Source of the DNA: a virus | Strand: one strand, 5' to 3' | Virus record (IMG/VR): IMGVR_UViG_3300014946_000127 | Length of the DNA: 64,000 nucleotides | In this document: piece by piece, positions 1-64,000 of the stretch | Layout: every line of letters starts with the position of its first letter | Position numbering within the stretch: position 1 is the first letter of the stretch | Notes under the pieces: model-generated | Databases searched by the model: none | What the model was told of the DNA's origin: nothing | Seen by the model: the letters and a program-made list of their open reading frames with translations, nothing else | Made by a program: the position numbers and the translations under genes

Positions 1-236
1 TTGCAGTCGGCTTTGAATCGGCGGATAAGGTCATATACTTTTCGCTCGCATACACCGTATTTCTCGGCCAGCGCAGCCACGATATAGGAGGGTTTCTCAC
101 CATCGGCCAGCAGCCGGTTGTAGTCGTTGAACAAGTCGATATATCGGATATCATCAAGACGAATGCCCGCATCGCAACAGAATTTCAATAGTTCCCGGTT
201 TAATTTCAGTATCTCAATTACTTTCATTCTCCAAAA
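1..236 (-). CDS. Partial CDS, N-terminal 78 aa visible, start codon at 236, gene runs past the window edge; HTH-like (Mor-type) small regulator
   Basis: Minus-strand ORF opens MKVIEILKLNRELLKFCCDAGIRLDDIRY...AALAEKYGVCERKVYDLIRRF. Local GC (~50%+) is higher than the rest of the window. Confidence 0.3.
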
Positions 237-418
237 AAATAGTACATTTGCAATATCTCACTTACATACACATACAAAACAGCCACAAGTGTAGTCTGGG
301 TATTTGCCCCCGGCTACGCACTTGTGGCGTGTATGTGTTAATATGTAGGTGAGATGACTATTGACAGGCCGGGGGCTTTCTTTTTTATCCCCCTCCTCTT
401 GGTTTTTTAGCAGATCTT

Positions 419-601
419 TTACATGCCTGTATCCTTTTTCTCGTTGAACTCCCGTTCCAGTTCTCTCGCCTCCACCTCGGGAAGTTCCTCCCAATCCGTT
501 AGGACGGTTCCGTCCGGAGCGGAAACAGCCGGAGTAACCGTGATATACTCATCTGTTTTATATACCAATAAATATCCTTCTTTCGCTTTTTTCCGTATCA
601 T
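419..601 (-). CDS. Hypothetical 60-aa protein
   Basis: ORF track; lies directly downstream (minus-strand sense) of the 476-aa tail gene. Confidence 0.25.
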   Translation of the reverse strand: MIRKKAKEGYLLVYKTDEYITVTPAVSAPDGTVLTDWEELPEVEARELEREFNEKKDTGM

Positions 602-623
602 TTTTCATACCTCCATATCATTT

Positions 624-2054
624 TCATACTCCTATCACCCTCCAATTTTTATCAGTGGCTATTTTCACCTCATCTTCTGTAATTTCTGTAACTCCAAGAC
701 AACCGGTTATATCTATTACTCTTTCGGATTCTCCATTAAAATCCGGTAATTGGTTAAAAATCTCCAATATAGCTTCATGAGAAAGAGCTGAATATCTGAC
801 ATATAAATTTGCTCCGTTATAAGTATAATCAAATTGTGATTCCGGTGAAAAGGTTAGCCCCGTAAGTCCGCATGATGGTTGTTGATAAGAACCGGACCAT
901 GACAAACATCTTATCTTTGTGTTTTTTAGATCCAATCTCATAGTCTTCGGTACACCATCCATATTAAGAATGAGCCCGTTTCCTTTTGAACCAAAATCGC
1001 TTGGCAGTTCAAAATCATATAGTTGATAATCACTTTGAAACAATCCTATTGCATCCTCTACATTCGGCATCGATTTGGGTAATACCAATTTTCTCAATGA
1101 GATGCAATTATAAAAACAGTTCCTAACATAAGTACCGGTAAATGGTTCTTGAGGCATGATTATTTCTTCAACCGATTGTGCCATGCCATAAAAGCAATGA
1201 CTCCATGTGTTAGTCGATGATACCTTCATTTTAGAAAGGTCTACTTTACCTCTGGTTTGATTTAGACAGCCCCATAAGTATTCTCCAATTTCTCCTCCTT
1301 CAATCTGAATGTCACTTAAATCATCACAGAATATATTTCTAAATTTATAACCTATTAAATAGGTTAATTTTAAAGTATCCCCGGTATGTAATATATATCT
1401 TAACCTATTTTTCGAATACGGAAAAGTTGGTATGCAGTCTATTGTATCAGATAGAAATTTTATGGCTTCCAATGGTAATGTTGACAACTCAAATGAACAG
1501 TATTTGAGTTTCCTAATATTTTTCCCAAATACAATATATTTATAAGGAGCTATATTATATATCTTTTGCGGGTAATTTACATACACATAACCGTTTGGAT
1601 AAATATAATGGTCGTAGTCAATTGAATATAATTCATATGAAACCTTCATTATCCAAAATTCCCTGCCATTAGTGTCTATTCTGCCAGTTCCTTTCAAATA
1701 TTTATGGTTTGTTATATTGGTAGTCGTTGGGGCGATAGCGGTATAAATTTCACTACCGTCTCCCCAATCTATCTTATAACTTTTTACATTAAAAGAGGAG
1801 TACTGCACAAAAATATAATCTTCAAATGTAGTCGGTTTATCGTCTGTCACCACAAACCAAATGTCATTGTCCGGGCATTCGTCAAGATTTCCCCATGACG
1901 GGTCGGGAATAAATTTAGGTTTTTGAACAATAGCCGGCACACTTACCGTCTCTTTCACCGCGACAGCCTCCGGCACGACGATCTGCTCTTTTACCGCAAC
2001 GGCATCCGGTACAATTATCCGCTCTTTCACCATCACGTAATTGCACTTCTCCAT
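624..2054 (-). CDS. Tail-associated / host-interaction protein with N-terminal tandem peptide repeats and a C-terminal BspA-type leucine-rich-repeat-like region
   Basis: 476 aa. N-term repeats IVPDAVAVKEQIVVPEAVAVKETVSVPAIV. C-terminal segments such as NCFYNCISLRKLVLPKSMPNVEDAIGLF resemble LRR_5/BspA repeats. Lies in the tail module. Confidence 0.5.
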   Translation of the reverse strand: MEKCNYVMVKERIIVPDAVAVKEQIVVPEAVAVKETVSVPAIVQKPKFIPDPSWGNLDECPDNDIWFVVTDDKPTTFEDYIFVQYSSFNVKSYKIDWGDGSEIYTAIAPTTTNITNHKYLKGTGRIDTNGREFWIMKVSYELYSIDYDHYIYPNGYVYVNYPQKIYNIAPYKYIVFGKNIRKLKYCSFELSTLPLEAIKFLSDTIDCIPTFPYSKNRLRYILHTGDTLKLTYLIGYKFRNIFCDDLSDIQIEGGEIGEYLWGCLNQTRGKVDLSKMKVSSTNTWSHCFYGMAQSVEEIIMPQEPFTGTYVRNCFYNCISLRKLVLPKSMPNVEDAIGLFQSDYQLYDFELPSDFGSKGNGLILNMDGVPKTMRLDLKNTKIRCLSWSGSYQQPSCGLTGLTFSPESQFDYTYNGANLYVRYSALSHEAILEIFNQLPDFNGESERVIDITGCLGVTEITEDEVKIATDKNWRVIGV

Positions 2055-2057
2055 ACC

Positions 2058-2432
2058 TCACACGATTTTAATGTTCGTCTCGTCCTCACCACCATACTCC
2101 CAGTATCCGCTCGCGAAATCGGAGTCGGTACGGCAATAATGCCTTTCTACGGTAAGGATTCCCTTGCGGAAAGTGTTCGGCTCGAATACGGCTATCAGCT
2201 CGCCGTCTCGAAGGACACAATTCACCCGCTTGTCACCCTCCTGCGAGACTTCACACGTCCGGCCGTATTGGTCCCGATAGATGAAGCGGAATTTCAGTCC
2301 CTCTACATCGATGGGGGAACCATTCATATCTGAAAACTCCAAACCGGCCTTAATACCTTCCCATGAGTATTTCTCTTCGTACTTTTTTTCACTCATCGCT
2401 GCCATCGGATAATGCGTTGAACATTTTTTCAA
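2058..2432 (-). CDS. Hypothetical protein (tail module)
   Basis: 124-aa ORF, co-directional and tightly packed with neighbouring structural genes. Confidence 0.5.
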   Translation of the reverse strand: MKKCSTHYPMAAMSEKKYEEKYSWEGIKAGLEFSDMNGSPIDVEGLKFRFIYRDQYGRTCEVSQEGDKRVNCVLRDGELIAVFEPNTFRKGILTVERHYCRTDSDFASGYWEYGGEDETNIKIV

Positions 2433-2628
2433 CCAGAGCTTTCGTCTCCTCGACCGTGGAGGTCATGGAATAGACATTCATGTTAAAACTGCCTTGCCCG
2501 ACAGTGACATGGCCTTTTTCCACACCGTTTTCCACAATTCGGTAATTGACCGCTTGCAGGGTTTCCACAGTCTCTTTTCCGTTGAACGAACGGCTGATGT
2601 TTTCGCTGATTTTTACTAACTCAATCAT
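2389..2628 (-). CDS. Hypothetical protein
   Basis: 79-aa ORF overlapping the end of the previous gene in another frame. Confidence 0.4.
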   Translation of the reverse strand: MIELVKISENISRSFNGKETVETLQAVNYRIVENGVEKGHVTVGQGSFNMNVYSMTSTVEETKALVEKMFNALSDGSDE

Positions 2629-2646
2629 AATGTTTTGTATTTATGG

Positions 2647-3930
2647 TTAACTGATAATCCCGCTGTCGGGAATGTCGAATGTCACGTTTTTGGATAGTGA
2701 GTCGAGTTGGACGCCGGCCTCGCCCGACGAGGAGACCCCATACACGGAACAGGTTAAGTAATAGGTATGGGTTCCCGGTGGAAGGTCCGGATGTATCGTC
2801 CCCAAAGGGATATTCAAAATGAGAATCCCAGTTCCCTTGTATTCGTAATCATAGATCGCGAGGAATCCGGACCCCGAAATACGGAAGGAGTATTTCTCAC
2901 CCACCGGAGGATTTCCGTTCGGAAAACTGATACGCACCTGAAAGTAGCTCGAAAGGAAAGTGAAATCCACGATTTTAATCGGGGTATATGTGCTGTTTAT
3001 CTCGGCTATCATAGCTATCGATGTGGGTATGGGGAAATAATCGCCCAAGATGAATTGCGTGCCCACTCCCGTCCAGTACTCGAACGATTTCTTATCGATA
3101 AGGAACAACGTCACCTTCAAACTCGCCCCCACCGAATCCTTACCGGGGAATGTGTCGCTCTGTCCGACAGGAGGACTCGGCGATACAGTCCCGTCGTTGA
3201 AAAACTTCACTCTGAAAGAAGAATACCAGACATCTCCCATTGACGTCCCCTTTACCCGCAGTGTCGTCACGGTGTTTGTCGAGGTATTCGTCAGCAGGCG
3301 GGCGTAACTTCCCCCGTTCTCGTCGGTGACGAGAATAGCCGGATAATAATCGCCGACACTCTTGTCGGAGGCCAGAGCCAGCCACGATTCGACGGGTACA
3401 CCGGTGGGGTTTACCGAATCATCGTAATAATTGATCTTGACAAAAAGATACGGCACGTCCGCACTGATTTCGTCGATCCGGCTTCCCGTTAAATTAGGTT
3501 CCGCATTGTGGTCGTATCCGTCGAAGTCACTGAGGCGGCAAAAATCCGTCCCCGGGTGCGGATAGGCCACATAATCGAAGGAGGTGTCATGGATAGCGAC
3601 AAGATTCCCGTGCGGTATCGTGGCTTTCAGCCCATAGCGTATGCCCTGATTTTTGTCGGTGTCGCTCCCTTCCCACTGGTCGATATATGTCGTGACCCCG
3701 CCGGCCTGTTGGGGATAGTTGTCGGAGAGAGGCGCAGCCTGCGGATAGCGCACGGGTTTATGACGGCTCCATTTATTGATACGTCCCGGACGGCCACCCT
3801 GCAACAGGGGGCGTTCGAGGGCAACGATGTCGGCCACGTCCCATACCCCGTTCTTCGGGTATATCCCCAGCAGGTTATAGGGGTCGGTTATCACCACCGG
3901 GGCGACAATCTGGTTGTTCTTGATAGACAT
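2647..3930 (-). CDS. Hypothetical tail/baseplate structural protein
   Basis: 427 aa, directly downstream of the tail-fibre gene, gap of 4 nt. Confidence 0.55.
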   Translation of the reverse strand: MSIKNNQIVAPVVITDPYNLLGIYPKNGVWDVADIVALERPLLQGGRPGRINKWSRHKPVRYPQAAPLSDNYPQQAGGVTTYIDQWEGSDTDKNQGIRYGLKATIPHGNLVAIHDTSFDYVAYPHPGTDFCRLSDFDGYDHNAEPNLTGSRIDEISADVPYLFVKINYYDDSVNPTGVPVESWLALASDKSVGDYYPAILVTDENGGSYARLLTNTSTNTVTTLRVKGTSMGDVWYSSFRVKFFNDGTVSPSPPVGQSDTFPGKDSVGASLKVTLFLIDKKSFEYWTGVGTQFILGDYFPIPTSIAMIAEINSTYTPIKIVDFTFLSSYFQVRISFPNGNPPVGEKYSFRISGSGFLAIYDYEYKGTGILILNIPLGTIHPDLPPGTHTYYLTCSVYGVSSSGEAGVQLDSLSKNVTFDIPDSGIIS

Positions 3931-3933
3931 ACG

Positions 3934-6900
3934 TTACTCTCCTCCTTTCTTTTGTAATTCGGCTATTTCTTGTTTCAGTTTCTCAATTTCATTTTTCATC
4001 GACTGGACCAGACGGGCTGTCTCCTGAGTCGCACCGGCGATGGTGTTGATATAGTCGGTCGACAGGTAGTTCAGAGCCCCGTAACCGTCCTCCGTTTTGT
4101 AGGCCATCGATGGCAATACCTCTTTCACCTTTTGGTATAACAGCCCCGTATGGGCTTCCCCGTCCACACCGCCCTTGTTACGCTTCCGTGCTTTTTCGGT
4201 GTATCGAAAATCGCACACCCTGCCCATCGCCAAGAGGCGGTCGGTATAACTTCGGGTATAGTCGAAATCTCGCTTCAAACGTCTGTCCGAAGTCGTTAGA
4301 GCGGTGACCGAGCCTTGTGCCGAAATATTGCCTTGCGACGATATATCCCCTCCGGCCGTGATGTTACCGTCCGATGTGACACTCTCCTTTGACCTTATGT
4401 TATTCGTCGCCACAATCCTTCCGGCGGAGATGGAGACAGACTTACTCCCGGTCGAAAGGTTTATACTCGTAGCCCTGATTACATTCGCTCCATCGATGTC
4501 TCCCTCCATCGTTATATCCCGGACTCCCGACAGACTTCCGGACACATCGTTCGATCCGTCAAACGGATTTCCCCAAATCGTCCGGATATTTTTAAGCCTG
4601 TCGGCGGCGATGGAATCGTTATCCGTCAAGGCGACAGACGGGGTCACCACGGTCAGCTTGCTCACGCCGACTGCCGGCATGGGAGACAACGATATACTAT
4701 CCACACAGTTCTCGCAAGTCCCGTTCAAAGCCCCGTATGTGTTATAGACGAATATGGAGCAGGTCTGGTAATCGGTCTTGGCCGAAACCCAAAAGCACAC
4801 GTGTCCCCCGTACAAGAACACCTTCACGTCACCCAAATCGTCACCGAAATGCGTACCGGCCGTAGCCGTAAACTCGACATCGTTCGGGGCATAATTATAC
4901 GCCTGTACGATCGTATTGATAATTCGTCGGCTATAATATCCATTTCCGATCAGATGCAACGTCAACATAGCCGCCTCGGCCTCTTCGACTTTCGTGCGAA
5001 TCAACCACCCGTTTCCGGTGGCTGTCTCATACATGCCGCCCCTCTTATACAGGAAAGCCCCGTTGTCAAGTCCGTTCAACTTTTTCGCATTGTCCGATTC
5101 GACCGCACGTCCGACTGTCAGCCCCGTATATGTACCGCTCACGTTGTTTATCTCGGCCAGCGAATAGGTAGGCTTGTTCGGCTGCTGCACCCAATCGTAC
5201 AGGGTTATGCCTTTGGTGACAACGATACCGAGGGCTGTCTTGCTGACCGCCGTCACCACATTGCCTGTACCTATCGTAGATGCGCCGGCGTTGGCGAGTT
5301 TCCAAATCTCGTTGATGGCGTAGGCGTTGAAAGTCTCCGTCATCGTGGTGTTGTCGAACACGCCGCCCAGATCGTCGAACCCATGAACGAGCTTGATGAG
5401 CCCTCCTTCGCCACCGCCACCCCCTTCTCCACGCCATACACCAAGAGCGGATATTCCACCCTGTGAATACACATTAAATTTCGAGTATATCGTATTTTCC
5501 AACTCTGTGTCGAATTTCCACATATCGTTAATACGGGCAAATCCTTCCTGCATTTGTTTTACAGTCCGTTGATACGATTGTTGCAGGGAAGCCGTCATAT
5601 CATTGATGGCAGAAATCAAGTCGATATTCTTATTGGCAGATGCAACCTCTTCTTTCAGTTCTTGCGTATTCCCTTTTATTAGGTTGTTCCCGATGGTAAT
5701 AGTCTGTTCGCAAGGATAGTCGAGTTTGGTTGTAAGGCTTATAACACGAGTAACATATGAATATCCTGCGTTTATGTATTCGACTTTTCTTCCTATGGAT
5801 AAATCAGGATTGTTTTCATCGAACACCACAGGATTAGATGAAAACTGGTAGTTGTTTTGGTCGGAAGAAAGCCGTTCTATTTCTTCGTTCATAGCTGTTT
5901 CCAGCCGTATGTACGCCGAATCTGTATATTCTTCCGGCATTTTGACGTTGAATAGGATAATATCGTCATTTTCCGACGGTATAAGTCCCGTAATAGCAGG
6001 GATAATATAGTTACCTTCTTCCTCTTTATATTTAATCTCGAAATCTCCTTTTTTGACTTCGAAGCTTATGCCATCATCACTCGTTATTGTTTTACTCTCA
6101 TCATGGTATATAAGCTCAAATTCCATACCTTGCAAAGCCCCCGATTGGAAATGTACCGAAGGTTCCTTATTTGGTATACGCATACCATTCGGATTTTTTT
6201 CTTCGTCATAAGGGGAATTGTCGAAGTTAAATTCCGGTATTTGAAAATACCATATCGCATATTGGTCGTATATAGGGTCTCCATTTTCATCTGTGCCTAT
6301 CTGTATTTTATCATTCGTTTCCGAGTCTATACGCCACATAAGGCGGAATCTGACATCTGATATGGAGAGTTCCGATGAAGGGTATATATCATCGAACAGG
6401 AGGATTTTGCTAAATATCTCTCCCTGTTGAAGGTTTGGCCTTATATCTTTATATCCGTTCGGATATTTTTTAGGGTCAAGAGTCAGCCGTTTGTTGACCA
6501 AATTGTTGACATTAGCACCTTTGTATTCCTGTACGATGTTTCGAGTTGACCCGAATGCGTAAAATCGGGTATAATACCCATCTTTTCCCTCCGTAACCGA
6601 AGGTGTATTGATGTTTTCACCAACTTCGAGAGAAACAACAGCTCCATGTTCGGATTTCGACAGATGAATAATCATGGAATCTTTCTCAACCCACCATTCT
6701 GTCTCAAACGCAGAGGCTATACTGTTCAAGGCAGACAATATGTCGATTGATTGGAAAGACAAAGAAGTGGAAGCGTTAAGAGAAGAATCGACGGCGTAAG
6801 TCCATGTATCCCCGGTTTCGTTCTCGATAGCCTTACAAATAACACTCATGAAATTGGCCGGGTTATCGGTAAGAGACCAATCCGGCTCCCGATTAGTTAT

Positions 6901-7227
6901 CTCGTTATTCTCATCGTAAGAATACATGAAAAAAGGCACTTTACCCCATGATATAAATTTCGAATGAAATTGTGGTTTGTATTGAAATTCGACCTCGTTC
7001 TTTTGTTTTGGATTATATGGCTCCAAAAGAGAATATTTCTCACCATCGAGTATAATATAAGCCCCTACCGGAATCTCTTCATTTTGGTCCGAGTTCCACG
7101 ACAATTCTACATAATCGGATTTCATCAATTCCTCTACATGAACACATTCTTCTGTTATAGGAACTGATAAAATAGTATCTCCTTGTATGTTTTTAATGTC
7201 TATCATGATGGTTTCGTATATCTTCAT
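3934..7227 (-). CDS. Tail fibre / tailspike protein with C-terminal intramolecular chaperone auto-processing domain (peptidase S74-like)
   Basis: 1097 aa. C-terminus SDRRLKRDFDYT...LNYLSTDYINTIAGATQE...EIEKLKQEIAELQKK matches the endosialidase-type chaperone signature (S-D-R-R-L-K) plus a coiled coil. Contains a Gly-run (GEGGGGGEGG). Confidence 0.7.
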   Translation of the reverse strand: MKIYETIMIDIKNIQGDTILSVPITEECVHVEELMKSDYVELSWNSDQNEEIPVGAYIILDGEKYSLLEPYNPKQKNEVEFQYKPQFHSKFISWGKVPFFMYSYDENNEITNREPDWSLTDNPANFMSVICKAIENETGDTWTYAVDSSLNASTSLSFQSIDILSALNSIASAFETEWWVEKDSMIIHLSKSEHGAVVSLEVGENINTPSVTEGKDGYYTRFYAFGSTRNIVQEYKGANVNNLVNKRLTLDPKKYPNGYKDIRPNLQQGEIFSKILLFDDIYPSSELSISDVRFRLMWRIDSETNDKIQIGTDENGDPIYDQYAIWYFQIPEFNFDNSPYDEEKNPNGMRIPNKEPSVHFQSGALQGMEFELIYHDESKTITSDDGISFEVKKGDFEIKYKEEEGNYIIPAITGLIPSENDDIILFNVKMPEEYTDSAYIRLETAMNEEIERLSSDQNNYQFSSNPVVFDENNPDLSIGRKVEYINAGYSYVTRVISLTTKLDYPCEQTITIGNNLIKGNTQELKEEVASANKNIDLISAINDMTASLQQSYQRTVKQMQEGFARINDMWKFDTELENTIYSKFNVYSQGGISALGVWRGEGGGGGEGGLIKLVHGFDDLGGVFDNTTMTETFNAYAINEIWKLANAGASTIGTGNVVTAVSKTALGIVVTKGITLYDWVQQPNKPTYSLAEINNVSGTYTGLTVGRAVESDNAKKLNGLDNGAFLYKRGGMYETATGNGWLIRTKVEEAEAAMLTLHLIGNGYYSRRIINTIVQAYNYAPNDVEFTATAGTHFGDDLGDVKVFLYGGHVCFWVSAKTDYQTCSIFVYNTYGALNGTCENCVDSISLSPMPAVGVSKLTVVTPSVALTDNDSIAADRLKNIRTIWGNPFDGSNDVSGSLSGVRDITMEGDIDGANVIRATSINLSTGSKSVSISAGRIVATNNIRSKESVTSDGNITAGGDISSQGNISAQGSVTALTTSDRRLKRDFDYTRSYTDRLLAMGRVCDFRYTEKARKRNKGGVDGEAHTGLLYQKVKEVLPSMAYKTEDGYGALNYLSTDYINTIAGATQETARLVQSMKNEIEKLKQEIAELQKKGGE

Positions 7228-7275
7228 ACGATTTCAGTCAAAGATAATAAAAGTGCATGAAAAACATGTACTTTT

Positions 7276-7695
7276 TTATGAATTTCTATCTGCTGGATTA
7301 TATTCGACAAGTTTTAGAGAAAATCGTGCTATTCCTCTCATGAATTGCGTAAATTGATTGCATGAAATATAGATTGTTTTGTAAGTAATATTTGGTTGAT
7401 ACTTTGTTTTTATATTTATTATGCCTGTTGCCAATTCTTCACAAAAGTTGTTGTATCTTGAAAAGAATTCTTCTTCCGTTTTTGCCGTCAGGTTAAAAGT
7501 TAAAGTGATATTTCGTTCATCGATTTTAGGATTAGAGGACAGGACTCGTTTGCCATGTTCTAATCGAGACTTGTTTTCGATGAACTCTTTTAAAGGTGAC
7601 GGTGTCATTAAGGAGGAAAGAGATGATGTATCCATACTTATACCCCAAGTTGTATAGCAGTCTTTCCCATTTATGTAAAACTCTCCCGATGCCAT
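7276..7695 (-). CDS. Hypothetical protein (between tape measure and fibre)
   Basis: 139-aa ORF. Confidence 0.5.
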   Translation of the reverse strand: MASGEFYINGKDCYTTWGISMDTSSLSSLMTPSPLKEFIENKSRLEHGKRVLSSNPKIDERNITLTFNLTAKTEEEFFSRYNNFCEELATGIINIKTKYQPNITYKTIYISCNQFTQFMRGIARFSLKLVEYNPADRNS

Positions 7696-7696
7696 T

Positions 7697-8122
7697 TTAT
7701 TTAAGTATAACTGAAGTTTTGTCTTTATTGATTTCTACAGGACAATTTCGTATGTTTATAAGTCTAATAACTGCGTAATTACGGGCAACTATTATAGCTC
7801 TGGCTCCATGCATGAGTATAACTTTGTGAACTCTAGTATTATCGTCAAATACTAGTTCCGCATTGGTATTGCCTATTAAAGCAATATTGGTATCATTACT
7901 TCTTTTTACATTTTTAGTGTCGACAAACACGCAATAATTAGCAATATCATTACTCATCTCACGGAACGTTTCAATAGGAGGGAAGTTGTTCTTCTCACAA
8001 AACTCTATGCCTTGTGGTGTAAAGAACAACCATACTAGAGTTTTCCAGTCACTAACACCATAAGACTTATTACAAGCTCCTTTTTGTAAAGCAGCCATCA
8101 TTATTTCTTTTACTGTATTCAT
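7697..8122 (-). CDS. Hypothetical protein (distal tail?)
   Basis: 141-aa ORF immediately downstream of the tape-measure gene. Confidence 0.5.
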   Translation of the reverse strand: MNTVKEIMMAALQKGACNKSYGVSDWKTLVWLFFTPQGIEFCEKNNFPPIETFREMSNDIANYCVFVDTKNVKRSNDTNIALIGNTNAELVFDDNTRVHKVILMHGARAIIVARNYAVIRLINIRNCPVEINKDKTSVILK

Positions 8123-8124
8123 AT

Positions 8125-11100
8125 CTATAAATCTTTAGTATTCCTATTGACTTGTGCTATATCGGATTTTATATCAATTAATAATTTCGTATATTTTGCA
8201 ATGTCTTCTAAGTAGCTATTCGTAATCACATGTTGATTAAGAATGTTATTTAGTATAGAATTGCTATTAGTTGATACAGATAAAAGAGAATTTAGAGAGA
8301 TTACGGCTGAAATCATTTGATTTTTGATTTCTTCACCAGAAAGCTGCAACGCTGTAAACCGGCCGTTTAATTCCGTTGCTGTATCTTGTGACATGGTTTC
8401 AAAACCTTCGGCTGTCGACTTTTGTTCGGTGGTAGAACTTTCTCCCATGAGACTATCAGCCCAACCGAATTGAGCATCTATTTCTTGTTGAAGCTGTTCA
8501 GCCATGTTGTTGATGTAATCTTGTTCCCATTGAGAAAGCACGTTGTCGGCATAAAATTGTTGCAACTTAGTGCGTATTTCCTCCATTTTATTTGAGGATT
8601 TAATTGCTGCCTTAATGCTCTCTGTTACCATTTGTTGCATCATCTGCTTTACAACATCTTTTGCAGATTTAGCCCTATTCTCGCCAGAAGCCCATGCATC
8701 TGCATAAGCTTCTGCAAAGTTGTCAATAGCACTTTTTAGGTCTTCACCAAATATGACATCGATAGCTTTTTCTTTGTTATCAGAAATGAGATTGTTTATT
8801 TCGTCAATTTGATTTTCCCATTCTTTTATTCTGTCGCTATCTGTATTCTTTTTATCTTGTTCTTCTTTAATTTGATTTTGAATAAGTACTTTTTGTTGTT
8901 CTAGCAATTTATTTTGGTCTTCAATCAAGCTGGAAGCACTCTTTCCGTAAGCAGTTTCAATGGACTTGCCTAACTTTTCATACGAACGGTCAAGTGTATC
9001 TACCTGATCTTGTAATTTCTGAATCCGTTTTTCATTTTTTGCGTCGTGGATTTTTGCGATAGAGGAAGCAAGAGAGGAGACAAGACCGATGGCAGCACCA
9101 GCAGCAGAACCTATCGGTCCAAATATAGCACCTGCCTCTGCTCCTTGCATAGCTGAATTGAGGCCGTCCATAGCCACATTGATACCTTCGGCAATGCCTG
9201 ACAGTGTATCAGATCCGAAAGCCTCTCCGAGATTTGAAAATGTGTCGGAAAGGAATTGGGCTACACTTAATACCTCACTTAATCCACTTCTTATTTCTTC
9301 AAGTCCATCTTGCAATTTTTTTGTATTTGAACCGGCATCGAATACTTTTTTAAGACCATTAGCTAGTTTGTTAAACCCCGTTTCAGATTGATCTGCGGAA
9401 TTACGGACATTATCTATACCTTTTCTAATTCGTTCTAATTCTTCGGGAGATTTACGCAATGTGTCGAAGGTCTCTTTTGTCATACCAAATTCAAGACCTT
9501 TGTTTTCGTCCCATTCGCCTGATTGCAAGAATTGGAATGCTCGTTCAGCTTCATTAGCAATGAGACGCATATCTGCAACTGTGTGTTGACGCATATCGTC
9601 AAACAATTTACTTATGGCAGACGTAGATTTATTCGCCTCTATATCCAAATCAGATAGTGCCCTTTTTGTTTCTTCGTCAATAGACTTCTGTTCCCATTCG
9701 TTTTTGCCTACCTTACGAGATTCGCCTTGCTCAATAATAGCATTACGCTTTTCATAATAGTTCCCGTAAGCGGCAAGATAATCGTTCATTGCGTTAATTT
9801 CATCATCGAGAATTTCTTTGGTCTGTTTATTCTTATTCTTTTCATTTAACCTATTTGCGGTATCAATATTTTCCTGTTGTTCAGTTGTTAGTCCATTCTC
9901 ATTAAGCTTGGAGGGTTCAATCTTAGCTACTTTGTTTAACTCGGCCAGCTCTTTCTCTTTCTTTTTAATTTCTTTTTTCTGTTCTTCATAATAGTATTTA
10001 ATTTGCTTCAATTTCTTATCTTTGCCTTCTTCCCAGAGGGAGATTTCTTTCTCTTGATTTTTTTTACGAAGCTCAAGAAGTTCATCAACAAGTTTCTGCT
10101 CGGCCTCTTTTTGCTCTTTTGCTTGCTTATCTTCAGCCGCTTTATCAGATTTGGTTTTAGGCAGCTTTGCACGGAGTGCGTCAATTCGTGATTGTAACGC
10201 ATTGTATTCCTTGCTTCCACTTACAGTTTCTCCTTGCTCTTTCTCTAATTTTGAGATTTGTGTTTTGACTTCATTGATTACTCTCAAATCTTTCTCACGT
10301 TCAAGTACAGTGTCTTGAAGCGACTTGATATAAGCTTCTTGTTGATCCACTGCTTCTTTTGTTCCGCTACCGTCTGCAAGAGCCTTTTTTAATGATGCAA
10401 GTGAGGTTTCAGCCTTCTTGATTTCTTCTTCAAGTTGGGAGATGGATTTACCTTCTGTTGTAAAAATATTTTCAGTAGGTGAATCAAATGAGGGTTCGGG
10501 AATGAAATATTTGTTTCTGTATTCTTCTAAATTTTTATTTCTTATTTCAGCTTGTCGCCTTATTTCAAATAGAAGTGTATTTGCAGATTCTCTCCACTCT
10601 CCCACATCCCACCACTCCCCAATAGATACATCATTAAAAATCCTTTGAATTTCTGTCGGTATATCTCGACCGCTATCCAGCCAGTTTAACCAATTTCGGT
10701 AGACTTTTAATCCAGACTCATCTCCATATTTTTTTGTAAATGCATCATATACTTTTGTTAAGTTTTTTTCTCTGACGCTATTGTATATATCTTCTTCTTG
10801 TTTGGCAAAATTGGTATAATTTTGTGCGGCCATAGATTTACGTATGGCTTTTTCTAATTTTTCATATTGTCCAGCAAGAGACCCTGTTTTATCAATTTCT
10901 TCATCAATGCCAGAAAGATACTTTGAATAGCCATTTACTATTTTTTCTTTTATAGCATACCATTCTTCAGACCATTTTTTAGCCTCCGTAAGTTGCCTAT
11001 TAAGTTCCCTTAATGTGGACATTTCATTTAATGCAGCCACTTCGGTTTTACCAAATTCATCGTTCAGCCTTTCCTGTGCCTTTTCTGCTTCTGTTTGATA

Positions 11101-12219
11101 AGTGACTAATTTATAAACACCTAAACCTAGTGCTGCTACTGCCGCTGCTACTGCGACATATGGGTTGGCAAGTAAAGTCTTGTTCAGTGCAGCTTGCGCA
11201 ACTTGCAATAATTTCGTGCGAGTAGCAGCCAAAGCTTCTGCATTTGATAATGTTATTCCTGAAGCTGCTGCAAGACTTTGATTTAATGCGGACTGAGCTA
11301 ATACGGCGGAATATACTTTTTGTAAAGCTGTTATAGTAATCAATGCAGCTTTATACGCTCCGTATGTACCGACCAATTCAATTAGTATTTTTCCTACTTT
11401 TTCATAGTTTTCTATCAAATAAGAGACGCTGGATAATGCATCATTGATAATACCTTCATTCGCTTTACCGATGTCGTTCAACATCATCGAGAAACTATCT
11501 CCTATGTTAGAAATCTGTCCGGTAATGGTTTTGCTTTGTTCTTGCATTAAGTTAAAGAACATACCACCCTCGTTGGTAAGGTTCTGTATGACTTTCTGAA
11601 CCTCTGGAAACCCTATCATACCAGCTTCTACCATTCCTTTGATTTCACTTTCAGCTACTCCAAATTCTTTGGCAAGTTCTTTTATCATTGGAATACCTCG
11701 TCCAGTGAATTGGTTTAGGTCCTGTGTATAAAGTCGACCTTGTGTCATAGTTGTACCATAGAGATATACTAAGTCTCCCAAAGGTTGTGAAAGTCCGGCT
11801 GCAATGTTCCCTAATCGTATAAGAGTCTCGTTAACATCTTCGGCAGAAGTACCGTAAGCCAGTAATTGACGAGCTCCATTGGCAACACCTTGTAGATCGA
11901 ATGGAGTTTTGGCGGCTGTTTCTGTGAGCTGAGCCATAAGGACGTTTGCCTTTTCACTACTTCCAAGCATAGTGGTAAAGGCGACCTCTAATTGTTGAAA
12001 TTCACCTCTTACTTGTATAATATTTTGGATAAGTTCTTTTGCTGTAAAGCCAGCCCCAAAAGCTGCAGCTGCTTTCGTCATTTTGTTGAACATATCTTCT
12101 ATGCCCAATCCATTTTTTTCTATTTCCTTAGAAGTATTGGTTACTCCGGTTTCTACTTCTCGTAGTTTACGAAGAAAATTAGAATTGTCGCCTGTTATAT
12201 CAAAATGAAGTCCGGCCAT
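8125..12219 (-). CDS. Tail tape measure protein
   Basis: 1364 aa. Long coiled-coil, K/E-rich central region; Gly/Ala-rich hydrophobic segments (AAAAFGAGF..., AVAAAVAALGLGVY). Sits between major-tail and fibre genes. Confidence 0.8.
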   Translation of the reverse strand: MAGLHFDITGDNSNFLRKLREVETGVTNTSKEIEKNGLGIEDMFNKMTKAAAAFGAGFTAKELIQNIIQVRGEFQQLEVAFTTMLGSSEKANVLMAQLTETAAKTPFDLQGVANGARQLLAYGTSAEDVNETLIRLGNIAAGLSQPLGDLVYLYGTTMTQGRLYTQDLNQFTGRGIPMIKELAKEFGVAESEIKGMVEAGMIGFPEVQKVIQNLTNEGGMFFNLMQEQSKTITGQISNIGDSFSMMLNDIGKANEGIINDALSSVSYLIENYEKVGKILIELVGTYGAYKAALITITALQKVYSAVLAQSALNQSLAAASGITLSNAEALAATRTKLLQVAQAALNKTLLANPYVAVAAAVAALGLGVYKLVTYQTEAEKAQERLNDEFGKTEVAALNEMSTLRELNRQLTEAKKWSEEWYAIKEKIVNGYSKYLSGIDEEIDKTGSLAGQYEKLEKAIRKSMAAQNYTNFAKQEEDIYNSVREKNLTKVYDAFTKKYGDESGLKVYRNWLNWLDSGRDIPTEIQRIFNDVSIGEWWDVGEWRESANTLLFEIRRQAEIRNKNLEEYRNKYFIPEPSFDSPTENIFTTEGKSISQLEEEIKKAETSLASLKKALADGSGTKEAVDQQEAYIKSLQDTVLEREKDLRVINEVKTQISKLEKEQGETVSGSKEYNALQSRIDALRAKLPKTKSDKAAEDKQAKEQKEAEQKLVDELLELRKKNQEKEISLWEEGKDKKLKQIKYYYEEQKKEIKKKEKELAELNKVAKIEPSKLNENGLTTEQQENIDTANRLNEKNKNKQTKEILDDEINAMNDYLAAYGNYYEKRNAIIEQGESRKVGKNEWEQKSIDEETKRALSDLDIEANKSTSAISKLFDDMRQHTVADMRLIANEAERAFQFLQSGEWDENKGLEFGMTKETFDTLRKSPEELERIRKGIDNVRNSADQSETGFNKLANGLKKVFDAGSNTKKLQDGLEEIRSGLSEVLSVAQFLSDTFSNLGEAFGSDTLSGIAEGINVAMDGLNSAMQGAEAGAIFGPIGSAAGAAIGLVSSLASSIAKIHDAKNEKRIQKLQDQVDTLDRSYEKLGKSIETAYGKSASSLIEDQNKLLEQQKVLIQNQIKEEQDKKNTDSDRIKEWENQIDEINNLISDNKEKAIDVIFGEDLKSAIDNFAEAYADAWASGENRAKSAKDVVKQMMQQMVTESIKAAIKSSNKMEEIRTKLQQFYADNVLSQWEQDYINNMAEQLQQEIDAQFGWADSLMGESSTTEQKSTAEGFETMSQDTATELNGRFTALQLSGEEIKNQMISAVISLNSLLSVSTNSNSILNNILNQHVITNSYLEDIAKYTKLLIDIKSDIAQVNRNTKDL

Positions 12220-12263
12220 GAGTCTTTTCGATTAAAAGGGGTAGATGTAACATCACATCATTT

Positions 12264-12290
12264 GCAAATATACAAAAGTATATGAAATTC
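12264..12290. promoter_or_regulatory. Palindromic motif copy 1 (AAAAGTATATGAAATTCATATACTTTT), divergent intergenic region between tape measure and the plus-strand moron
   Basis: Near-perfect inverted repeat. Each arm contains TACTTTTG, which fits the Bacteroidetes -7 consensus TAnnTTTG, pointing outward. One of five copies. Confidence 0.45.
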
Positions 12291-12409
12291 ATATACTTTT
12301 GATAAAATAGAATAGAGTTAATAAAGTTTAACTAATGTATGAGTATAAATATTTTAATAAATGATTATTGTATTATACTTTTGACGAAACAATCTTAACA
12401 GCATAAGAT

Positions 12410-13570
12410 ATGGATTTCAAAGATACAATTCAACAGATTGTAGAGAAAATTGCTAAACAGAAGGATAGCATAGCAACGGAAGAAGCGACAAAAACCTCTT
12501 TTGTAATGCCTGTGATAGCAGCATTGGGATATGATGTATTCAATCCCTTTGAGGTTGTACCGGAAATGGATTGTGACTTAGTTAAGAGGAAAGGCGAAAA
12601 AATAGACTATGCCATAATGAAGGACGAAAATCCTATACTACTTATAGAATGCAAGCATTGTAAACAAAACTTGAATTTACATGACACTCAGTTACAAAGA
12701 TATTTTGTCGCTTCAAAGGCTAGGTTTGGGGTCTTGACGAATGGAATAGAATATCGCTTTTATACAGATTTAGAAAAGGTGAACATAATGGACGAAAAGC
12801 CGTTCCTTGTGGTGAATATGCTCGATTTATCGGACAACGATATTGAGCAACTGAAAAAGTTTCATAAGTCTTATTATAATGAGCAAGATATATTGAGTAC
12901 GGCACAAGAGTTACAAATCACGATACAAGTAAAAGAAATGCTTAATCGTAATTTCCAAATGCCGGATGATGAATTTACACGTTATTTTGTCCGTAATCTT
13001 AATGATGGGAAATATACGGCAAAACTTGTGGACCAATATAGACCTATTGTTAAGAAATCCATTGCTTCGGTGATTAACGATATTATATCCGACCGTTTGA
13101 ATGTGGCTATGAAGAATGAGAATAAGGAGGAAAAGCAAATGCCACAGGGGGGTGAGAATGAAAATCAACAGCCGAACGAAATGAATGAAGAAAAACTTCC
13201 CGATGGTGTAGTATTTCAAGACCGAGAAAAAGGTATAGTTACTACACAAGAGGAGATAGATGCCTATAACATCGTGCGTAGTATATTGAGGCAGTATGTA
13301 GATGTATCTCGTATTCAATATAACGACTACAAGACTTATTTTTCCGTGAACATAGATGGTAGTACATGGTGGTGGATTTGCCGCATTTATATAGGGAAAC
13401 GGAGTAAAAAAATATGCTTGCCAAAGGATAACTACAAGACAAATGAATGGATTGACATTGAGACTATCGATGATATTTTTAATTATGCCGATGGTCTTAA
13501 AGAGGGTCTTGATTTGGCATTGAAAGAGGCGAATTATTGGCTTGCAAAGAAAAATGAATTAGAAAAATGA
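12410..13570 (+). CDS. HsdR-N-terminal-domain-like (PD-(D/E)xK, Mrr-cat-type) restriction-endonuclease-like protein
   Basis: 386 aa. N-terminus GYDVFNPFEVVPEMDCDLVKRKGEKIDYAIMKDENPILLIECK...GVLTNGIEYRFY matches the HSDR_N family (D...E-C-K catalytic arrangement). Plus-strand insert inside the minus-strand tail module. Confidence 0.6.
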   Translation: MDFKDTIQQIVEKIAKQKDSIATEEATKTSFVMPVIAALGYDVFNPFEVVPEMDCDLVKRKGEKIDYAIMKDENPILLIECKHCKQNLNLHDTQLQRYFVASKARFGVLTNGIEYRFYTDLEKVNIMDEKPFLVVNMLDLSDNDIEQLKKFHKSYYNEQDILSTAQELQITIQVKEMLNRNFQMPDDEFTRYFVRNLNDGKYTAKLVDQYRPIVKKSIASVINDIISDRLNVAMKNENKEEKQMPQGGENENQQPNEMNEEKLPDGVVFQDREKGIVTTQEEIDAYNIVRSILRQYVDVSRIQYNDYKTYFSVNIDGSTWWWICRIYIGKRSKKICLPKDNYKTNEWIDIETIDDIFNYADGLKEGLDLALKEANYWLAKKNELEK

Positions 13571-14061
13571 CAAACGTAACTAATACAAATTTTAGAATTA
13601 TGAGAAAGTTTTTGCTAATCATAGTTTGTGCTTTATCCATTACATCTTGCTCAGATAATGATCCTGAGATATTATCAGTAATGATTAATGTAAAATGTGA
13701 TAATAAAATTGCATCTCCTTCTTTGGTTCGCTTATATGAATATGAAACAGCAAGAGACTTTGATGACAGCTATATGTCTACAATGGAGTACGGCGATTCT
13801 CAAGTTTTAAGAGATAAGTTGGGTAATGAGTTGACTCCCGCATATACATCTGACACGTTTTCTGGAATAAATATTTTTGAGGACATAAAAACAGGGGTAT
13901 ATTTGGCTGTAATACTTTATAAACCTGACGGCTTTACATGGCCTATGTTTTATTTTTATGGATATAAAGTAATTAATGTTGACGAGGATAATAACGCACT
14001 TTTACATAATATATGTTTTTCTTATAGTGAATACGACCGAGGTAAATTCATTGAGTTTTAG
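13567..14061 (+). CDS. Lipoprotein (signal peptide + lipobox)
   Basis: 164 aa. MRKFLLIIVCALSITSC: hydrophobic h-region then lipobox Cys. Start overlaps the stop of the upstream gene. Confidence 0.6.
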   Translation: MTNVTNTNFRIMRKFLLIIVCALSITSCSDNDPEILSVMINVKCDNKIASPSLVRLYEYETARDFDDSYMSTMEYGDSQVLRDKLGNELTPAYTSDTFSGINIFEDIKTGVYLAVILYKPDGFTWPMFYFYGYKVINVDEDNNALLHNICFSYSEYDRGKFIEF

Positions 14062-14774
14062 TCCCACTTCATGCCTTTTATTTTATCCATATTTTTAGGA
14101 TCGTCCCCGTTTATAAATGTTCGGTCCGTAGATATATGATATTTTTTTATCTCGTCGTCAGTAAGGTATATAGATGTTATGTAATCATTAAGTAACATAT
14201 GCAGGTTGGCATAACTAATACCCCATACAACATAGTCCATAGTCCAGCCATAGCGTTCGCAGGCTATATCTATCAAAGTACCATAAATACTTTTACCTCC
14301 AAAGGTTATAGTGTTACACTTCTTTTTCTTGATTCTTGATATTTTTTCTTGTTCTTTTTTCTCAATATCAATCTTGAAGTGTTTAATAAACTGCTCAATG
14401 TTATCCTTTGATAACACTATTATGAATAGTTGAGCAAGTTCTTCATTCGATAGGTTGTCTTCAAATAGCTTTCGTCTTTCATTTATTAGGTGGCTATTGA
14501 ATAATTCTTCCTTTTTATCGAATGTATGGTAAGACAATATTTTGCATATAATATCTCTTTTGGAATCGCATAATCGTAATGCTTCCATATATGGATTTAG
14601 AGAAAGGAAGTCTTTATTTATTTCTAAATTTTCGGTAAGACGTGATAAAAGGTATATTTTACCTAATGTGGCAGGGTATAAGTAGAATTGCATTTCTCCT
14701 ATATGGAACTCATAAGGTCTTTCCATGATAGTATCTGCAATATCCATTTCTATTATTTTCCCTTCTTTGTCCAT
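14058..14774 (-). CDS. Hypothetical protein
   Basis: The ORF track runs 14058..14870, but its first 32 codons overlap the predicted tRNA. The internal start MDKEGKIIEMD... (about 14774) is more plausible. Confidence 0.45.
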   Translation of the reverse strand: MDKEGKIIEMDIADTIMERPYEFHIGEMQFYLYPATLGKIYLLSRLTENLEINKDFLSLNPYMEALRLCDSKRDIICKILSYHTFDKKEELFNSHLINERRKLFEDNLSNEELAQLFIIVLSKDNIEQFIKHFKIDIEKKEQEKISRIKKKKCNTITFGGKSIYGTLIDIACERYGWTMDYVVWGISYANLHMLLNDYITSIYLTDDEIKKYHISTDRTFINGDDPKNMDKIKGMKWD

Positions 14775-14782
14775 GCAAAATA

Positions 14783-14853
14783 AATTATACTGAGCGCAAC
14801 TGTGGGGTCGAACCACAACTTTATACATGGAGTGTATATGTGCTACCGTTACA
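14783..14853 (-). tRNA. Phage-encoded tRNA, 71 nt, anticodon loop ACTCCAT (TCC if 34-36, giving Gly; C at position 33 is atypical)
   Basis: Minus-strand cloverleaf: acceptor GCGTATC/GTTGCGC (one mismatch), D-arm GTGT-AACGGTA-GCAC, anticodon stem TATAC/GTATA, T-arm TGTGG-TTCGACC-CCACA, discriminator T. No encoded CCA. Confidence 0.5.
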
Positions 14854-14916
14854 CTAGATACGCAGAACACGTGGGTACGAAGCCCCCACGTTTGGCTCTA
14901 TCTACAACCTATTGAA

Positions 14917-15465
14917 TTATCCACCAACACTTGGATTAGGAGCTACTTCGAATTTATCACCGTCTCCAGACTCATCTTCAGGATCGCATTCAATTTTACT
15001 GATGTTTCCACCGGATTCCGTCACGATGATTTTACCCCACTGAATTTGTTTTTTATCGGCGGCTGCTTTCAAAGCATCAAAAGTGTATGCCCAAACACCA
15101 CCATCTGCCGCTGTAAATGAATCCTCAACAGAAACGGTAGTTTTCTCCATACAGAATCCCTGAACATCAGGATCTTCCGGCTGTAAAGCAACAGCATAAT
15201 TGTGTGCAACAACACCATCGCTATCACTTACAGGACGCTTACGTCCTTTTGCGGCACGAATGTTCAATGCCAAAGCATAGGTATTCTTTCCATACTTTAC
15301 ATCCTCATTTTCGCCTCCTTCGATTTTTGCTTCTTGTTTATCTCCTTTTGTTGTTGTCAACTGTGTAGAATCTTCCACAGGGGTAGGTAATTCCTCCCAT
15401 TTAGGAGCAGAAGCATCCAAATCTTTTATAAATACACGGGGCTTACCCCATCCTATTACTGCCAT
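14917..15465 (-). CDS. Major tail protein candidate
   Basis: 182 aa. Position immediately upstream (in transcription order) of the tape-measure region; size typical of siphovirus tail-tube proteins. Confidence 0.45.
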   Translation of the reverse strand: MAVIGWGKPRVFIKDLDASAPKWEELPTPVEDSTQLTTTKGDKQEAKIEGGENEDVKYGKNTYALALNIRAAKGRKRPVSDSDGVVAHNYAVALQPEDPDVQGFCMEKTTVSVEDSFTAADGGVWAYTFDALKAAADKKQIQWGKIIVTESGGNISKIECDPEDESGDGDKFEVAPNPSVGG

Positions 15466-15490
15466 GATATACCTAATTTATATTAAAAAT

Positions 15491-15913
15491 TTATTCGTTA
15501 TTTATCTCTATGTACAGTTTGTTATTAATGAAATGCTCTGTATGTCCGTCTTCAAATGAAACTCCTGTTGAATCAGTTTTTTGACTGCATTGTGATGGAA
15601 CCGTATGATATTCGTCTTTTCGTATAGCGAATAAAAACTTCGATAGTTCGCATAATTCACAAATTCGGATTGAATCTTTTTCCCATGTTTTGGTTTCAGA
15701 GTTCCATAAGTCTTTGACATATATATTGACATTCACATAGGCTCGTTGTATTTGCCCGCAACCTTCATTTGCAAGAACAGATATGACTATATCTTCTTTA
15801 TCAGATTTGTTGGGCCTTCCTCTGTCACTCAATTTACCGGAGACATTACGTTCGAGTTCTGTACCTTTAATTTTGTGATAAACGAACTTAGCTATTTCAA
15901 TATCGGATTTCAT
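15491..15913 (-). CDS. Head-tail joining / tail completion protein candidate
   Basis: 140 aa, position in the connector region between capsid and tail-tube genes. Confidence 0.4.
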   Translation of the reverse strand: MKSDIEIAKFVYHKIKGTELERNVSGKLSDRGRPNKSDKEDIVISVLANEGCGQIQRAYVNVNIYVKDLWNSETKTWEKDSIRICELCELSKFLFAIRKDEYHTVPSQCSQKTDSTGVSFEDGHTEHFINNKLYIEINNE

Positions 15914-16374
15914 TATTTCGCAATCTGTCTTTTAAGTTTTTCAAGCATCAATGGAACTTGTTCTCTTGCCCAAAGTTCGGTTGATGCAAGTACGTCTTTA
16001 TTATCCATCGCTTCTACAAATTCAGCATAGTTCATTCCGGCGACTACGATAAGTACATAGTTATTAGAATATCTTTTAGCAAGTTCTTTCGCTAAGTCTT
16101 TACCTGTTTTTACACCTTCTGAACCTTGCTTCACTTGGTTGAAAGTTGAGTATTGAATGATATTCTTATTATGAGCAATCACATATCCAACCGAACTACG
16201 CAAGTTGCCTGTTTGGTCGTACCAACTTTTATCACCTGCTCTATCACGAATTTTTGTAACGCATTGTTCGCCAAGTTTGGATAAAGCACGAATAGTAAGA
16301 CGCTCGACACGCTCTGCTTCTCTCATGAGCGTGTCATGCACTTCGCTTAGCTTGGTGGTCATTCTTATACCCAT
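15913..16374 (-). CDS. Head-tail connector protein candidate
   Basis: 153 aa, stop/start overlap with neighbours. Confidence 0.4.
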   Translation of the reverse strand: MGIRMTTKLSEVHDTLMREAERVERLTIRALSKLGEQCVTKIRDRAGDKSWYDQTGNLRSSVGYVIAHNKNIIQYSTFNQVKQGSEGVKTGKDLAKELAKRYSNNYVLIVVAGMNYAEFVEAMDNKDVLASTELWAREQVPLMLEKLKRQIAK

Positions 16375-16709
16375 AGTTTACATTGTTTCTGGTAGCGATG
16401 GAAACCTTTCACACTAAACTCCCTTTCAATTCCTTCAAGCAGATGTATCTTAATCCTGTCACCTATCATGAATGTTCGACAATTTGCACGTAGATAAACT
16501 GTATATGAATAGCTTCTTACAATACCATCGTCAAACTCTTTTTCAGAGGCTTTACCAGCAGGAACTGCGTCGCATTCAATGCAGCCTTCCCAGTTAGTTT
16601 CTCCTTCATGATAATCACCGTTGCTATCCTCGTAACCATCTTTTGATACGAGGTACTGCAATCTGTGTGGATATAGTCTTATTACTGACATATTACAAAA
16701 GGCAGTCAC
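16365..16709 (-). CDS. Head-tail connector protein candidate
   Basis: 114 aa. Confidence 0.4.
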   Translation of the reverse strand: MTAFCNMSVIRLYPHRLQYLVSKDGYEDSNGDYHEGETNWEGCIECDAVPAGKASEKEFDDGIVRSYSYTVYLRANCRTFMIGDRIKIHLLEGIEREFSVKGFHRYQKQCKLWV

Positions 16710-17031
16710 CTATATATACCATTGGCTTTGCCTCCAACTCTACCGAAGGTTCACCAATGGCATTATAGATTGAGTTAACACGTAACAGAATACGTTCTTT
16801 GTCTTTATCTGATAAAGAACCAAAAGACTTGTCTGCTTCAGAAAAATTGATAGCCTGAACTAAAGACCAAAGACAGTCAGCCAAAGCTCCCATATACTCC
16901 TTTGAGTTCATTGTATCTGAATCGCAATCACCAACTGGATTGAGTTTGCGTTTTATCATCACATTCTCTACAAAACCTTCTGGAATAGGGTAATGTATTT
17001 CGTCTATAAGAGCTTGCTGAATTGTCTTCAT
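16693..17031 (-). CDS. Head completion / adaptor candidate
   Basis: 112 aa, directly downstream of the putative capsid gene. Confidence 0.4.
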   Translation of the reverse strand: MKTIQQALIDEIHYPIPEGFVENVMIKRKLNPVGDCDSDTMNSKEYMGALADCLWSLVQAINFSEADKSFGSLSDKDKERILLRVNSIYNAIGEPSVELEAKPMVYIGDCLL

Positions 17032-17034
17032 GGC

Positions 17035-18345
17035 TTAACTATCTCCATTTGTTGTTTTATATGATTCAACAGCTTTTTTGAGCTTAGCTTCATCGGCATC
17101 ATTCAATTTGTTTACAGCAGCAATTAACTTATCGTCTGAAATAGTAGTCGATAAGTTTTTACCGGTTATTTTATTGAACTCTGCGACGAAGTTTGCTTTT
17201 ATGTAAGCTTGTCCCCAAATGGTGATGTTCTTATCGGTAGAATCTTTTCCCTCTTCGGTAGTGTCAATCGTTTGAGCCTCTGAGATGTCAAGAGAGTAGA
17301 TTTGGTCTACGTTTTCAATAACAGGGAGAACTAATGCTTGACCACTTGTAAATTCCTGCAAAGGATCATTTTTAGAATACTTGCTGATAAGTTTGTATTC
17401 ATCTACCGTGGAATAAATTACTCCTGCTACGGGATTAGTAACTTCTGCAAGTGTGCCCCAAACCAATGCGCCAACTTCTTGTGTAGTAAGGAATATTAGT
17501 TTGTTCGCATTCCACGGTTTGTACGGAATGCGTTTACCATTTTTCTCAGAAATTACTGTACGGTCAATCTTTAAGAATGTAATTCCGTTGTTGTCATCGG
17601 CAAATGCTTCGTCAAATAATGTAGCAGTAGGAACAGGTAACTTAGTGTTGCTGTCGAATGTCTGACCTCGATAGTTGGCAACCAATTCTTTTGCCCATTG
17701 TTCTTGTCTCATTTTATTGTAAGTCGATAACGAGATTGCTATCGTTGTAATTGAGTTTCCATCTGCGTCAGCTTTTGCAATAACACGCTTTATGTCATCA
17801 GAGGAAATAGTTCCAGCTGTTTCTACACCAAAGCTATTTTGCGGTAAATAGTTGAAATTTATGCGCAATCCAGTTCCTGTATTGTTTTCATCTTCAACGA
17901 TTACAACTCCATCAGATAAAGCAGTTAAAAAGTTTGCTTCGTTCTTTTCATCGATACCAACAGAGCAAGCTACCGCATCGTTGGTTAGCTTGTTAGCTAT
18001 ATTAGTGAACGCAGCTCCTTGAGCTTTCATGATGTTGATTGTGTTGATCTGAGTCTCACGAAGAATTTTTTTCATTCCGACCTTTGGCAATGTACCATTT
18101 GCGTGAGCAATGGAGTCTCTCATCTTAGGAGGGAGAGGTGAGTCCATTGCTACCATGTCGGCCGCAACATAAGTTGTGTTAACTGATGCACTTTCCCACT
18201 TTTGGTCTGCGGAATATTCTTTGCGAAGCATTGTCTTGTGAAGATATGTAAGCTGATTGCCTCGCTTACCATTGATTCTCTCGATGATGGTTTGAAGTTT
18301 CGGGAAAATCTTTCTGATGTATTCAATAAATAGTGATTCTTTCAT
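17035..18345 (-). CDS. Major capsid protein candidate
   Basis: 436 aa. Located after the scaffold-like gene and a small head gene. Confidence 0.5.
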   Translation of the reverse strand: MKESLFIEYIRKIFPKLQTIIERINGKRGNQLTYLHKTMLRKEYSADQKWESASVNTTYVAADMVAMDSPLPPKMRDSIAHANGTLPKVGMKKILRETQINTINIMKAQGAAFTNIANKLTNDAVACSVGIDEKNEANFLTALSDGVVIVEDENNTGTGLRINFNYLPQNSFGVETAGTISSDDIKRVIAKADADGNSITTIAISLSTYNKMRQEQWAKELVANYRGQTFDSNTKLPVPTATLFDEAFADDNNGITFLKIDRTVISEKNGKRIPYKPWNANKLIFLTTQEVGALVWGTLAEVTNPVAGVIYSTVDEYKLISKYSKNDPLQEFTSGQALVLPVIENVDQIYSLDISEAQTIDTTEEGKDSTDKNITIWGQAYIKANFVAEFNKITGKNLSTTISDDKLIAAVNKLNDADEAKLKKAVESYKTTNGDS

Positions 18346-18364
18346 TTTTTACCTCCTTTCTACA

Positions 18365-18766
18365 TTAATCGTGTAAGAATACAAGAGTTGGCAATGCCGT
18401 TTTCATAGCCGCTTTTATGTCGTCTATGGGGTATGGACTCGCCAAATCATTGACTTCGCCGCTATACATAATACCAACCAATGGTTCACTAGCTGGTTTT
18501 GTACATACAACTACTCCTACATATTCATGAGAACCGGGAAGTGAGTCGTATCCATCGCCAGATGATTTTACGGGCATAGGTTTGTACGTGTCTGTTGACG
18601 GATCACGAATAACAACGTGCCCGGCTTTAATAACCGGAAGGTTATAATTTGATACGTCAAGAGTACGACCTCCGATAATGCCAGCTACATAATGCCGGAT
18701 TACGACAGAATCCATTCCGGCATTGAGAACTTCCATTTCGCTTGATAAATTTGCTGTTGCACCCAT
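18365..18766 (-). CDS. Hypothetical head protein (decoration?)
   Basis: 133 aa between scaffold and capsid candidates. Confidence 0.35.
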   Translation of the reverse strand: MGATANLSSEMEVLNAGMDSVVIRHYVAGIIGGRTLDVSNYNLPVIKAGHVVIRDPSTDTYKPMPVKSSGDGYDSLPGSHEYVGVVVCTKPASEPLVGIMYSGEVNDLASPYPIDDIKAAMKTALPTLVFLHD

Positions 18767-18787
18767 TGTTACAATTTCTTTTTTGAC

Positions 18788-19561
18788 TTAGAAAGTGTTG
18801 ACTAAATCTTCAACTTCTTTGTCGGTTAATACTTCGTCTTGTTTACCCGAACCTTTACTTCCGGCAGCAGGAGGGGTTGCCAATGTTGCCAAACCTGCAT
18901 CTGCACGCTCTTGATTGTAATTCTTCAGGTCTTCCTCAACATCTGAATAGAACTCCTCGAAATCGTCGTCACTTTCAAAGTTCATCTTAGAGAAGCTTTT
19001 CAAGGTACGTGAACCGAATGTTCCAGTGTCTTTCAGCAGGGCTTCAAGTTTGGCTTTACGCAAGTTAGAAACTTTTTCACCTTCCAATGCTGCAAAACGG
19101 GCTTCCTGTTGCTCTCTGAAAGACTTAAACCATGCGGGTTCTTCGTCTTGTTCATTTCCTTTGTTGTTGGGATTTTTCTTGTTTGAACCAGCTGGACGAG
19201 AGCCGCCTTTTGACGTGTCATCGTCAACGTCGTCATCATCATCTTCTTCTGATTCGGGGTGTTTTTTCTTCCATTCGTCAAGCAAACGGTTGGCTTGCGA
19301 CTGGCCGAAAGTGAGGTAAGGGAGAACCGCTTCTATCTGCTCGTCGATTTCTGCGTTTACATCCTCTTCTGAGGCATCTTCTGCGGATTTCAGGTTATCG
19401 GCAATCTTGGCGGCGATACCCTTCAATTCCTTTGCGTTGAACCCTAACGCCTTCGCTTTAAGTTTCAACCTTACGAAAACTTGCTGTTGTCTGTTCATTT
19501 CATTTAGGTTTAAACAAAAAAAATAGTCTGCGTAGCAATGTAGCCAGCAGACTATTCGCAT
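18788..19561 (-). CDS. Scaffolding protein candidate
   Basis: 257 aa, highly charged, predicted coiled coil, poly-acidic tract EEDDDDDVDDD. Confidence 0.5.
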   Translation of the reverse strand: MRIVCWLHCYADYFFCLNLNEMNRQQQVFVRLKLKAKALGFNAKELKGIAAKIADNLKSAEDASEEDVNAEIDEQIEAVLPYLTFGQSQANRLLDEWKKKHPESEEDDDDDVDDDTSKGGSRPAGSNKKNPNNKGNEQDEEPAWFKSFREQQEARFAALEGEKVSNLRKAKLEALLKDTGTFGSRTLKSFSKMNFESDDDFEEFYSDVEEDLKNYNQERADAGLATLATPPAAGSKGSGKQDEVLTDKEVEDLVNTF

Positions 19562-19656
19562 CTTCTTTCAGATGTGCCTCCGCCTAAACGGACAAACAGG
19601 TGTTTACGACAAGTCGGGTGGCGTACATCTTCATACGCTTTTTGCAAATATACAGT

Positions 19657-19682
19657 AAAGTATATGAATTTCATACACTTTT
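19657..19682. promoter_or_regulatory. Palindromic motif copy 2 upstream of the scaffold/capsid operon
   Basis: ttgcaaatatacagtAAAGTATATGAATTTCATACACTTTT; shares the upstream TTGCAAATATACA with copies 1 and 5. Confidence 0.45.
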
Positions 19683-19907
19683 CAATAAAATATTGATCGA
19701 GTTTTATTTTTTTTTAAGAAAAGAGGTTAATAAAGAATAAGACAAAGCAAGACAAAAACAAGATGGCTGGGAATGAGAGATTTATCATCAAGTAACCAAC
19801 GGCAAGTGGAAGTGAATTTGCGTTATTATCCAGTTATTCTATTGAGAATGGCAAAGATTGTTTCATCAGTGAATCTGAAAATTGCGTGTGAGGTTGCAGC
19901 TGAGATA

Positions 19908-20345
19908 CTATATAAGGCATTCATCGTTCATTGAAAGATAATCATTTTCAGTTAGAATAATACTGTCTAATAATTTTATATCAAATATATCTAATAGATT
20001 TTTAAGGGAGTGAGTCATTTTTATATCCTCATTACTAGGGTTTTTGTTACCGCTTGGGTGATTATGAACGAATATGACATTAGTAGAGAGGGTATCAATA
20101 GCATATTTGGCAATCAATATTTTGTCAGCTAATGCGCTGCATATTCCTCCTTGAGAGATTTTAGCATACCCGGTTATATTGCAGGCTTTGTTCATCAATA
20201 TAATGAATGCACTTTCGTAAATAAGAATATCTTCATGATAGAACTTTCTTGCGAAATTAGCAGAGTCTATAGAAGAATAAACTTTGACAACTTCAAAATC
20301 TTGTTTTTTTGCTGTTATGCTGTATTCTACTGCTTTCTTTTTCAT
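19908..20345 (-). CDS. RadC-like JAB/MPN domain protein
   Basis: 145 aa. NVIFVHNHPSGNKNPSNEDIKMTHSL contains the HxHPSG...PS..D metalloprotease signature of the RadC (DUF2466) family. Confidence 0.75.
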   Translation of the reverse strand: MKKKAVEYSITAKKQDFEVVKVYSSIDSANFARKFYHEDILIYESAFIILMNKACNITGYAKISQGGICSALADKILIAKYAIDTLSTNVIFVHNHPSGNKNPSNEDIKMTHSLKNLLDIFDIKLLDSIILTENDYLSMNDECLI

Positions 20346-20415
20346 TGCTCTTATGTATTTAGTTATGCTATTTCGAATTTGTAGTTAGGATTGTTTGCTT
20401 TCATCGATTTTATGT

Positions 20416-20772
20416 TTAAAGATGAGTATATAAGCCTGTCACTTGTGTGAACACTTCTTGCAACTGTTCAGCATAAATATCACTCGAAAAGAAGACCTCT
20501 TTGGCCTCGGAAAAAGAAAAAGTCTTTTTGTTTAATTTCGGGGATTTGATGAATCTCATAGAATAAGTATCCTTACCTTCTTCATAAGTAATAATTAATT
20601 TATCTGCGCCAGATTTATTTTTGCTCAATTTAATAACCTGCTCTAGGTCACCAGATTCATTCTCCATGTAACCAGTAAATTTTGATCCTGTCATAACTAC
20701 AAATCTATGTCTGCCAAGTTGTTCGTATAAGGCTAACATTATTTCTTTTATTTGTTCTTCTGAATGTTTCAT
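20416..20772 (-). CDS. Hypothetical protein
   Basis: 118-aa ORF. Its 5' leader is part of the repeated promoter cassette. Confidence 0.45.
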   Translation of the reverse strand: MKHSEEQIKEIMLALYEQLGRHRFVVMTGSKFTGYMENESGDLEQVIKLSKNKSGADKLIITYEEGKDTYSMRFIKSPKLNKKTFSFSEAKEVFFSSDIYAEQLQEVFTQVTGLYTHL

Positions 20773-21135
20773 TACTCTTATGTGTTATATAGGGGCTTTC
20801 GCCCTATCGGTTAAACTTAGAATTTTTCAATATTTAGATTACTATTAATTATAAATATGCGTCCACATTCACATATCACATGTGTGTCGGTAATGCGTGT
20901 TATTTTTCGCACTACATCATCGTGCGTTACATAATTCCCATTTTGTAAATCACCCGAAATTCTGTATCTCAAACCTACCATTATTTCTGTTACTTTCATC
21001 GTTTTTATCTTTTAATTGTTAGTAATATTGATTTGTTTTAGTATTGTAAAGATACTCATTATCAGTGAGTTAATCAAATATTTACAGCCTTATTTTGCTC
21101 ATAATCAAGAGTTTAACTTTTGGTAACTTGGATAT
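20755..21135. repeat. Dispersed repeat copy A (~380 bp): promoter + 60-aa gene + hairpin + leader of the next gene
   Basis: Over 90% identical to 32705..33075. The promoter-proximal ~130 bp recurs a third time at 44640..44770. Confidence 0.7.
20817..20999 (-). CDS. Small duplicated protein (60 aa), copy 1
   Basis: MKVTEIMVGLRYRISGDLQNGNYVTHDDVVRKITRITDTHVICECGRIFIINSNLNIEKF. Copy 2 at 32766..32948 differs by one residue (I vs R). Confidence 0.5.
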   Translation of the reverse strand: MKVTEIMVGLRYRISGDLQNGNYVTHDDVVRKITRITDTHVICECGRIFIINSNLNIEKF

Positions 21136-21249
21136 TGTAATATCAAAAACGCCGACTTTCACAAGCCGGCGTACATAAGAGCAATGAAAACTGCAATTAT
21201 TAATAAATAATAAGACAGTCTTCGATGCAAAGATAGAGGTTTATAGCGA

Positions 21250-22761
21250 TCATAAAAAGTCTTTTAGTAATTCTTCGTCACTAATAAAATCATAGTCAAA
21301 TGGATAAAATGTATTAGCAAGTGCATCCATATAGTCTGGCGAACGTTTGATACGTTTCTTGATTTCTTCTTTCGGTTCAATTATAATCCGTCCATCGCTT
21401 TGGAACTTCCAGTGTGTTTCGGTTGCTTCCTCCATGAGTTTGTCACAAGGGGGAATAGCCGCCCCAAAACCGTTCTTAGGGTTAAGCCAATCACGTAAAG
21501 ACCAATAGCAGTAAGCTCGCATATTGGCAAATTCATATTGTCCGGTAAGGTCATGCAAGCCTTTTGCACTCTCGGAATACTTGCAAGAATAAACATTCCT
21601 ATATCCGAGTTCTTCCAGTCGGGAATATACTCCAGCTCCTTCACCTATTGTATCGATGTACGCTTTGGATTTTTTGTCAGAAAGATATATGATGTGCATT
21701 CCTGCGACATGCATGTGATCCGCTTTTCCAGCAGATTGGTGAACTTCAAATTTAGGGACATAGTTTCCGTATCGAGGGCAAAGTACACTTTCATCTCGTC
21801 CCATACCTGCTACGTCAGAACCGAGTTTGCAGGACTTGACCGGTTTGAACCCATCTTCTTGTAGGCGTTTCCAATTCTCGTTGGCAATCTCTATCCATTC
21901 GTAGGGTATAAGGACATCTTCCGACACCTTTGGGAACATGCCCAGCACCTTGACACGGAAAAGGTCATTAGGGCGGTATAAACCCCCTTCCCACTTAAAA
22001 TCACCTTCTCCTTCATTAAAATCTGCTTTCTGAATGGGAGAACACCAATTTATCACTTTATCTTTAACCCATTCATAATCGACTTGACCGGGAATGACTA
22101 ATTTCTTTTTGACTACATTCTCTGCATTGAGTGAGTTTAACCGGAATTTCGCAAATCGATTGGATTTCATGGCTCGTGCGGCATAACCCGTAGTTATGTT
22201 AGGATTAAACACGATGAGTAAACGGGAATTTCCCTGTAAGTTACCTTCAATAGCATTGTATGTTGCTTCTGAAATACCCGATGCTTCAGTAACGACGAAC
22301 ATTGTATTCACAGCGTGGAACCCAGACCATGCTTCAGTATTGTCATCACCGGCCTTAAACCCCGTCAGGAACCATTCTTCATAATCAGTCTTTATACCCG
22401 AAGACAACAATCTTCCCGGAAGAAAAACTGCATTTCTGTACAAGCGTGAGATTTCCGGGATCATAATATTCTGTACCTGCCTTGCTGTTGGTGCAGTCAT
22501 GGCAATTTTTGTATTCTTGGATAATTTGCCATCTTTCCAACGTGGAGTGAGGTACATAAAACACATAGCAGCACATGCTGCAACGAAGTCCTTACCACGA
22601 GCTGTACCTGATGCAACAGCTGTCATAGGATTGTGCTGGACAGAGGATATGATAGATTGCTGCTCGCTGTCTAAACGAACCTTCAAAACATCACGGCAAA
22701 ACCTATTCCAGTCTTCTATCCATGACTTTAAGTAGCGTATGTCCTTGCGTACATGGCTCAT
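21250..22761 (-). CDS. terL: Terminase large subunit
   Basis: 503 aa. Walker A-like VASGTARGKDF, Walker B-like MFVVTEASGI. C-terminal nuclease region carries the acidic motifs GSDVAGMGRDESV and IDTIGEGAGV typical of the TerL RNase-H-like domain. Confidence 0.8.
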   Translation of the reverse strand: MSHVRKDIRYLKSWIEDWNRFCRDVLKVRLDSEQQSIISSVQHNPMTAVASGTARGKDFVAACAAMCFMYLTPRWKDGKLSKNTKIAMTAPTARQVQNIMIPEISRLYRNAVFLPGRLLSSGIKTDYEEWFLTGFKAGDDNTEAWSGFHAVNTMFVVTEASGISEATYNAIEGNLQGNSRLLIVFNPNITTGYAARAMKSNRFAKFRLNSLNAENVVKKKLVIPGQVDYEWVKDKVINWCSPIQKADFNEGEGDFKWEGGLYRPNDLFRVKVLGMFPKVSEDVLIPYEWIEIANENWKRLQEDGFKPVKSCKLGSDVAGMGRDESVLCPRYGNYVPKFEVHQSAGKADHMHVAGMHIIYLSDKKSKAYIDTIGEGAGVYSRLEELGYRNVYSCKYSESAKGLHDLTGQYEFANMRAYCYWSLRDWLNPKNGFGAAIPPCDKLMEEATETHWKFQSDGRIIIEPKEEIKKRIKRSPDYMDALANTFYPFDYDFISDEELLKDFL

Positions 22762-23123
22762 TCCTCATCATCAGGCAATTCTTGCATCAGTTTCTCAAAT
22801 GGATTGACAGTAACCTCCTGTTCCAGCCTCTCAACATATCCTCTCTCTCGCATTTTGGTCTTACTAAGCCAAATGAGCATTGTGTTGTCTTGTTCTGTCA
22901 AAGCCTTTGAGAACATAACAGTTTCTAATTTATCTTTGAACGCTTCTTCTACTTCCTCCCATTGCTTCCTAAACTCTTCATCTTTCTCTTTCCACTTGTA
23001 TGCAATGGAACGAGATATTCCGGCTGCCTCACACGCTTTCGTAACGTTAAGCAGTCTTGCATCAAGTGCATTCAGAAAAATCTCTTTCTTTTTCTTTACA
23101 GGAATCCTAAACTTCTGTCCCAT
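22758..23123 (-). CDS. terS: Terminase small subunit candidate (HTH)
   Basis: 121 aa directly upstream of and overlapping TerL. N-terminal HTH-like KEIFLNALDARLLNVTKACEAAGISRSIAYKWKEKD. Confidence 0.55.
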   Translation of the reverse strand: MGQKFRIPVKKKKEIFLNALDARLLNVTKACEAAGISRSIAYKWKEKDEEFRKQWEEVEEAFKDKLETVMFSKALTEQDNTMLIWLSKTKMRERGYVERLEQEVTVNPFEKLMQELPDDEE

Positions 23124-23850
23124 CTTTATTTACCTCCAATACGTTATTTACTATTTCCAACATCTTACAAATGCTTAATGCCTGAGCCTTGATTTTATAT
23201 TTCGCTTGGACTTTTGCACTGATTTCATTTAAATGGTGCATGGTTTCCATATCTACAAGAGTAAGATTTCCCAACTCTTTTTCCGAATAACACTCTAGCG
23301 TTTCCATGAGTTTGTCGAATGATGCTTTCTGCGTGTCTATGAACATCAGCGTTACAGGAACAATTTCGTTATTCGGCATTTCTACTGTGTAATTAATATC
23401 CTTTACACTTTCCAATACTTCGTTACTGATGTGTGCGTATTCTTTTAAGGCAACATCAGTTATTTCATCAAGTAGCTGTTTTAATACCTCCGCATCGTCT
23501 TGACCAACAATACTGTTGTGACTGAGTTGTGTCGCTAATAGCCAATCGTTGGAAGTGTTATTCTCATCAATATACATTACGTGAATAGAAGTAAGACCTG
23601 CCATCTTTGCTGCCTGTGTTCTATGATTACCACTGACAACTGTATATGTACCATCATTATGCTTTACACAAAATGGAACAGATGAAAGCTGCCCATCTCT
23701 ACGGATATTATTAACAAGTGCATTAAATGTGTCATTGCTCATAAAATGAGCATTCTTCTTGACAAATTTAATGTCAGAGAGTTGAACTTCCTCAATTTTA
23801 AATTTTTTCATATTACTCCTTTCTAGGTTCGTTACCATATTTCTGTACAA
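23107..23850 (-). CDS. ParB-like nuclease domain protein
   Basis: 247 aa. ...DGQLSSVPFCVKHNDGTYTVVSGNHRTQAAKMAG has the ParB/Sulfiredoxin GxxR motif. Upstream of TerS, as is common in phages. Confidence 0.65.
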   Translation of the reverse strand: MYRNMVTNLERSNMKKFKIEEVQLSDIKFVKKNAHFMSNDTFNALVNNIRRDGQLSSVPFCVKHNDGTYTVVSGNHRTQAAKMAGLTSIHVMYIDENNTSNDWLLATQLSHNSIVGQDDAEVLKQLLDEITDVALKEYAHISNEVLESVKDINYTVEMPNNEIVPVTLMFIDTQKASFDKLMETLECYSEKELGNLTLVDMETMHHLNEISAKVQAKYKIKAQALSICKMLEIVNNVLEVNKDGTEV

Positions 23851-25900
23851 ATGCTTTTAAAATCTCATCTAAATTTCCACGAATACCTGAATCTTGAATA
23901 TAGTGAAGTTTACCAACGCATCTTTCATGTAACTTGAATACTCCCCGATACTTCATACTTACGGGCTTATCAGTAAACACAGAAGTGGCAATTATACCAC
24001 ATTCATGCTTGTATCTTATATTCAATTCCTCTTTAAATTCAGTTGAAAGCACACCTGTAATAAGTAATCTGCTTAGCTTTGGTATAGTATGGTCTATCAC
24101 AAAATCTGACTTCATCCAAACTGCATCCATGCCGTATTTGCTGACTTTTAAGAAATCAAACATACAAGCTCCAAATACGTAATTATCTAAGAACCATAAA
24201 TAGCAGAATGGAGCCGAGCCTAATACTATACCTTTCTTCAAATATATCATACGTAGATAATCTATCTCTGACATAGAAGCACGCATAAAACGAAATTTGC
24301 TATTTTCAGAAATGGAATAATCATCTGGTAAACGTTTGTACTTTAATGGAGTAATAGCACGTTTATTAAAACTGCTATCACCAGTACTACTTACATTGGA
24401 ATAAATATAAGTTCTCTGGTCTTTGAATACCTCTCTGCGTCCCATGAAACCATGTTGCGACAATGCCATGTAATTCACCTGCTCTTCATCTATCTCAGAA
24501 TATTTTGTACGGATTCTTTCTTGCCAACCGAAATCATTCAACAAGAAGCGTTGTAAAGCATTGCTTGTAGCTTTCATACCGGAATGAAACTCATTCTGAT
24601 AAATCAAAATATCATTTTCATTGCAATTAAGTATAGCATCCGAAATATCAGCACAATACAGAACTTCAATGTTCTTTGATTTCAGATTATCAACGAGTTT
24701 CTGATAACGTTCTGTGTATTTCTTCTTGTAGTAATCTAAACGGGACACGAAGTCATCATATAGTGACTTATGGTAAATATCCTGTGAGTTCTTATGCTTT
24801 TTTATGGCATTGAAAAGATGAATAACAGCTACCATTTCGGAAGGATTGTCCGACTGTAAATCCATGAAACTATACTCGTCGTTGAAACGTAGCTCTTTTA
24901 TCTCTCCCTTAATAGCTTTATACATAAGATAGATAAAATACTCTTTCGTATATACCTTTATCTCACGGTTAGTAAGCACTTGTTCTATATCCATGTAGTA
25001 TGAGTTTACCACATGGGCGACATCAAATCTTGAAGCCTCTTTTTTGATGAAAGAAAGCATCCGGTTTGACTTCTTGAACATAGAGCCTACTACCGTAACA
25101 TTATCCGAGTGTTCTGCCGCCCAAAGTAGCGGTTTATGTCTTTGGGGAACTTTGGAATAGTCAATATGAAACACCTCAAGACACTTATCAATTGTGGAGA
25201 GTTGCTTATACTCTTCTATATTTTCATGCAGGTAGGCATACTCTACAAATGAATACATGAATTTGATTGTCTCCAATACTTTATCAAAGTTCCATGAACT
25301 GTTGAAGATTCTGAACTCTGCCGTGCCAATCTTGGCAATGGAACATAAATTGAGCCAATACCTGATATGTCCCCTGTCTGAACCATTGTTGAATACTTTT
25401 AGTAGGTTGTCGATATTATCAGCTTCTAGCACACGTTTCACCACATCATATGGAGGGCTTGGCACGAGGTATTTTGTTTCCCACCACTCGGCTATATCGA
25501 ATATCCGCTTGATTGGATATGCTGTATAGTAGGAAAGGACAAACATACGCTTGATAACATTCAAATCCATATCTTTGATATACAGATGTGCGTCAAAGCC
25601 TTCATTCCACATGAGGTAACTTCCTGCATCTTTCATTGTTTTGATGAAGCCTTTCAACTCCTGTAAGTCTTCCACACAATAATGGTATGGACGAGTGTTT
25701 ATCTCGCCACCAAATTGACCGTGGTGTGTGACAGCCGAACCGTCCGAGTTATTCATCATGGTTAGCTTGTTGTCCGTCCATTTATAACCGACTGGAAGGG
25801 AAATGCATTGTTTGTCTCCATCGGCAAACTCCAATTCCATGCCAAACGTGCGGTTGGCAATGTAATCAATCCACGGCTTATCTATATTCATGTTCTGCAT
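23813..25900 (-). CDS. Amidoligase-family (glutamine-synthetase-like fold) enzyme with a long uncharacterised C-terminal extension
   Basis: 695 aa. N-terminus RTFGMELEFADGD matches the conserved R-x-F-G-x-E-x-E start of Amidoligase_2-type enzymes. Confidence 0.55.
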   Translation of the reverse strand: MQNMNIDKPWIDYIANRTFGMELEFADGDKQCISLPVGYKWTDNKLTMMNNSDGSAVTHHGQFGGEINTRPYHYCVEDLQELKGFIKTMKDAGSYLMWNEGFDAHLYIKDMDLNVIKRMFVLSYYTAYPIKRIFDIAEWWETKYLVPSPPYDVVKRVLEADNIDNLLKVFNNGSDRGHIRYWLNLCSIAKIGTAEFRIFNSSWNFDKVLETIKFMYSFVEYAYLHENIEEYKQLSTIDKCLEVFHIDYSKVPQRHKPLLWAAEHSDNVTVVGSMFKKSNRMLSFIKKEASRFDVAHVVNSYYMDIEQVLTNREIKVYTKEYFIYLMYKAIKGEIKELRFNDEYSFMDLQSDNPSEMVAVIHLFNAIKKHKNSQDIYHKSLYDDFVSRLDYYKKKYTERYQKLVDNLKSKNIEVLYCADISDAILNCNENDILIYQNEFHSGMKATSNALQRFLLNDFGWQERIRTKYSEIDEEQVNYMALSQHGFMGRREVFKDQRTYIYSNVSSTGDSSFNKRAITPLKYKRLPDDYSISENSKFRFMRASMSEIDYLRMIYLKKGIVLGSAPFCYLWFLDNYVFGACMFDFLKVSKYGMDAVWMKSDFVIDHTIPKLSRLLITGVLSTEFKEELNIRYKHECGIIATSVFTDKPVSMKYRGVFKLHERCVGKLHYIQDSGIRGNLDEILKAFVQKYGNEPRKE

Positions 25901-26753
25901 ACCTCAACTTAACTAAGGATTTATAATTGGGAATGAATGTAACAATGTCTCCGATACAATAATCAGAACTGTCACCGTATACTTTCATTATCGTGTATTC
26001 GCTTGAGCTGTTAGAAAAGTCCAAATGGTTATCAAGGCAACGACATTCCCCCATATCAGCCATTGAATAACCGCAATCAAGTAGTATTTGATTCCGCTCA
26101 GGGTAAATGCCGATAACTTCTGTATGCAACTCGATACCATTTAACCCTAACTTTTCATCATCGCTGTTATATGGGATTGTGCCAAATAGCATATATTCTC
26201 CAATGCGCACGTCGCTTATGAATTTAGGTAGATCTTCATTCTGTCCTAACCAAAAACTACCACCTAAACTGATAGATTCAATGTAACTATTCAGCTTAGA
26301 CCATATTTCACACAATCGTTGCATATTCGGCCTGTTTCCATTTAGGCAACCGGAAGTAATCATACCATAAGCGTGAGAATTATCATCGCATTTACGAACC
26401 GTATTAGCAATCTGTCTTGCTTCAAATAGGCTTACTCCCTCTCTGTTGTCGAAAGCATTGATGGGAATATATATTTTTTTAATACCCTTATTTACTACAC
26501 AATCCATTGCTTCATACGCAGTAACAGTTACTGTCCCTTTCTGATTATGAATTGCTTTTCCAATAGAGTAGCACACGCTATCTTCAAAGTGAAGCGAGAA
26601 AATGTCATTATCAACCCTATAATGGATATGTCTCCAAATATCCTCATAGAAGTCTTTGAACATGAGAGAGACAGGGACATTCACAAGCGTTTCCGCTTTC
26701 TTGATGTTCTTTATAACATTATCAGTATATATGATTACTTTCATAGCTCCCAT
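25878..26753 (-). CDS. Hypothetical enzyme (TIM-barrel or PLP-dependent-like?), part of the modification cluster
   Basis: 291 aa. Overlaps the amidoligase start by 23 nt (operon). No confident motif. Confidence 0.35.
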   Translation of the reverse strand: MGAMKVIIYTDNVIKNIKKAETLVNVPVSLMFKDFYEDIWRHIHYRVDNDIFSLHFEDSVCYSIGKAIHNQKGTVTVTAYEAMDCVVNKGIKKIYIPINAFDNREGVSLFEARQIANTVRKCDDNSHAYGMITSGCLNGNRPNMQRLCEIWSKLNSYIESISLGGSFWLGQNEDLPKFISDVRIGEYMLFGTIPYNSDDEKLGLNGIELHTEVIGIYPERNQILLDCGYSMADMGECRCLDNHLDFSNSSSEYTIMKVYGDSSDYCIGDIVTFIPNYKSLVKLRYAEHEYR

Positions 26754-27640
26754 TTTAAAATGATACGTTCAGCTCCTTTGTATTTCGTATCTCGTTTGAA
26801 TGAGAACCCGACATTGGTGAAACTTTTTATGCTTGCTTCATTTTTAGGAGAGGTCATTGCAAATATCTCTTGTGCACCATTAGAAACCAATTTTGCGATA
26901 TTCGCATTGAGAAGGAGGTACTGGAATCCATTTCCTCTGTAACCAGAACAGACAAAACATTTGTCGACGTATGCCGTACCGTATTCCGTAAAATAAGCAA
27001 GCGAGTAGGCTACAAGAGAACCGTCTAGCAATAAGCCATAACTGCAACCGGATTGCAAACATTTAGTTATATCCTGTGGTTCTGATGCAAAGCAGGTTTC
27101 AGGATTCGAGAGCATGGTTTGTTCCATTGCTTCAATTTCAGAAATGTCAGACATGGACAGCGTTTTGATTTCCATCTTACACTCAATGCTTCCTATATCA
27201 GTGGGAAACAAAGGATCATATCTGTCTATCCATGCTTTAGATAGGAATACATCAATATCTGTTTGAGGTAGTAATTTTCTTCTGTAATTTTCAAAAATAC
27301 CTAATACAAACTCTTTATGCTTAGTTAGTTGTTCATTCTTCAAAGGGCACTTACCACTACGAAAAACAAAGCCTTTATTCACTGATTTTATCCACAATGG
27401 ATAGGTACGACACATGATAGGTTTATAGCCGTTATCACATGATTTGCAGTTTTTAGCGATACATTTTACCTTTTTACCGCCAAAATAATCATTATCTATA
27501 ATTTGTAAATGGGATATTTCCTGTTCGTGTCCAGCAAATTCATGGGGTAGAATAACAATATGTCCGTCCGATCCGAACGAACAACATTTCCAACCGCAAC
27601 CGGAGTTTTCGCATGCTCTTATTAGTCCTTTATCGTACAT
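26741..27640 (-). CDS. Cys-rich N-terminal domain + C-terminal GNAT-fold acyl/aminoacyl-transferase-like protein
   Basis: 299 aa. N-term CENSGCGWKCC...CIAKNCKSCDNGYKPIMC. C-term ...VCSGYRGNGFQYLLLNANIAKL resembles the GNAT R/Q-x-x-G-x-G/A motif A. Overlaps the upstream gene by 13 nt. Confidence 0.5.
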   Translation of the reverse strand: MYDKGLIRACENSGCGWKCCSFGSDGHIVILPHEFAGHEQEISHLQIIDNDYFGGKKVKCIAKNCKSCDNGYKPIMCRTYPLWIKSVNKGFVFRSGKCPLKNEQLTKHKEFVLGIFENYRRKLLPQTDIDVFLSKAWIDRYDPLFPTDIGSIECKMEIKTLSMSDISEIEAMEQTMLSNPETCFASEPQDITKCLQSGCSYGLLLDGSLVAYSLAYFTEYGTAYVDKCFVCSGYRGNGFQYLLLNANIAKLVSNGAQEIFAMTSPKNEASIKSFTNVGFSFKRDTKYKGAERIILKWEL

Positions 27641-27862
27641 ATTCTTGGGTTGTATATAACTTCATATACATTTTGTGTTAAATCTGCCGAGCGTATTCCC
27701 GGCAGACTTAAACACAAATTCAATCATTCTTCAAGCTACTTACAAGAACACTTATGCAATTCTTCGGCTTCTTTCAGTCGTGTCAGATAGCAATTTCTAT
27801 CACCCCGTAAACTGCACAAGCTTTAATGTTCTTGCTTTTGCTTATCGCTACTATAAGGGTTG

Positions 27863-28018
27863 AGGTAGCAGCAGGACTCGAACCTGCAATGCTTGGCAAT
27901 CTTCTACATCTTCCGTGTAACACTGGATTGGTTCGTTTTACAATGATGCCCAGTTTTCATAACATCGTAACCAAGTCTACTAAGAGTTGTCAGCGTCTAC
28001 CAATTCCGCCATACTACC
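27863..28018 (-). tRNA. Aberrant class-II-like tRNA-like gene (156 nt) with tRNA-Leu-like 5' acceptor/D-arm and a ~66-nt insertion between D-arm and anticodon arm
   Basis: 5' GGTAGTA-TG-GCGGAATTGGTAGACGC (D-arm as in bacterial tRNA-Leu) ... anticodon-arm-like TTACA-CGGAAGA-TGTAG, 16-nt variable region, T-arm GCAGG-TTCGAGT-CCTGC, acceptor 3' TGCTACC pairing 7/7 with the 5' end (one G-U). Confidence 0.4.
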
Positions 28019-28137
28019 AAATTTGCGTGACTTTCCACGCTGTCAGATTGTTTGCAGTACCAACTAAATGCAAGGAATCTAACCTTGTCGCTTACTTTAC
28101 ACAACCTCAATCAACGAGCCGAGTTTAACGGCATTAG

Positions 28138-28207
28138 AGCGGAAACAGGGAATCGAACCCCACTCTTTGGCTGGAATGCCAACGCTCTACCGATGAGCTA
28201 TTTCCGC
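28138..28207 (-). tRNA. tRNA-like gene, 70 nt, with an apparent 6-nt anticodon loop ATTCCA (Trp/Gly-type; noncanonical)
   Basis: GCGGAAA-TA-GCTC-ATCGGTA-GAGC-G-TTGGC-ATTCCA-GCCAA-AGAG-TGGGG-TTCGATT-CCCTG-TTTCCGC-T. Perfect acceptor, D and T arms; the anticodon loop is one nt short. Confidence 0.55.
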
Positions 28208-28432
28208 AAATGCCTGTCTATTCCAAGCTGTCAACATTATGAACCGCCATGTAGTCACCGTCAACATTCACATGATTTTGTGAAGATCCACCTTGATAGA
28301 TACTCTCTGGGACTTATTTCGGATTTACCCTTCCCCTTTCTATCTACTACTCTATCGGCTTTCCTATCTTCAGACAGACCCGACACCCGTCTTTAATTCG
28401 GATAGAGTGGTGCGTTCATTGATACAAGACTG

Positions 28433-28505
28433 TGGGAACTCAAGGATTCGAACCTTGTTCTTCGGATTTTCAGTCCGACGCATAGACCAACTTTGCTAAA
28501 TTCCC
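28433..28505 (-). tRNA. tRNA-Phe (anticodon GAA)
   Basis: GGGAATT-TA-GCAA...TGC-G-TCGGA-CTGAAAA-TCCGA-AGAA-CAAGG-TTCGAAT-CCTTG-AGTTCCC-A; 73 nt. U33, GAA, A37. Confidence 0.75.
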
Positions 28506-28565
28506 TTTTACCTATGCTGTCAAACCACCGCTTGCTTGGCAAATTTGACAGCATTCCATCAAACA

Positions 28566-28988
28566 CTATTGATGGTTGGCTAATAATTCCGGATTATCGT
28601 AAATGTTTCCTAATATTTTAACATCACTTTCTGTATCTGTATGCAAATCACTAATTGCATAAAATCCAGCATCTTCAAAATCATTTTCTGTAACATTGAA
28701 AATAAACCCACCTTGATGCCATTCTACATAACCTTTCAAATAGTGCTCTTGTTCTCCATGACAGCCATAAGAAAAGAATAACCATTCTACAATATCCCCT
28801 TCGTAAATTTCTTTTCCGTTCTTATCTAACAAGCCGGTGAACTGACCTACGGTATCTATATCTACTTCTATCGAAGACAGATCAATTGAATCAATATCGT
28901 TGATGTAGTCTTCATCAGCAAGGAATCCATATACCCATTTTTTGTTATCAATTCGCTTTCCTCTAAATTTAATAGTTCTCATACTCAA
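28566..28988 (-). CDS. YopX-family phage protein
   Basis: 140 aa. IKFRGKRIDNKKWVYG...GQFTGLLDKNGKEIYEGDIV matches the YopX signature. Confidence 0.65.
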   Translation of the reverse strand: MSMRTIKFRGKRIDNKKWVYGFLADEDYINDIDSIDLSSIEVDIDTVGQFTGLLDKNGKEIYEGDIVEWLFFSYGCHGEQEHYLKGYVEWHQGGFIFNVTENDFEDAGFYAISDLHTDTESDVKILGNIYDNPELLANHQ

Positions 28989-29389
28989 AACAAACTTGCT
29001 TGTTCATATTTAGGTTCTTTCTTCTCAACTACTCCGAACTCTGTTATTTCAATACCAGTTTTTTCAGTAAGCCACTTTGCCAAAATATGACGATGGCAAA
29101 AATCACCCGGTTTTTCGTAACAACAGAGAGCGACATCTTTGCCTTCACTTAACATTTCAATTTGTTTCACGACTTGGTTCGCATCTTGGCTTGCCAATAT
29201 TCTGTCGTAAAGTTTTAGGTATTCATCGTGGGAACAAGGTCCACTTACCATATAACGAGTCGGGCAAACATTCAGCATTTGTGGAATACCAGCTATAAAT
29301 CTGGGTTTTCCGATTGCTACGCAAATCATATTAACTTCCGCCTCTTTCAGTTTTCGGATATTACCGAAATACGATGTAAAAATCTTCAT
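28985..29389 (-). CDS. DUF488-like protein
   Basis: Probable start MKIFTSYFGN. C-terminus ...VALCCYEKPGDFCHRHILAKWL resembles the conserved DUF488 end (LLC-E...CHR). Confidence 0.5.
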   Translation of the reverse strand: MKIFTSYFGNIRKLKEAEVNMICVAIGKPRFIAGIPQMLNVCPTRYMVSGPCSHDEYLKLYDRILASQDANQVVKQIEMLSEGKDVALCCYEKPGDFCHRHILAKWLTEKTGIEITEFGVVEKKEPKYEQASLF

Positions 29390-29420
29390 TTTTTTGTTCT
29401 TTTTACGGTGTAAATATATA

Positions 29421-29447
29421 AAAAGTATATGAAATTCATGCACTTTT
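29421..29447. promoter_or_regulatory. Palindromic motif copy 3
   Basis: AAAAGTATATGAAATTCATGCACTTTT immediately upstream of the DUF488-like gene start. Confidence 0.45.
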
Positions 29448-29466
29448 AGTGCTAAAATTGTCTAAA

Positions 29467-29718
29467 CTACCACGTTTTTATTATTTCTATGACTTTTTCA
29501 TATTCTCCAGCGTGTAACAATGACGCTTCGGTATGGAAATTTATATCAGTTAATCGATATTCTATAAGTAAACAGGTATATTCATCACCAATTTTGCGAT
29601 GGTTTTGATGTTTCTTGGCAAGTGATTCCAATTCTTTGCAAGATAGACAGTAGTGATTCTTGCGATTAAGATTCCGCATCTTATTAACATCTTCTTCTTT
29701 CAAATCTTCGTATGTCAT
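29467..29718 (-). CDS. Hypothetical small protein (Cys-containing)
   Basis: 83-aa ORF. Confidence 0.4.
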   Translation of the reverse strand: MTYEDLKEEDVNKMRNLNRKNHYCLSCKELESLAKKHQNHRKIGDEYTCLLIEYRLTDINFHTEASLLHAGEYEKVIEIIKTW

Positions 29719-29874
29719 GGCTTAATCCTCCTCAAATTCGTCTTCATATACAAAAATATGTTTACCACTTCCACAAATCTCGACTTCCCATTTATGTATG
29801 TTCGGCCAATATTCGATTAGAATTATGTTTCTATAGCCTTTATATGGCTCTTTCAATGTTGCTGTTCTCATTGC

Positions 29875-30300
29875 TCATGATTTATGTGATTTGATACTCG
29901 TTTCTTTTAGCTTAGCGAAATAATCAATCCGATCTTTGTCTTCATATCGCAATCGCTGGGAACATCTTTCTATGCTGTCTCTCTGTTTTTTACTAAGCAT
30001 ATCTGCATGTTTAGCCCATTCGATTGAACCGGCAGGAAGAAACTCAAACTTAGGGAAAAATTTTGTTTCATATGAAAACCTCACTATTCTAGCATATTCC
30101 CTCAAATCGTTTGTTTCTGGGTCTGTGGAATTAGGGGTCTCTATTGATTCACATACAATTACCATACAGGGCTGGTATAGAAACACAATTTTATTTGCTT
30201 TCATTGCTTTTAATGCTAAAAATGTGGATCTATATAGTGATTTTGATAATGCAACATAAGCAGAACTCCATCTTTGTAATGCTGCCCTTCTGCTACCCAA
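29875..30300 (-). CDS. Hypothetical protein
   Basis: 141-aa ORF. Confidence 0.4.
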   Translation of the reverse strand: MGSRRAALQRWSSAYVALSKSLYRSTFLALKAMKANKIVFLYQPCMVIVCESIETPNSTDPETNDLREYARIVRFSYETKFFPKFEFLPAGSIEWAKHADMLSKKQRDSIERCSQRLRYEDKDRIDYFAKLKETSIKSHKS

Positions 30301-30644
30301 TATCCATTCCTTCTTTTGGTGAACACTTTTGGTGCTCCTTCCAATTCTGGTAGGACTTCATATTCGCTGGCATAATAGTCTATACATTTGGTTTGATTGA
30401 AAGTAACTTCAATCTTGCATGGAGAAATAATTTTAGTAACTGTTGCCGCTCGTTTATCCGAGTAATAGCAGACCGTACAGCCAAGTCCAACTTCGGGTAC
30501 GAGATTTTTGATTGCGTCCAACTTCGCTTTTTCCTTTTGCTCTTGCCAATCTGAGAATTTTATACCGCCGGGATATTTGCGACTTTCTATTTCGTGTAGA
30601 ATAGCAAAACTCCCCTTGCTTGTTAATTTCTTTGATATTTCCAT
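30216..30644 (-). CDS. Hypothetical protein
   Basis: 142-aa ORF, overlaps the previous ORF in another frame. Confidence 0.4.
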   Translation of the reverse strand: MEISKKLTSKGSFAILHEIESRKYPGGIKFSDWQEQKEKAKLDAIKNLVPEVGLGCTVCYYSDKRAATVTKIISPCKIEVTFNQTKCIDYYASEYEVLPELEGAPKVFTKRRNGYWVAEGQHYKDGVLLMLHYQNHYIDPHF

Positions 30645-30655
30645 TGCTCTGTATT

Positions 30656-30940
30656 TTATCCGTTATACGTTGATGTTATTTCTTCTGCACGGAGTTCTTT
30701 TCTTAACTCACCGTTCCTATATATTCTCACGGCTACTATTCTAACTGTATCGGATAGGAAACGCCCGCAGTCATTAGCTAGCTTAACTTGTAATTGAATA
30801 GCTTTTGCTAAATTTTTAGTACGCTTTCTTATGGTTTTCTTGAATCCGAAAACATAATCTTCGGTATCGATTTCGAACTGGTAGGTGTCAGAGTGTAGTA
30901 TCTGACTCAATTCAGCTGTCATTTGTTGTATTCTATTCAT
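30656..30940 (-). CDS. Hypothetical protein
   Basis: 94-aa ORF. Confidence 0.4.
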   Translation of the reverse strand: MNRIQQMTAELSQILHSDTYQFEIDTEDYVFGFKKTIRKRTKNLAKAIQLQVKLANDCGRFLSDTVRIVAVRIYRNGELRKELRAEEITSTYNG

Positions 30941-31030
30941 TGCTCTTATTGTTTAAGTGGTTATTTTGGATATATAAAGATACAAATAATATATTGAATA
31001 TCAGTAGTTTGTGTTTAAAATATTGCTTAC

Positions 31031-31264
31031 TTAAACTTTGTTTAACTTTTTGTCTCTCAGCGACTTTTGGTCAAGTATCTGTGCAAACAAACCAGTTGCA
31101 AACACTATTTCACGTCCATACTTATCCTTGCATCGAATGTATATATCTGCATCTTTACCAGACATATAAAGCTCATACAGATTATTGTATGGACGAATGC
31201 AATCACGGAACATTTCCGATGCTGTCTTTGGCTTACGATAACCACCTCTGCCCATACTTTTCAA
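31031..31264 (-). CDS. Hypothetical small protein
   Basis: 77-aa ORF. Confidence 0.35.
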   Translation of the reverse strand: MKSMGRGGYRKPKTASEMFRDCIRPYNNLYELYMSGKDADIYIRCKDKYGREIVFATGLFAQILDQKSLRDKKLNKV

Positions 31265-31508
31265 ATAATAATGATTTACTTTTCTCTATCTCCTTGTCTG
31301 TGTCGATTCCGAGTTGTTGATAGAAAACAGAATTACCGGATAGGCATTCATGTGCTATCTTCAATGTTCTACGTTCTTCTTTGGAGAAACCAACTCGAAA
31401 AGTAGAGAATATAGCTAATGCTTCTTTCAAATAGCCGGAGTGGAGTAGGGATATAGCTTTACTTGTTTTGGTTTCCATAAGGGTAAATTTCGATGTCTTC
31501 AAAATCAT
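31233..31508 (-). CDS. Hypothetical small protein
   Basis: 91-aa ORF. Confidence 0.35.
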   Translation of the reverse strand: MILKTSKFTLMETKTSKAISLLHSGYLKEALAIFSTFRVGFSKEERRTLKIAHECLSGNSVFYQQLGIDTDKEIEKSKSLLFEKYGQRWLS

Positions 31509-31631
31509 CGTCAGTAAGGGCGATTTCTTCTGTGTTTATCATTTCTTCTACTTTCTCATGAGCGGAATCCATGTTTTCTGCTTCTACCACCACTACCTTC
31601 GAGTAGGTTTCGATTATTCTGAATTTGTATT

Positions 31632-31892
31632 TCATTCTATATCCCCTTTATTTAGTTTTGAATTTTGCAATCCTGCATGATACCCATCAATCCATATCAA
31701 CAATTCTGTGGGTTTCAGATACCCGCTTATCCTGTGACATGGAATGCTCCCTTCTATTACTCTATCCCCGGTAAATGATTCGTCGTGTATTACGAACGCA
31801 TAATACCCATAAGAGAATGACGAAGCGGTTAGATGCATTCGATTAGCATGACAGTACTTTTCTAATTGTTTTAATGCTTCTTTTTGTGTCAT
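31632..31892 (-). CDS. Hypothetical small protein
   Basis: 86-aa ORF. Confidence 0.35.
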   Translation of the reverse strand: MTQKEALKQLEKYCHANRMHLTASSFSYGYYAFVIHDESFTGDRVIEGSIPCHRISGYLKPTELLIWIDGYHAGLQNSKLNKGDIE

Positions 31893-32080
31893 AACTGATG
31901 ATTTATAGATTTTCGTTGATTTTCTTTTCTGTCCGTTTAATGAATCGTTTAATCATATCTTCTAACTCATTCCTTAAATCGTCCTTGTCAAGATATGAGC
32001 GGAAAGTTTTCGATTGTAAAATATCGATGATAGCATACGATTTTTATCCGTTAGATTTAACAATGATTATTCGTCACTTA

Positions 32081-32722
32081 TTACCCCCATAATTTTACTG
32101 CAAGATCATAATTCTTTTGAGCTTCATTTACTGCTTTTTTGGCATAAGTAAGAGTGTAGGCGTGTTCACGTGGATATTTGCCTGACTTTACACCTTCATG
32201 ATATTCTTTGGCTTCTTCCAGCTTGTGCGCATAAAAGTCAATACTTTCCGGCATAGATAGGTTGATGGTTGTAGCACGCTTGTCCCAGTATTCGGCTTCT
32301 CTTTCATGTTCTGTTGCTTTGTCGCTAAATTCAACGCTTTTACCCATGTTTCTCCAAGCATCCGCTATTGCTTTTCTGTGTCGTCTTTCGCTATGATGTC
32401 CTACTTTAATAGGTTCTCCAAGTGAAAGAAAATCTCTGTCCTTATTTGACTTTTCGAAATATCCATGACTTTTTTTATTTGCTGATACAGACCATTCACG
32501 TCTACGTTCGGCTCTACGTTTTGCCCATTCTTGTACGTTGAATCCGTCAGCCCTTACGATGGAGTAATAATAGAATCCGTCACGCTCAAATATCAGATTA
32601 AAAACGATACTTTCATTCTCTTTTCCATACTTGGTGGTGACTGTGATTTCTTCTCCTTTTTCGTGCTTCTCATCGCACTTTGCCAAAAATACGTTTGGCG
32701 CAAACTTGTAATATGTGTTCAT
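32081..32722 (-). CDS. Hypothetical protein (basic, His/Arg-rich central region)
   Basis: 213 aa. Its leader is part of repeat copy B. Confidence 0.45.
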   Translation of the reverse strand: MNTYYKFAPNVFLAKCDEKHEKGEEITVTTKYGKENESIVFNLIFERDGFYYYSIVRADGFNVQEWAKRRAERRREWSVSANKKSHGYFEKSNKDRDFLSLGEPIKVGHHSERRHRKAIADAWRNMGKSVEFSDKATEHEREAEYWDKRATTINLSMPESIDFYAHKLEEAKEYHEGVKSGKYPREHAYTLTYAKKAVNEAQKNYDLAVKLWG

Positions 32723-33075
32723 TGCTCTTATGTGTTATATAGGGCTTTCGCCCTGTCGGTTAAACTTAGAATTTTTCAATATTTAGATTACTATTAATTA
32801 TAAATCTGCGACCACATTCGCATATCACATGTGTATCGGTAATACGTGTTATTTTTCGCACTACATCATCGTGCGTTACATAATTCCCATTTTGTAAATC
32901 ACCCGAAATTCTGTATCTCAAACCTACCATTATTTCTGTTACTTTCATCGTTCTTGTCTTTTAATTGTTAGTAATGTTGTTTGTTTTAGTATTGTAAAGA
33001 TACTCATTATCAGAGAGTTATCCAAATATTTACAACCTTATTTTACTCATAATCAAGAGTTTAACTTTTGGTAAC
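32705..33075. repeat. Dispersed repeat copy B (~370 bp)
   Basis: See copy A. Includes the -33 TTTG / -7 TATCTTTA-like promoter on the minus strand and the hairpin TAGGGCTTTCGCCCTA. Confidence 0.7.
32766..32948 (-). CDS. Small duplicated protein (60 aa), copy 2
   Basis: 99% identical to the 20817..20999 product. Confidence 0.5.
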   Translation of the reverse strand: MKVTEIMVGLRYRISGDLQNGNYVTHDDVVRKITRITDTHVICECGRRFIINSNLNIEKF

Positions 33076-33222
33076 TTGAAATGAAATATGAATGAAATGG
33101 AGTATCACGGACAATAGGTTTAATCTATTGGTTTTTATTAAAGTGACCCGGCTTTTGTTTCCACAGTGATATAGCCGGGCCACCGCTCTTGTTGTTTTGG
33201 AAGAGCACGTGTATTTGGTGTA

Positions 33223-33510
33223 TTAATCTCCACAATAACGCCCGCTTTGGTTTCTGTAATACTCTATTATACCTCTTTCCATTGCTGAGTCGAATACAAC
33301 CGATTCGGGCTTTTGTGCGGATTCCAACTTTCTCATTAACCGGCGGGCTTCTTTTTCGGCTTTGCGGGCTTCCGCTTTCATCTTAAACCATGCGTTCCTC
33401 AAACAAGCACTGAATGACTGGCAGAACTCACGGCCGAGAACCGAGATAGAGCGTTTATACATTGACCATGCCATTTTGAAAAGTTGCGATTTGTCGATTT
33501 TCGTTTTCAT
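33223..33510 (-). CDS. Hypothetical basic protein
   Basis: 95-aa ORF. Confidence 0.4.
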   Translation of the reverse strand: MKTKIDKSQLFKMAWSMYKRSISVLGREFCQSFSACLRNAWFKMKAEARKAEKEARRLMRKLESAQKPESVVFDSAMERGIIEYYRNQSGRYCGD

Positions 33511-33685
33511 ATCTTTGTTTTAGTTTTATGATATAAAGATAATGTATTAGATTATGTTTTACAAATATTTCATCATATAAAACATTATGTTTATCATTAA
33601 TTAACAATGTAGTACATTATGATTTAGCCATATTCAAAATATTATTCATATCTTTGATGAAAATAATATTGTAATACCTTACATT

Positions 33686-33961
33686 ATGGAAATGAAGATT
33701 AAAGAGTTACTTTCAAAACAAGGTAAGACTGCGGTATGGTTGTCTAAACAAATAGGAGTTACTGACGTAAATACAAGAAATATTGTGAATGGAGTAATAA
33801 AACCCAAGTTAGATACACTTGAGAAGATCGCTAAGGCATTAAATGTACCCATGTGGGAGTTGTTTGTATCACCGGAAGAAGTACGCCCCAATATCGATAC
33901 TACTGTATTGACGTGTCCTAAATGTGGAGCGAAATTAAAGGTAATTGAGTCAAAAGATTAA
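33686..33961 (+). CDS. XRE-family HTH protein with C-terminal zinc ribbon
   Basis: 91 aa. HTH_3-like AVWLSKQIGVTDVNTRNIVNG...LEKIAKALNVPMWELF; CPKCGAKLKV. Confidence 0.6.
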   Translation: MEMKIKELLSKQGKTAVWLSKQIGVTDVNTRNIVNGVIKPKLDTLEKIAKALNVPMWELFVSPEEVRPNIDTTVLTCPKCGAKLKVIESKD

Positions 33962-33964
33962 GCC

Positions 33965-34726
33965 ATGAACGAGGAAATAACAAAGTTATTGCTTCAATGC
34001 GACACGTTGAAAGCCCGTTTGTTGGGGCTGCGCCCATTACCACCGGATGCCCTGCAAAAGATAGAGAATGCGTTTGCCATTGAATACACCTATGAAAGCA
34101 ACCGGATCGAGGGAAATACGCTCACACTGCAAGAAACGGAGTTAGTAGTGAACGAGGGAGTTACTATCGCCGGAAAGTCAATGCGGGAACACCTTGAAGC
34201 GATTAACCACGTTGAAGCGATAGACTACATAAAGGACTTTGCAAAGGGAGGTATGGAAATATCGGAGCGCACAATCAAGGAAATACACGCTATTGTGCTA
34301 CATGGCATAGATAGAGATAATGCCGGACGTTATCGGTGCGTGCCTGTTATGATTTCGGGAAGTACACATGTTCCTCCACAGCCGTATTTGATACAACCAC
34401 AAATGGAAGCTTTTATGACAAGGTTTGCCGAAATGGAGGAACAAGGCATTCACCCGGTGCTCATTGCGGCTTACCTTCATGATGAGTTGGTACGCATACA
34501 CCCGTTTATAGACGGGAACGGGCGCACATCTCGGCTTCTGATGAATCTATACTTACTCCGCAACGGTTATACGCTGGTAAATCTCAAAGGCAGCAACGAG
34601 GACAAAATAAGCTATTACAAGGCACTGGAAGCCTCTCATACGGAGAACAATCCGGCAGAGTTCCAAAAGGTCGTTATACGGGCTGAAATAGAATCTTTAA
34701 GCCGGTATCTCTCGATTGTAGGATAG
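33965..34726 (+). CDS. fic: Fic/Doc family protein (AMPylase-type)
   Basis: 253 aa. HPFIDGNGRTSRLLMNL is the canonical Fic motif HPFx(D/E)GNGRxxR. Confidence 0.8.
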   Translation: MNEEITKLLLQCDTLKARLLGLRPLPPDALQKIENAFAIEYTYESNRIEGNTLTLQETELVVNEGVTIAGKSMREHLEAINHVEAIDYIKDFAKGGMEISERTIKEIHAIVLHGIDRDNAGRYRCVPVMISGSTHVPPQPYLIQPQMEAFMTRFAEMEEQGIHPVLIAAYLHDELVRIHPFIDGNGRTSRLLMNLYLLRNGYTLVNLKGSNEDKISYYKALEASHTENNPAEFQKVVIRAEIESLSRYLSIVG

Positions 34727-34888
34727 TATTGTCTGGATTTGAATTAAAGATTATGAATGAAGCAATGATTTCATTTGTAACTCGTTTAAGTTTATTTATT
34801 ACCTAATCACGACCTAAATTTAAAGTATAAGGCGACAAAAAAGGAGGGCGTTTTGCGTCCTCCTCGTTATGGATCCTGCTTTATATGA

Positions 34889-35221
34889 TTACCACAAAGC
34901 AACCTTTCCGCCTATTCCCAAATCAAGGGTGGCCGTTGTAATTCCCAAAGCCTTAAAAACTTTGCTCATAGTAGGAAGTGTTATTATACACTTACCGCTC
35001 TCCAACTTACAAATTTGAGAGCGTTTCACGCCTACTTTTTTGCCTAATTCCTCCTGTGTGAGGTTCTGTTTGAGCCTTTCTGCCTTGATAGCCTCTCCAA
35101 TGTAATAAGCCTGCAAATCATCTTTGAGTTGAGCTTCCATAGCGTCCCTTTCGGGAGTGCCCACCTTTCCCCATACATCATCTATCAATTTGTCTGCTGG
35201 TGTGAAATTCATCTTTGCCAT
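34889..35221 (-). CDS. HigA-like antitoxin (XRE HTH)
   Basis: 110 aa. HTH LKQNLTQEELGKKVGVKRSQICKLESGK. Directly downstream of the Gp49/HigB-like gene. Confidence 0.6.
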   Translation of the reverse strand: MAKMNFTPADKLIDDVWGKVGTPERDAMEAQLKDDLQAYYIGEAIKAERLKQNLTQEELGKKVGVKRSQICKLESGKCIITLPTMSKVFKALGITTATLDLGIGGKVALW

Positions 35222-35226
35222 ATCTG

Positions 35227-35619
35227 TTACTTTTTATCATTAAAATATTCTTTCCTTATTCTCTCTGCCTTTTCTATCTCCTTTTTAGGGGTTTTCTGCG
35301 TCTTTTTCACTATCCCGTGAGTAACCACTACCAAAGCCCCTTTCTTGGTGTCCCAGAAAGCAAACAGACGGTAACAAATTCCGTTGAAAAGCGTCCGTAA
35401 CTCCCATATATCAGAGTTTTCCAATTTCTTGAAAACGTCCTTTTCTATTAGACCACTCTGCACTCTACGAATATTATACGCTATCTTCTGCTGTGCCTTG
35501 AATGGCTGCTGCCTTACAAAACTGTTCGCCTCATCGCTTAGTATTATGGTTATCGTATGCCCGTCCATATCGTTTCTTGTTATATTTACAAAGATAATAA
35601 TTTGTTTCCAAATTAGCAA
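35227..35619 (-). CDS. HigB/Gp49-like (RelE/ParE superfamily) toxin
   Basis: 130 aa. ...IWELRTLFNGICYRLFAFWDTKKGALVVVTHGIVKKTQKTPKKEIEKAERIRKEY matches the phage Gp49-like / HigB family. Confidence 0.6.
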   Translation of the reverse strand: MLIWKQIIIFVNITRNDMDGHTITIILSDEANSFVRQQPFKAQQKIAYNIRRVQSGLIEKDVFKKLENSDIWELRTLFNGICYRLFAFWDTKKGALVVVTHGIVKKTQKTPKKEIEKAERIRKEYFNDKK

Positions 35620-35784
35620 ACAATCGTATCTGTTTTTATTCTATTTTAGAAAAATTTCTCTCTCGGCTTGCCGTTCGTCTTACTCCACCCGGCATGTAAG
35701 CTCGGAGGGGAGATGTTCAGGAAATTGGGATCCGATATATTATAAACATCGGTATCTTTATATTAATGCTTAAAATATTACGTT

Positions 35785-36084
35785 TCATATCGCCTTAAAA
35801 TCCAATCGGCCTAAATTGTCATTTATAGACTTAATGATACTTTCCTGTATCAAGGTTCCGCATTGGGTTGTTAGTTGTATAAAGTGATCTGTATCATTAT
35901 CTGATACAATTCCGTACTTGTTCTTCCAGTTGCAAAAAGAGTTCTCTATATCCCGCAATCCTGCCAACATGATTAATAACTCCCTTGTCTGTCCACTGAT
36001 GACTGCGTTACGCATGGTATCGACGCTACGATGTTCGATTACTTCTACTGTCTGCTCATCTTGTTTTAATTCGGTTGTTTCCAT
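35785..36084 (-). CDS. Hypothetical protein
   Basis: 99-aa ORF. Confidence 0.4.
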   Translation of the reverse strand: METTELKQDEQTVEVIEHRSVDTMRNAVISGQTRELLIMLAGLRDIENSFCNWKNKYGIVSDNDTDHFIQLTTQCGTLIQESIIKSINDNLGRLDFKAI

Positions 36085-36291
36085 ATAAAAAAAGTTTATT
36101 GTTTAACGATGTTCGGAATAGCGGGAATCCTCCCGGACACGTCCGCTACCGGTGGGATAGCTTACTTTCACAAGCGGCTGCCCCGTCTATAATTTAACAA
36201 ACATATAAAAGCACCCTATTAGGGTAGGGTAACCCCGGAGCGGATAAACCGCCCCTTTGGATTTATAATAACTTTATGGTTATAGCTGATA

Positions 36292-37122
36292 TTATGCCGA
36301 GAGTTTGGTATTGAACAATTCAATGACAAACTTTCTGCCTGATTCGGTCCAATACATGTGTTCTCTTGATTTCTGTACTCCGTTATCCATATAAGGATAG
36401 GGGACATGTTTGGTAAATCCTTTACTGCGGTATTTGGCTGTGAGGAAGTAAACAGAAGATTGTCTGTATTGAACTCCCCATTCACATAGTAGTTTGTTCA
36501 GCTTTATAGCCGATACACCTAAGAATGCCGCTATCATGTTTGTCGTCACAAGTCCTTCACTCGACATGATTTCATCGTAACATTTACCTTTGGGGGCGAG
36601 GACCTTTATAGTATCGTCCTTTATGGATATTTCCTCGTCTTTTCTCTCGATGATAATTTGTTTCTGGGCATTTTCAACTTCGAGCTGCTTTAATCGTTCT
36701 TCTCTTTTGGCAAGAGTGGCTTGTGCAATGGTTAGCGCACGTGCCATGATTTCTTCTGGTGTGTCTTCTTGCTTGGTGGAGATGTAGCCGCCTGTGGTGC
36801 GGATAGCAGGTAAAACTTCGGAAGTCACCCAACGTTTGAATGCTTTTGCAGTGGGTAATTTGCTACCAAATACAAGAGAATATACTCCACTTTCATTGAT
36901 AATTGTTGTACTTTGTTTAAATCCTTGATTGTCAGGGATAGCGTGTTTTGCGCTATCCTCATTATCAACGTGTTGTGAGATTGCAGAAACAGGATTTGAA
37001 TATCCTAATGCAATTGCGACATCTCTGCCAACGAAATAGGGTTGATTGTTGACTTCAAGGGCACGGATTTTTCCGAATTCAGATGATTGGAATAGCTTTA
37101 ATTCATTCATATCTGTAACCAT
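36292..37122 (-). CDS. Antirepressor (Bro-N domain + KilA-C domain)
   Basis: 276 aa. N-term ELKLFQSSEFGKIRALEVNNQPYFVGRDVAIALGY...AKAFKRWVTSEVLPAIRTTGGY is Bro-N. The C-terminal region resembles phage antirepressor KilAC. Confidence 0.7.
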   Translation of the reverse strand: MVTDMNELKLFQSSEFGKIRALEVNNQPYFVGRDVAIALGYSNPVSAISQHVDNEDSAKHAIPDNQGFKQSTTIINESGVYSLVFGSKLPTAKAFKRWVTSEVLPAIRTTGGYISTKQEDTPEEIMARALTIAQATLAKREERLKQLEVENAQKQIIIERKDEEISIKDDTIKVLAPKGKCYDEIMSSEGLVTTNMIAAFLGVSAIKLNKLLCEWGVQYRQSSVYFLTAKYRSKGFTKHVPYPYMDNGVQKSREHMYWTESGRKFVIELFNTKLSA

Positions 37123-37391
37123 TTAAAGATATGTTTGTGGCAAACGAAAAGCGGCTGCCATATACGCTGGTTACAGATGGTGAAATACCCTCGAAGAGCA
37201 TACACAATATCTACGTATAGGCAACCGCCAATATGTAAAAGTATAGGCATAAAAAAAGCCCAACTTCTATTGAGCAAATTAACCGCTTGCTCTGCGAGGT
37301 AAATGCAATTACCATCTGTAACCATTACAAAAGTATTGAATTTTACGAGGTAATGCTAATTATTGGTCACAAAATTAGAGCATGGAATCTT

Positions 37392-37414
37392 GAAAGTGTA
37401 TGAATTTCATACAT
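37392..37414. promoter_or_regulatory. Palindromic motif copy 4
   Basis: GAAAGTGTATGAATTTCATACAT upstream of the antirepressor gene. Confidence 0.4.
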
Positions 37415-37655
37415 AATTCAATATTATTAACCTTTGAGGGCTATTATACGATTTCCTAAGGCAGTGAATCCTAAGGCGAAATTCCGTTTAATGCAAAATT
37501 ACAATATTCACAAATAATGAAGTGCACCACCAGAAAACGTAAAAAGAAAGCGATGAAAAATTAATCTCACCGCTTTTTATATGCCTCAAAATAGACGTGT
37601 GTAAACAAATGCCAAATTAGAGTTGTACAAACATCAATTCTTTAAATCAAAGGAA

Positions 37656-37985
37656 TTATCCGTATTTTATCGAGCAAGCCACAAACAAGGCCATAGCGCC
37701 GAATATGGCACTTGCTACTGCGATGATGGTAGTTATAATCCATTTCCAGTCTATGGGATTGCGTAAGTTAGGATTGGTGGCAAAATAAATTTTTCCATAT
37801 TTCGTTATGCGGACATCTTCAAGTTCATGCCCCTCGTTCCATAGACCTTTGACAAGACCTAATCTTTCCAGCGAGTCTACGCACGAAATGAATATATGGT
37901 GCGGATAAGTGTTTGGGCAGACAATCCCGCTGCTGATTAAACGCAACACTTGCTTCTCCTGTTTTGATAGCTTGATTTGCTTCAT
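37656..37985 (-). CDS. Small tail-anchored membrane protein
   Basis: 109 aa, C-terminal TM helix WIITTIIAVASAIFGAMALFVACSI. Confidence 0.45.
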   Translation of the reverse strand: MKQIKLSKQEKQVLRLISSGIVCPNTYPHHIFISCVDSLERLGLVKGLWNEGHELEDVRITKYGKIYFATNPNLRNPIDWKWIITTIIAVASAIFGAMALFVACSIKYG

Positions 37986-37995
37986 GACCGTTTCT

Positions 37996-38433
37996 CTACA
38001 ATGACAGCAAAAACTTATACGCTTTAAGATACTTGTTCAATCTCGGTAAGTCTTCCTCTATTATTTGAGGTAAACGGGTTACGTCCAAATTGTCCTCCAA
38101 GTCGTGCAGCTTTACTTGTCTTCCAATAGGATTCAATCTACACCGTTTTATGAAATCGTCATAGATCTCATCATCGTTACGAGTGACAGAAAGTATAGCA
38201 TCCACAATATTATGAGGAAAGCCTTCCATTAGTAAATATTCAGCAGTAACTTCGGTATCTTCTATCGTGTCATGCAATAAAGCTACTATGCGCTCCTCAT
38301 CTGTTTTGCATCGGTTTGCCACACGGATAGGGTGGAAGATGTAGGATGCTCCAGCTTTATCGGTTTGTCCGCTATGGGCTTTGACGGCGATTTGAAGGGC
38401 TTTTTCTAATAGTGAATTTTTAGTACATGTCAT
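37996..38433 (-). CDS. Small alarmone hydrolase (RelA/SpoT/Mesh1-type HD domain)
   Basis: 145 aa. KAHSGQTDKAGASYIFHPIRVA ... ALLHDTIEDTEV ... KLHDLEDNL reproduce the HD-domain (p)ppGpp-hydrolase signature motifs. Confidence 0.75.
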   Translation of the reverse strand: MTCTKNSLLEKALQIAVKAHSGQTDKAGASYIFHPIRVANRCKTDEERIVALLHDTIEDTEVTAEYLLMEGFPHNIVDAILSVTRNDDEIYDDFIKRCRLNPIGRQVKLHDLEDNLDVTRLPQIIEEDLPRLNKYLKAYKFLLSL

Positions 38434-38650
38434 ATTCTGATTTGGGTATTTCTATACCTCCTAATATTATCTCGCAAACGGTTTCATTTGACTGTGATAT
38501 TTCCTTTTCATTGCGTCTTCCTTTGTGCTTAATGAAAGCATTTGTCTTTCCATTTTCAAGAACAAGACGTATTGCAGATTCTTCAAAATCGTCTAAAATA
38601 TAGACTTCTTCACCCGCTTGTAATTTTTTTTGTAGGATATTTGGGTTCAT
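38420..38650 (-). CDS. Hypothetical small protein
   Basis: 76-aa ORF between the MuF fusion and the hydrolase. Confidence 0.4.
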   Translation of the reverse strand: MNPNILQKKLQAGEEVYILDDFEESAIRLVLENGKTNAFIKHKGRRNEKEISQSNETVCEIILGGIEIPKSEYDMY

Positions 38651-38674
38651 ATTTATATGTAAAGATAATTATTT

Positions 38675-41311
38675 TTATCGGAAATGACTATAATATTCAA
38701 TAGATTTTTCTACTATTTTTAGTGCTTCATTACTTGATTTATCGAGTATGCGCCATTGCTCATAATATTTATGTCCGAGACCACCTTCCATTCCTGTCTC
38801 ATTATGTATTTCTTCCCAACGTTTTTTTCCAAGAATACGTTTCGCATCTTCCGGCCTTTCTTTTGCAAAAATCATACGTTCCGTATTAACCTGTATTTCC
38901 GCAGTAAGACCATTTGTGGTTCTTATGTTTACGATGTTTCCACTATATCCCATGAATGATTCTGGTTTTTGCCTTTTAAGGCGTAAGAAGCCTTCCGTTT
39001 TGTACAGTTCTTCTAACACATCTTCTATTCGGGACTTCGGAACGATTATGGTTGTTCTTACAGAATCTTTAATATCGTATGGAGTTATACCTTCTGTGAT
39101 GACTTTTCTTGTGATAGAAGTTGTACTCTTGAAATTAATAGGCGTAACATAACCACCATTTTTTATTGCGATCCGTTCTGCTATGGACTGTACTTCATCT
39201 CCCACTGATGATGCTCGTTTTACAATTTCCGAAATGGAACTTTCAACTGTTATTTTCTGATAAACGGATTTATTATCACGCAAAAAGTATGGTAAAGTAT
39301 TACGTTTTTTTGCTGTGCTGATGCGCTCTTGATTATCTAATACCCACTTTTTGAAAGCGTCCGGTACGTCTTTAACTTCGTTCACGCTTGCTGTCGTGGC
39401 TTCACTCCGACCGTCCCATTCCCAAAATTCTTCTTCGGTTTTTAGAATGGGTATCTTGTAACATCGACAATTGCTACCCCAAAAGCATTTTCCGTTCCTG
39501 CGGATATACATGATATGGTTGCGTTCCAGTGTCAAATCATAGACAAGACCATCATAATGCTGTATCTCTTTATTAAATACCGAAGACGTGACAGAATAGC
39601 ATTCACGTATAGAGTAACAATCATAGTTTGACTTTATAATTGGACCATTCGCTTTGTGTGATACTCCTGCTTTATTTATAGAAAAAGAAGGCCTATGTCC
39701 TGATTTCAGTATTAGTTCGGATAAGTCTCCTGCCATGCGTTCAGATGTGGTGAAGTATATGATTTCATCTTTATCTGACTTGAATTCATTACCGTGATTC
39801 CCTATGAATGATCTGCAAGGACGCTTATAACCGTCGCAAAGGACAAAGGCATCAAGAAAAATCCTTATCTGCCTCTTTGAAGCATTCTTTATAACATACG
39901 GGACAAATTTGTTTATACACCGTCCAAAAATCTTCAAATAGTTGCGTATGGTAGTGTTATAAAATACGACCTTTTGTTTTTCAAGATGTGGTTCAAATCC
40001 CATACGCTTGATGCAATCAACTATTTTATCTCTTGCCGTTTCTCCCTCTTGCTGGGATATTACGACGCCTGAATTGCTCATTGTACTACCGTCAGAAAGC
40101 CAATACCCCATAAATTCGCAGAACAAATCAAATGGGATTATCAAATCATCAATTTGGTAAAATTCGACATCGCCTGATTCATACTCGCAACCTCTATAAA
40201 ATCTGCCTTTACCTTTCGTGTATTCTTTCGCTTGGCAATTCTTAATTTTTCCGTCATTCTTATTCAAATACACCATATTGTGTTCTGGGGTTACGAGACA
40301 ATCAAGAGAGCGATTGTAGAAGTGTACCATTTCTCCATAATATGAGAAACATTGTCTATCGATAAATTCAACCCATTCTATATTACGTGTATTTGGATTT
40401 AACGATAATATCAAATCATCATCTAAAACGTCTTTGAATAACTTCCAACCTCTATTCGTCAGAACTTCGCTATCATCTGAATAACAAAGGGGATGCCAAC
40501 CGGTCCATTGGAAGTCTTTCGGGTATTTTCCAGCTAGTATATCGCAAATGTCTTGGAAAGGCTTTCCGTTGCAAGTATGGTTGTTGCTTAATTTGATTTC
40601 ATATCCCACCACGAAGTCCATCTGTTGCCAGCGTAGGTTTTCTGCTTGGCGGTATGCCATATTGATTTCGGAAGCAGCCAAACGGATAGAACGATACTCG
40701 CAATCCATTGCCCGTGATGCTTTTCCGAACCTTTCCTTGTAATCTTTTTGTAGTTGCGGGAAATCGAGCAGATATTTGGAGATTTGCTTGCTTAATGTAA
40801 TTGCACTCGTACCTTTTTGAATGGCACATGATATAGCTTCTTCAAGTTCCTGTTTATACAGAGTCGATTGATTCCACAACTTATCTGATATGGTAAATCC
40901 TTTATCCTTACGTTGCTGAAACGCTTTCAATGCATCATTATTGGGCTGGTATAGGATTTCGTATTTCTCCTTTCCTATGGTTGCGCCATAAGTTTGCAAT
41001 ACTTTGTTGGCAAGAAGATCTTGAACTTCGTTGCTGTTTTTCCATTCTTCAGAAGTGCCACTATATATTACAGCTCCGATGTCCTCAACGAACCTTTCTT
41101 GTAAGTCTCTTATCCGTTTTCTTGTTTGGGGATAATCCGACCACATAAACGGCCTATCACTATCAATGGTAAAATCGGTAATTCCGACTATTTTAGCCGC
41201 CTCTAAATTCAAATCCTCGTATATGGATTCCACAAGCATGACGTATTTGGCGAGCCGTTTATTCAGCTCGCCGTACTTGCGTTTCTGATTTGGAGTTTTC
41301 GGCTTTGCCAT
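38675..41311 (-). CDS. Head morphogenesis protein (SPP1 gp7 / Mu F-like) interrupted by an intein and carrying a C-terminal RelA/SpoT-like nucleotidyltransferase (toxSAS-like) domain
   Basis: 878 aa. The extein junction reconstitutes ...GWHPL|CRCYKIP (the MuF HPxCRC motif). The C-terminal 180 aa carry DSVRTTIIV, GYSGNIVNI, EIQVNTERM and HKYYE, which resemble the RelA_SpoT synthetase motifs DxxGxRVV, GYRSLH, EIQIRTxxM and HKxxYK. Confidence 0.7.
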   Translation of the reverse strand: MAKPKTPNQKRKYGELNKRLAKYVMLVESIYEDLNLEAAKIVGITDFTIDSDRPFMWSDYPQTRKRIRDLQERFVEDIGAVIYSGTSEEWKNSNEVQDLLANKVLQTYGATIGKEKYEILYQPNNDALKAFQQRKDKGFTISDKLWNQSTLYKQELEEAISCAIQKGTSAITLSKQISKYLLDFPQLQKDYKERFGKASRAMDCEYRSIRLAASEINMAYRQAENLRWQQMDFVVGYEIKLSNNHTCNGKPFQDICDILAGKYPKDFQWTGWHPLCYSDDSEVLTNRGWKLFKDVLDDDLILSLNPNTRNIEWVEFIDRQCFSYYGEMVHFYNRSLDCLVTPEHNMVYLNKNDGKIKNCQAKEYTKGKGRFYRGCEYESGDVEFYQIDDLIIPFDLFCEFMGYWLSDGSTMSNSGVVISQQEGETARDKIVDCIKRMGFEPHLEKQKVVFYNTTIRNYLKIFGRCINKFVPYVIKNASKRQIRIFLDAFVLCDGYKRPCRSFIGNHGNEFKSDKDEIIYFTTSERMAGDLSELILKSGHRPSFSINKAGVSHKANGPIIKSNYDCYSIRECYSVTSSVFNKEIQHYDGLVYDLTLERNHIMYIRRNGKCFWGSNCRCYKIPILKTEEEFWEWDGRSEATTASVNEVKDVPDAFKKWVLDNQERISTAKKRNTLPYFLRDNKSVYQKITVESSISEIVKRASSVGDEVQSIAERIAIKNGGYVTPINFKSTTSITRKVITEGITPYDIKDSVRTTIIVPKSRIEDVLEELYKTEGFLRLKRQKPESFMGYSGNIVNIRTTNGLTAEIQVNTERMIFAKERPEDAKRILGKKRWEEIHNETGMEGGLGHKYYEQWRILDKSSNEALKIVEKSIEYYSHFR
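39470..40486 (-). other. Intein (339 aa) with LAGLIDADG homing-endonuclease domain inside the MuF gene
   Basis: Begins CYSDDSEVLT (block A Cys) and ends ...KCFWGSN followed by Cys. LAGLIDADG-like motifs FMGYWLSDGS and FLDAFVLCDGYK; block F-like VYDLTLERNH. Confidence 0.65.
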
Positions 41312-41414
41312 ACATGCCGTTTTATAGCTTTAAGATATATTTTAAGCCAGCGGCATAAGCAATATACCCACGCCACCTTTATCTTGAAAACTGATATTTC
41401 CCATAATTATCTAA

Positions 41415-42827
41415 TTAAATTGCTGACTCTCCAAATATATTGTCGACCCTGCTTTGTGAAGTGATAGTCTCCTCTTGCCGTATCTGTTCCAATGTAGCCT
41501 GCGCGTCATTGCTATAACCTGCCTGTTGGATAGATTCAAGCTGAGACATGACTGGTTTTCCGCCATTAAGTTTCAATAAGCGATCTGCTGTGGCATCTTC
41601 ATCTTGTTGTATGAAGGGGGTAATGATATGTTCAATCTCTATATTATCAATTTCGCTTGACCATGATGTATTCATGTGCTTTAAAAATTCTTTGATGACA
41701 CTTGCCTCACGTTCGAAAAGCTCAATCCATGAGCCGCTTTCGTCTCCAACCTTTAAGTGTGCGTCGGTCAAAAGCATTTGTCTGGCATCGTAACCTATGT
41801 TCCCCAAAGACTTCATGTTGTCAAAAGAAACGTCCGGCATCTGCGATTGCATCCAATAGAGTTTAAGCAGGGTTTCCACATGATACTTCAATGCTTCGAT
41901 AGATTGTGACCATGATACATACGATACGTCTCCATTATATTCCACACGGTAAACTCTACGGCTTTCTCCTTTATCTTCTCCACCTTTTATACCTCCGGCT
42001 ATTTTCAAAATTGGTGCTGAATTATAGGCAATCACGTCGGAGTTGCGAGAAAGTGTATATTCCAATTCTTTGCGAATACGAGTTAATCCGTGGTATATAG
42101 GTACAGGTCTAAATGCGTATGCACCGGGTATTTTCATTAATCGTATTTGTTCAACAGTACCGACAGGTTCCCAACCTTTACCATTTTGTTTCCATTTATA
42201 ATGTTTGTCCGATGTGTATGTCTCAAAATAAGTAATTACTTCGTCCTTTACCTTTTTGGTGTATTCAAAGGACATTGCAAGCATATCGTCAAGCTCGTCG
42301 ATCAATGGATATAGTTTTACTCCCTCCATTGGCGAGTATGTCTTGCATTTTAGCTTATACTTACTATTAAAACCATATAATGTATTGGTCTTTTCTACTA
42401 CGTACCAAATTGTGAAAATTTCGCATGAGGCGAAATACGCATTTGCACGTTTAATATTTTCTGTATCGATTCGGGCATACTTGTAAATTGCCTCTATAGC
42501 CTTTGCTATCTGTTGGCGGACTTCAAATCCTTCTGTGTTGTGGTAGATACGTTTTACAGGAATGGCAAACATGAACTCAGTCATACGCTTTGTAAGCAGC
42601 TTTTCAAGGCCAATGTAAATGCGTGATGCTTCTTCTTTTGTCCCGTCTTTGCGTATTTTATCTTTTCGTGTTATAGTATCTTTGGCTATTTCATGGAATG
42701 ATGGTTCATACGCTTTAATAAGAAATTCCCATGAAGGAACACAAACGGATTTTCTTTTTAAGTCATTGATAATATTATCAACGGGTCGGGCACTGTTTAA
42801 TATAGCGGTTATTTCGTCCATAGGCAT
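41415..42827 (-). CDS. Portal protein candidate (SPP1-type)
   Basis: 470 aa, immediately upstream (in transcription order) of the MuF-like gene, the canonical portal-MuF arrangement. Confidence 0.5.
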   Translation of the reverse strand: MPMDEITAILNSARPVDNIINDLKRKSVCVPSWEFLIKAYEPSFHEIAKDTITRKDKIRKDGTKEEASRIYIGLEKLLTKRMTEFMFAIPVKRIYHNTEGFEVRQQIAKAIEAIYKYARIDTENIKRANAYFASCEIFTIWYVVEKTNTLYGFNSKYKLKCKTYSPMEGVKLYPLIDELDDMLAMSFEYTKKVKDEVITYFETYTSDKHYKWKQNGKGWEPVGTVEQIRLMKIPGAYAFRPVPIYHGLTRIRKELEYTLSRNSDVIAYNSAPILKIAGGIKGGEDKGESRRVYRVEYNGDVSYVSWSQSIEALKYHVETLLKLYWMQSQMPDVSFDNMKSLGNIGYDARQMLLTDAHLKVGDESGSWIELFEREASVIKEFLKHMNTSWSSEIDNIEIEHIITPFIQQDEDATADRLLKLNGGKPVMSQLESIQQAGYSNDAQATLEQIRQEETITSQSRVDNIFGESAI

Positions 42828-42856
42828 GTTTCGTATTACTTCATACGATTTTTTTT

Positions 42857-42883
42857 CAAAAATAGCAAAAGTGTATGAATTTC
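42857..42883. promoter_or_regulatory. Palindromic motif copy 5 upstream of the portal gene
   Basis: ttttcaaaaatagcAAAAGTGTATGAATTTCATATACTTTT. Confidence 0.45.
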
Positions 42884-43082
42884 ATATACTTTTAAGACTA
42901 AATTTGTTTAATTTACTATATTCGCCTGTTTTAGTGTTTTCCAGCATTCTCCGTTGAGCGGCAAATTTGATACAGATACAGTAATATCGCTGACACTCCT
43001 TTCAGGTAGCAAGATTTAAGAAATGAAATATATTTCTTAAACTCTACTGTGAGAGAATCAGCGATATTTACTGCCTTTATTG

Positions 43083-43844
43083 CTATTTTGAATATACATT
43101 AAATCTCACCTTATTCCTACTTCTGAAATTCACTATATCTTCGATCATTCTGATATAATCATCGGAATTTACACATGGAGTGAAAGCACGGGGATTGAGT
43201 TTTATTTTCTTTAATACGAGCTCATTGTCAAAGTCTTCACATCGATATAGCTTTATAATAGCTGCTACAAACTCCCTTCTCCTGTATATTGGTGAACTCT
43301 GGTTTTCACAAAAGGGTTTATAAGCCATTACCATATCTGCTAGTTTGCATGAGGTTTCAAAATCTTTTATAACAAAAAGACCTCTTCGTATGGCACTATG
43401 GTTTAGGTGTCTCTTTTTATCATAATCACAAGTCAAAGACATTCGCAAGAAAAATTCGCATATAGAGATTGGGAAATCTGGATACCTTTTTTGAAACTCC
43501 ATTATCTTCACATACTCTTTTTTACCTTCATCTGCATAGGATTTAACAAAGTCTTTTTTTTGCCAATTCCGAGCTTCCATATTATACATACGCACCTGCT
43601 CAACGCCGTATCCTTCTACTATGATGTATCTTATAGGTTTATGTAGTTCCTTTGATGCAAGAAAACGGTTTTGCCCATCTATTATTTCAAATTTTTCATT
43701 CACAATAATAACTGTAAATAGGAATTGCTCATTCATTTGAGTTGCAATCTTCTTGTAATGGTCAATTTCCCTATTCCCTTTTTCCATGATATGAAACTTA
43801 TCGTAGTCGTATGTTTCATAAACAGATGCTATTTGTTTGTCCAT
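43083..43844 (-). CDS. ParB-like nuclease domain protein (second copy, divergent)
   Basis: 253 aa. ...VIIVNEKFEIIDGQNRFLASKEL has the ParB N-terminal GxxR-type motif. Confidence 0.55.
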   Translation of the reverse strand: MDKQIASVYETYDYDKFHIMEKGNREIDHYKKIATQMNEQFLFTVIIVNEKFEIIDGQNRFLASKELHKPIRYIIVEGYGVEQVRMYNMEARNWQKKDFVKSYADEGKKEYVKIMEFQKRYPDFPISICEFFLRMSLTCDYDKKRHLNHSAIRRGLFVIKDFETSCKLADMVMAYKPFCENQSSPIYRRREFVAAIIKLYRCEDFDNELVLKKIKLNPRAFTPCVNSDDYIRMIEDIVNFRSRNKVRFNVYSK

Positions 43845-43889
43845 TGTATGATAATTTAATTTGTAAATAAACTTTTTATGATAATAAGA

Positions 43890-44186
43890 TTAGAAATCGC
43901 AAGCGTGAGTATATTGCTTTTTCAGGCTTTCTAAGGCTTTTTCTGTAACAAGGTATGCGTAACTGTTTTTGCTGCTTATGCGCTTGATAGAGCGTGTCTC
44001 TTTGAGAACAACAGGCTTATTGAAGATGATTTCATACCTGTTACCACAGTTCGTTATCCGAAAATCAACACTACGCTTGTATCTGTCCAATTCTGTTTCT
44101 TTGTATTCACCTTTGGGGACAAAATTAGGATTGGACACCAAGTAGCCTTCTGCTACCAATATACCATTTGAGTTATATACTTTCAT
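43890..44186 (-). CDS. Hypothetical protein
   Basis: 98-aa ORF. Confidence 0.4.
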   Translation of the reverse strand: MKVYNSNGILVAEGYLVSNPNFVPKGEYKETELDRYKRSVDFRITNCGNRYEIIFNKPVVLKETRSIKRISSKNSYAYLVTEKALESLKKQYTHACDF

Positions 44187-44473
44187 AATCGTGTTTTCAT
44201 GACATTATTAGTAATTTTGTTACCTGTACTATCAAATACTTCTATAGTTGGTCTACCTCCGTTATCAATAGGAGAAATAGCCTCTGATGTTTCATATAAA
44301 GTTTCTCCGTCTGTAACCATTATCTGCTTGTCATCTTCAAAACAAAGTACATCTTCACCTTCCCATGATTTTATTATTTCTAACGCTTCTTTATAACTTT
44401 CTGCTTCGATAGAAAACTGGGTACGCTCCCAACATGTTACTTTGCGGTCCTGATAAAAATCAAATGTTTTCAT
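44183..44473 (-). CDS. Hypothetical protein
   Basis: 96-aa ORF; leader resembles the repeated cassette leader. Confidence 0.4.
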   Translation of the reverse strand: MKTFDFYQDRKVTCWERTQFSIEAESYKEALEIIKSWEGEDVLCFEDDKQIMVTDGETLYETSEAISPIDNGGRPTIEVFDSTGNKITNNVMKTRL

Positions 44474-44639
44474 TGCTCTTATGTAATATATCTTATTTTA
44501 TTTCACTTATTGTAAGTTCTGGATATTCTGCGCCTCTTGCATTTTCCAAAAAAATCATTGTGTTGCAAAAATCAACTGCTTCTTCGTATGTTTCAAACTT
44601 AAATGTTACACTTGAACCTTTCTTTGATACTTGGTATTT

Positions 44640-44770
44640 CATCGTTCTTGTCTTTTAATTGTTAGTAATGTTGTTTGTTTTAGTATTGTAAAGATACTCA
44701 TTATCAGTGAGTTAACCAAATATTTACAACGTTATTTTGCTCATAATTAATAGTTTAACTTTTGGTAACT
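44640..44770. repeat. Third copy of the promoter part of the dispersed repeat
   Basis: catcgttcttgtcttttaattgttagtaatgttgtttgttttagtattgtaaagatactcattatcagtgagttaaccaaatatttacaac... Drives a 49-aa ORF (about 44497..44643, minus strand). Confidence 0.6.
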
Positions 44771-44999
44771 TTGCAGTTCCCATTTATATCCTGCTTCGTC
44801 CCATTATAAAATCTCATCATGTTTATTCTTGTATTAATTTTTTGCTTAATATTTTTCTTTTTGAGTTGTTCACCCCACTGATAGGCTTCCTCAATGACAC
44901 TCTTGCAATGTTTCTTCTCCCAATTCTCGCAGAAAGGATATGACTTGTATATACTCTCAATCATGTTTCAAATAATTTTTTATAACTCATATTTTACTC

Positions 45000-45434
45000 C
45001 TAATTTTCATCAAATATGCTTTCGATTTTTTCGTTCACCCTGTCACATGTATCTCCAAAGGAAATGGCAAAAGATTCGTCGCCTACACGGTCTATGATGG
45101 ATCGCAGGTCACGGGCAATGTGGTTGAACGCTCTCAGTTCTTCCAGCATAGGAAGGGTAACAGTTCCGTCATATTTTTTCAGTAGTGAAAGTAAATCGAC
45201 GGCGGAGGATTCTGCAATGTCCGCCAACACTGGGATTTTTCTCAGGAGGCGATTACATTTATCTTTGTCCTCTTTGCTCATGGTGTCGGTGATTGTTTTT
45301 GCCGTGACTTGCTCACGGGTTTGTAGTAGCCGGTCGTATTGCCTTCGTAAGTTGTCAAACAGAGCGAAGTCACCCCTTCTCAGAGCTTTCTCCATCTTCC
45401 GGCTGTACTCCTCTTTCAATATTTCAATGTCCAT
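45000..45434 (-). CDS. Hypothetical protein
   Basis: 144-aa ORF. Confidence 0.4.
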   Translation of the reverse strand: MDIEILKEEYSRKMEKALRRGDFALFDNLRRQYDRLLQTREQVTAKTITDTMSKEDKDKCNRLLRKIPVLADIAESSAVDLLSLLKKYDGTVTLPMLEELRAFNHIARDLRSIIDRVGDESFAISFGDTCDRVNEKIESIFDEN

Positions 45435-45637
45435 GATTTACTTGTCTTACACAATTATTTCAATATCAACTCTCTTGGTTCTTTATCTTCCCATTTTACT
45501 TCTGGGAATAAACTGTCACTTAATACAACAACAATAGTATTTTTGCCTTTAAATCCCCATGTACACTCACGTTTAAATGGTTTAGTTGAGTACATAAACA
45601 ATTTTCCACTTTCGTCCCTTGCTATCCACATAACTTA

Positions 45638-45934
45638 CTACTTCTTAATAATTTTATCATTTATAATAAACTGACCTCTAATTTCTGTCGGCAAAATATT
45701 CGTGATATTCGCTCTATGTTCTTCACCGTGCATAGATTTGAGCAACGGGTGTATTTCTTTGGGCATAGGAGCGGGACAATCTTTGCAATGTACTACCATT
45801 TCAAAATGTTGTTTTTGTCCATTCTTGTCCTTACTACCACAGCATTCACAATGAATAGGATAATAGAAATAAGTCCTTTCTAATGGTGCTTCTTTGCCAC
45901 AGATTTCACATTTACCAAATTCAATTTCTCCCAT
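45638..45934 (-). CDS. Zinc-ribbon (Cys-rich) small protein
   Basis: CEICGKE...CECCGSKDKNG...CKDCPAP. Confidence 0.45.
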   Translation of the reverse strand: MGEIEFGKCEICGKEAPLERTYFYYPIHCECCGSKDKNGQKQHFEMVVHCKDCPAPMPKEIHPLLKSMHGEEHRANITNILPTEIRGQFIINDKIIKK

Positions 45935-46178
45935 GATTATTCCAAAGTTTAACTAATTGTTTTTCTGTATATGGTTCTTTTACACCCATATTTGCATTCA
46001 CATACCATATTCCTATGGAATCAATAAGTATGAATATATTTACATCTACCCGGTATATCTCATTATCGGGGTATGCTTCCTTTACAGCAGTTGTACAGTC
46101 TCCATTTGTATAGCAGCTTGTTAGTATAAGCGATACTAATAAAAGCAATAAAAATTTCTTCATAGTTACTCCTCCCAC
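45921..46178 (-). CDS. Small lipoprotein
   Basis: MKKFLLLLLVSLILTSC signal peptide / lipobox. Confidence 0.45.
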   Translation of the reverse strand: MGGVTMKKFLLLLLVSLILTSCYTNGDCTTAVKEAYPDNEIYRVDVNIFILIDSIGIWYVNANMGVKEPYTEKQLVKLWNNHGRN

Positions 46179-46891
46179 TCGATTTTAACGGTATCAACAT
46201 AATACTTACCTTTATCTTTCATTGCTTCTTCTTTTGTGTCATAAGGATTGTGAGAAAATGTTATTACTCCAAGACTATTATACACATTCACCCACCCCTC
46301 TTTCTTCTGGGGGAGCATCATGAGGTCGTATTTATCAATCTGGTCGACAAAAAATCTACCACTTTCAAGATATTGCAAAACAGTTTCTTTATTACAATCG
46401 TATATTAAAGCAACAATTGGCTTATCATATTTTGCGTCAAAGCAAATAATCCTCGCCTTTCTTCCATCTCTTGTGCAGACTGGCTTGCCAGCTTTGGCTG
46501 CTTCAAGGTCAAAGGGTCTTAGATTCAATTTCTTTTCTTCCATATTTTCTTTGTTTTGTTTGACTTCTATATCAATGATTTTTGTTTCTTGATGTAGCAA
46601 CATAAAAAATTCGTAGTCCCATTTGGGAACAGGAATTATATAGGCTTGATAGGGTTGAAATATCTTTCCTTCACCTTTGTAAGGCTCTCCGACCTTTTCA
46701 AGTTTCTTGAAGATTACAGATTTACCATCACTTCTACCTTCCATTGCACATTCTATTACATGAATAGGGCATTTCCCGCCAAAATTCATAGAACAAATAG
46801 AACAGGACTGTCCCTCTGTTCCTTTTGGCTGCACTATGCACTGATACCACTCACCGTTGTACTCAAATATTTCTCCTACTTTTCTTTCCAT
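46166..46891 (-). CDS. Hypothetical protein
   Basis: 241-aa ORF. Confidence 0.45.
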   Translation of the reverse strand: MERKVGEIFEYNGEWYQCIVQPKGTEGQSCSICSMNFGGKCPIHVIECAMEGRSDGKSVIFKKLEKVGEPYKGEGKIFQPYQAYIIPVPKWDYEFFMLLHQETKIIDIEVKQNKENMEEKKLNLRPFDLEAAKAGKPVCTRDGRKARIICFDAKYDKPIVALIYDCNKETVLQYLESGRFFVDQIDKYDLMMLPQKKEGWVNVYNSLGVITFSHNPYDTKEEAMKDKGKYYVDTVKIEWEE

Positions 46892-47214
46892 ATCTTACTG
46901 CATTTTAATCGTTCAAATTCTATTATCTCCTTATCCCATAGTTGGGCCACGAAATGTTCTAACTGGCAGCCTTTGGATTTTTCCCAACCGGGGCAAAGGC
47001 ATACCTCATCGCATTCCATAAGAGCCTTTATATCGTTTCCCAGAAGTTCATGATAGGGTTTGTCCAAATCGGGGTTTACATCGAAGTCTATCGGTGTGAC
47101 GACACGGTATCCTTTCATTTCGAGGACTCCCGAAACGTATAGTATTTCACTTTCCACTTCATCGAAGTCCCTGCCAGTAATGGGTAGGGAGATGTAGATT
47201 TTCTTTTTACTCAT
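46876..47214 (-). CDS. DUF4406 / nucleoside 2-deoxyribosyltransferase-like protein
   Basis: 112 aa. MSKKKIYISLPITGRDFDEVESE...EVCLCPGWEKSKGCQLE resembles the DUF4406 family. Confidence 0.45.
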   Translation of the reverse strand: MSKKKIYISLPITGRDFDEVESEILYVSGVLEMKGYRVVTPIDFDVNPDLDKPYHELLGNDIKALMECDEVCLCPGWEKSKGCQLEHFVAQLWDKEIIEFERLKCSKIWKEK

Positions 47215-47251
47215 AATACAACAATGTTAACTAAACTATTAAAAGAGTTAA

Positions 47252-47500
47252 TTTGATATTTGATAACTAAATATCGAAGTATATTTGCATCGAACTTGAT
47301 TCGGAACATTAACACCTCCGATCCGGCGAACTGTCATTCGCCATCATCTTGTCCATTCTCGTGTGAGAAAGACATTAAGCCCAATGTCCTGTAACTTTGG
47401 GCTTTTTTTAGTTGCACTTGACAGGGTGCAACTTATAGCTTGTCGATACAGGTCGGCAGGCAAAACGGAAAGGAGGTGTTAATGTGAAAGATCAAGTTCA
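47252..47500. other. ~250-bp structured insertion with ~14-bp terminal inverted repeats, splitting a promoter-leader module
   Basis: Left arm aacattaacacctcc (47303-47317) and right arm ggaggtgttaatgt (47470-47483). Three internal hairpins, including an intrinsic terminator. The flanks are contiguous in the paralogous copy at 49151..49224. Confidence 0.45.
47375..47407 (+). terminator. Rho-independent terminator-like hairpin inside the insertion
   Basis: AAGCCCAAtgtcctgtaacTTTGGGCTTTTTTT. Confidence 0.5.
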
Positions 47501-47693
47501 AAATGAAAGTGGGAAAATCCGCATATTCTGCCGTTATATCATCAAGAACGGTAAAAAGATTTACCCTAAAAGGTCTAAATACTTTTCGTTCTTGGTGAGC
47601 GATAAGAAAAGTGCGTGATTTCGCTTTCTATGGGAATGTACAGGCATTCCCTTTCATCTCTACTCCTACTTCTTTTCTTTCCATGATTATATT

Positions 47694-48230
47694 TCATTTT
47701 AAATCGAATATCTTGCTTGAATCCCTAATAGAATCAATAGACATCTTGGCACTCAATTGCTTCATAAATTCAGCAAAATCCATCGCCCGATTCCAACTAG
47801 ACCATCTATGAGTAATCTCTACTAGTTCAAAAGCATTTAGTAATACCAATTTTTCGTTTTTCTCTCTCAGGTCATTTACAGCATTTCTTACTCTGTGATA
47901 AAGCTTGCAATTATATCTTTTTGCGTTATACGGTTCCGCACCTTCTCTTGGTTCAATACTACGATATTTAACCGAAAACGAAGGAAGTTTATCTTTGCAC
48001 ATTGCATTATATACATCACTCTCCACCGGGCCATATGGCATAGCATAGAAATTATCGAATATATCCAAAAGGTCATCGCCTCTATCTTTCTTAGGAGCAG
48101 CAGCCAAAAACAGCAGTTTCATGGCTGTAAGTTTAGGAAACGGCTTGCCCTTAATCGTTTCATGATTATCCCGCCACTCCTCAAAAAGGTGGAGCATATA
48201 ATCAAATGCCTTTATTTTATCTACTTCCAT
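47694..48230 (-). CDS. Panacea-domain (DUF4065, SocA/PanA antitoxin-like) protein
   Basis: 178 aa. KLTAMKLLFLAAAP...FDNFYAMPYGPVESDVY fits the DUF4065 K-L-x-K-L-L-Y ... G-P-V signature. Confidence 0.55.
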   Translation of the reverse strand: MEVDKIKAFDYMLHLFEEWRDNHETIKGKPFPKLTAMKLLFLAAAPKKDRGDDLLDIFDNFYAMPYGPVESDVYNAMCKDKLPSFSVKYRSIEPREGAEPYNAKRYNCKLYHRVRNAVNDLREKNEKLVLLNAFELVEITHRWSSWNRAMDFAEFMKQLSAKMSIDSIRDSSKIFDLK

Positions 48231-48234
48231 AATT

Positions 48235-48852
48235 TCACTTTACCAGTTCGAAATCATACACAAATACATAGGGGTTTCTCTCCCATGTGCCTTTACCGCT
48301 TATCTTGTCGATTAAGTATGAATAAGCCCCTTGTGGCGTGCAAAAAGGATCTTTTTTTAATGTCGGAATATAATATGCGTCCATAAAATGGGTATCTTCA
48401 CTGCCGACTTTGCCTTTTATTATTCCCTCTTTCAAACAATCTTCATCTGAAATATCTTGTAACTGTTCAGCACGTACATTGGTTATGCGGATTTGGTGTG
48501 GCATTAGCTCTGGCTTCACATACATTTTATTTGTCCAGCCTGCACCGTTTGGAAATAAATTGGGATTGCACTCATCATTGTAAAAGGAATTGTAGCTTTG
48601 AGCGACGGCTACGATTTCACCTACTTTGTATTTTGGTAATATCTGCCCTCCGTCAATGGAGATTTCATCTTCATCATACATACATATCTCTGTAATAGCT
48701 CCATCTACTTTCCATCTATACACCCAAAGTCCACATACATTCTTTCCTTTGAATGTCTTAGGATAGGTTATAATCCTTCTCGTCTGAGTTTTTCTACCTT
48801 CAAGTACGGCTTGGGTGAGTCCGTATTTATCATTGAACATTATTTTCTTCAT
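48235..48852 (-). CDS. ASCH-domain (PUA-like) protein
   Basis: 205 aa. N-terminus MFNDKYGLTQAVLEGRKTQTRR matches the ASCH start (L-x-G-x-K-T-x-E/T-x-R-R). Confidence 0.55.
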   Translation of the reverse strand: MKKIMFNDKYGLTQAVLEGRKTQTRRIITYPKTFKGKNVCGLWVYRWKVDGAITEICMYDEDEISIDGGQILPKYKVGEIVAVAQSYNSFYNDECNPNLFPNGAGWTNKMYVKPELMPHQIRITNVRAEQLQDISDEDCLKEGIIKGKVGSEDTHFMDAYYIPTLKKDPFCTPQGAYSYLIDKISGKGTWERNPYVFVYDFELVK

Positions 48853-49150
48853 ATTTCAATCGCCATTAATTAGATAAACTTCTGTAACCTCGTCGTCTCC
48901 ATATATCTTACCCATAGAATAGACTTCTAAATTATTAAAGAAATCGCCACTATCTGAAAGATAAAACACTTCGGCTGACTTATCTGGAACTTTCATAAGT
49001 TCGTCAATCAATTCTTGTACTGTCATACTATTTTACTTTTTAGTTTTCTACATTTCTTACATGTAAGCAGGATAACATCGCAATTCGGATAATGGGTAGT
49101 ATGTAATATTATCCACTCGTGTGAACATTGGAATTTTATCAAACATTCTT

Positions 49151-49224
49151 TCATAATACAACACTGTTAATTAAACTATTGAATGAAAGCGGGAAAATCC
49201 ACATACTCTGTCGTTATATTGTCA
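49151..49224. repeat. Intact copy of the promoter-leader module that is split by the insertion at 47252-47500
   Basis: cataatacaacactgttaattaaactatt + gaatgaaagcgggaaaatccacatactctgtcgttatattgtcag, about 85% identical to 47222-47251 plus 47501-47545. Confidence 0.55.
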
Positions 49225-49496
49225 GATCATTTAATCATTGATATTCTGCTACACCAAATGATTCGTCCCATTCATGATCCATAGAATCAATATCATTATA
49301 GTAAATATCATATTTATGTCTATCTGGATTATGTCTATTCCAAAATTTATCTTTACAATTTGTACAACAAAAAGCTTGTGAATATTGACGCTTTACAAAT
49401 TTTTTATGACAAACTGGACATTCTATTATTTCCCCTGTTTTGGCTTCTTTATTTAATTTATATAAACCTTTTTTCTTTCATGGCTTATCTCCTTTC

Positions 49497-49814
49497 TCAT
49501 ATCTTTTTTATATTTCCGACGAAAAATAAATCTACATTTACCCAATCGTAAGCATATAACCAATCCTTATTCCGCGATTCTTCATGAATCCCTATTATTA
49601 CATAAGTAGCTATAACTTTCTTTTTTGAGAAAAAAACATTAACAGTAACTCCTCTTTTGGGGACGATATATTTTCCATTGTCATCGTATATCTGTATATG
49701 ATCTGTTGTTTTCGCTTCACTTTCTGTCATCATCGCCCTATAATTATACCATTTGTCTTTAATATATAATGGTATACCGTTTTTCTTTGCTTTTATCCAT
49801 TTTAAAATAAACAT
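49497..49814 (-). CDS. Hypothetical protein
   Basis: 105-aa ORF. Confidence 0.35.
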   Translation of the reverse strand: MFILKWIKAKKNGIPLYIKDKWYNYRAMMTESEAKTTDHIQIYDDNGKYIVPKRGVTVNVFFSKKKVIATYVIIGIHEESRNKDWLYAYDWVNVDLFFVGNIKKI

Positions 49815-49817
49815 CTC

Positions 49818-50351
49818 TTATTCCTCCTTTATAATTTCTTTCATGAAACAAATCCAGTGCGTATTAGAACGTTTTCCGGATATATGCCCGAATATTGGTT
49901 TTTCAGGTGTGAGTTTGAGAACTTCCGACACTTTGATGTCGGTCTCGTTCCATTTGAAAATCAAAAATCCTCCGGGTTTCAGGACTCGAAAACATTCTTT
50001 AAATCCCTTTGCCAGCATATCACGCCAATCTGAATACAGAGCTCCGTATTTAATTTGTTGGTAGCCTGTTGGCGATGCTTTTTCGTTCAAACTTCCGTAC
50101 ATATCTGCCATCTTTGACTTTCCAGCATTCCTTAATAAGTGAGGCGGATCGAAAACTACCATCGAAAAAGATTTATCCTCGTAGGGCATATTTGTAAAGT
50201 CGGCTTGTATGTCGGGATTTACTTCAAATGATCTACCATCGCATAAATGAGTAGATACCTTTCGAATGTCTTGAAAAAGAACTCTTTCGTCATGTTTGTC
50301 GAAGTAGAACATCTTTCCCCCACAACAGGCATCTAATATCGTTTTTCTCAT
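49818..50351 (-). CDS. DNA methyltransferase (small N6-adenine/N4-cytosine type, orphan)
   Basis: 177 aa. Motif I-like ILDACCGGKMF and motif IV VVFDPPHL (the (D/N/S)PP(Y/F/H) catalytic motif). No adjacent restriction enzyme. Confidence 0.6.
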   Translation of the reverse strand: MRKTILDACCGGKMFYFDKHDERVLFQDIRKVSTHLCDGRSFEVNPDIQADFTNMPYEDKSFSMVVFDPPHLLRNAGKSKMADMYGSLNEKASPTGYQQIKYGALYSDWRDMLAKGFKECFRVLKPGGFLIFKWNETDIKVSEVLKLTPEKPIFGHISGKRSNTHWICFMKEIIKEE

Positions 50352-50353
50352 TG

Positions 50354-50659
50354 CTATTCCTCCTGTTTATTTGGTAACAAGTCTTCTACATATGCCCAAC
50401 GTTGCATGTTAACTCCACGTGAAAATTTTACCCAATTTCCAGAGTCATAAAAGGTATCAAAGGCACTGTCTCCAAGTTGAGCAAGATATATTCTATTCCT
50501 TTCGGGTTCTTCACTTACCTCATGCCACACTGAATCAATACGCCATTTCGTACCACGCTTGAAACCATCTATATATGCAGGCTGCAATTCGGGATTATAG
50601 TAATAATCTTCGAATAGGGCACAATCTAATGCTCCATCTTCAATATCTTCTATTTTCAT
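50354..50659 (-). CDS. Hypothetical protein
   Basis: 101-aa ORF. Confidence 0.4.
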   Translation of the reverse strand: MKIEDIEDGALDCALFEDYYYNPELQPAYIDGFKRGTKWRIDSVWHEVSEEPERNRIYLAQLGDSAFDTFYDSGNWVKFSRGVNMQRWAYVEDLLPNKQEE

Positions 50660-50665
50660 TGTTTA

Positions 50666-50905
50666 TCAATTTTTCTCATTAACTTCAACTAGATGACTGT
50701 CTATTTCCTCTATAACCTCAATAGCCGCTTGTAAGAATGCTTTATTAGTTGTACGGATATATCCTGATCCGAACTTACCTATCTTGTATTTGTCTGCCGT
50801 AAAAACGATATATTGCTTTGCAAACAGAATGTTGATACAGCATTTTAATCGTTCAATCATTGCTCTCCTCCTTTCTTCAATTCTGCTATGAGCGCATCGG
50901 CACAT
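50666..50905 (-). CDS. Hypothetical protein
   Basis: 79-aa ORF. Confidence 0.35.
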   Translation of the reverse strand: MCRCAHSRIEERRRAMIERLKCCINILFAKQYIVFTADKYKIGKFGSGYIRTTNKAFLQAAIEVIEEIDSHLVEVNEKN

Positions 50906-51219
50906 TCTATTGCATATTGCGCTTGTGCCATTGTATTTTTGAATCCTGTTGTATCATTGTTATGTTGTTCAGCAGCAGTCATCATATCTTTGGCTATCTC
51001 ATACCTGCGTTGCTCCCAATCAATGTTCTTGTGTGGTTCTTCTTTAATAAATTCAAGCTCTGATTGCACGTATGTACACCAACTACGCTTGTTATCAACA
51101 TATTGACGCTCCACTCCTCTTTTGGTGATAATATTTTCTATCCGTGATACCTCTATGACTTCGCCAGTCGATTTAATTTTTGCTTTCATTGCTCTCCTCC
51201 TTTCTCCAATAAGTTCCAA
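50857..51219 (-). CDS. Hypothetical protein
   Basis: 120-aa ORF. Confidence 0.4.
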   Translation of the reverse strand: MELIGERRRAMKAKIKSTGEVIEVSRIENIITKRGVERQYVDNKRSWCTYVQSELEFIKEEPHKNIDWEQRRYEIAKDMMTAAEQHNNDTTGFKNTMAQAQYAIECADALIAELKKGGEQ

Positions 51220-51680
51220 TATCTTAACTGTCCTAATCGAGCTATTATTAATTGTTCTTCCAAGAATAATTTACGACGTTTCCCTCTTGAATAAGGGTTA
51301 CCAAAACCAGTTCGTACTATATTGCCACTCTCTGTGTAGTAAATTACAGCAGGTAAATTAATATTGATATTATCGGAACTTTTCAATTGAAAAAATGATA
51401 TTACCTTGTCATATATTTTTTCTGGCACACAGTAGTAGAAATAGTAAACTTGATCGGCATCATGTTTATGTTTTTTATTGAAATCTGCTTTAAAATCTTC
51501 CCACGAACGCTTTATTTCCACTTCTGTAAGATAGCCACTTTTAGATAGCACAACAAAATCAGCTTCATAATCAAGTAATCCCCATGATAGATTGGGAATC
51601 ATAATATCCGAACGTTTATTCCATATCCCACTGTTACGTAATGCCAAATGTATTTGTGATATAGATAAGTTTGTATCCAT
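51186..51680 (-). CDS. Hypothetical protein with a possible PD-(D/E)xK nuclease-like core
   Basis: 164 aa. EADFVVLSKSGYLTEVEIKRS gives a D...E-x-K arrangement. Weak. Confidence 0.3.
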   Translation of the reverse strand: MDTNLSISQIHLALRNSGIWNKRSDIMIPNLSWGLLDYEADFVVLSKSGYLTEVEIKRSWEDFKADFNKKHKHDADQVYYFYYCVPEKIYDKVISFFQLKSSDNININLPAVIYYTESGNIVRTGFGNPYSRGKRRKLFLEEQLIIARLGQLRYWNLLEKGGEQ

Positions 51681-51694
51681 TTATTCTCCTCCTT

Positions 51695-51940
51695 TCATAA
51701 GTTCGGTTTCTCCCATATCCGTATACTTTTTACTCTTATTTCCATTAACTCTAATAATGCCTTTCTCAAATCTCTATCCATGCCTACGCCGGAAACATTT
51801 TCGAAATAACATTGCCATACTTTCTTATGGCTGTCGAAAATGATTAACAGGTCGTGTAACCCGATCGCAGGCTTATGAGACAGTATCTCCGATACGATGT
51901 CTTCTAGGGGGTCTGTTGGTGATTCTTTTGTCGTGTTCAT
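51695..51940 (-). CDS. Hypothetical protein
   Basis: 81-aa ORF. Confidence 0.35.
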   Translation of the reverse strand: MNTTKESPTDPLEDIVSEILSHKPAIGLHDLLIIFDSHKKVWQCYFENVSGVGMDRDLRKALLELMEIRVKSIRIWEKPNL

Positions 51941-51949
51941 AATTCTAAT

Positions 51950-52591
51950 TCATTGCTCAACGTCTTTTCGTTCATATCCCATGTTAAACAGCCATTTGAG
52001 CTCTTCCCATTCCTCGAAGGTGAGGCTGGTGGTTCTGCTTCGTTCCCATTCCCGTTCCTTTTCCTCCTGCCTTTTCTTGTCCTCATAGAACCGCAATAGT
52101 TTCTCTCTGTCGGCTCTGAACTCTCGAAGCGACCTTGTTATCACCATAGGATCGAAAACTCCGTAGAACGTTCCGTAAAGCCCTTGTTTGAACCGCTGGA
52201 AGAATACCATGAACTCGGTGAGCTTGAAATCGCCATAGCCGGAGATGATGATACGGGCTATCTCCTCGTATTCCTTTTCCGTCATTCCGTCCTTGCGGAC
52301 TCCCGAAAATTCGGCTAGGTCGAGAAGCTGTATTTCCAGCCACGACTCTGCGATGTGGCCCCCGAACGTCCTCGATACACGGGCTATGCTCGGAGCTTTG
52401 CCGATAAAGCATCGTTCGAGGCTCTGGCAATAGCGGCCTTGATTGTCGGGGCTAAAAAGGCAGAGCAGATTCTCCCCCGTCTTGTAGGTTGCCAGTATCT
52501 CCCGTTGCCAGCTTGGTGGCGATGGCTTTCGCAAACTCTGCAACTCGCTCCTGTTTGGTCTTTCCGGTAGCAGCTCTTCTATTTTTTTCAT
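51950..52591 (-). CDS. Hypothetical protein (replication module)
   Basis: 213-aa ORF downstream of the replisome organizer. Confidence 0.4.
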   Translation of the reverse strand: MKKIEELLPERPNRSELQSLRKPSPPSWQREILATYKTGENLLCLFSPDNQGRYCQSLERCFIGKAPSIARVSRTFGGHIAESWLEIQLLDLAEFSGVRKDGMTEKEYEEIARIIISGYGDFKLTEFMVFFQRFKQGLYGTFYGVFDPMVITRSLREFRADREKLLRFYEDKKRQEEKEREWERSRTTSLTFEEWEELKWLFNMGYERKDVEQ

Positions 52592-53321
52592 ACTTTTTCT
52601 CGTTGTTTGCCCATGTGGCGAGCCGCTTGGAGAGCTCCCATGTGGGCTGTTTCTCGAATCTCATTTTCGTTTGGGAGGCGTTCATCTCCGACCAATAGTC
52701 GAAGAATGCCCGAAGCATTTCTTTCCCGTACTTGTCGGCATAAGGGATAAGGGAATGATAAAAGGCTTCTTTCCTTTCGTGCGTGGCGGCGGACGCCGCT
52801 TTTTTCTTTATACTCTCGTTAGAGAGTATTTCTTTTTTTTCTTTTTCTTTTATTTTCTTTTGTGGTATTTTCTCAGAGTTTATTGGCATTTCTTCGGAAG
52901 AAATAGGCATTTCCTCGGAGGAAATATGTTTTTCCTCGGAAGAAATAAGGGAATATTCGACAAAATCGCATTTCCGATTGATCTGTTTGCAAATGTCCCT
53001 GTATCGTTCCTGTATTCCTTTCGATGACAATACATGTTCCATTTCAAATAATTCTTTGGAAAATAACCCCAGTGCCAGACAGCTCTTAATCACTTCTGAT
53101 ATATATGCCTCTTCAAACCCGGTCTGTTCCGAAATAATGAAGGGCAACTCTTCGTCCCACATCATGTAGTACCCACCCTTGTAGATAAGACATAGCAGGA
53201 GAGCATATACCGTCATAGCTTTACCGCCTTGATACTTGATTAACTTTCGTATTCTTATATCTTGAAATGTGTCTATGTCAAAAGGAAAATAGTCCAATCC
53301 CATTTTTCTATTTCGTCCCAT
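52452..53321 (-). CDS. Phage replisome organizer / replication initiator (DnaD-like N-terminal domain)
   Basis: 289 aa. N-terminus GLDYFPFDIDTFQDIRIRKLIKYQGGKAMTVYALLLCLIY fits the phage replisome-organizer N-terminal family. Internal SSEEMPISSEEMPINSEK repeats. Confidence 0.6.
   Translation of the reverse strand: MGRNRKMGLDYFPFDIDTFQDIRIRKLIKYQGGKAMTVYALLLCLIYKGGYYMMWDEELPFIISEQTGFEEAYISEVIKSCLALGLFSKELFEMEHVLSSKGIQERYRDICKQINRKCDFVEYSLISSEEKHISSEEMPISSEEMPINSEKIPQKKIKEKEKKEILSNESIKKKAASAATHERKEAFYHSLIPYADKYGKEMLRAFFDYWSEMNASQTKMRFEKQPTWELSKRLATWANNEKKYEKNRRAATGKTKQERVAEFAKAIATKLATGDTGNLQDGGESALPF
52886..52950. repeat. Three tandem ~22-bp iteron-like repeats inside the replisome-organizer gene, next to a T-rich tract (52828-52861)
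   Basis: ggcatttcttcggaagaaatag / gcatttcctcggaggaaatatg / tttttcctcggaagaaataagg. Each unit is itself near-palindromic (TTCYTCGGARGAA). Confidence 0.5.
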
Positions 53322-53517
53322 GTATATTTAGTTCCTATTTTCTTTTTATAAACTCATGAATTTTACTCATAATATGACAATTTCCACTGACGTGAAACGG
53401 TTGGGAAACTGTAAGATTGTGCTCATAATTGTTCTTATTTATTACATGGTAAATTTAATATATTATTTACTTTTTGACAAATATAAACATCTGTAAATCA
53501 AATGATTAAACTTTTTT

Positions 53518-53727
53518 TTAATTTGTAGTTTCAGTAATTGAAAATGCCCACCCGTTCAGGGTCTTGTGCTTGTCAATCTCACCGGTTTTGCATAACTCGT
53601 TTATCTCGGATTTGAGTGACCGGATAACCACCGACTGTATTTCGGTAAAGCTCGCTATGGAGGGCTCCTTGTTATTCTTTTTCTTTTCCTCGACTATCGA
53701 GGCGATGATGTGCTTGATGTCTATCAT
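53518..53727 (-). CDS. Hypothetical protein
   Basis: 69-aa ORF. Confidence 0.35.
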   Translation of the reverse strand: MIDIKHIIASIVEEKKKNNKEPSIASFTEIQSVVIRSLKSEINELCKTGEIDKHKTLNGWAFSITETTN

Positions 53728-54515
53728 ACGGCTTGTTTCTGTTGTTTTTCACGCAAAAATTTGTTGATGAAGTAGATTTGACCTTTACCGGTTACCTTCG
53801 TAGTGGTCGTTACCAGTATTGTGCCGTCGGGCTTGTTGATGATCGTTTTCTTTATCTCGAAGAGATTCATCTCCATAGCCCGTTGGGTAGGTAGGTTGTA
53901 ATTCTCGCCGGTCTTACAGAGGTAGCCCTCATCTCTCAATAATTGGAACAATCTGTTTTGCCCTATCTTGATTCCGTTTTGATTGAGGATTTTTGCCAGC
54001 TCTCCAATGAGGCAGGAGCGTTGCGATGTCTCCACCGCCTCGGCAAACAGGACTTTGGGGCGGTTGGCTTCTATCATCTTCTGCTGTTCTTCTATTCGGG
54101 CTTGTTGTTCGGCGGCCAACAGGAGGGCTTCACGGAAAGAGCCGGGGACGTGGTGTCCTCCGCTTTTTATTGTTTCCTCCATTTGGTTAAAAGCGTTGAT
54201 GTAATCGAGTTTGAATTTGAGAGCCTTTTCGCCGGTGAAGCCCATAGCCAGCAAAGTGAAGCCGTCACGATTCATAACATACATAGGGGCTTTGCGTACT
54301 GCACCTGTACCGTTGTTTAAAGGCACATCGTACTCAACCAATGCGAACATTTTTGTAAGTTGTTGATTATTAGTTTGAGCCGAATTTTCGGCCGAAACAA
54401 ATAGATTATAAATTGCATCCAATACATGCCTATGTTCTTTCCCGAACTTTTCAGCGACCAACAAACTGTTTGTCAGTGCTTGGTTGTTCTGACCTTTGAA
54501 TACAAGATTATTCAT
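53724..54515 (-). CDS. Antirepressor (Rha N-terminal domain + KilA-C-like C-terminus)
   Basis: 263 aa. TNSLLVAEKFGKEHRHVLDAI matches the Rha family start. C-terminal ...ILNQNGIKIGQNRLFQLLRDEGYL is KilAC-like. Confidence 0.6.
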   Translation of the reverse strand: MNNLVFKGQNNQALTNSLLVAEKFGKEHRHVLDAIYNLFVSAENSAQTNNQQLTKMFALVEYDVPLNNGTGAVRKAPMYVMNRDGFTLLAMGFTGEKALKFKLDYINAFNQMEETIKSGGHHVPGSFREALLLAAEQQARIEEQQKMIEANRPKVLFAEAVETSQRSCLIGELAKILNQNGIKIGQNRLFQLLRDEGYLCKTGENYNLPTQRAMEMNLFEIKKTIINKPDGTILVTTTTKVTGKGQIYFINKFLREKQQKQAV

Positions 54516-54556
54516 AACTGATTAAGATTTGATTTTTCAAGATTATTCCCTGAAAT

Positions 54557-54805
54557 TCAACCTATGCAAGAAGGTGAATTTATGATGTTTTCGTTGTGGC
54601 AATATGTGCACATAGATGTCATTGGCGAATAAACCCTACCGCACTTAGGACATATCCAGCCCTGCATACCGACAAATGTCTGCGCTTTTTCGCGTCTCGT
54701 CATCTCAATAGCTTTTAAGGCATTATCTTCTGAAACTCTACGGTATATATGCCCGCCTGCGCAATCTTCTACGCTTACCGATTTTATAAATTCTTCTGCT
54801 GTCAT
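54557..54805 (-). CDS. Zinc-ribbon small protein
   Basis: CPKCGRVYSPMTSMCTYCH. Confidence 0.4.
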   Translation of the reverse strand: MTAEEFIKSVSVEDCAGGHIYRRVSEDNALKAIEMTRREKAQTFVGMQGWICPKCGRVYSPMTSMCTYCHNENIINSPSCIG

Positions 54806-54832
54806 ATCATTTGTTTATTTTAGATTCTCATT

Positions 54833-55792
54833 TCAATCGAAAAGTGTTTTTGGCTTTTCATCGGGGAGAAACAGCCCATTTACAGCTAATACCTTTCTCA
54901 TCGCTTCTCGATAAGTAACGCCGTTGTTCGTATAGTTCATGAAGTGATTGTACATCTTGGGGTACAACTCATAGCAAAGTTGAAGCCGGTTGTCGTCTTT
55001 GAATTGGCAACCATATCCGCAGAACATACAGCCTGTTCGTTTTGCCCCTTTATGGTATATATCTGCAATTTTCAATCCCCTCTCTCTTATGTATGCCCAA
55101 ATGTCATCTTCAAGCCAAATTGATAGAGGCTTTGAATTGGTTGTATCGTCAAATTGATTACAACCACCAGCTTGTAAGTATTTCATCTGACGCTGAATGC
55201 TTTCAGATGCCATTTCTCCGCTTATTGGAAACAACCCGCTTGTTATATGATATTCATGAAATGGCTTTTTCTTTAATTGATTACAGCATTTTTCGCTTAC
55301 ATCAAACTTTTCGTCAATCAAAAACATCCATTTCTTCGCCAACTTAAATATACTATGACGTTTTACTACAAAATTTTCAAAAACTTTGCCGTCTGGTTTT
55401 TTTCTCACCTTACCTATTATAGCAGATGTTGATTTACTGATAAGTGGGAATCCGTATTTTTCAAATACCTGTGCTGGCTTTAATGTTGGATATATAATTT
55501 CAATGTCATATCCTTCTGTGTTTTTAAGCTCTCGGACGAACCTTACTATATCGGGATATTCATTGCCCGTATTGCAGAAAACAGCCTTTATATCGGGTTT
55601 GACGATACGGCATAAATCAAGTAACACGGTACTGTCCTTTCCGCCACTGAACCCAACGTAAACCTGACCGTTTAGACGTGATACGAATTGGTCTATCACA
55701 CCGAGGCTGTGGTCTATCTTTTGGCGCAGGGTCCAGCTTTGTCGCTCTCTTAATTCTTTCAAGTCCATATCACTTATTAAAGTTTGATTCAA
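54833..55792 (-). CDS. PAPS-reductase-family (PP-loop ATP pyrophosphatase, DndC-like) protein
   Basis: 319 aa. VYVGFSGGKDSTVLLDL contains the SGGKDS PP-loop. C-terminal CMFCGYGC cysteine pair. Confidence 0.7.
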   Translation of the reverse strand: MNQTLISDMDLKELRERQSWTLRQKIDHSLGVIDQFVSRLNGQVYVGFSGGKDSTVLLDLCRIVKPDIKAVFCNTGNEYPDIVRFVRELKNTEGYDIEIIYPTLKPAQVFEKYGFPLISKSTSAIIGKVRKKPDGKVFENFVVKRHSIFKLAKKWMFLIDEKFDVSEKCCNQLKKKPFHEYHITSGLFPISGEMASESIQRQMKYLQAGGCNQFDDTTNSKPLSIWLEDDIWAYIRERGLKIADIYHKGAKRTGCMFCGYGCQFKDDNRLQLCYELYPKMYNHFMNYTNNGVTYREAMRKVLAVNGLFLPDEKPKTLFD

Positions 55793-56333
55793 CGACTTTG
55801 TATTTAATGGGCAATCCGGAGCAGGTGATAGCGAGCAGGGCAGAGTCCCTTTCTTCTTGGTTACTGCGGGGTATGTTAAACTCTATCCCGCTCATCTGGC
55901 ACAACCGCTTCAATTCTTCATGGGTGATCTTGCCGTCTTTCCCTTGCCAGCACTTGCGCAATGGGGATTGCTCCATGACTTGTATTCCGTAATGCCTCAG
56001 CATTTCGACTATCTTGCGACCGGTCTCTTGGTTGCGACCTACATGCTCGCCTTTCTTGGCTGCGCTCGCCCGTGTGTCTTTCGGTGACAAATGCCAGTTT
56101 GATTTGTTCTTCCAACCTGCCTCGACATATACCGCCACTCGTTCATCGTTTTTCTTGCAGTGCTCATGAAGTTTTTTTATGCCCTCTACCAACAAGGGGA
56201 ATGGGCAAACACTCATCTCCATTTTCATTTTCCTTGTGTCCAATACGGAGTAGCCGCTGCGCTCAACGTCGGGGTCTATCCCTATCACTACATCGTATTT
56301 TATTTTTCTGTTGTATGTGGCCTGTTCTTCCAT
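55770..56333 (-). CDS. RuvC-like Holliday junction resolvase
   Basis: 187 aa. YDVVIGIDPDVERSGYSVL matches the RuvC N-terminal catalytic Asp motif (IGIDPG..GY). Confidence 0.6.
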   Translation of the reverse strand: MEEQATYNRKIKYDVVIGIDPDVERSGYSVLDTRKMKMEMSVCPFPLLVEGIKKLHEHCKKNDERVAVYVEAGWKNKSNWHLSPKDTRASAAKKGEHVGRNQETGRKIVEMLRHYGIQVMEQSPLRKCWQGKDGKITHEELKRLCQMSGIEFNIPRSNQEERDSALLAITCSGLPIKYKVVESNFNK

Positions 56334-56356
56334 TATATTGTATCTTTCTCTTTTTG

Positions 56357-56586
56357 TTCGGCAGGCGGGACTCGAACCCGCATGATAGGAGTTTTTCTAA
56401 GACTTTCACTTAGTAGTTTTAATTTGTGAGGTTGCGCTCACCGTGCGATACTTTCGTATGCCTAAACTCGGAGGAGAATTGTCAAGCGGTAATTTTTATT
56501 TTACGGCTACGCCTCTACAAGCTGTGCCATTGCCAACCTATCTATAAGAGCTACACTTTATCGTATACCAATTCCGACACTGCCGA
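56357..56586 (-). ncRNA. Long tRNA-like RNA (230 nt): Leu-type acceptor and D-arm at the 5' end; anticodon-arm-like hairpin, long variable region, T-arm and acceptor at the 3' end; ~145-nt insertion in between
   Basis: 5' TCGGCAG-TG-TCGGAATTGGTATACGA ... CTAAG-TGAAAGT-CTTAG-AAAAACTCCTATCAT-GCGGG-TTCGAGT-CCCGC-CTGCCGA-A. The acceptor strands pair 7/7. The insert contains a GNRA-capped hairpin and GTGAG/CTCAC hairpin. Confidence 0.4.
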
Positions 56587-56692
56587 TACCACCTAAAACA
56601 CTTATGGCTAATTTCTCCCCGCAGTTCCTTTCTCCGTATGGTGCTCGACCACGTACCCGGCTCGGCTTGCGGGGAATGTCTCACATTATGTC

Positions 56693-57523
56693 TTATTTTA
56701 TGAATTTATTCATGTCGAATATCATTGAACCACCACCGGTAACTGTCGGTAGATTCCCGTTCCACTTCTCTATCATATTCTGCTGTATTATCAGAGTGGA
56801 TAAAGAGGCTGATATTTTTCGGTTATATTCAGCCTCGGCATCTCCTTTTATTTTCAATGCGTCTGCCTGTCCTTTCGCTTCGGCAACCTTTTTCTTTGCC
56901 GCTGCTTCTACTGCTTTTACTTCATTTTCTATTTTCAAAGCATCTTGTACAGCCTTGTTTTTGGCATCTATGGCGGCAACCAAACTCGGTGGATATTGTA
57001 AGCCGGATGTCATTTGTTCGAGCTGGAAATTCTCTGCGAGCAACTCTTTGGACAGTCTGTCTTCTATGGCCTTCTCAAACTCTTCCCGTTTGCTGACCAG
57101 CTCGTCGGTAGTATAGGCATTTAACTGTATTCGAAATGCGTTCTTTACATAGTTATATAGGGTCGTATTGATTATGTCGTCTAAATTGTCTTTTCTATAT
57201 TTCACGAATACTTGTGCGGCTTTTCCGTCTACTATCTTCAAGGAAATGGTCGGATCGACAGAAAATGATGAACCGTCTTTGGCATTGATAGTGAACGGTT
57301 CATAATCTACTGTCTGGACAAATGTAGGATATTCATAAACAGCTGTGGTTATCGGATTATACCATACTGCACCGGTAACCAATGCTACATTGTCAACGCC
57401 TTTGGAATCTCCATAAAGATTGACTTTAATGCCTTCGTATCCGGCATCTACTCGCTCGTAACAAGAGGTCATCGACATCGATGTGAAAACGGCTATCAAG
57501 CCGATAATGAATTTACTTTTCAT
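56693..57523 (-). CDS. SPFH/Band-7 (prohibitin/HflKC-like) domain lipoprotein
   Basis: 276 aa. Signal peptide + lipobox MKSKFIIGLIAVFTSMSMTSC. SPFH-like core followed by an Ala/Lys-rich coiled coil (AVEAAAKKKVAEAKGQADALKIKGDAEAEY). Confidence 0.65.
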   Translation of the reverse strand: MKSKFIIGLIAVFTSMSMTSCYERVDAGYEGIKVNLYGDSKGVDNVALVTGAVWYNPITTAVYEYPTFVQTVDYEPFTINAKDGSSFSVDPTISLKIVDGKAAQVFVKYRKDNLDDIINTTLYNYVKNAFRIQLNAYTTDELVSKREEFEKAIEDRLSKELLAENFQLEQMTSGLQYPPSLVAAIDAKNKAVQDALKIENEVKAVEAAAKKKVAEAKGQADALKIKGDAEAEYNRKISASLSTLIIQQNMIEKWNGNLPTVTGGGSMIFDMNKFIK

Positions 57524-57707
57524 GTTTCTTTTTTAATTTGATTGATGTTAAACAATTGGTCTTTATTGAAATGGATAGTATGAAGCAAAAGAGGATACAA
57601 CCTAATATGTTTTCTACTGTGCTAGGAGTAGAAATCATTGTCAATGACGCTGTGATACCGGCCATGAATAGTATGAACCAAATAAATATAGTTATGATCG
57701 TTCTCAT
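57513..57707 (-). CDS. Small membrane protein (two TM segments; NfeD-like partner?)
   Basis: 64 aa. IITIFIWFILFMAGITASLTMI and ILGCILFCFILSI. Overlaps the SPFH gene start. Confidence 0.4.
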   Translation of the reverse strand: MRTIITIFIWFILFMAGITASLTMISTPSTVENILGCILFCFILSISIKTNCLTSIKLKKKHEK

Positions 57708-58105
57708 TATATCAGGTCTATGATTTTGGTTTTCACAATTCCGTCCAGCCGCATGTCGTTAAGACCTTGTCTCATGTGTTCTTGCATAAGGCGGTTGGCT
57801 TCGGTGATGTCTTTGGCGCAAACGAGGTTGTAGTACTTCGTTTCCTTTTCATTGCCGTTGTCATCGATGAATATGTCTATCAACGTGGCTTTGTAGAAGG
57901 GCTTGTCTTCTTCCTTCTCGTTGACTATCTCGACAACTTTCGAGCGGGTGATAGAGATTACATCGCAATTTCCGTTGTACTGTTCAAGTCCTTTTTTCTC
58001 GGCCTCGGCGAACAGTACTACATCGGTGATGAAGTGTTCGATGACTTCTTTCATCTCTCCTTTGCTGTTCTCTTTTTCTACTTTCAGTTTGATTTCGTAA
58101 AACAT
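57707..58105 (-). CDS. Hypothetical protein
   Basis: 132-aa ORF. Confidence 0.4.
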   Translation of the reverse strand: MFYEIKLKVEKENSKGEMKEVIEHFITDVVLFAEAEKKGLEQYNGNCDVISITRSKVVEIVNEKEEDKPFYKATLIDIFIDDNGNEKETKYYNLVCAKDITEANRLMQEHMRQGLNDMRLDGIVKTKIIDLI

Positions 58106-58122
58106 AATGATTCGTATTTAAT

Positions 58123-58665
58123 CTATATTGATTTTAGCATAATGATTCCGATACTATCGCTGTCTTTGCTTTTAACGAGCAAAGATTTATTGCCTTCCGA
58201 AAGCTGCATATATGCGTACTCAAAATTGAATAGAGCTTTTTCGATCTTGGAGAAGAACGAAGGATCTATCCGTAACTTTGTGATTCCTTCTGTGCTCTCT
58301 TTTAGATGTTCTGAAATTACATTCTCCATTTCAGGGTATTTATAGACTTCGGAGAATGGGTATATAACTTTTTGATTGTCATACAATATACATTCAAACC
58401 CCATGTCCGTAACTTGTACCATATCGTAAGAGAGGATAGACTTGTAGGCTTTTGAGCCTATAAACTTGCCATCGAGCTTTTCTATTTCTTCATCGGTGAA
58501 TGTGGAACATTCGGATAGCTTGTTTTTTACCAAGATATGTGTATCGCATGCATAAGCGCAACCATCTTTAAAATGGATATATGAAAATACAGGCCTGAAT
58601 GAATCATTATCGCATGCCAAGTCCATTCTTAGTCCTCTGTTGAAATTATGTCTGCGTTTCATCAT
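58123..58665 (-). CDS. Hypothetical protein
   Basis: 180-aa ORF. Confidence 0.4.
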   Translation of the reverse strand: MMKRRHNFNRGLRMDLACDNDSFRPVFSYIHFKDGCAYACDTHILVKNKLSECSTFTDEEIEKLDGKFIGSKAYKSILSYDMVQVTDMGFECILYDNQKVIYPFSEVYKYPEMENVISEHLKESTEGITKLRIDPSFFSKIEKALFNFEYAYMQLSEGNKSLLVKSKDSDSIGIIMLKSI

Positions 58666-58672
58666 TTAATTT

Positions 58673-59074
58673 TTATCGGTTAAAAACTTCTTTGAACTTG
58701 GGATTCCCTGCCGCAGAAAGGCGGACATCACAGTCGCTATCCTTTGCTAGTTCTGTGAGTGCCTCGACGGGCGTGTTGGGGTTTTCTGCCGCAGAAAGGC
58801 GGACATCACAGTCGCTGTCCTTTGCTAGCTCCGTAAGCACATCGGCGGGAGTACTGGGGTTTTCTGCCGCATTCCTGCGGACATACCAGTCGCTATCCTT
58901 TGCCAATTCAATCAATACTTCTAAGGGCATGTTGGGATTCCCTGCCGCATAACGGCGGACAATACAGTCGCTGTCCTTTGCCAGTTCTGTGAGTGCCTCG
59001 ACGGGCGTGTTGGGATTACATGCCACGCTACGGCGGACATCACAGTCGCTATTTAAGATCTCATTTTTGTCCAT
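58673..59074 (-). CDS. HEAT/LRV-type repeat protein
   Basis: 133 aa made of about 4.5 copies of a 30-aa unit (VRRxAAxNPNTPxEALTELAKDSDCD). The underlying ~90-bp DNA tandem repeats span 58690-59050. Confidence 0.55.
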   Translation of the reverse strand: MDKNEILNSDCDVRRSVACNPNTPVEALTELAKDSDCIVRRYAAGNPNMPLEVLIELAKDSDWYVRRNAAENPSTPADVLTELAKDSDCDVRLSAAENPNTPVEALTELAKDSDCDVRLSAAGNPKFKEVFNR

Positions 59075-59209
59075 TGTATTCCTTATTTAATTGTTTGACT
59101 TTATTTCTCATCAATCTTGCCAGCTCTTTATGCCGGTAGTCGTCGGACTTTTCCAACGCTTTTGCCGATCTTTCCAGCAGGCTAATGATTGACTGTATTT
59201 CATAGTCTT

Positions 59210-59932
59210 TCATGAATTGATTATTTCATTGACTAATTCATCGGCTTCGCATATCCTTTCGGCTATCTTCTTGAAGGTGTTATCATCGGGATATATCCGT
59301 CTGATAAACATGGAGGGTTTCTCGAACGGGTTATATACGATGAAATCGCACCAATCGGCTTCAACGCACATGAGTTCGGACATGATTTGGTAATAGTACT
59401 TAGGCTCCGTGGACAGGAGGGTATCGTTATCCTTTATCTTGTGGAAGTATTTGGCGTATGTGGCCGTTCCCACGCTTTTTATCTCGATTACCCCTTTTTC
59501 CCGCTTATTCTCATCGTAATAATATCCGTCGGGGCTGGCTGCGAAATGGGCAATGGTGGGGTGTTTGCATAGTCCTACCTCGACGACACGGCGGCCTGTT
59601 TTAAGTTCGTATATGCGCCGGGCATCGGGCTCGTTCTCCGTTCCCCATCGCATTTGCTTGGTCGATATGTCTGTCTGGGTGATATAGTCGGAGAAAAACC
59701 CATCGTCGTTTATCATAGCCGGGTTGAGCATGCGCTCTCCCGCTACTTGGTAAATATAGTTCATGGCGCATTCTCCGACCCCGTTGCCGCTCCGGTTCGT
59801 TTTCATCAGGTCGCCTATGCGGCTTCCCGTGAAACAACCGAGGCGTTTCCTGTACCATTCAAGAGTCCTTTGCGCTTCCATCGTCGAACAGTGTCTGTTT
59901 AGTTCCTTCCTGATTGATTCCCTCTTTGACAC
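59210..59932 (-). CDS. YqaJ-type viral recombination exonuclease (lambda-Exo-like)
   Basis: 240 aa. TLEWYRKRLGCFTGSRIGDLM matches the YqaJ N-terminal signature. Confidence 0.6.
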   Translation of the reverse strand: MSKRESIRKELNRHCSTMEAQRTLEWYRKRLGCFTGSRIGDLMKTNRSGNGVGECAMNYIYQVAGERMLNPAMINDDGFFSDYITQTDISTKQMRWGTENEPDARRIYELKTGRRVVEVGLCKHPTIAHFAASPDGYYYDENKREKGVIEIKSVGTATYAKYFHKIKDNDTLLSTEPKYYYQIMSELMCVEADWCDFIVYNPFEKPSMFIRRIYPDDNTFKKIAERICEADELVNEIINS

Positions 59933-60728
59933 CGGCTGCTTCTCCGGCTATTTCTTTGAATTTGCTGCTTTTCGTACCTCGGTATGGCTTCATAATCTCA
60001 TCTACCGTCGTATCTCCATCTTTGAGGGATTGATGAATACCGGAAAGAAGGGCAATCTCATTGCTTCGTATCTGGGTGATAGTCTGCTTGCCGCACAGTT
60101 TTATAATCTCCTCCTCGGTGATGTTGTACTCGTTCTTGAAGAATTCAATCCATTCTGCTTTTGCTTTTTTGAGTTTGTCTTCGTTTGACAGGTCGCCTGT
60201 TATAAAATTCTGCGCTGACCGATAGACTTTATCCGTTATGCTCTTGGGTATGACCGAAAAAACAGCATTTCGGTAGGCTATTGCGTTGGCCGCATTGCCG
60301 GTTACGGTTATCATGTCGTCGGAATACCGTTTGCCGTACTTGTCGATTATGGACCGTCGAACCTCGAATGCGCTTGCCACATTCGTTTCCAAATCCCACG
60401 CCGTACCCCGACTTATAATTTGACGATCGGTAATTTGTACGACTTTGGCCTCTGTACGCATGTTTCCCCAATTCGATACGATTATCTTGGCAAGATGGAC
60501 AGAAGGGCCGGTAATGGGTTTATTTCCCCGTGGAAGGGCATAACCGCAGGATTGAGCCGTCTCCTTGTCCATTGTCGCCATGACGATGGAGTTATCTATA
60601 CTCCGCCTAATGTCTCTCGGATATTGCTTGGCCGTGGCTACTTGCGAATCTACATTTGCCCGTTCGAGGGCGTCTATTTGCATGACTTGTGGCTGTGCTT
60701 GAACCTGTAATACTTCGTACTCTGACAT
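59859..60728 (-). CDS. Single-strand annealing protein candidate (RecT/Redbeta-like partner of YqaJ)
   Basis: 289 aa, directly upstream of and overlapping the exonuclease gene. Assignment by context only. Confidence 0.4.
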   Translation of the reverse strand: MSEYEVLQVQAQPQVMQIDALERANVDSQVATAKQYPRDIRRSIDNSIVMATMDKETAQSCGYALPRGNKPITGPSVHLAKIIVSNWGNMRTEAKVVQITDRQIISRGTAWDLETNVASAFEVRRSIIDKYGKRYSDDMITVTGNAANAIAYRNAVFSVIPKSITDKVYRSAQNFITGDLSNEDKLKKAKAEWIEFFKNEYNITEEEIIKLCGKQTITQIRSNEIALLSGIHQSLKDGDTTVDEIMKPYRGTKSSKFKEIAGEAAGVKEGINQEGTKQTLFDDGSAKDS

Positions 60729-60998
60729 ATTTTTTTGTTTAAAGGGTTATGTTTCTTTTATACACCGCATATCCTCCCGGACGGGCGGTGAATATGCTTG
60801 ATTTATATGGAACTATAATTTATTTCTTATCGGTTTGTTGTTGCCCTGCAAGAGCCATCGACGACAGTGCGAACAGGGATATGCTTATCACCAGTTGCCA
60901 AAGGTTGGCGTTGATGAGCGAAGCGACTACCCCGAATATCGAGGAAAGCATAAGCAGTATGGCGAGCAGGGTAAATAACTTGTAGAATATCATGACTG

Positions 60999-61601
60999 TT
61001 ATATTTGGAAATTACCGTTAAACTCAAATTCTTCATTTCCACATTCGTCGAATACGGTTACCGTGTATTCCGTATCGATGTAGCCACTGTCGGAACGTGG
61101 CGTTAAATAGTCGCCGTTGTCCCACTCCTTGTGATTGTATGCGTCGTAATGAATGCGGACGTCGGCGTTTTTGTCGATCAAATCTACTTCATAGTTTATA
61201 TCTCCGTCGAGATAATGACCGTCCATGTTTTCTCCTATATGGTCGTCAAGAAAACTTTCTACCTCGTCCTGTATGTTTTTTAGTTTCTGAATATCGGCTT
61301 TTACCATAGCGATAGCCGTTTTGTAGATGTCCGTGGCATCGCACATGAGGTCTTCCCGGTATCGACGAATGCTCTGCCAGTCTTTCGGGTCACAATCTTC
61401 GAGGTAGGATTTGGCTATTTCTTCCTCGTTCATCAATAGTATCTTGTTGGCGACCTCGTAATTTTCTACCCCGCCTCCCAGATAAAATTCCTTACATTTC
61501 AATTTGTAAGGGGAGTTGTCGTATTGGTCGTTGAAATCTTCCCTTACCTTGTCATATCGTTTCTCGATTGTTGACCGTGGGATAATACAGGTTGTGTTCA
61601 T
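60999..61601 (-). CDS. Hypothetical acidic protein
   Basis: 200-aa ORF. Confidence 0.4.
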   Translation of the reverse strand: MNTTCIIPRSTIEKRYDKVREDFNDQYDNSPYKLKCKEFYLGGGVENYEVANKILLMNEEEIAKSYLEDCDPKDWQSIRRYREDLMCDATDIYKTAIAMVKADIQKLKNIQDEVESFLDDHIGENMDGHYLDGDINYEVDLIDKNADVRIHYDAYNHKEWDNGDYLTPRSDSGYIDTEYTVTVFDECGNEEFEFNGNFQI

Positions 61602-61614
61602 GCTATTAAGGGGC

Positions 61615-61821
61615 TTATTTTATACAGGCGAATTTGATTACATCGTAAGCATTACAATACCATCTTCCGTTTTGTCTATCTGACGGTTTCTTCTCTGCAC
61701 GGATAGACCCATTCCCAACTAGTTCAAATAGTCGGTTTCGGCTTCCTACTATTTTTTCAGCTTCTCGTTGACTAAATGTTTTGTCGTTTAGTACAATCTT
61801 TAAAATGGCTTCATTTAACAT
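61615..61821 (-). CDS. Hypothetical small protein
   Basis: 68-aa ORF. Confidence 0.35.
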   Translation of the reverse strand: MLNEAILKIVLNDKTFSQREAEKIVGSRNRLFELVGNGSIRAEKKPSDRQNGRWYCNAYDVIKFACIK

Positions 61822-61823
61822 AG

Positions 61824-62444
61824 TTAATCATTAAAAAGGTTGTTATTGTGTGCATACTGGATAAATTCCGATTTCTCGTGAATACAAAGTTTTCTGTAAA
61901 CAGATTTGATATGATTTTTCACAGTATGAGGAGATAGGTATAAAGAATCAGCAATATCATCATTGCTCTTTCCATCATAGACAAGTTTCATAACTCTCAT
62001 TTCAGCATCGGATAAGCTGCTATTAAATTGAGGATTACAAATAATGTCTTCATATTTACATTCTCCTCTTAAAGGACATTGAACATGTTCAAAGTTTACT
62101 TTACCATTGTTATTTATGTCTTCGACAGTGCTATCAAGATTACCAAAATTGCATTTAGCAAAACGTCTAGCCATTAGATATTGATAATAAGGGACGTTTT
62201 TAGAGCTTTTTATATAACATTCTGATAGGGCATTATAAGCATTTGGATATTGTTCTCTGACAATAGAAAGAATTTCATTTATAATCTCTGTATCGTTTTC
62301 AGAAATTCTTTTATTTTTTTTGTCAGATGAAATACACCAAAGTTCATTTTCAAATATGTAAAACTCTAAATCTTTCATTGTTATGAATTTAATCCCAAAG
62401 GCGTTCTGGCGAAATACCAGTAATTTCTGATAATATTTGTACAT
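61824..62444 (-). CDS. LuxR/GerE-type HTH transcriptional regulator
   Basis: 206 aa. C-terminal AEMRVMKLVYDGKSNDDIADSLYLSPHTVKNHIKSVYRKL is a canonical LuxR-family HTH. Confidence 0.6.
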   Translation of the reverse strand: MYKYYQKLLVFRQNAFGIKFITMKDLEFYIFENELWCISSDKKNKRISENDTEIINEILSIVREQYPNAYNALSECYIKSSKNVPYYQYLMARRFAKCNFGNLDSTVEDINNNGKVNFEHVQCPLRGECKYEDIICNPQFNSSLSDAEMRVMKLVYDGKSNDDIADSLYLSPHTVKNHIKSVYRKLCIHEKSEFIQYAHNNNLFND

Positions 62445-62640
62445 GCTCTGGATTATTAGGCTTTATGCCATATTTAATCCAGTTATTGGCTGTGGTAAGA
62501 GTTACATTACATCTTTCGGCGATGGTGTTAATGAAATCTTTTTTGGGGTATGTCGGATCAGGTAAACTTTTGTAATAGCCTTTCAGTGTCATTATTTTAC
62601 TTTTAGGCTTTAATGTGTTTGTCTTATTGTCACTTTCCAT
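62389..62640 (-). CDS. Cro-like small HTH protein candidate
   Basis: 83 aa, divergent from the CI-like repressor gene. ...FINTIAERCNVTLTTANNWIKYG. Confidence 0.4.
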   Translation of the reverse strand: MESDNKTNTLKPKSKIMTLKGYYKSLPDPTYPKKDFINTIAERCNVTLTTANNWIKYGIKPNNPEHVQILSEITGISPERLWD

Positions 62641-62738
62641 TATATTTGTAATGTTTAATTGGTTTGGTATTGCAAATATAATAATATTATAGTAAAACTA
62701 TACTACTATTATAGTTAATAATTATAAAATGATATACT

Positions 62739-63497
62739 ATGATTATAGGAGAGCGGCTGAAGGGTTTTTTAAAATACCATAATATTTCTGCTAAATCATT
62801 TGCAGAAATGATAGGTGTAACAGAAGGAATGGTGTATAAATATTATAAAATGGATAATGTTGATAGCCAAACCATCGAAAAGTGGGCTAATATATTGCGT
62901 ATTCCTATTATGACATTTTTAGATGATAATACATACGAAAGGGCTACTCATAAAGCGACATCAGAAGATTTGGCAATGGGAAATGATAAAGATTATATTC
63001 ATTTTCAAAATAGAAGATTATTTGGCGATTTATCTGGAAAATCAAGAGAATTGATTGAAGACGAATTTGAAAAAATAAAACCTAAAATAAGTTACACTAT
63101 TGGTGTACCTTATTATAATGTGGACTTTATCGGAGGTTTTGATTTAGTTATGAATGACCAAACTATAAATCCAGAATATCTTATTAATTTCAAGAAATAC
63201 AACGAAGCTACATGTTGGTGCAATGTCACTGGACATTCAATGGAGCCCGAAATAACACATGGCGATATAATAGCTCTAAAGGAAATAGAGGATGCTTCTT
63301 TTCTACCTTATGGTGAGGTTTACGCTATTGTCACAACCAACAACATGAGAACTATAAAAAGGATAGGTCCTGCATCCAACCCAGATAGTTATTCTTTAAT
63401 TCCAACAAACAGATCTCCTGAATACGGAATACAAGAACTACCGAAAAATATGATAAGACATGTATTCCATGTACTCGGATGTATGAAGCGATTATAA
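62739..63497 (+). CDS. CI-like repressor (XRE HTH + LexA-like S24 peptidase domain)
   Basis: 252 aa. N-terminal HTH ERLKGFLKYHNISAKSFAEMIGVTEGMVYKYYKMD. C-terminal S24 motifs NVTGHSMEPEI (Ser) and MRTIKRI (Lys). Confidence 0.75.
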   Translation: MIIGERLKGFLKYHNISAKSFAEMIGVTEGMVYKYYKMDNVDSQTIEKWANILRIPIMTFLDDNTYERATHKATSEDLAMGNDKDYIHFQNRRLFGDLSGKSRELIEDEFEKIKPKISYTIGVPYYNVDFIGGFDLVMNDQTINPEYLINFKKYNEATCWCNVTGHSMEPEITHGDIIALKEIEDASFLPYGEVYAIVTTNNMRTIKRIGPASNPDSYSLIPTNRSPEYGIQELPKNMIRHVFHVLGCMKRL

Positions 63498-63545
63498 AAA
63501 CAAATATGTAATCATCTATGGATTTCAAAGACTAAAATTTGAGTC

Positions 63546-63800
63546 ATGAAAATTTCTAAAGAAGGAATCGCTATAACTAAACGTTTCTTTGAAGCTATTG
63601 ATATGCTCAAAGCACAGAAACGCATTCGTGGGCTTAAAACATTCACGAGGAAGCACAATATAACTCGTACCAATATAGCAAATGTGAGAAAAAATCCAGA
63701 CCGTAGTGTTTTGAAGCCCGAATGGATATATTATCTTGTTTATGATTATGGGGTTTCATTGGAATGGATAATATTCGGAGAGGGGTCTATGTTTGAATAA
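63546..63800 (+). CDS. Hypothetical small protein (possible DNA-binding)
   Basis: 84-aa ORF downstream of the repressor. Confidence 0.4.
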   Translation: MKISKEGIAITKRFFEAIDMLKAQKRIRGLKTFTRKHNITRTNIANVRKNPDRSVLKPEWIYYLVYDYGVSLEWIIFGEGSMFE

Positions 63801-63880
63801 ATATTCTAAAACTTGTCTTTTGATGGTGCGTAATCCTTTGCTTTTATCTGAAAATCAAATATTTATATATGTTTCTGAAA

Positions 63881-63927
63881 TCAGCTTCCCAAGCTGAGGG
63901 TCGCGAGTTCGAGTCTCGTTTGCCGCT
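63881..63927 (+). tRNA. 3' fragment (positions ~27-73) of a tRNA-Gly(CCC): candidate attachment-site core at the element's right end
   Basis: TCAGC-TTCCCAA-GCTGA-GGGTC-GCGAG-TTCGAGT-CTCGT-TTGCCGC-T. There is no matching 5' acceptor strand (GCGGCAA) or D-arm upstream. Confidence 0.55.
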
Positions 63928-63932
63928 CGATG

Positions 63933-63969
63933 AAAACGGTCTCTTGAACATTCAAGAGACCGTTTTTCG
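63933..63969 (+). terminator. Rho-independent terminator following the tRNA fragment
   Basis: AAAACGGTCTCTTGAAcatTTCAAGAGACCGTTTTTCG. Confidence 0.6.
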
Positions 63970-64000
63970 TTTCTGTTATTTCTTCATTCTCACTTCATAG

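Follow-up and report, generated by a model that had tools for sequence, protein, structure and literature searches.

Described relatives of the locus

The closest described relative is the Apk2/BcTis1/Aph1 system of a B. caccae prophage (BACCAC_01148/01147/01146; Ahmad et al. 2023, PMC10083569), for whose hydrolase Aph1 there is a structure (PDB 7SMG). That a MuF-alarmone synthetase is paired with a hydrolase as its antidote is in print, as is the idea of injection from the virion (PMC5576092, 2017; PMC10083569, 2023; PMC11699363, 2024; PMC12226406, 2025), and the orthologous system was characterized by experiment (PMC10083569, PMC12226406, PMC11699363). A homologous (p)ppApp-synthetase fold with shared motifs is found in Tas1 (Apk1), which forms with Tis1 a type VI effector-immunity pair of P. 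aeruginosa (PDB 6OX6); its delivery domain is of the PAAR/T6SS type instead of MuF and the pair has no hydrolase immunity gene. Another published MuF-Apk system likewise joins a MuF N-domain to an Apk toxin domain and pairs a protein-binding immunity protein with a pppApp hydrolase that is interchangeable, but its sequences are distant (motifs RYT, GxN and YH, against RTT, GYSGN and EIQVN here) and no intein was reported. The Bxa/Bsi/BAH set of a Bacteroides stercoris phage has a MuF N-domain of the same Bacteroidales family and also combines one binding and one enzymatic immunity protein, whereas its toxin is an ADP-ribosyltransferase (PMC11699363); since the published Bxa N-domain comprises residues 1-322, it carries no intein. 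In the toxSAS pair FaRel/ATfaRel (PMC7229694) a (pp)pApp toxin is similarly neutralized by a small HD hydrolase, but this is a stand-alone two-gene toxin-antitoxin system with neither a virion-protein fusion nor a Tis1-type inhibitor.

Class-1 inteins with a LAGLIDADG endonuclease are known from phage TerL and portal proteins (Kelley et al. 2016, PMC5050341; phiCbK TerL, PMC3556154). Like the intein described below, they interrupt a morphogenesis protein at its most conserved motif and are carried by only some members of a population. A MuF host protein and the HPx/CxC site (the slash marks the insertion point) are absent from those surveys.

Organization of the locus

The window, i.e., the whole 64,000-nucleotide stretch analyzed (IMG/VR record IMGVR_UViG_3300014946_000127), belongs to a temperate phage or prophage of a gut bacterium, the host lineage being Barnesiella intestinihominis and thus of another genus than in the B. 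caccae system. The region of interest, coded on the minus strand, is a head-morphogenesis and toxin module combining two known kinds of element. In our judgment, with a probability of about 85%, it codes for a MuF-Apk2 polymorphic toxin with bicistronic immunity whose MuF HPxCxC motif hosts a selfish class-1 LAGLIDADG intein.

The SPP1-type portal protein gene (41415..42827; Pfam SPP1_portal E=7.5e-27, phrog_64 portal E=3.7e-46) is directly upstream of the gene (38675..41311) for an 878-aa precursor composed of the MuF N-domain, the intein, the remainder of MuF with a linker, and the putative Apk2 (p)ppApp-synthetase toxin domain. It is followed after 24 nt by a gene for a 76-aa Tis1-like (BcTis1/IapK-type) protein (38420..38650), which overlaps by 14 nt the start of the gene coding the 145-aa Aph1 orthologue (37996..38433). 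The reading frames of the 878-aa and 145-aa genes and the position of the latter two genes downstream are as given in the earlier note. Downstream of the portal, the three genes follow each other as in B. caccae, and Caecibacteroides, Prevotella and many other contigs of viral origin share the succession portal, MuF-Apk2, Tis1, Aph1. The exact 878-aa protein is found on 44 contigs, annotated as 'hypothetical protein'.

Cassette comparison delimits a variable toxin region. Its recombination breakpoint lies near the end of the aa 615-688 segment of the precursor (YFL(R/K)DN), and its conserved right-hand border is a 109-aa gene (37656..37985) with a C-terminal hydrophobic segment and weak profile matches throughout. 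This border gene is not Apk2-specific, as it shows 95-100% identity beside Apk2, ART-1 and ART-2 cassettes: the phage lineage exchanges Apk2 for ART toxins, one of them accompanied by an ADP-ribosylglycohydrolase.

The MuF protein and its intein

The 878-aa protein matches PHROG head-morphogenesis families down to E=4e-89 (phrog_7625, E=4.3e-89), and its N-extein (aa 1-275, 40487..41311), which in silico splicing ends at ...WTGWHPL, aligns with Pfam-positive Phage_Mu_F proteins in hhalign (probability 97.9%, E=6.2e-13). These matches bear out its earlier assignment to MuF head proteins; the Pfam search itself gave no Phage_Mu_F match for the window protein. Across the spliced protein, identity to the B. 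caccae MuF-Apk2 fusion is 72.7%.

Compared with empty alleles, the intein (aa 276-614, 339 aa; 39470..40486) is inserted precisely and in frame. It starts with CYSDD and ends with FWGSN, followed by CRC; its removal in silico yields a 539-aa protein in which the motif reads WHPLCRC, as the earlier note had anticipated. Intein-free orthologues and alleles read WHPL/CRC without a gap and so define both ends of the intein with single-residue precision. The predicted splice-junction peptide is …DFQWTGWHPLCR… and the C-extein begins (aa 615-688, 39248..39469) with CRCYKIPILK..., which completes the MuF motif and leads into the linker. The B. caccae-type gene, in contrast, is intein-free, with the motif WHPNDLC and no +1 Cys.

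The intein is genuine. It has the class-1 features Cys1, block B LVTPEH, block F VYDLTL, the C-terminal ...FWGSN and the +1 Cys615. The N-terminal part of the Hint domain matches the AceL NrdHF intein 6ZGQ (E=2.3e-5); the curated profile intein_Cterm reaches 13.3 bits, under its cutoff of 15.6. The LAGLIDADG homing-endonuclease domain (intein residues ~101-295, 39602..40186) carries the motifs LFCEFMGYWLSDGS (D132) and IRIFLDAFVLCDGY (D218), whose aspartates are both invariant in alleles down to 62% identity, and matches Pfam LAGLIDADG_3 with E=0.0027, under the cutoff. The mini-intein alleles (148 aa) lack exactly this segment. Foldseek retrieved the TliVMA intein, PI-SceI and I-DmoI with a low-confidence model of the intein, the structure models being poor (pLDDT 55-58).

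It is very unlikely that the intein has decayed and lost splicing, leaving an 878-aa precursor that is non-functional or functions differently. The end of the intein, Ser-Asn with Ser in place of the usual penultimate His, and the sub-threshold scores of curated intein profiles would fit such decay. However, alleles of 62-83% identity all retain Cys1, TxxH, the Asp of block F, the Asn at the end and the +1 Cys, and the WGSN ending is a family-wide trait: related MuF inteins end in Ser/Gly-Asn, not in His-Asn as those of TerL and portal proteins. Furthermore, pN is 0.10-0.29 while pS is saturated at ~0.8, with low pN/pS in all three parts. Judged from these substitution patterns, the intein, including its endonuclease, is under purifying selection. 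Besides the contigs carrying the exact protein, more than 50 near-identical clusters are intact.

Among 56 related viral contigs, 39 have an empty site, 13 the full intein and 4 the mini-intein, and the exteins of empty alleles are 98-100% identical to those of intein-bearing ones. TGT codes for the +1 Cys in all 17 occupied sites and in none of 37 empty ones, an association uncorrected for shared ancestry of the alleles. More broadly, this intein occupies the HPx/CxC site in at least 90 of the best 149 clusters at 50% identity. Canonical Phage_Mu_F proteins are occupied at the same site, the Pfam domain stopping at the intein start, and the same intein is found in MuF proteins with other toxins or toxin-free (P0107-P0120).

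This distribution bears on whether the Hint/intein domain was domesticated and is more than a selfish element. It would then serve as a switch under regulation, or free or activate the C-terminal piece with the toxin in the manner of a PT-HINT autoprotease; redox-conditional splicing via Cys276 and Cys615 would be one example. Only 74 residues separate the intein from the toxin domain, whose untimely activity would be dangerous, the junction is flanked by cysteines, and pretoxin-HINT domains are present in other polymorphic toxins (Pfam PT-HINT, P0253). Full-length B. caccae Apk2 was also reported to be less toxic than its isolated toxin domain (PMC10083569), yet it is intein-free. We consider domestication improbable: absence of the intein from ~70% of otherwise 98-100% identical phages, its presence in MuF proteins with other or no toxins, a selected endonuclease and the existence of mini-intein decay products compose the pattern of a homing cycle rather than that of a required regulatory module. 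The MuF site is widely colonized in phages. We found no description of this intein in the searchable literature; it is the only new element of the module. The toxin module is already published, being an orthologue of Apk2/BcTis1/Aph1, and the combination of synthetase, hydrolase and injection, which the earlier note took as unusual, loses its novelty except for the intein.

The Apk2 toxin domain and its predicted immunity proteins

The C-terminal 190 residues (aa 689-878, 38678..39247), a Tas1-like adenosine 3'-pyrophosphokinase domain, match residues 251-432 of the Tas1 crystal sequence 6OX6 with E=2.5e-27 (single sequence) or 1e-34 (profile). The motifs IKDxxRTTIIV, GYSG, EIQVN and GHKYYExWR align with Tas1, and the domain is 72.1% identical to B. 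caccae-type Apk2tox. Membership in the RelA/SpoT superfamily, recognized earlier from motifs, is therefore clear with Tas1, while Pfam RelA_SpoT itself gives only E=0.012, under its cutoff. Within the superfamily, the synthetase falls in the Tas1/Apk clade, not in the toxin-antitoxin toxSAS group to which it had been likened. Its expected product, by analogy, is (p)ppApp and not (p)ppGpp or modified tRNA, because the 72% identical B. caccae domain was shown to make pApp, ppApp and pppApp (PMC10083569).

The 76-aa gene had been left uninterpreted between toxin and hydrolase. Its product, a candidate first-line structural immunity protein, is 65.3% identical to B. caccae-type BcTis1 and falls under the cutoff of Pfam Tis1_ImmP (E=4.8e-4), the family of Tis1; similarity to Tis1 itself is marginal, a collinear but non-significant profile match (6OX6_B, E=0.2). 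The gene is present in every examined Apk2 locus not cut by a contig end. The 145-aa HD protein, the predicted enzymatic immunity, matches the '(p)ppApp hydrolase' 7SMG with E=1.8e-75 and is 81.8% globally identical to Aph1. Alignment shows that the catalytic HD motif and all six Aph1 (p)ppApp-specificity residues are kept: D25, R97, D117, R120, K134 and Y135 correspond to Aph1 D24, R96, D116, R119, K133 and Y134. The antidote role first proposed thus fits an Aph1 orthologue whose signature is (p)ppApp-specific, not simply that of a (p)ppGpp hydrolase.

We regard as most improbable that the C-terminal domain is a toxin-antitoxin toxSAS enzyme (FaRel2, CapRel, PhRel2) that acts on tRNA by pyrophosphorylating its 3' end, or that it makes (p)ppGpp, with the HD protein a general (p)ppGpp hydrolase. 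The shared RSH superfamily, the weak RelA_SpoT match and alignment of the HD protein to Rel/SpoT hydrolase domains (E 1e-9 to 1e-5) speak for it. Against it, Tas1 was the sole solved relative at E<=1 in the PDB profile search, which returned no FaRel, CapRel or RelQ structure, and toxin identity is to a domain of assayed product. Residues D24 and R119, which confer (p)ppApp specificity on Aph1, have equivalents here, and Aph1 does not cleave ppGpp (PMC10083569).

Proposed mode of action

The MuF domain is presumed to be the capsid- or portal-associated carrier of the toxin. SPP1 gp7 (MuF) is a DNA-bound, capsid-internal protein (cited in PMC10083569), and MuF-Apk2 would likewise be packaged and injected, a route that is a proposal for the published orthologues as well (PMC10083569, discussion). 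An identical molecular system acting without injection, as a lysis-released colonization or fitness factor or in the producing cell during lytic growth, has an appreciable chance of being correct, though we think it rather unlikely. Bxa, the sibling Bacteroidales MuF-ART toxin, acts on epithelial cells and aids colonization (PMC11699363), and the phage lineage studied here swaps Apk2 for ART cassettes. Conversely, (p)ppApp synthesis requires intracellular ATP, and orphan Aph1 is kept in phages with a different toxin (L105, L133, L134, L155), the simplest explanation being that lysogens encounter incoming Apk2; the capsid-internal position of gp7 also favors injection.

Following the literature on orthologues, the injected Tas1-like domain would use ATP as pyrophosphate donor for the 3'-OH of ATP, ADP or AMP; making (p)ppApp in this way would drain the adenylate pool. 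The producing cell would be protected by the Tis1-like protein, which would occlude the toxin active site, and by Aph1, which would turn (p)ppApp back into ATP, ADP or AMP. The intein interrupts the conserved HPxCxC motif, with Leu275 before it and Cys615 after it. Cys276, Cys615 and cyclization of Asn614 would splice the precursor to give a MuF-Apk2 protein of 539 aa and release the 339-aa endonuclease. This endonuclease may cut intein-free muf alleles of co-resident phage genomes, which would thereby gain a copy of the intein and a few flanking bases.

Organization of the locus and of the phage genome

The 878-aa gene of the window (38675-41311, minus strand) codes for a MuF head morphogenesis protein interrupted by an intein and extended by a carboxyl terminal synthetase toxin domain, an architecture observed directly in its reading frame. 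The SPP1-type portal gene (41415-42827, minus strand; Pfam SPP1_portal, E=7.5e-27) is found directly upstream. The 878-aa gene is followed on the same strand by a 76-aa Tis1-like gene (38420-38650), a 145-aa gene coding an HD protein (37996-38433) and a 109-aa gene (37656-37985). The ORF placements of the earlier note are exact, all of them on the minus strand, and the successive spacings from the 878-aa to the 109-aa gene (24 nt, -14 nt, which is an overlap, and 10 nt) define a tight operon. The spacer between portal and MuF genes, ~103 nt in the window (41312-41414), is hypervariable, with lengths of 85 to 1834 nt across the lineage. Its common form is 737 nt long with a 120-aa ORF (L007:3325-3687, on a related contig) that has no Pfam match. 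The spacer is a second insertion hot-spot, adjoining the toxin gene.

The window is the genome of a temperate phage. A CI-like repressor is encoded at 62.7-63.5 kb and replication genes are located at 52-54 kb; past the latter the order is ParB-like gene, portal, MuF, accessory block, terminase, major capsid protein, tape measure and tail-fibre-like gene. The database names of near-identical proteins point to Barnesiella intestinihominis as host. The exact 878-aa protein, named 'hypothetical protein' in databases, is present on 44 contigs (up to 1.56 Mb) and the exact Tis1-like sequence on at least 1000. A megablast search with the 5.3-kb region gave no match in the GenBank phage collection. 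Public records misname the Tis1-like protein 'nicotinate-nucleotide pyrophosphorylase' and the HD protein, which is the Aph1 orthologue, 'GTP pyrophosphokinase' or '(p)ppGpp synthetase, RelA/SpoT family'.

The gene order of the head module is unusual. Between portal and MuF on the one hand and the genes of terminase (21250-22761) and major capsid protein (17035-18345) on the other lie ~13 kb of accessory genes (23800-37200), among them those for a Bro-N/ANT antirepressor (36292-37122), a Gp49/HTH (HigBA-like) pair (34889-35619), a Fic/Doc-like protein (33965-34726, plus strand) and an amidoligase-like 695-aa protein (23813-25900). Within the minus-strand tail module, region 12410-14061 holds two plus-strand genes with a GC content of 0.34 and reversed skew; the first codes for an HSDR_N-type endonuclease (phrog_4225, E=9e-123; PF04313) and the pair is followed by a tRNA-Gly gene at 14792-14863. 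This patch is a candidate mobile or defence cassette acquired by insertion. At 28137-28207, adjoining a normal tRNA-Phe (28432-28505), ARAGORN calls a 'tRNA-???' whose anticodon is given as two bases, 'tc'; it could be an odd or degenerate phage tRNA. The GC content rises to 0.50 at 2001-6000, against ~0.37 elsewhere in the window, within the 1097-aa tail-fibre-like gene (3934-7227) and a 427-aa gene (2647-3930).

The MuF carrier domain

The amino terminus of the 878-aa protein matches PHROG families of head morphogenesis and minor head proteins (phrog_7625, phrog_1657 and phrog_115; E=4e-89 to 4e-16). Pfam Phage_Mu_F (PF04233) has no match to the window protein, its in-silico spliced sequence included. 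Its membership of the MuF family is settled by a profile-profile comparison that is positive where Pfam failed: hhalign of the window MuF type against Pfam-positive Phage_Mu_F proteins gives a probability of 97.9% (E=6e-13) and aligns its HPxCxC onto the canonical HPNCRC. Together with the portal gene directly upstream, these matches uphold the assignment made from the reading frame alone.

An intein at the conserved MuF motif

The intein spans residues 276-614 (39470-40486). It starts with CYSDDSEVLT, ends with …NHIMYIRRNGKCFWGSN and is followed by Cys615. It carries, in order, LVTPEH (block B), the LAGLIDADG motifs …GYWLSDGS and …FVLCDGY, and VYDLTL (block F). Its boundaries are fixed by intein-free relatives that run uninterrupted through the junction (a slash marks the insertion site). 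The Caecibacteroides pullorum locus (L001) reads WTGWHPL/CRCYKIPILK and a Prevotella MAG reads WHPN/CMC. With a degenerate pattern of the spliced junction, 26 uninterrupted viral contigs were recovered, most with exteins 98-100% identical, and overall WHPL/CRC is read in L001 and in more than 35 viral contigs with exteins of that identity. The intein had been placed at HPLCRC from the sequence of one gene, and its absence from these relatives is exact to the residue. The splice-junction peptide predicted for the 878-aa protein is DFQWTGWHPLCR; the precursor would splice to a 539-aa MuF-Apk2 protein and a free endonuclease.

Eight alleles that are 62-83% identical share invariant C1, T66-x-x-H69, block-F D317, N339, the +1 Cys615 and both LAGLIDADG aspartates. 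The penultimate residue is Ser in place of His; a penultimate His is common in inteins without being obligatory. Between alleles pN and pS were used, dN/dS proper being precluded by saturated synonymous sites. pS is ~0.8 (saturated) and pN only 0.10-0.29 in each of the three parts (Hint-N, endonuclease and Hint-C), which indicates that splicing and nuclease functions have long been under purifying selection. A decayed intein is thus improbable, both on this selection and on the invariance of the splicing residues in the eight alleles. Another candidate was a PT-HINT domain releasing the toxin, which would lack an endonuclease, directly precede the toxin domain and cleave instead of splicing. 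There is no PT-HINT match, and the element has an endonuclease, a +1 Cys and a terminal Asn. Its placement also speaks against such a domain, as it lies inside the MuF motif, 74 residues ahead of the toxin domain, and is precisely missing in sibling alleles.

The intein belongs to a well-known class of selfish elements. Fold recognition gives it weaker support. Its Hint N-part matches the solved intein 6ZGQ (E=2.3e-5). With an AlphaFold model built from the 8-sequence alignment (pLDDT 55), Foldseek ranks at the top the TliVMA intein, PI-SceI and I-DmoI (E=1e-6 to 1e-2; TM ~0.2), and the significant matches of this low-confidence model are endonuclease-bearing inteins and LAGLIDADG enzymes only. 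Two curated models score under their cutoffs, LAGLIDADG_3 of Pfam with E=0.0027 and intein_Cterm of NCBIfam with 13.3 bits (cutoff 15.6), which explains that the intein goes unmentioned by annotation pipelines and in published MuF-toxin papers. Its presence accounts for the excess length of these genes (340 residues) and for the failure of domain models to recognize them. The open-access literature searched yielded nothing relevant that links an intein to MuF, head morphogenesis protein, minor capsid protein, Bxa or polymorphic toxin. The word 'intein' occurs nowhere in PMC10083569, PMC12226406, PMC11699363 or PMC5576092, and MuF is not among the host proteins of the phage intein survey PMC5050341. 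The intein is genuine, apparently not described before, and its spread goes beyond this one gene.

The synthetase toxin domain

The last 190 residues of the 878-aa protein match the crystal sequence of Tas1, a type VI secretion (p)ppApp synthetase of Pseudomonas aeruginosa (6OX6, residues 251-432), with E=2.5e-27 as a single sequence and E=1e-34 as a six-sequence profile. The motifs Asp/Arg (IKDSVRTTIIV), GYSG, Glu (AEIQVNT) and GHKYYEQWR align with those of Tas1. The catalytic motifs are kept. The domain is of the Tas1/Apk type and would act as an adenosine 3'-pyrophosphokinase; its place in the RelA/SpoT superfamily had been recognized. The Pfam RelA_SpoT model alone yields only E=0.012. The further description of the domain as toxSAS-like did not hold. 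Such an assignment would make the locus a toxin-antitoxin module of the FaRel, FaRel2, PhRel or CapRel kind. The domain does not stand alone, being fused to a 350-aa virion-protein carrier, and the PDB profile search returned no RelA/SpoT-superfamily structure besides Tas1 at E<=1, with no toxSAS, RelQ or RelP chain among the results.

RelA-like MuF toxins were listed, and their capsid loading and co-injection proposed, by Jamet et al. 2017 (PMC5576092). MuF-Apk2 of a Bacteroides caccae prophage (BACCAC_01148) makes pApp, ppApp and pppApp and is toxic; the immunity protein BcTis1 (01147) and the (p)ppApp-specific hydrolase Aph1 (01146) each give partial protection alone and full protection together (Ahmad et al. 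2023, PMC10083569). Further Apk2 members were characterized (PMC12226406), and Apk2-like and Aph1-like genes are found among Bacteroidales MuF toxins (PMC11699363). The three genes of the window correspond to those of B. caccae, with the difference that they were experimentally tested there and are known here from sequence. The spliced MuF-Apk2 is 72.7% identical to the B. caccae type and its toxin domain 72.1%. The B. caccae-type loci (L029-L031) were reached through a viral-contig search that took the crystal sequence of Aph1 as query, and their Aph1 is 100% identical to it; a scan of genome contigs with the toxin-domain profile retrieved two species representatives only and missed B. caccae. 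The earlier note described the toxin/antidote module correctly. Its novelty is lost, since by homology the module is an orthologue of a characterized, hence already known, system. From this orthology to the assayed Apk2 (PMC10083569), (p)ppApp is the expected product of the synthetase, and modification of tRNA is not expected. Experiments on orthologues would likewise carry over for toxicity, for the blocking of the active site by Tis1-type proteins and for the hydrolysis of (p)ppApp by Aph1. The mature MuF-Apk2 would be carried in the capsid and enter cells with the DNA, a step that is a proposal for the published systems as well.

The immunity genes

The 76-aa gene, overlooked in the earlier note, is the first-line immunity gene. 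Its product is 65.3% identical to B. caccae-type BcTis1 and matches Pfam Tis1_ImmP ('Tis1 immunity protein') with E=4.8e-4, under the gathering score. A profile of nine Tis1-like sequences is collinear with Tis1 (6OX6_B) at only E=0.2 in the PDB, and the single-sequence AlphaFold model (pLDDT 58) is too poor for a fold search. A Tis1-like gene is found in every complete Apk2 locus examined.

The HD protein is 81.8% identical to B. caccae-type Aph1 and matches PDB 7SMG, '(p)ppApp hydrolase', with E=1.8e-75. The HD motif H54-D55 is kept, and all six Aph-specific residues of PMC10083569 (D24, R96, D116, R119, K133 and Y134 in Aph1) are conserved, as D25, R97, D117, R120, K134 and Y135. This signature points to a (p)ppApp hydrolase, not a generic (p)ppGpp hydrolase. 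The small alarmone hydrolase noticed beside the toxin gene therefore stands as an HD hydrolase with its catalytic motif, and its attribution to the (p)ppGpp type is improbable, given the six (p)ppApp-type residues and the 7SMG match. By its 82% identity to the assayed enzyme, it would cleave pApp, ppApp and pppApp, not ppGpp.

Intein states and toxin cassettes in the phage population

Among the best 120 protein matches, exteins that are 97-100% identical differ in intein state. They carry the window intein, a second allele 65-66% identical to it, or a 148-aa mini-intein from which precisely the endonuclease region is missing. The N-extein and intein are also found fused to ADP-ribosyltransferase toxins or to no toxin. 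A census anchored on the N-extein alone (>=93% identity) gathered 56 viral contigs of the lineage, with 39 empty alleles, 13 full and 4 mini. The Apk2 cassette with Tis1 and Aph1 is present in 24 (19 empty, 2 full, 3 mini; 2 of the 19 empty loci are truncated where the contig stops, so that one immunity gene or both are missing), the ADP-ribosyltransferase cassette ART-2 in 29 (20 empty, 9 full, 0 mini) and ART-1 in 3 (0 empty, 2 full, 1 mini). Every intein state occurs with at least two toxin cassettes.

Occupied alleles (17/17) have TGT as the first codon past the insertion site, and empty alleles reading CRC (37/37) have TGC; one further empty allele reads DRC (Fisher p=2e-14, without correction for shared ancestry). 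This pattern fits a donor flank co-inherited with the intein and speaks against an origin of the empty alleles by precise loss of the intein. The flank marker (17/17 vs 0/37), the empty, full and mini states in one lineage, and purifying selection on the endonuclease give indirect support to splicing and endonuclease-driven homing, in which the freed endonuclease would home into empty muf alleles. In the human-gut lineage, homing of the intein appears to be still under way, with alleles that are empty, full, divergent or mini.

In distant lineages, including B. fragilis and the B. caccae type (L029-L108; e.g. L053 vs L042-L052), occupied sites read HPN/CRC or HPN/CMD. Most empty sites there, that of the B. 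caccae type among them, read HPN-DLC, -DMC or -DRC, so that Cys and Asp of the motif trade places and no +1 nucleophile is available. These alleles may represent resistance of the host gene to intein invasion.

All three ART-1 phages keep Aph1 without Apk2 or Tis1. At L105:5170-6417 (also in L133, L134 and L155), ART-1 is accompanied by an ADP-ribosylglycohydrolase (PF03747, E=3e-36) and an Aph1 95% identical to that of the window. Aph1 of these phages looks like an orphan (p)ppApp-hydrolase immunity gene. It lends weak indirect support to an exposure of lysogens to incoming Apk2, and so bears on the question of whether virions deliver MuF toxins.

Breadth of the insertion site

The intein was searched exhaustively against 1.84 billion cluster representatives, with 7524 matches at E<=1e-3 and 553 at E<=1e-30. 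Among the best 149, 90 have a BLAST-detectable MuF N-domain and the dominant junction is HPx/C…N/CxC. In canonical Phage_Mu_F proteins, portal-MuF fusions included, the start of the intein coincides exactly with the end of the Pfam domain. Its more distant relatives reside in other proteins, such as a glycosyltransferase with several inteins. They can be repeated within one protein, with seven matched stretches in P0250 (2583 aa) and four in the GT4 glycosyltransferase P0233.

The HPx/CxC site of MuF may be among the most heavily colonized yet undescribed intein sites in tailed phages. The endonuclease would make its double-strand break ~210 nt upstream of the junction with the toxin domain, and this break may favour the observed swaps of toxin/immunity cassettes between co-resident phages. 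The joint reading, in which a heavily colonized undescribed tailed-phage site, ongoing homing, break-promoted cassette swaps and resistance alleles all hold together, is speculative, and we give it a probability of about one in five.

The intein singles out HPxCxC as the site under the strongest constraint in the MuF domain, which is poorly understood, and those who clone 'full-length' Bacteroidales MuF toxins need to be aware of it. Through its toxin module, a common Barnesiella phage of the human gut joins the Apk2/Tis1/Aph1 family, which was defined by experiment. With its empty, full, divergent and mini alleles, diagnostic flank marker and three interchangeable toxin cassettes, the lineage is a natural system for the study of homing and toxin exchange in the gut virome.

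Follow-up and report, generated by a model that had tools for sequence, protein, structure and literature searches.

What kind of RNA is specified by phage DNA that carries the two ends of a tRNA around a large insert? The question is raised by positions 56357-56586 of the 64,000 nucleotides of IMG/VR record IMGVR_UViG_3300014946_000127 analysed here (the window), where a first-pass annotation had noticed a leucine-type D arm, a T arm and a perfect 7-bp acceptor stem separated by an insertion, and had offered an intron-containing class II tRNA, a miniature tmRNA and a tRNA decoy as candidate identities. All the motifs that it listed, including the GNRA hairpin, the GTGAG/CTCAC hairpin and the 7-bp acceptor stem, are present on the minus strand, and its central claim that they surround the insert in a real tRNA-like RNA is upheld by homologues that covary. 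The element is a 230-nt tRNA-scaffolded structured RNA that runs 5' to 3' from 56586 to 56357, and the gene order on the minus strand is SPFH-like gene, element, RuvC-like gene. Its parts are located in Table 1.

Table 1. Parts of the 230-nt element, ordered from the 5' end of the minus-strand RNA.
Feature	Position	Strand	Remarks
Whole element	56357-56586	-	Allele B of the locus; 98-100% identity in related IMG/VR contigs with allele B
Acceptor stem, 5' strand TCGGCAG	56580-56586	-	Partner is 56358-56364; compensatory changes at 7/7 pairs
U8 and G9 (TG)	56578-56579	-	Directly before the D arm
Leucine-type D arm TCGGAATTGGTATACGA	56561-56577	-	3-bp stem, A14, G18G19
Segment S1 TAAAGTGTAGCTCTTATA	56543-56560	-	Most conserved part of the core; also in the scaffold-less member L138
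Predicted helix P_g, 5' strand AGCTC (in S1)	56548-56552	-
Helix P_a, 5' strand GATAGG	56537-56542	-	Long-range closing helix with 56384-56389
Helix P_b, 5' strand TGGC	56532-56535	-	Partner GCCG 56504-56507; stem 1 of the H-type pseudoknot
Helix P_c, 5' strand AGGCG	56510-56514	-	Within the P_b loop; stem 2 of the pseudoknot with 56472-56476
Helix P_b, 3' strand GCCG	56504-56507	-	Followed by A-rich linker GTAAAATAAAAATTAC (56489-56504)
Helix P_c, 3' strand CTCCT	56472-56476	-	One internal C.U mismatch with AGGCG in the window copy
Predicted helix P_g, 3' strand GAGTT	56465-56469	-	Pairs with S1 AGCTC; interleaved with P_a as second pseudoknot
Peripheral hairpin P_d ATAC-GAAA-GTAT	56448-56459	-	GNRA tetraloop
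Peripheral hairpin GTGAG-CGCAAC-CTCAC	56426-56441	-	Missing in shorter members
Peripheral hairpin P_f CTAAG-TGAAAGT-CTTAG	56397-56413	-	Anticodon arm of the first-pass annotation
Helix P_a, 3' strand CCTATC	56384-56389	-	Near-invariant AAACT before; AT and then the T arm after
T arm GCGGG-TTCGAGT-CCCGC	56365-56381	-	Matched locally by Rfam (14.5 bits)
Acceptor stem, 3' strand CTGCCGA	56358-56364	-	Discriminator A at 56357; CCA not encoded

The outer part of the molecule consists of the 7-bp acceptor stem with its unpaired discriminator, the T arm, and a D arm that follows U8/G9 and whose 3-bp stem carries a G18G19 loop; the tRNA elbow bases (G18G19; U54, U55, C56, A58) are present in the window copy. 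The 17-mer of the D arm is identical in phage tRNA-Leu(TAA/CAA/TAG) genes called by ARAGORN. A canonical anticodon arm (5-bp stem, 7-nt loop, U33) is not found, its place being occupied by S1 and P_a, and the core, as the insert is called hereafter, takes the place of the anticodon and variable arms in a leucine-type tRNA-like scaffold. Covarying homologues, proposed in the first-pass annotation as a check, were found: across 14 distinct scaffolded homologues 97/98 cells of the acceptor stem are paired, each position showing two or more standard pair types and six of the seven showing three or four, and the helices of the core pair above the level of shuffled alignments.

Standard detectors made no call of the element, neither ARAGORN in default mode nor Rfam 15 at gathering thresholds. 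A permissive Rfam scan (E <= 10) had the 17-nt T arm as its sole match, the Rfam tmRNA model likewise reached the T arm alone (14.5 bits vs a threshold of 47), and ARAGORN reported no tmRNA at the element. The model searches suggested by the first-pass annotation thus gave a T-arm match with the tRNA and tmRNA models, and nothing with the group I/II intron models of Rfam at E <= 10, with which a real phage tRNA-Leu group I intron (L101), used as positive control, scored 40.4 bits. Nor is the single-sequence fold remarkable (z = -1.8 for the element, z = +0.3 for that at 27863-28018), so that support for the structure comes from the comparison of homologues and not from thermodynamics. Silent tRNA finders and an unexceptional folding energy would also be expected of a decayed tRNA pseudogene that has taken up junk sequence, or of a likeness due to chance. 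The covariation refutes this reading, whose remaining probability is negligible: homologues occur in phages of different host phyla, compensatory changes fall in at least five helices, and the element is 98-100% identical between sublineages in which the flanking RuvC DNA is only 83-85% identical.

The alignment was built from four seeds (the window element, two Brochothrix phages and the scaffold-less member L138), and further members were collected with patterns fixing S1 and GTTGG; therefore, the invariance of these bases is partly circular, and that of TAAAG and GCTCTTATAG in 15/15 distinct members concerns the fixed bases of the collecting pattern. The core is predicted to consist of two interleaved pseudoknots, P_g/P_a and P_b/P_c, laid out as a 6-bp closing helix (P_a), the H-type pseudoknot P_b/P_c, P_g, A-rich linkers and two or three variable peripheral hairpins; it spans ~180 nt in the window and 120-180 nt across the family, in RNAs of 160-230 nt overall. 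In the four core helices 99% of the cells are paired vs 87.6% in shuffles, and 9/20 core base pairs have changed on both sides vs 3.0 ± 1.0 in shuffles, a number reached by 0/500 of them, while sliding the helix registers by 1-3 columns makes pairing fall to 24-45%. P_a is paired in 90/90 cells with 7 distinct helix variants and both-side changes in 4/6 of its pairs, as RNAalifold also found (along with 7/7 compensatory pairs in the acceptor stem), and P_c occurs in 8 distinct variants with both-side changes in 3/5 pairs. P_b is 100% paired with a single compensatory change (GGT/ACC in L185). For P_g, the backing in the alignment appears weaker than for the other core helices: 74/75 cells are paired, with one compensatory change (TGCTC/GAGTA, again in L185) and a G.U to G-C replacement in two members. 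The conserved G.U pairs of P_b and P_g are compatible with the minus-strand RNA only, and the linker GTAAAA is near-invariant (GGAAAA in L314). An alternative pairing of the GAGUU strand of P_g with an invariant AACUC near the 3' end is less favoured, being broken by the variants of L152, L185 and L263, which fit P_g; P_g is thus the preferred prediction, and the RNA may switch between the two pairings.

Resemblances of the core to known RNAs were also considered and set aside. The strand order is, by hand comparison, loosely similar to that of an HDV-like ribozyme, but P_g has only 4-5 bp vs 6-7 bp for P1, P_c adds an extra pseudoknot and no Rfam ribozyme model matches. The L11-binding region of 23S rRNA shares the words GUUGGC, UAAAG and UAGCUC; its segments come in a different order and no Rfam rRNA model matches, and we regard the similarity as coincidence.

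Variation among the peripheral hairpins bears on the reading of the element as a tRNA gene. A P_d hairpin is predicted at or near the same place in most members with unrelated stems (CAGG/CCTG, AGAGC/GCTCT, ACTGT/ACAGT, CGG/CCG); in L185 and L152 the MFE fold differs and a hairpin (AGAC/GTCT, CAG/CTG) was read by eye. The GTGAG/CTCAC hairpin keeps its CGCAAC loop on a TCAC/GTGA stem in L152 and has the loop CGCAAT on a GAC/GTC stem in L172. P_f covaries, with CTTGG/CCAAG around the same loop in L152 and L172; elsewhere in the family different small hairpins are found, and L311 has no clear one, so P_f is not an anticodon arm. The first-pass annotation had taken this CTAAG/CTTAG hairpin, with G at position 33, for an anticodon-like arm with a loop of the form N-G-N-A-A-G-N shared with the 27863-28018 element; it is not conserved across the family, its stem and loop length differing among members, and the claim has to be abandoned. 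The neighbouring "15-nt variable region" was likewise misread, since it includes CCTATC, the 3' strand of the conserved long-range helix.

That the element could be an intron-containing class II tRNA-Leu, spliced to a normal tRNA, has some points in its favour. Real group I introns sit in tRNA-Leu(UAA) genes with an identical D arm in other phages (L101, L114, L120, L125, L130), which share with the element a large insertion between D and T arms, and ARAGORN run with its intron option forces a "tRNA-Phe" with a 146-nt intron. In addition, Lak megaphages have been reported to carry "pseudo tRNAs" whose enigmatic introns are highly conserved, to the point of identity across cohorts, and could not be classified with Rfam (bioRxiv 10.1101/356790). 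However, in the phage tRNA-Leu(UAA) genes the two halves of the anticodon stem are retained and the Rfam group I model gives a match, neither of which holds for the element. The anticodon stem forced by ARAGORN includes a G.U pair as well as an A.C mismatch; this reading is not conserved across members, and the alleles of the locus are called inconsistently as Phe, Tyr, Lys or nothing. Moreover, the conserved insert starts at the base that follows the D arm and stops 2 nt short of the T arm (the segment right after the D arm belongs to it, being present in the scaffold-less L138), so excision would leave D arm, AU and T arm and no anticodon arm, and the bases where an anticodon would lie are variable and contribute to the predicted helix P_g. 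The intron reading is therefore largely refuted and extremely improbable. A local word similarity (TATAGGTTG) to phage tRNA-Leu introns was rejected as a sign of group I kinship, no link being returned by an nhmmer profile or by Rfam. As for the Lak genes, the likeness is by description only, that of oversized tRNA-like genes with inserted sequence in gut phages of Bacteroidota hosts, and blastn with three family members found no match to Lak genomes. Nonetheless, some oversized phage "pseudo tRNAs" or "tRNA introns" may be cargo-carrying tRNA-like RNAs.

The core was searched for well beyond the window. Members were found in crAss-like gut phages, in three Brochothrix phages and in other metagenome contigs; the Brochothrix homologues, which include BtpYZU01 and ADU4, show 70-78% identity and are unannotated in their records. 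Searches with a 20-base core motif gave 97 viral-contig stretches, four metagenome contigs that were new in addition, and 0 matches in 185,579 bacterial and archaeal genomes, where a looser pattern gave 7 matches, chance-looking and coding-sequence-like. The core matches no Rfam 15 family, and our literature search retrieved no specific published description of the RNA. As far as sequence comparison goes, then, this is a new and well supported phage-only family of pseudoknotted RNAs, spanning phages of very different hosts; its presence both in crAss-like gut phages and in phages of a Gram-positive bacterium that spoils food suggests a target or activity that distant bacteria share. Members lie in tRNA clusters or just upstream of same-strand ORFs, and the ORFs around nine of them reveal no common partner protein. 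In L138 the full core is closed by a plain 10-bp stem and has no tRNA parts at all, from which we argue that function resides in the core and not in the tRNA shape.

The first-pass annotation had placed the 27863-28018 element in the same conserved family on account of a common architecture. The scaffold is indeed of the same kind: the Rfam tRNA model scores 31.7 bits there, matching the acceptor, D and T arms and not the 3' strand of the anticodon stem. The cargo differs, since the core covariance model has one match in the window (56382-56560, 117 bits, E = 8e-23) and finds nothing at 27863-28018, and the notion of a single family for both elements does not hold.

Comparison of related phages at this locus adds a further dimension. 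Four alleles, of 85, 230, 233 and 166 nt, have the acceptor stem and T arm in common, the T arm being unchanged over all four except for single-base T-loop variants in a few contigs, and the locus is thus a polymorphic socket in which acceptor stem and T arm are fixed and D arm and cargo, in at least four forms, are exchanged among related phages. In sister lineages the equivalent locus is occupied by this cargo in L172 and L152 and by one of the 27863-28018 type in L137, L172 and L137 having one common scaffold; the correspondence is given by the L172-type members, which lie downstream of a homologue of window gene 57707-58105. Of the other cargo types, allele C had no blastn match among GenBank phages, and allele D matched a single uncultured gut phage. 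The exchange of cargo between otherwise near-identical phages is a mode of accessory variation for which our literature search found no description. The region of the locus also gains and loses genes, e.g. a DNA methyltransferase.

Such a setting, which we take as typical of counter-defence hot spots, together with the conservation of the tRNA scaffold, would agree with the first-pass proposal of a tRNA decoy, whose shape absorbs host anticodon nucleases or tRNA-modifying toxins while the insert just replaces the cleavable anticodon loop. Anticodon nucleases, however, recognise the anticodon stem-loop, which is precisely what the element is without. The most conserved part is the insert rather than the tRNA features, several members have degenerate D and T loops, and L138, which retains the insert and drops the tRNA, argues that the insert is the active part. 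We thus judge the decoy reading very unlikely.

The leucine character of the scaffold deserves separate consideration, as the element could be a chargeable tRNA mimic, leucylated by host LeuRS and acting on the ribosome or another user of aminoacyl-tRNA in a tmRNA-like manner, with the pseudoknot domain in place of PK1 and body. The bacterial tRNA-Leu identity set comprises A73, U8-A14, G18G19 and the U55C56 T loop, the anticodon arm is dispensable for aminoacylation, and discriminator changes to G, U or C lower leucylation 45- to 143-fold (PMC2377443). In the window copy this set (A73, U8-A14, G18-U55, G19-C56) is complete, and the leucine-type D arm is found in all scaffolded members of this cargo family and in 3/4 other cargo types, though not in the 85-nt allele A. 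Such uniformity could reflect common descent or a need for leucylation, and it counts against a processing-only role, for which any tRNA type should serve. The strand order also follows that of tmRNA (SsrA): a tRNA-like domain made from two ends, a long-range helix joined straight to the T arm, an H-type pseudoknot with A-rich loop right after the 5' strand of that helix, then hairpins, the closing helix and the T arm. On the other hand, some scaffolds of the family have degenerate D or T loops; the discriminator is G, U or C in 5/14 scaffolded members, the L172 and L152 types have no G18G19 and a UGCAAGU T loop, and L138 is without any tRNA part. The third acceptor pair is U-A, G-C, A-U or C-G over the family (G-C here) and never the G3:U70 of tmRNA; inspection of the sequence after the pseudoknot showed no conserved tag reading frame or stop codon across members; and the element differs from tmRNA also in its true D stem and in the 160-230 nt of its family. 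Given, in addition, the ARAGORN and Rfam tmRNA searches described above, the miniature tmRNA of the first-pass annotation reduces to a similarity of layout, and the wider idea of a leucylated mimic seems to us unlikely.

A role in cis has to be weighed as well. The RNA ends 23 nt before the ATG of the RuvC-like gene on the same strand, L185, L311 and L315 lie ~30-55 nt upstream of an ORF, and no separate promoter or terminator signal, nor any excess of them, is evident around the element. It may therefore serve in processing or expression of a polycistronic mRNA, RNase P and RNase Z cutting before the RuvC-like gene in the way of tRNA punctuation and the insert tuning cleavage or expression. 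Nevertheless, the downstream genes are unrelated (RuvC-like here, DnaQ-like exonuclease and RecT-like elsewhere, as read from translations without family search, or tRNAs); the next feature is another tRNA in ADU4, BtpYZU01 and L313, and at L172-type loci an apparent intrinsic terminator, seen by eye, follows the element. A double-pseudoknot domain of ~150 nt that covaries and is conserved across phyla is more than mere punctuation would call for. We consider this explanation improbable too.

The account that we favour, as probable though by no means certain, is that of a two-module gene in which a tRNA-like scaffold produces a stable non-coding RNA and the cargo that it bears acts in trans. 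The RNA would be co-transcribed with its minus-strand neighbours; judging from its shape, its 5' end would be cut by host RNase P and its 3' end formed by tRNA 3'-end processing and CCA addition, and the tRNA shape would shield it from decay by analogy with the engineered "tRNA scaffold" method. The cargo may then act on a phage target or on one that distant bacteria share, action in trans being here a default reading rather than a finding. That the cargo is often swapped suggests that its role is an accessory one, in counter-defence or in the takeover of the host. It is tempting to go further and speculate on natural "tRNA sockets", in which structured cargos are recombined onto a fixed minihelix of acceptor stem and T arm. 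On this view the present cargo would represent a new class of large functional RNAs, either a ribozyme or an RNA that binds some conserved bacterial component with high affinity, and would serve as an RNA-only module for host takeover or counter-defence. We hold this bolder proposal as possible but doubtful; if true, it would account both for the spread over phages whose hosts are unrelated and for the turnover of alleles at the locus.

Other precedents help to place such a gene. To our knowledge, the function of the phage T4 species 1 and 2 RNAs (rnaC, rnaD) was never established. They are stable phage RNAs of 139 and 119 nt from a tRNA gene cluster, and rnaC ends in a tRNA-type T arm (CCGGG-TTCGAAT-CCCGG); they differ from the element in size, no clean 7-bp acceptor stem can be read in rnaC, and the core covariance model matched neither in the T4 tRNA region (L316). 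Closer in principle is the engineered tRNA scaffold: structured RNAs that replace the anticodon stem-loop give chimeras processed and stabilised like tRNA (Ponchon and Dardel; PMC3401473). There, as here, a structured RNA stands in the place of the anticodon arm and acceptor, D and T arms are kept, whereas those described are laboratory constructs and the present RNAs form a natural conserved family in which the cargo is specific, the scaffold leucine-type and the alleles exchangeable; nature thus appears to employ the device of the laboratory method. The RNA is encoded by three Brochothrix phages that are in culture, which opens its function to direct testing.

The element at 56357-56586 lies on the minus strand, running 5' to 3' from 56586 to 56357, and consists of tRNA-like acceptor, D and T arms (the scaffold) enclosing a domain in place of the anticodon and variable arms (the cargo). 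The three hairpins described in the first-pass annotation were all located within it. Downstream, after 23 nt, comes the start of the RuvC-like ORF (55770-56333, minus strand); upstream, an SPFH-like ORF ends at a distance of ~100 nt. No separate promoter or terminator signal was found around the element, other members of the family being situated among tRNA genes or within same-strand operons, and a cis role in processing of the downstream mRNA is possible for the window copy. Neither ARAGORN nor Rfam at gathering thresholds made a call at 56357-56586; with permissive settings, an Rfam scan over 401 nt matched only the 17-nt T arm, and the element's minimum-free-energy fold is unremarkable (z = -1.8). 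Immediately upstream (~56600-56665, minus strand), CCCCGCA...TGCGGGG closes a ~60-nt structure (fold z = -1.7) that also precedes the 85-nt allele in related contigs (~2815-2875 of contig L004).

Parts of the element and alleles of its locus (allele counts approximate, among 80 related contigs)
Feature	Position or length	Strand	Frequency
5' acceptor strand TCGGCAG, then TG	5' end of element	minus	
D arm TCGGAATTGGTATACGA	after TG	minus	
Interior	179 nt, between D arm and T arm	minus	
T arm GCGGG-TTCGAGT-CCCGC	3' of interior	minus	
3' acceptor strand CTGCCGA + discriminator A	3' end of element	minus	
Allele A	85 nt		commonest
Allele B (window)	230 nt		roughly 25 of 80
Allele C	233 nt		6 of 80
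Allele D	166 nt		2 of 80

In a blastn search, three Brochothrix thermosphacta phages matched the element over its first 120 nt (70% identity); their unannotated copies adjoin tRNA genes and carry a different acceptor stem (GCGATAG/CTATCGC), a D arm of the same kind and a T arm of their own. Motif scans and then an nhmmer profile extended the cargo family to 97 viral-contig stretches and four further new metagenome contigs, with 15 clearly distinct sequences in total. Across 185,579 bacterial and archaeal species, each represented by one genome, the motif scan gave no match, and a looser pattern gave seven that resemble chance hits within coding sequence; no Rfam 15 family matches the cargo. 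One member (L138, same sequence as L312) has the whole interior closed by a 10-bp stem, AAGATTGAGT/ACTCAATCTT, without tRNA parts. Members beyond the four seeds (the window, two Brochothrix phages and L138) were gathered with patterns fixing GTTGG and S1, the conserved segment after the D arm; therefore, the invariance of these bases is partly built in, helix covariation being unaffected. Among individual members, that in L273 (~3590-3810) has a 5' acceptor strand GTCAGTA unpaired with its 3' strand TACCCAT and a differing T arm, an apparent recombinant of two scaffolds and possibly non-functional. The metagenome members L311 and L314 carry extra sequence in the D loop (including a small hairpin GGGAGATTTAAATTTCCTC in the former, AGTACCGAAAGGGAA in the latter), so the scaffold tolerates insertions there too.

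Covarying homologues bear out the first-pass proposal of a conserved tRNA-like RNA for both the acceptor stem and the core helices, and we are highly confident that this is a real family of tRNA-scaffolded structured RNAs. The acceptor stem is paired in 97 of 98 alignment cells. No position has fewer than two standard pair types, six of the seven have three or four, and RNAalifold finds compensatory changes at 7/7 pairs. In the interior, S1 (UAAAG-N4-GCUCUUAUA), which holds the 5' strand of helix P_g, is followed by the 5' strand of P_a, UU, the 5' strands of P_b and P_c, the 3' strand of P_b, an A-rich linker (GUAAAA...AAUUAC...), the 3' strand of P_c, two bases (CC in the window), the 3' strand of P_g (GAGUU), hairpin P_d, A-rich segments with one or two more hairpins, AAACU, the 3' strand of P_a, AU and the T arm. 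P_a is paired in 90/90 cells with seven sequence variants and P_c shows eight (e.g. GGGUG/CACCC, AACCU/AGGUU, AGCUG/CAGCU); P_b and P_g vary little, with one compensatory change each. In a 10-sequence alignment these four helices are 99% paired versus 87.6% in column shuffles, 9 of 20 pairs change on both sides versus 3.0 ± 1.0 when shuffled (a value reached by 0/500 shuffles), and registers slid by 1-3 columns are only 24-45% paired. The core forms a double pseudoknot, P_b being interleaved with P_c and P_g with P_a, and its conserved U.G and G.U pairs are compatible with the minus-strand transcript only. The peripheral hairpins, GNRA hairpin included, vary in number, length and loop, and those shared by members covary (CTAAG/CTTAG versus CTTGG/CCAAG); what had been taken for an anticodon arm, CTAAG/CTTAG, is one of them.

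The intron-containing tRNA suggested at first pass has to be discarded. No group I or II model matches the element, while the control, a genuine group I intron from a phage tRNA-Leu(UAA) gene with identical D arm, scored 40.4 bits. Moreover, the conserved insert, which includes the S1 present also in the scaffold-less L138, begins immediately 3' of the D arm and stops 2 nt short of the T arm, so its excision would leave no anticodon arm. ARAGORN intron-mode calls were forced, inconsistent answers and were rejected. Genuine-looking inserts were seen elsewhere: five viral contigs of 100-180 kb (L101, L114, L120, L125, L130) have tRNA-Leu(UAA) genes, missed by ARAGORN, with a long insert in the anticodon loop; that of L101 matches the group I model (40.4 bits, E = 1.7e-07; below the Rfam gathering score of 50), those of L120, L125 and L130 are near-identical to it, and the insert of L114 is a different one, where the group I sequence words of the others are recognisable by eye. 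The tmRNA reading is likewise untenable: like tmRNA, the element has a tRNA-like domain, a helix that closes the interior beside the T arm and, directly after this helix, an H-type pseudoknot, but it lacks a G3:U70 pair, a conserved tag frame and detection by ARAGORN or Rfam. ARAGORN does predict a permuted tmRNA (tag GNSYIADYTKLAA) adjoining tRNA-Leu at 2415-2724 of L083, a 100-kb viral contig. The main rival is a leucine-type RNA charged by LeuRS, which would account for the leucine-type scaffolds. Leucylation by bacterial LeuRS depends on A73 and the D/T-loop core, the anticodon arm being dispensable (PMC2377443). The required features are all present in the window copy; across the family, however, the discriminator is another base in 5/14 members, the L172 and L152 types have no G18G19/U55, and L138 has no scaffold at all.

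The SPFH-like gene of the window is 67-73% identical in DNA to those of crAss-like phages (cr126_1, cr128_1, IAS virus, PhiCrAssBcn), close relatives of the phage existing only as IMG/VR contigs. Upstream of the RuvC-like gene, all 80 related contigs have a site that starts with TCGGCAGTG and ends with GCGGGTTCGAGTCCCGCCTGCCGAA (single-base variants in a few contigs) around at least four unrelated interiors; the D arm switches along with the interior, and acceptor stem and T arm remain with the locus. The locus is thus a polymorphic socket, its cargo being exchanged at a fixed site. None of alleles A-D is a normal tRNA. Allele A, aligned to the Rfam tRNA model at 43 bits, has an anticodon stem GUAUA/UAUAC round a 20-nt loop; at L004 2893-2977 this 5-bp stem is perfect, the loop contains no standard anticodon loop, and the ARAGORN call is tRNA-Arg(tcg), position 33 being G. 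Between sublineages that have diverged to 83-85% identity in RuvC DNA, allele B remains 98-100% identical, which together with covariation rules out a pseudogene. Gain and loss in this region also affect a DNA methyltransferase gene and the SPFH cassette. In relatives with the 85-nt allele the SPFH-like gene and a 64-aa ORF are absent (L004 2600-3010 versus window 56693-57707), the homologue of the 132-aa gene being directly followed by the tRNA-like locus; the stretch from that gene to the RuvC-like gene is therefore hypervariable. In some relatives (L045 869-2301, L058 937-2301) an inserted ORF, a putative cytosine-5 DNA methyltransferase, separates the tRNA-like RNA from the RuvC-like gene; 3' of it, an 88-nt duplicate of the 3' part of allele B is fused to a RuvC-like 5' fragment at TGAGCGCA microhomology, which looks like a scar of illegitimate recombination.

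The first-pass annotation had joined this element and that at 27863-28018 into one family; they do share the same kind of scaffold, but their interiors differ. On 27863-28018 the Rfam tRNA model reaches 31.7 bits, with matches to acceptor, D and T arms and none to the 3' strand of an anticodon stem. A covariance model built from the present core hit 56382-56560 with 117 bits, but not 27863-28018, alleles A, C and D or T4 rnaC/rnaD. In sister crAss-like lineages a tRNA-like locus lies downstream of a gene homologous to window gene 57707-58105 (62-71% amino-acid identity), which makes it positionally equivalent to 56357-56586. There, two sequences with a common scaffold (GGTGGTA/TACCACC, T arm GCAGGTGCAAGTCCTGC) differ in cargo, L137 having the 27863-28018 type and L172 the 56357-56586 type, and L152 has the latter with another acceptor stem (GTCAGTA/TGCTGAC); judging from these sequences, the two cargo types are interchangeable.

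The element is a two-module RNA combining a conserved cargo fold with a dispensable, sometimes degenerate scaffold. Through its tRNA shape it would be open to cleavage by RNase P and to tRNA 3'-end processing, and shielded from decay, the cargo afterwards acting in trans; processing and stabilising is, on balance, the role we favour for the scaffold. In the engineered tRNA scaffold the anticodon stem-loop is replaced by a structured RNA (PMC3401473), the same principle as that proposed for the phage RNA. The genes flanking members include no shared partner. Occurrence of the family in phages infecting Bacteroidota and in others infecting Bacillota suggests, as target, a component widely conserved in bacteria, or else a self-contained activity. 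An accessory role, possibly in counter-defence, would be in line with allelic turnover where a methyltransferase gene and the SPFH cassette come and go. Precedents for the general idea are tmRNA, laboratory tRNA scaffolds and T4 species 1 RNA, annotated in its record only as 'small, stable RNA'. The cargo family is unannotated in GenBank phage records, and nothing matching it, the double-pseudoknot fold or the socket-and-cargo polymorphism was found in Rfam 15 or described in the searchable literature. The 'enigmatic' tRNA introns reported in Lak megaphages (bioRxiv 10.1101/356790) may be a related phenomenon.

Some minor observations concern 27863-28018 and the nearby phage tRNA cluster. This 156-nt tRNA-like RNA with a different cargo (minus strand; L137 1501-1656) has a homologue in MT835900.1 at 86.7% identity, in which compensatory changes are visible by eye (CTGG/CCAG to CGGG/CCCG, GTG/CAC to CGT/ACG); its cargo is therefore probably structured too. 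Within the cluster, 28137-28207 (minus strand) is called 'tRNA-???' by ARAGORN, with a two-base anticodon 'tc', and scores 53 bits on the Rfam tRNA model with an anticodon loop one base short. Between the two (~28060-28136, minus strand), a T-arm-like hairpin CAAGG-TTAGATT-CCTTG has flanks, CTAATGC...GCATTTAG, that almost pair, and may represent a third, degenerate tRNA-like gene.
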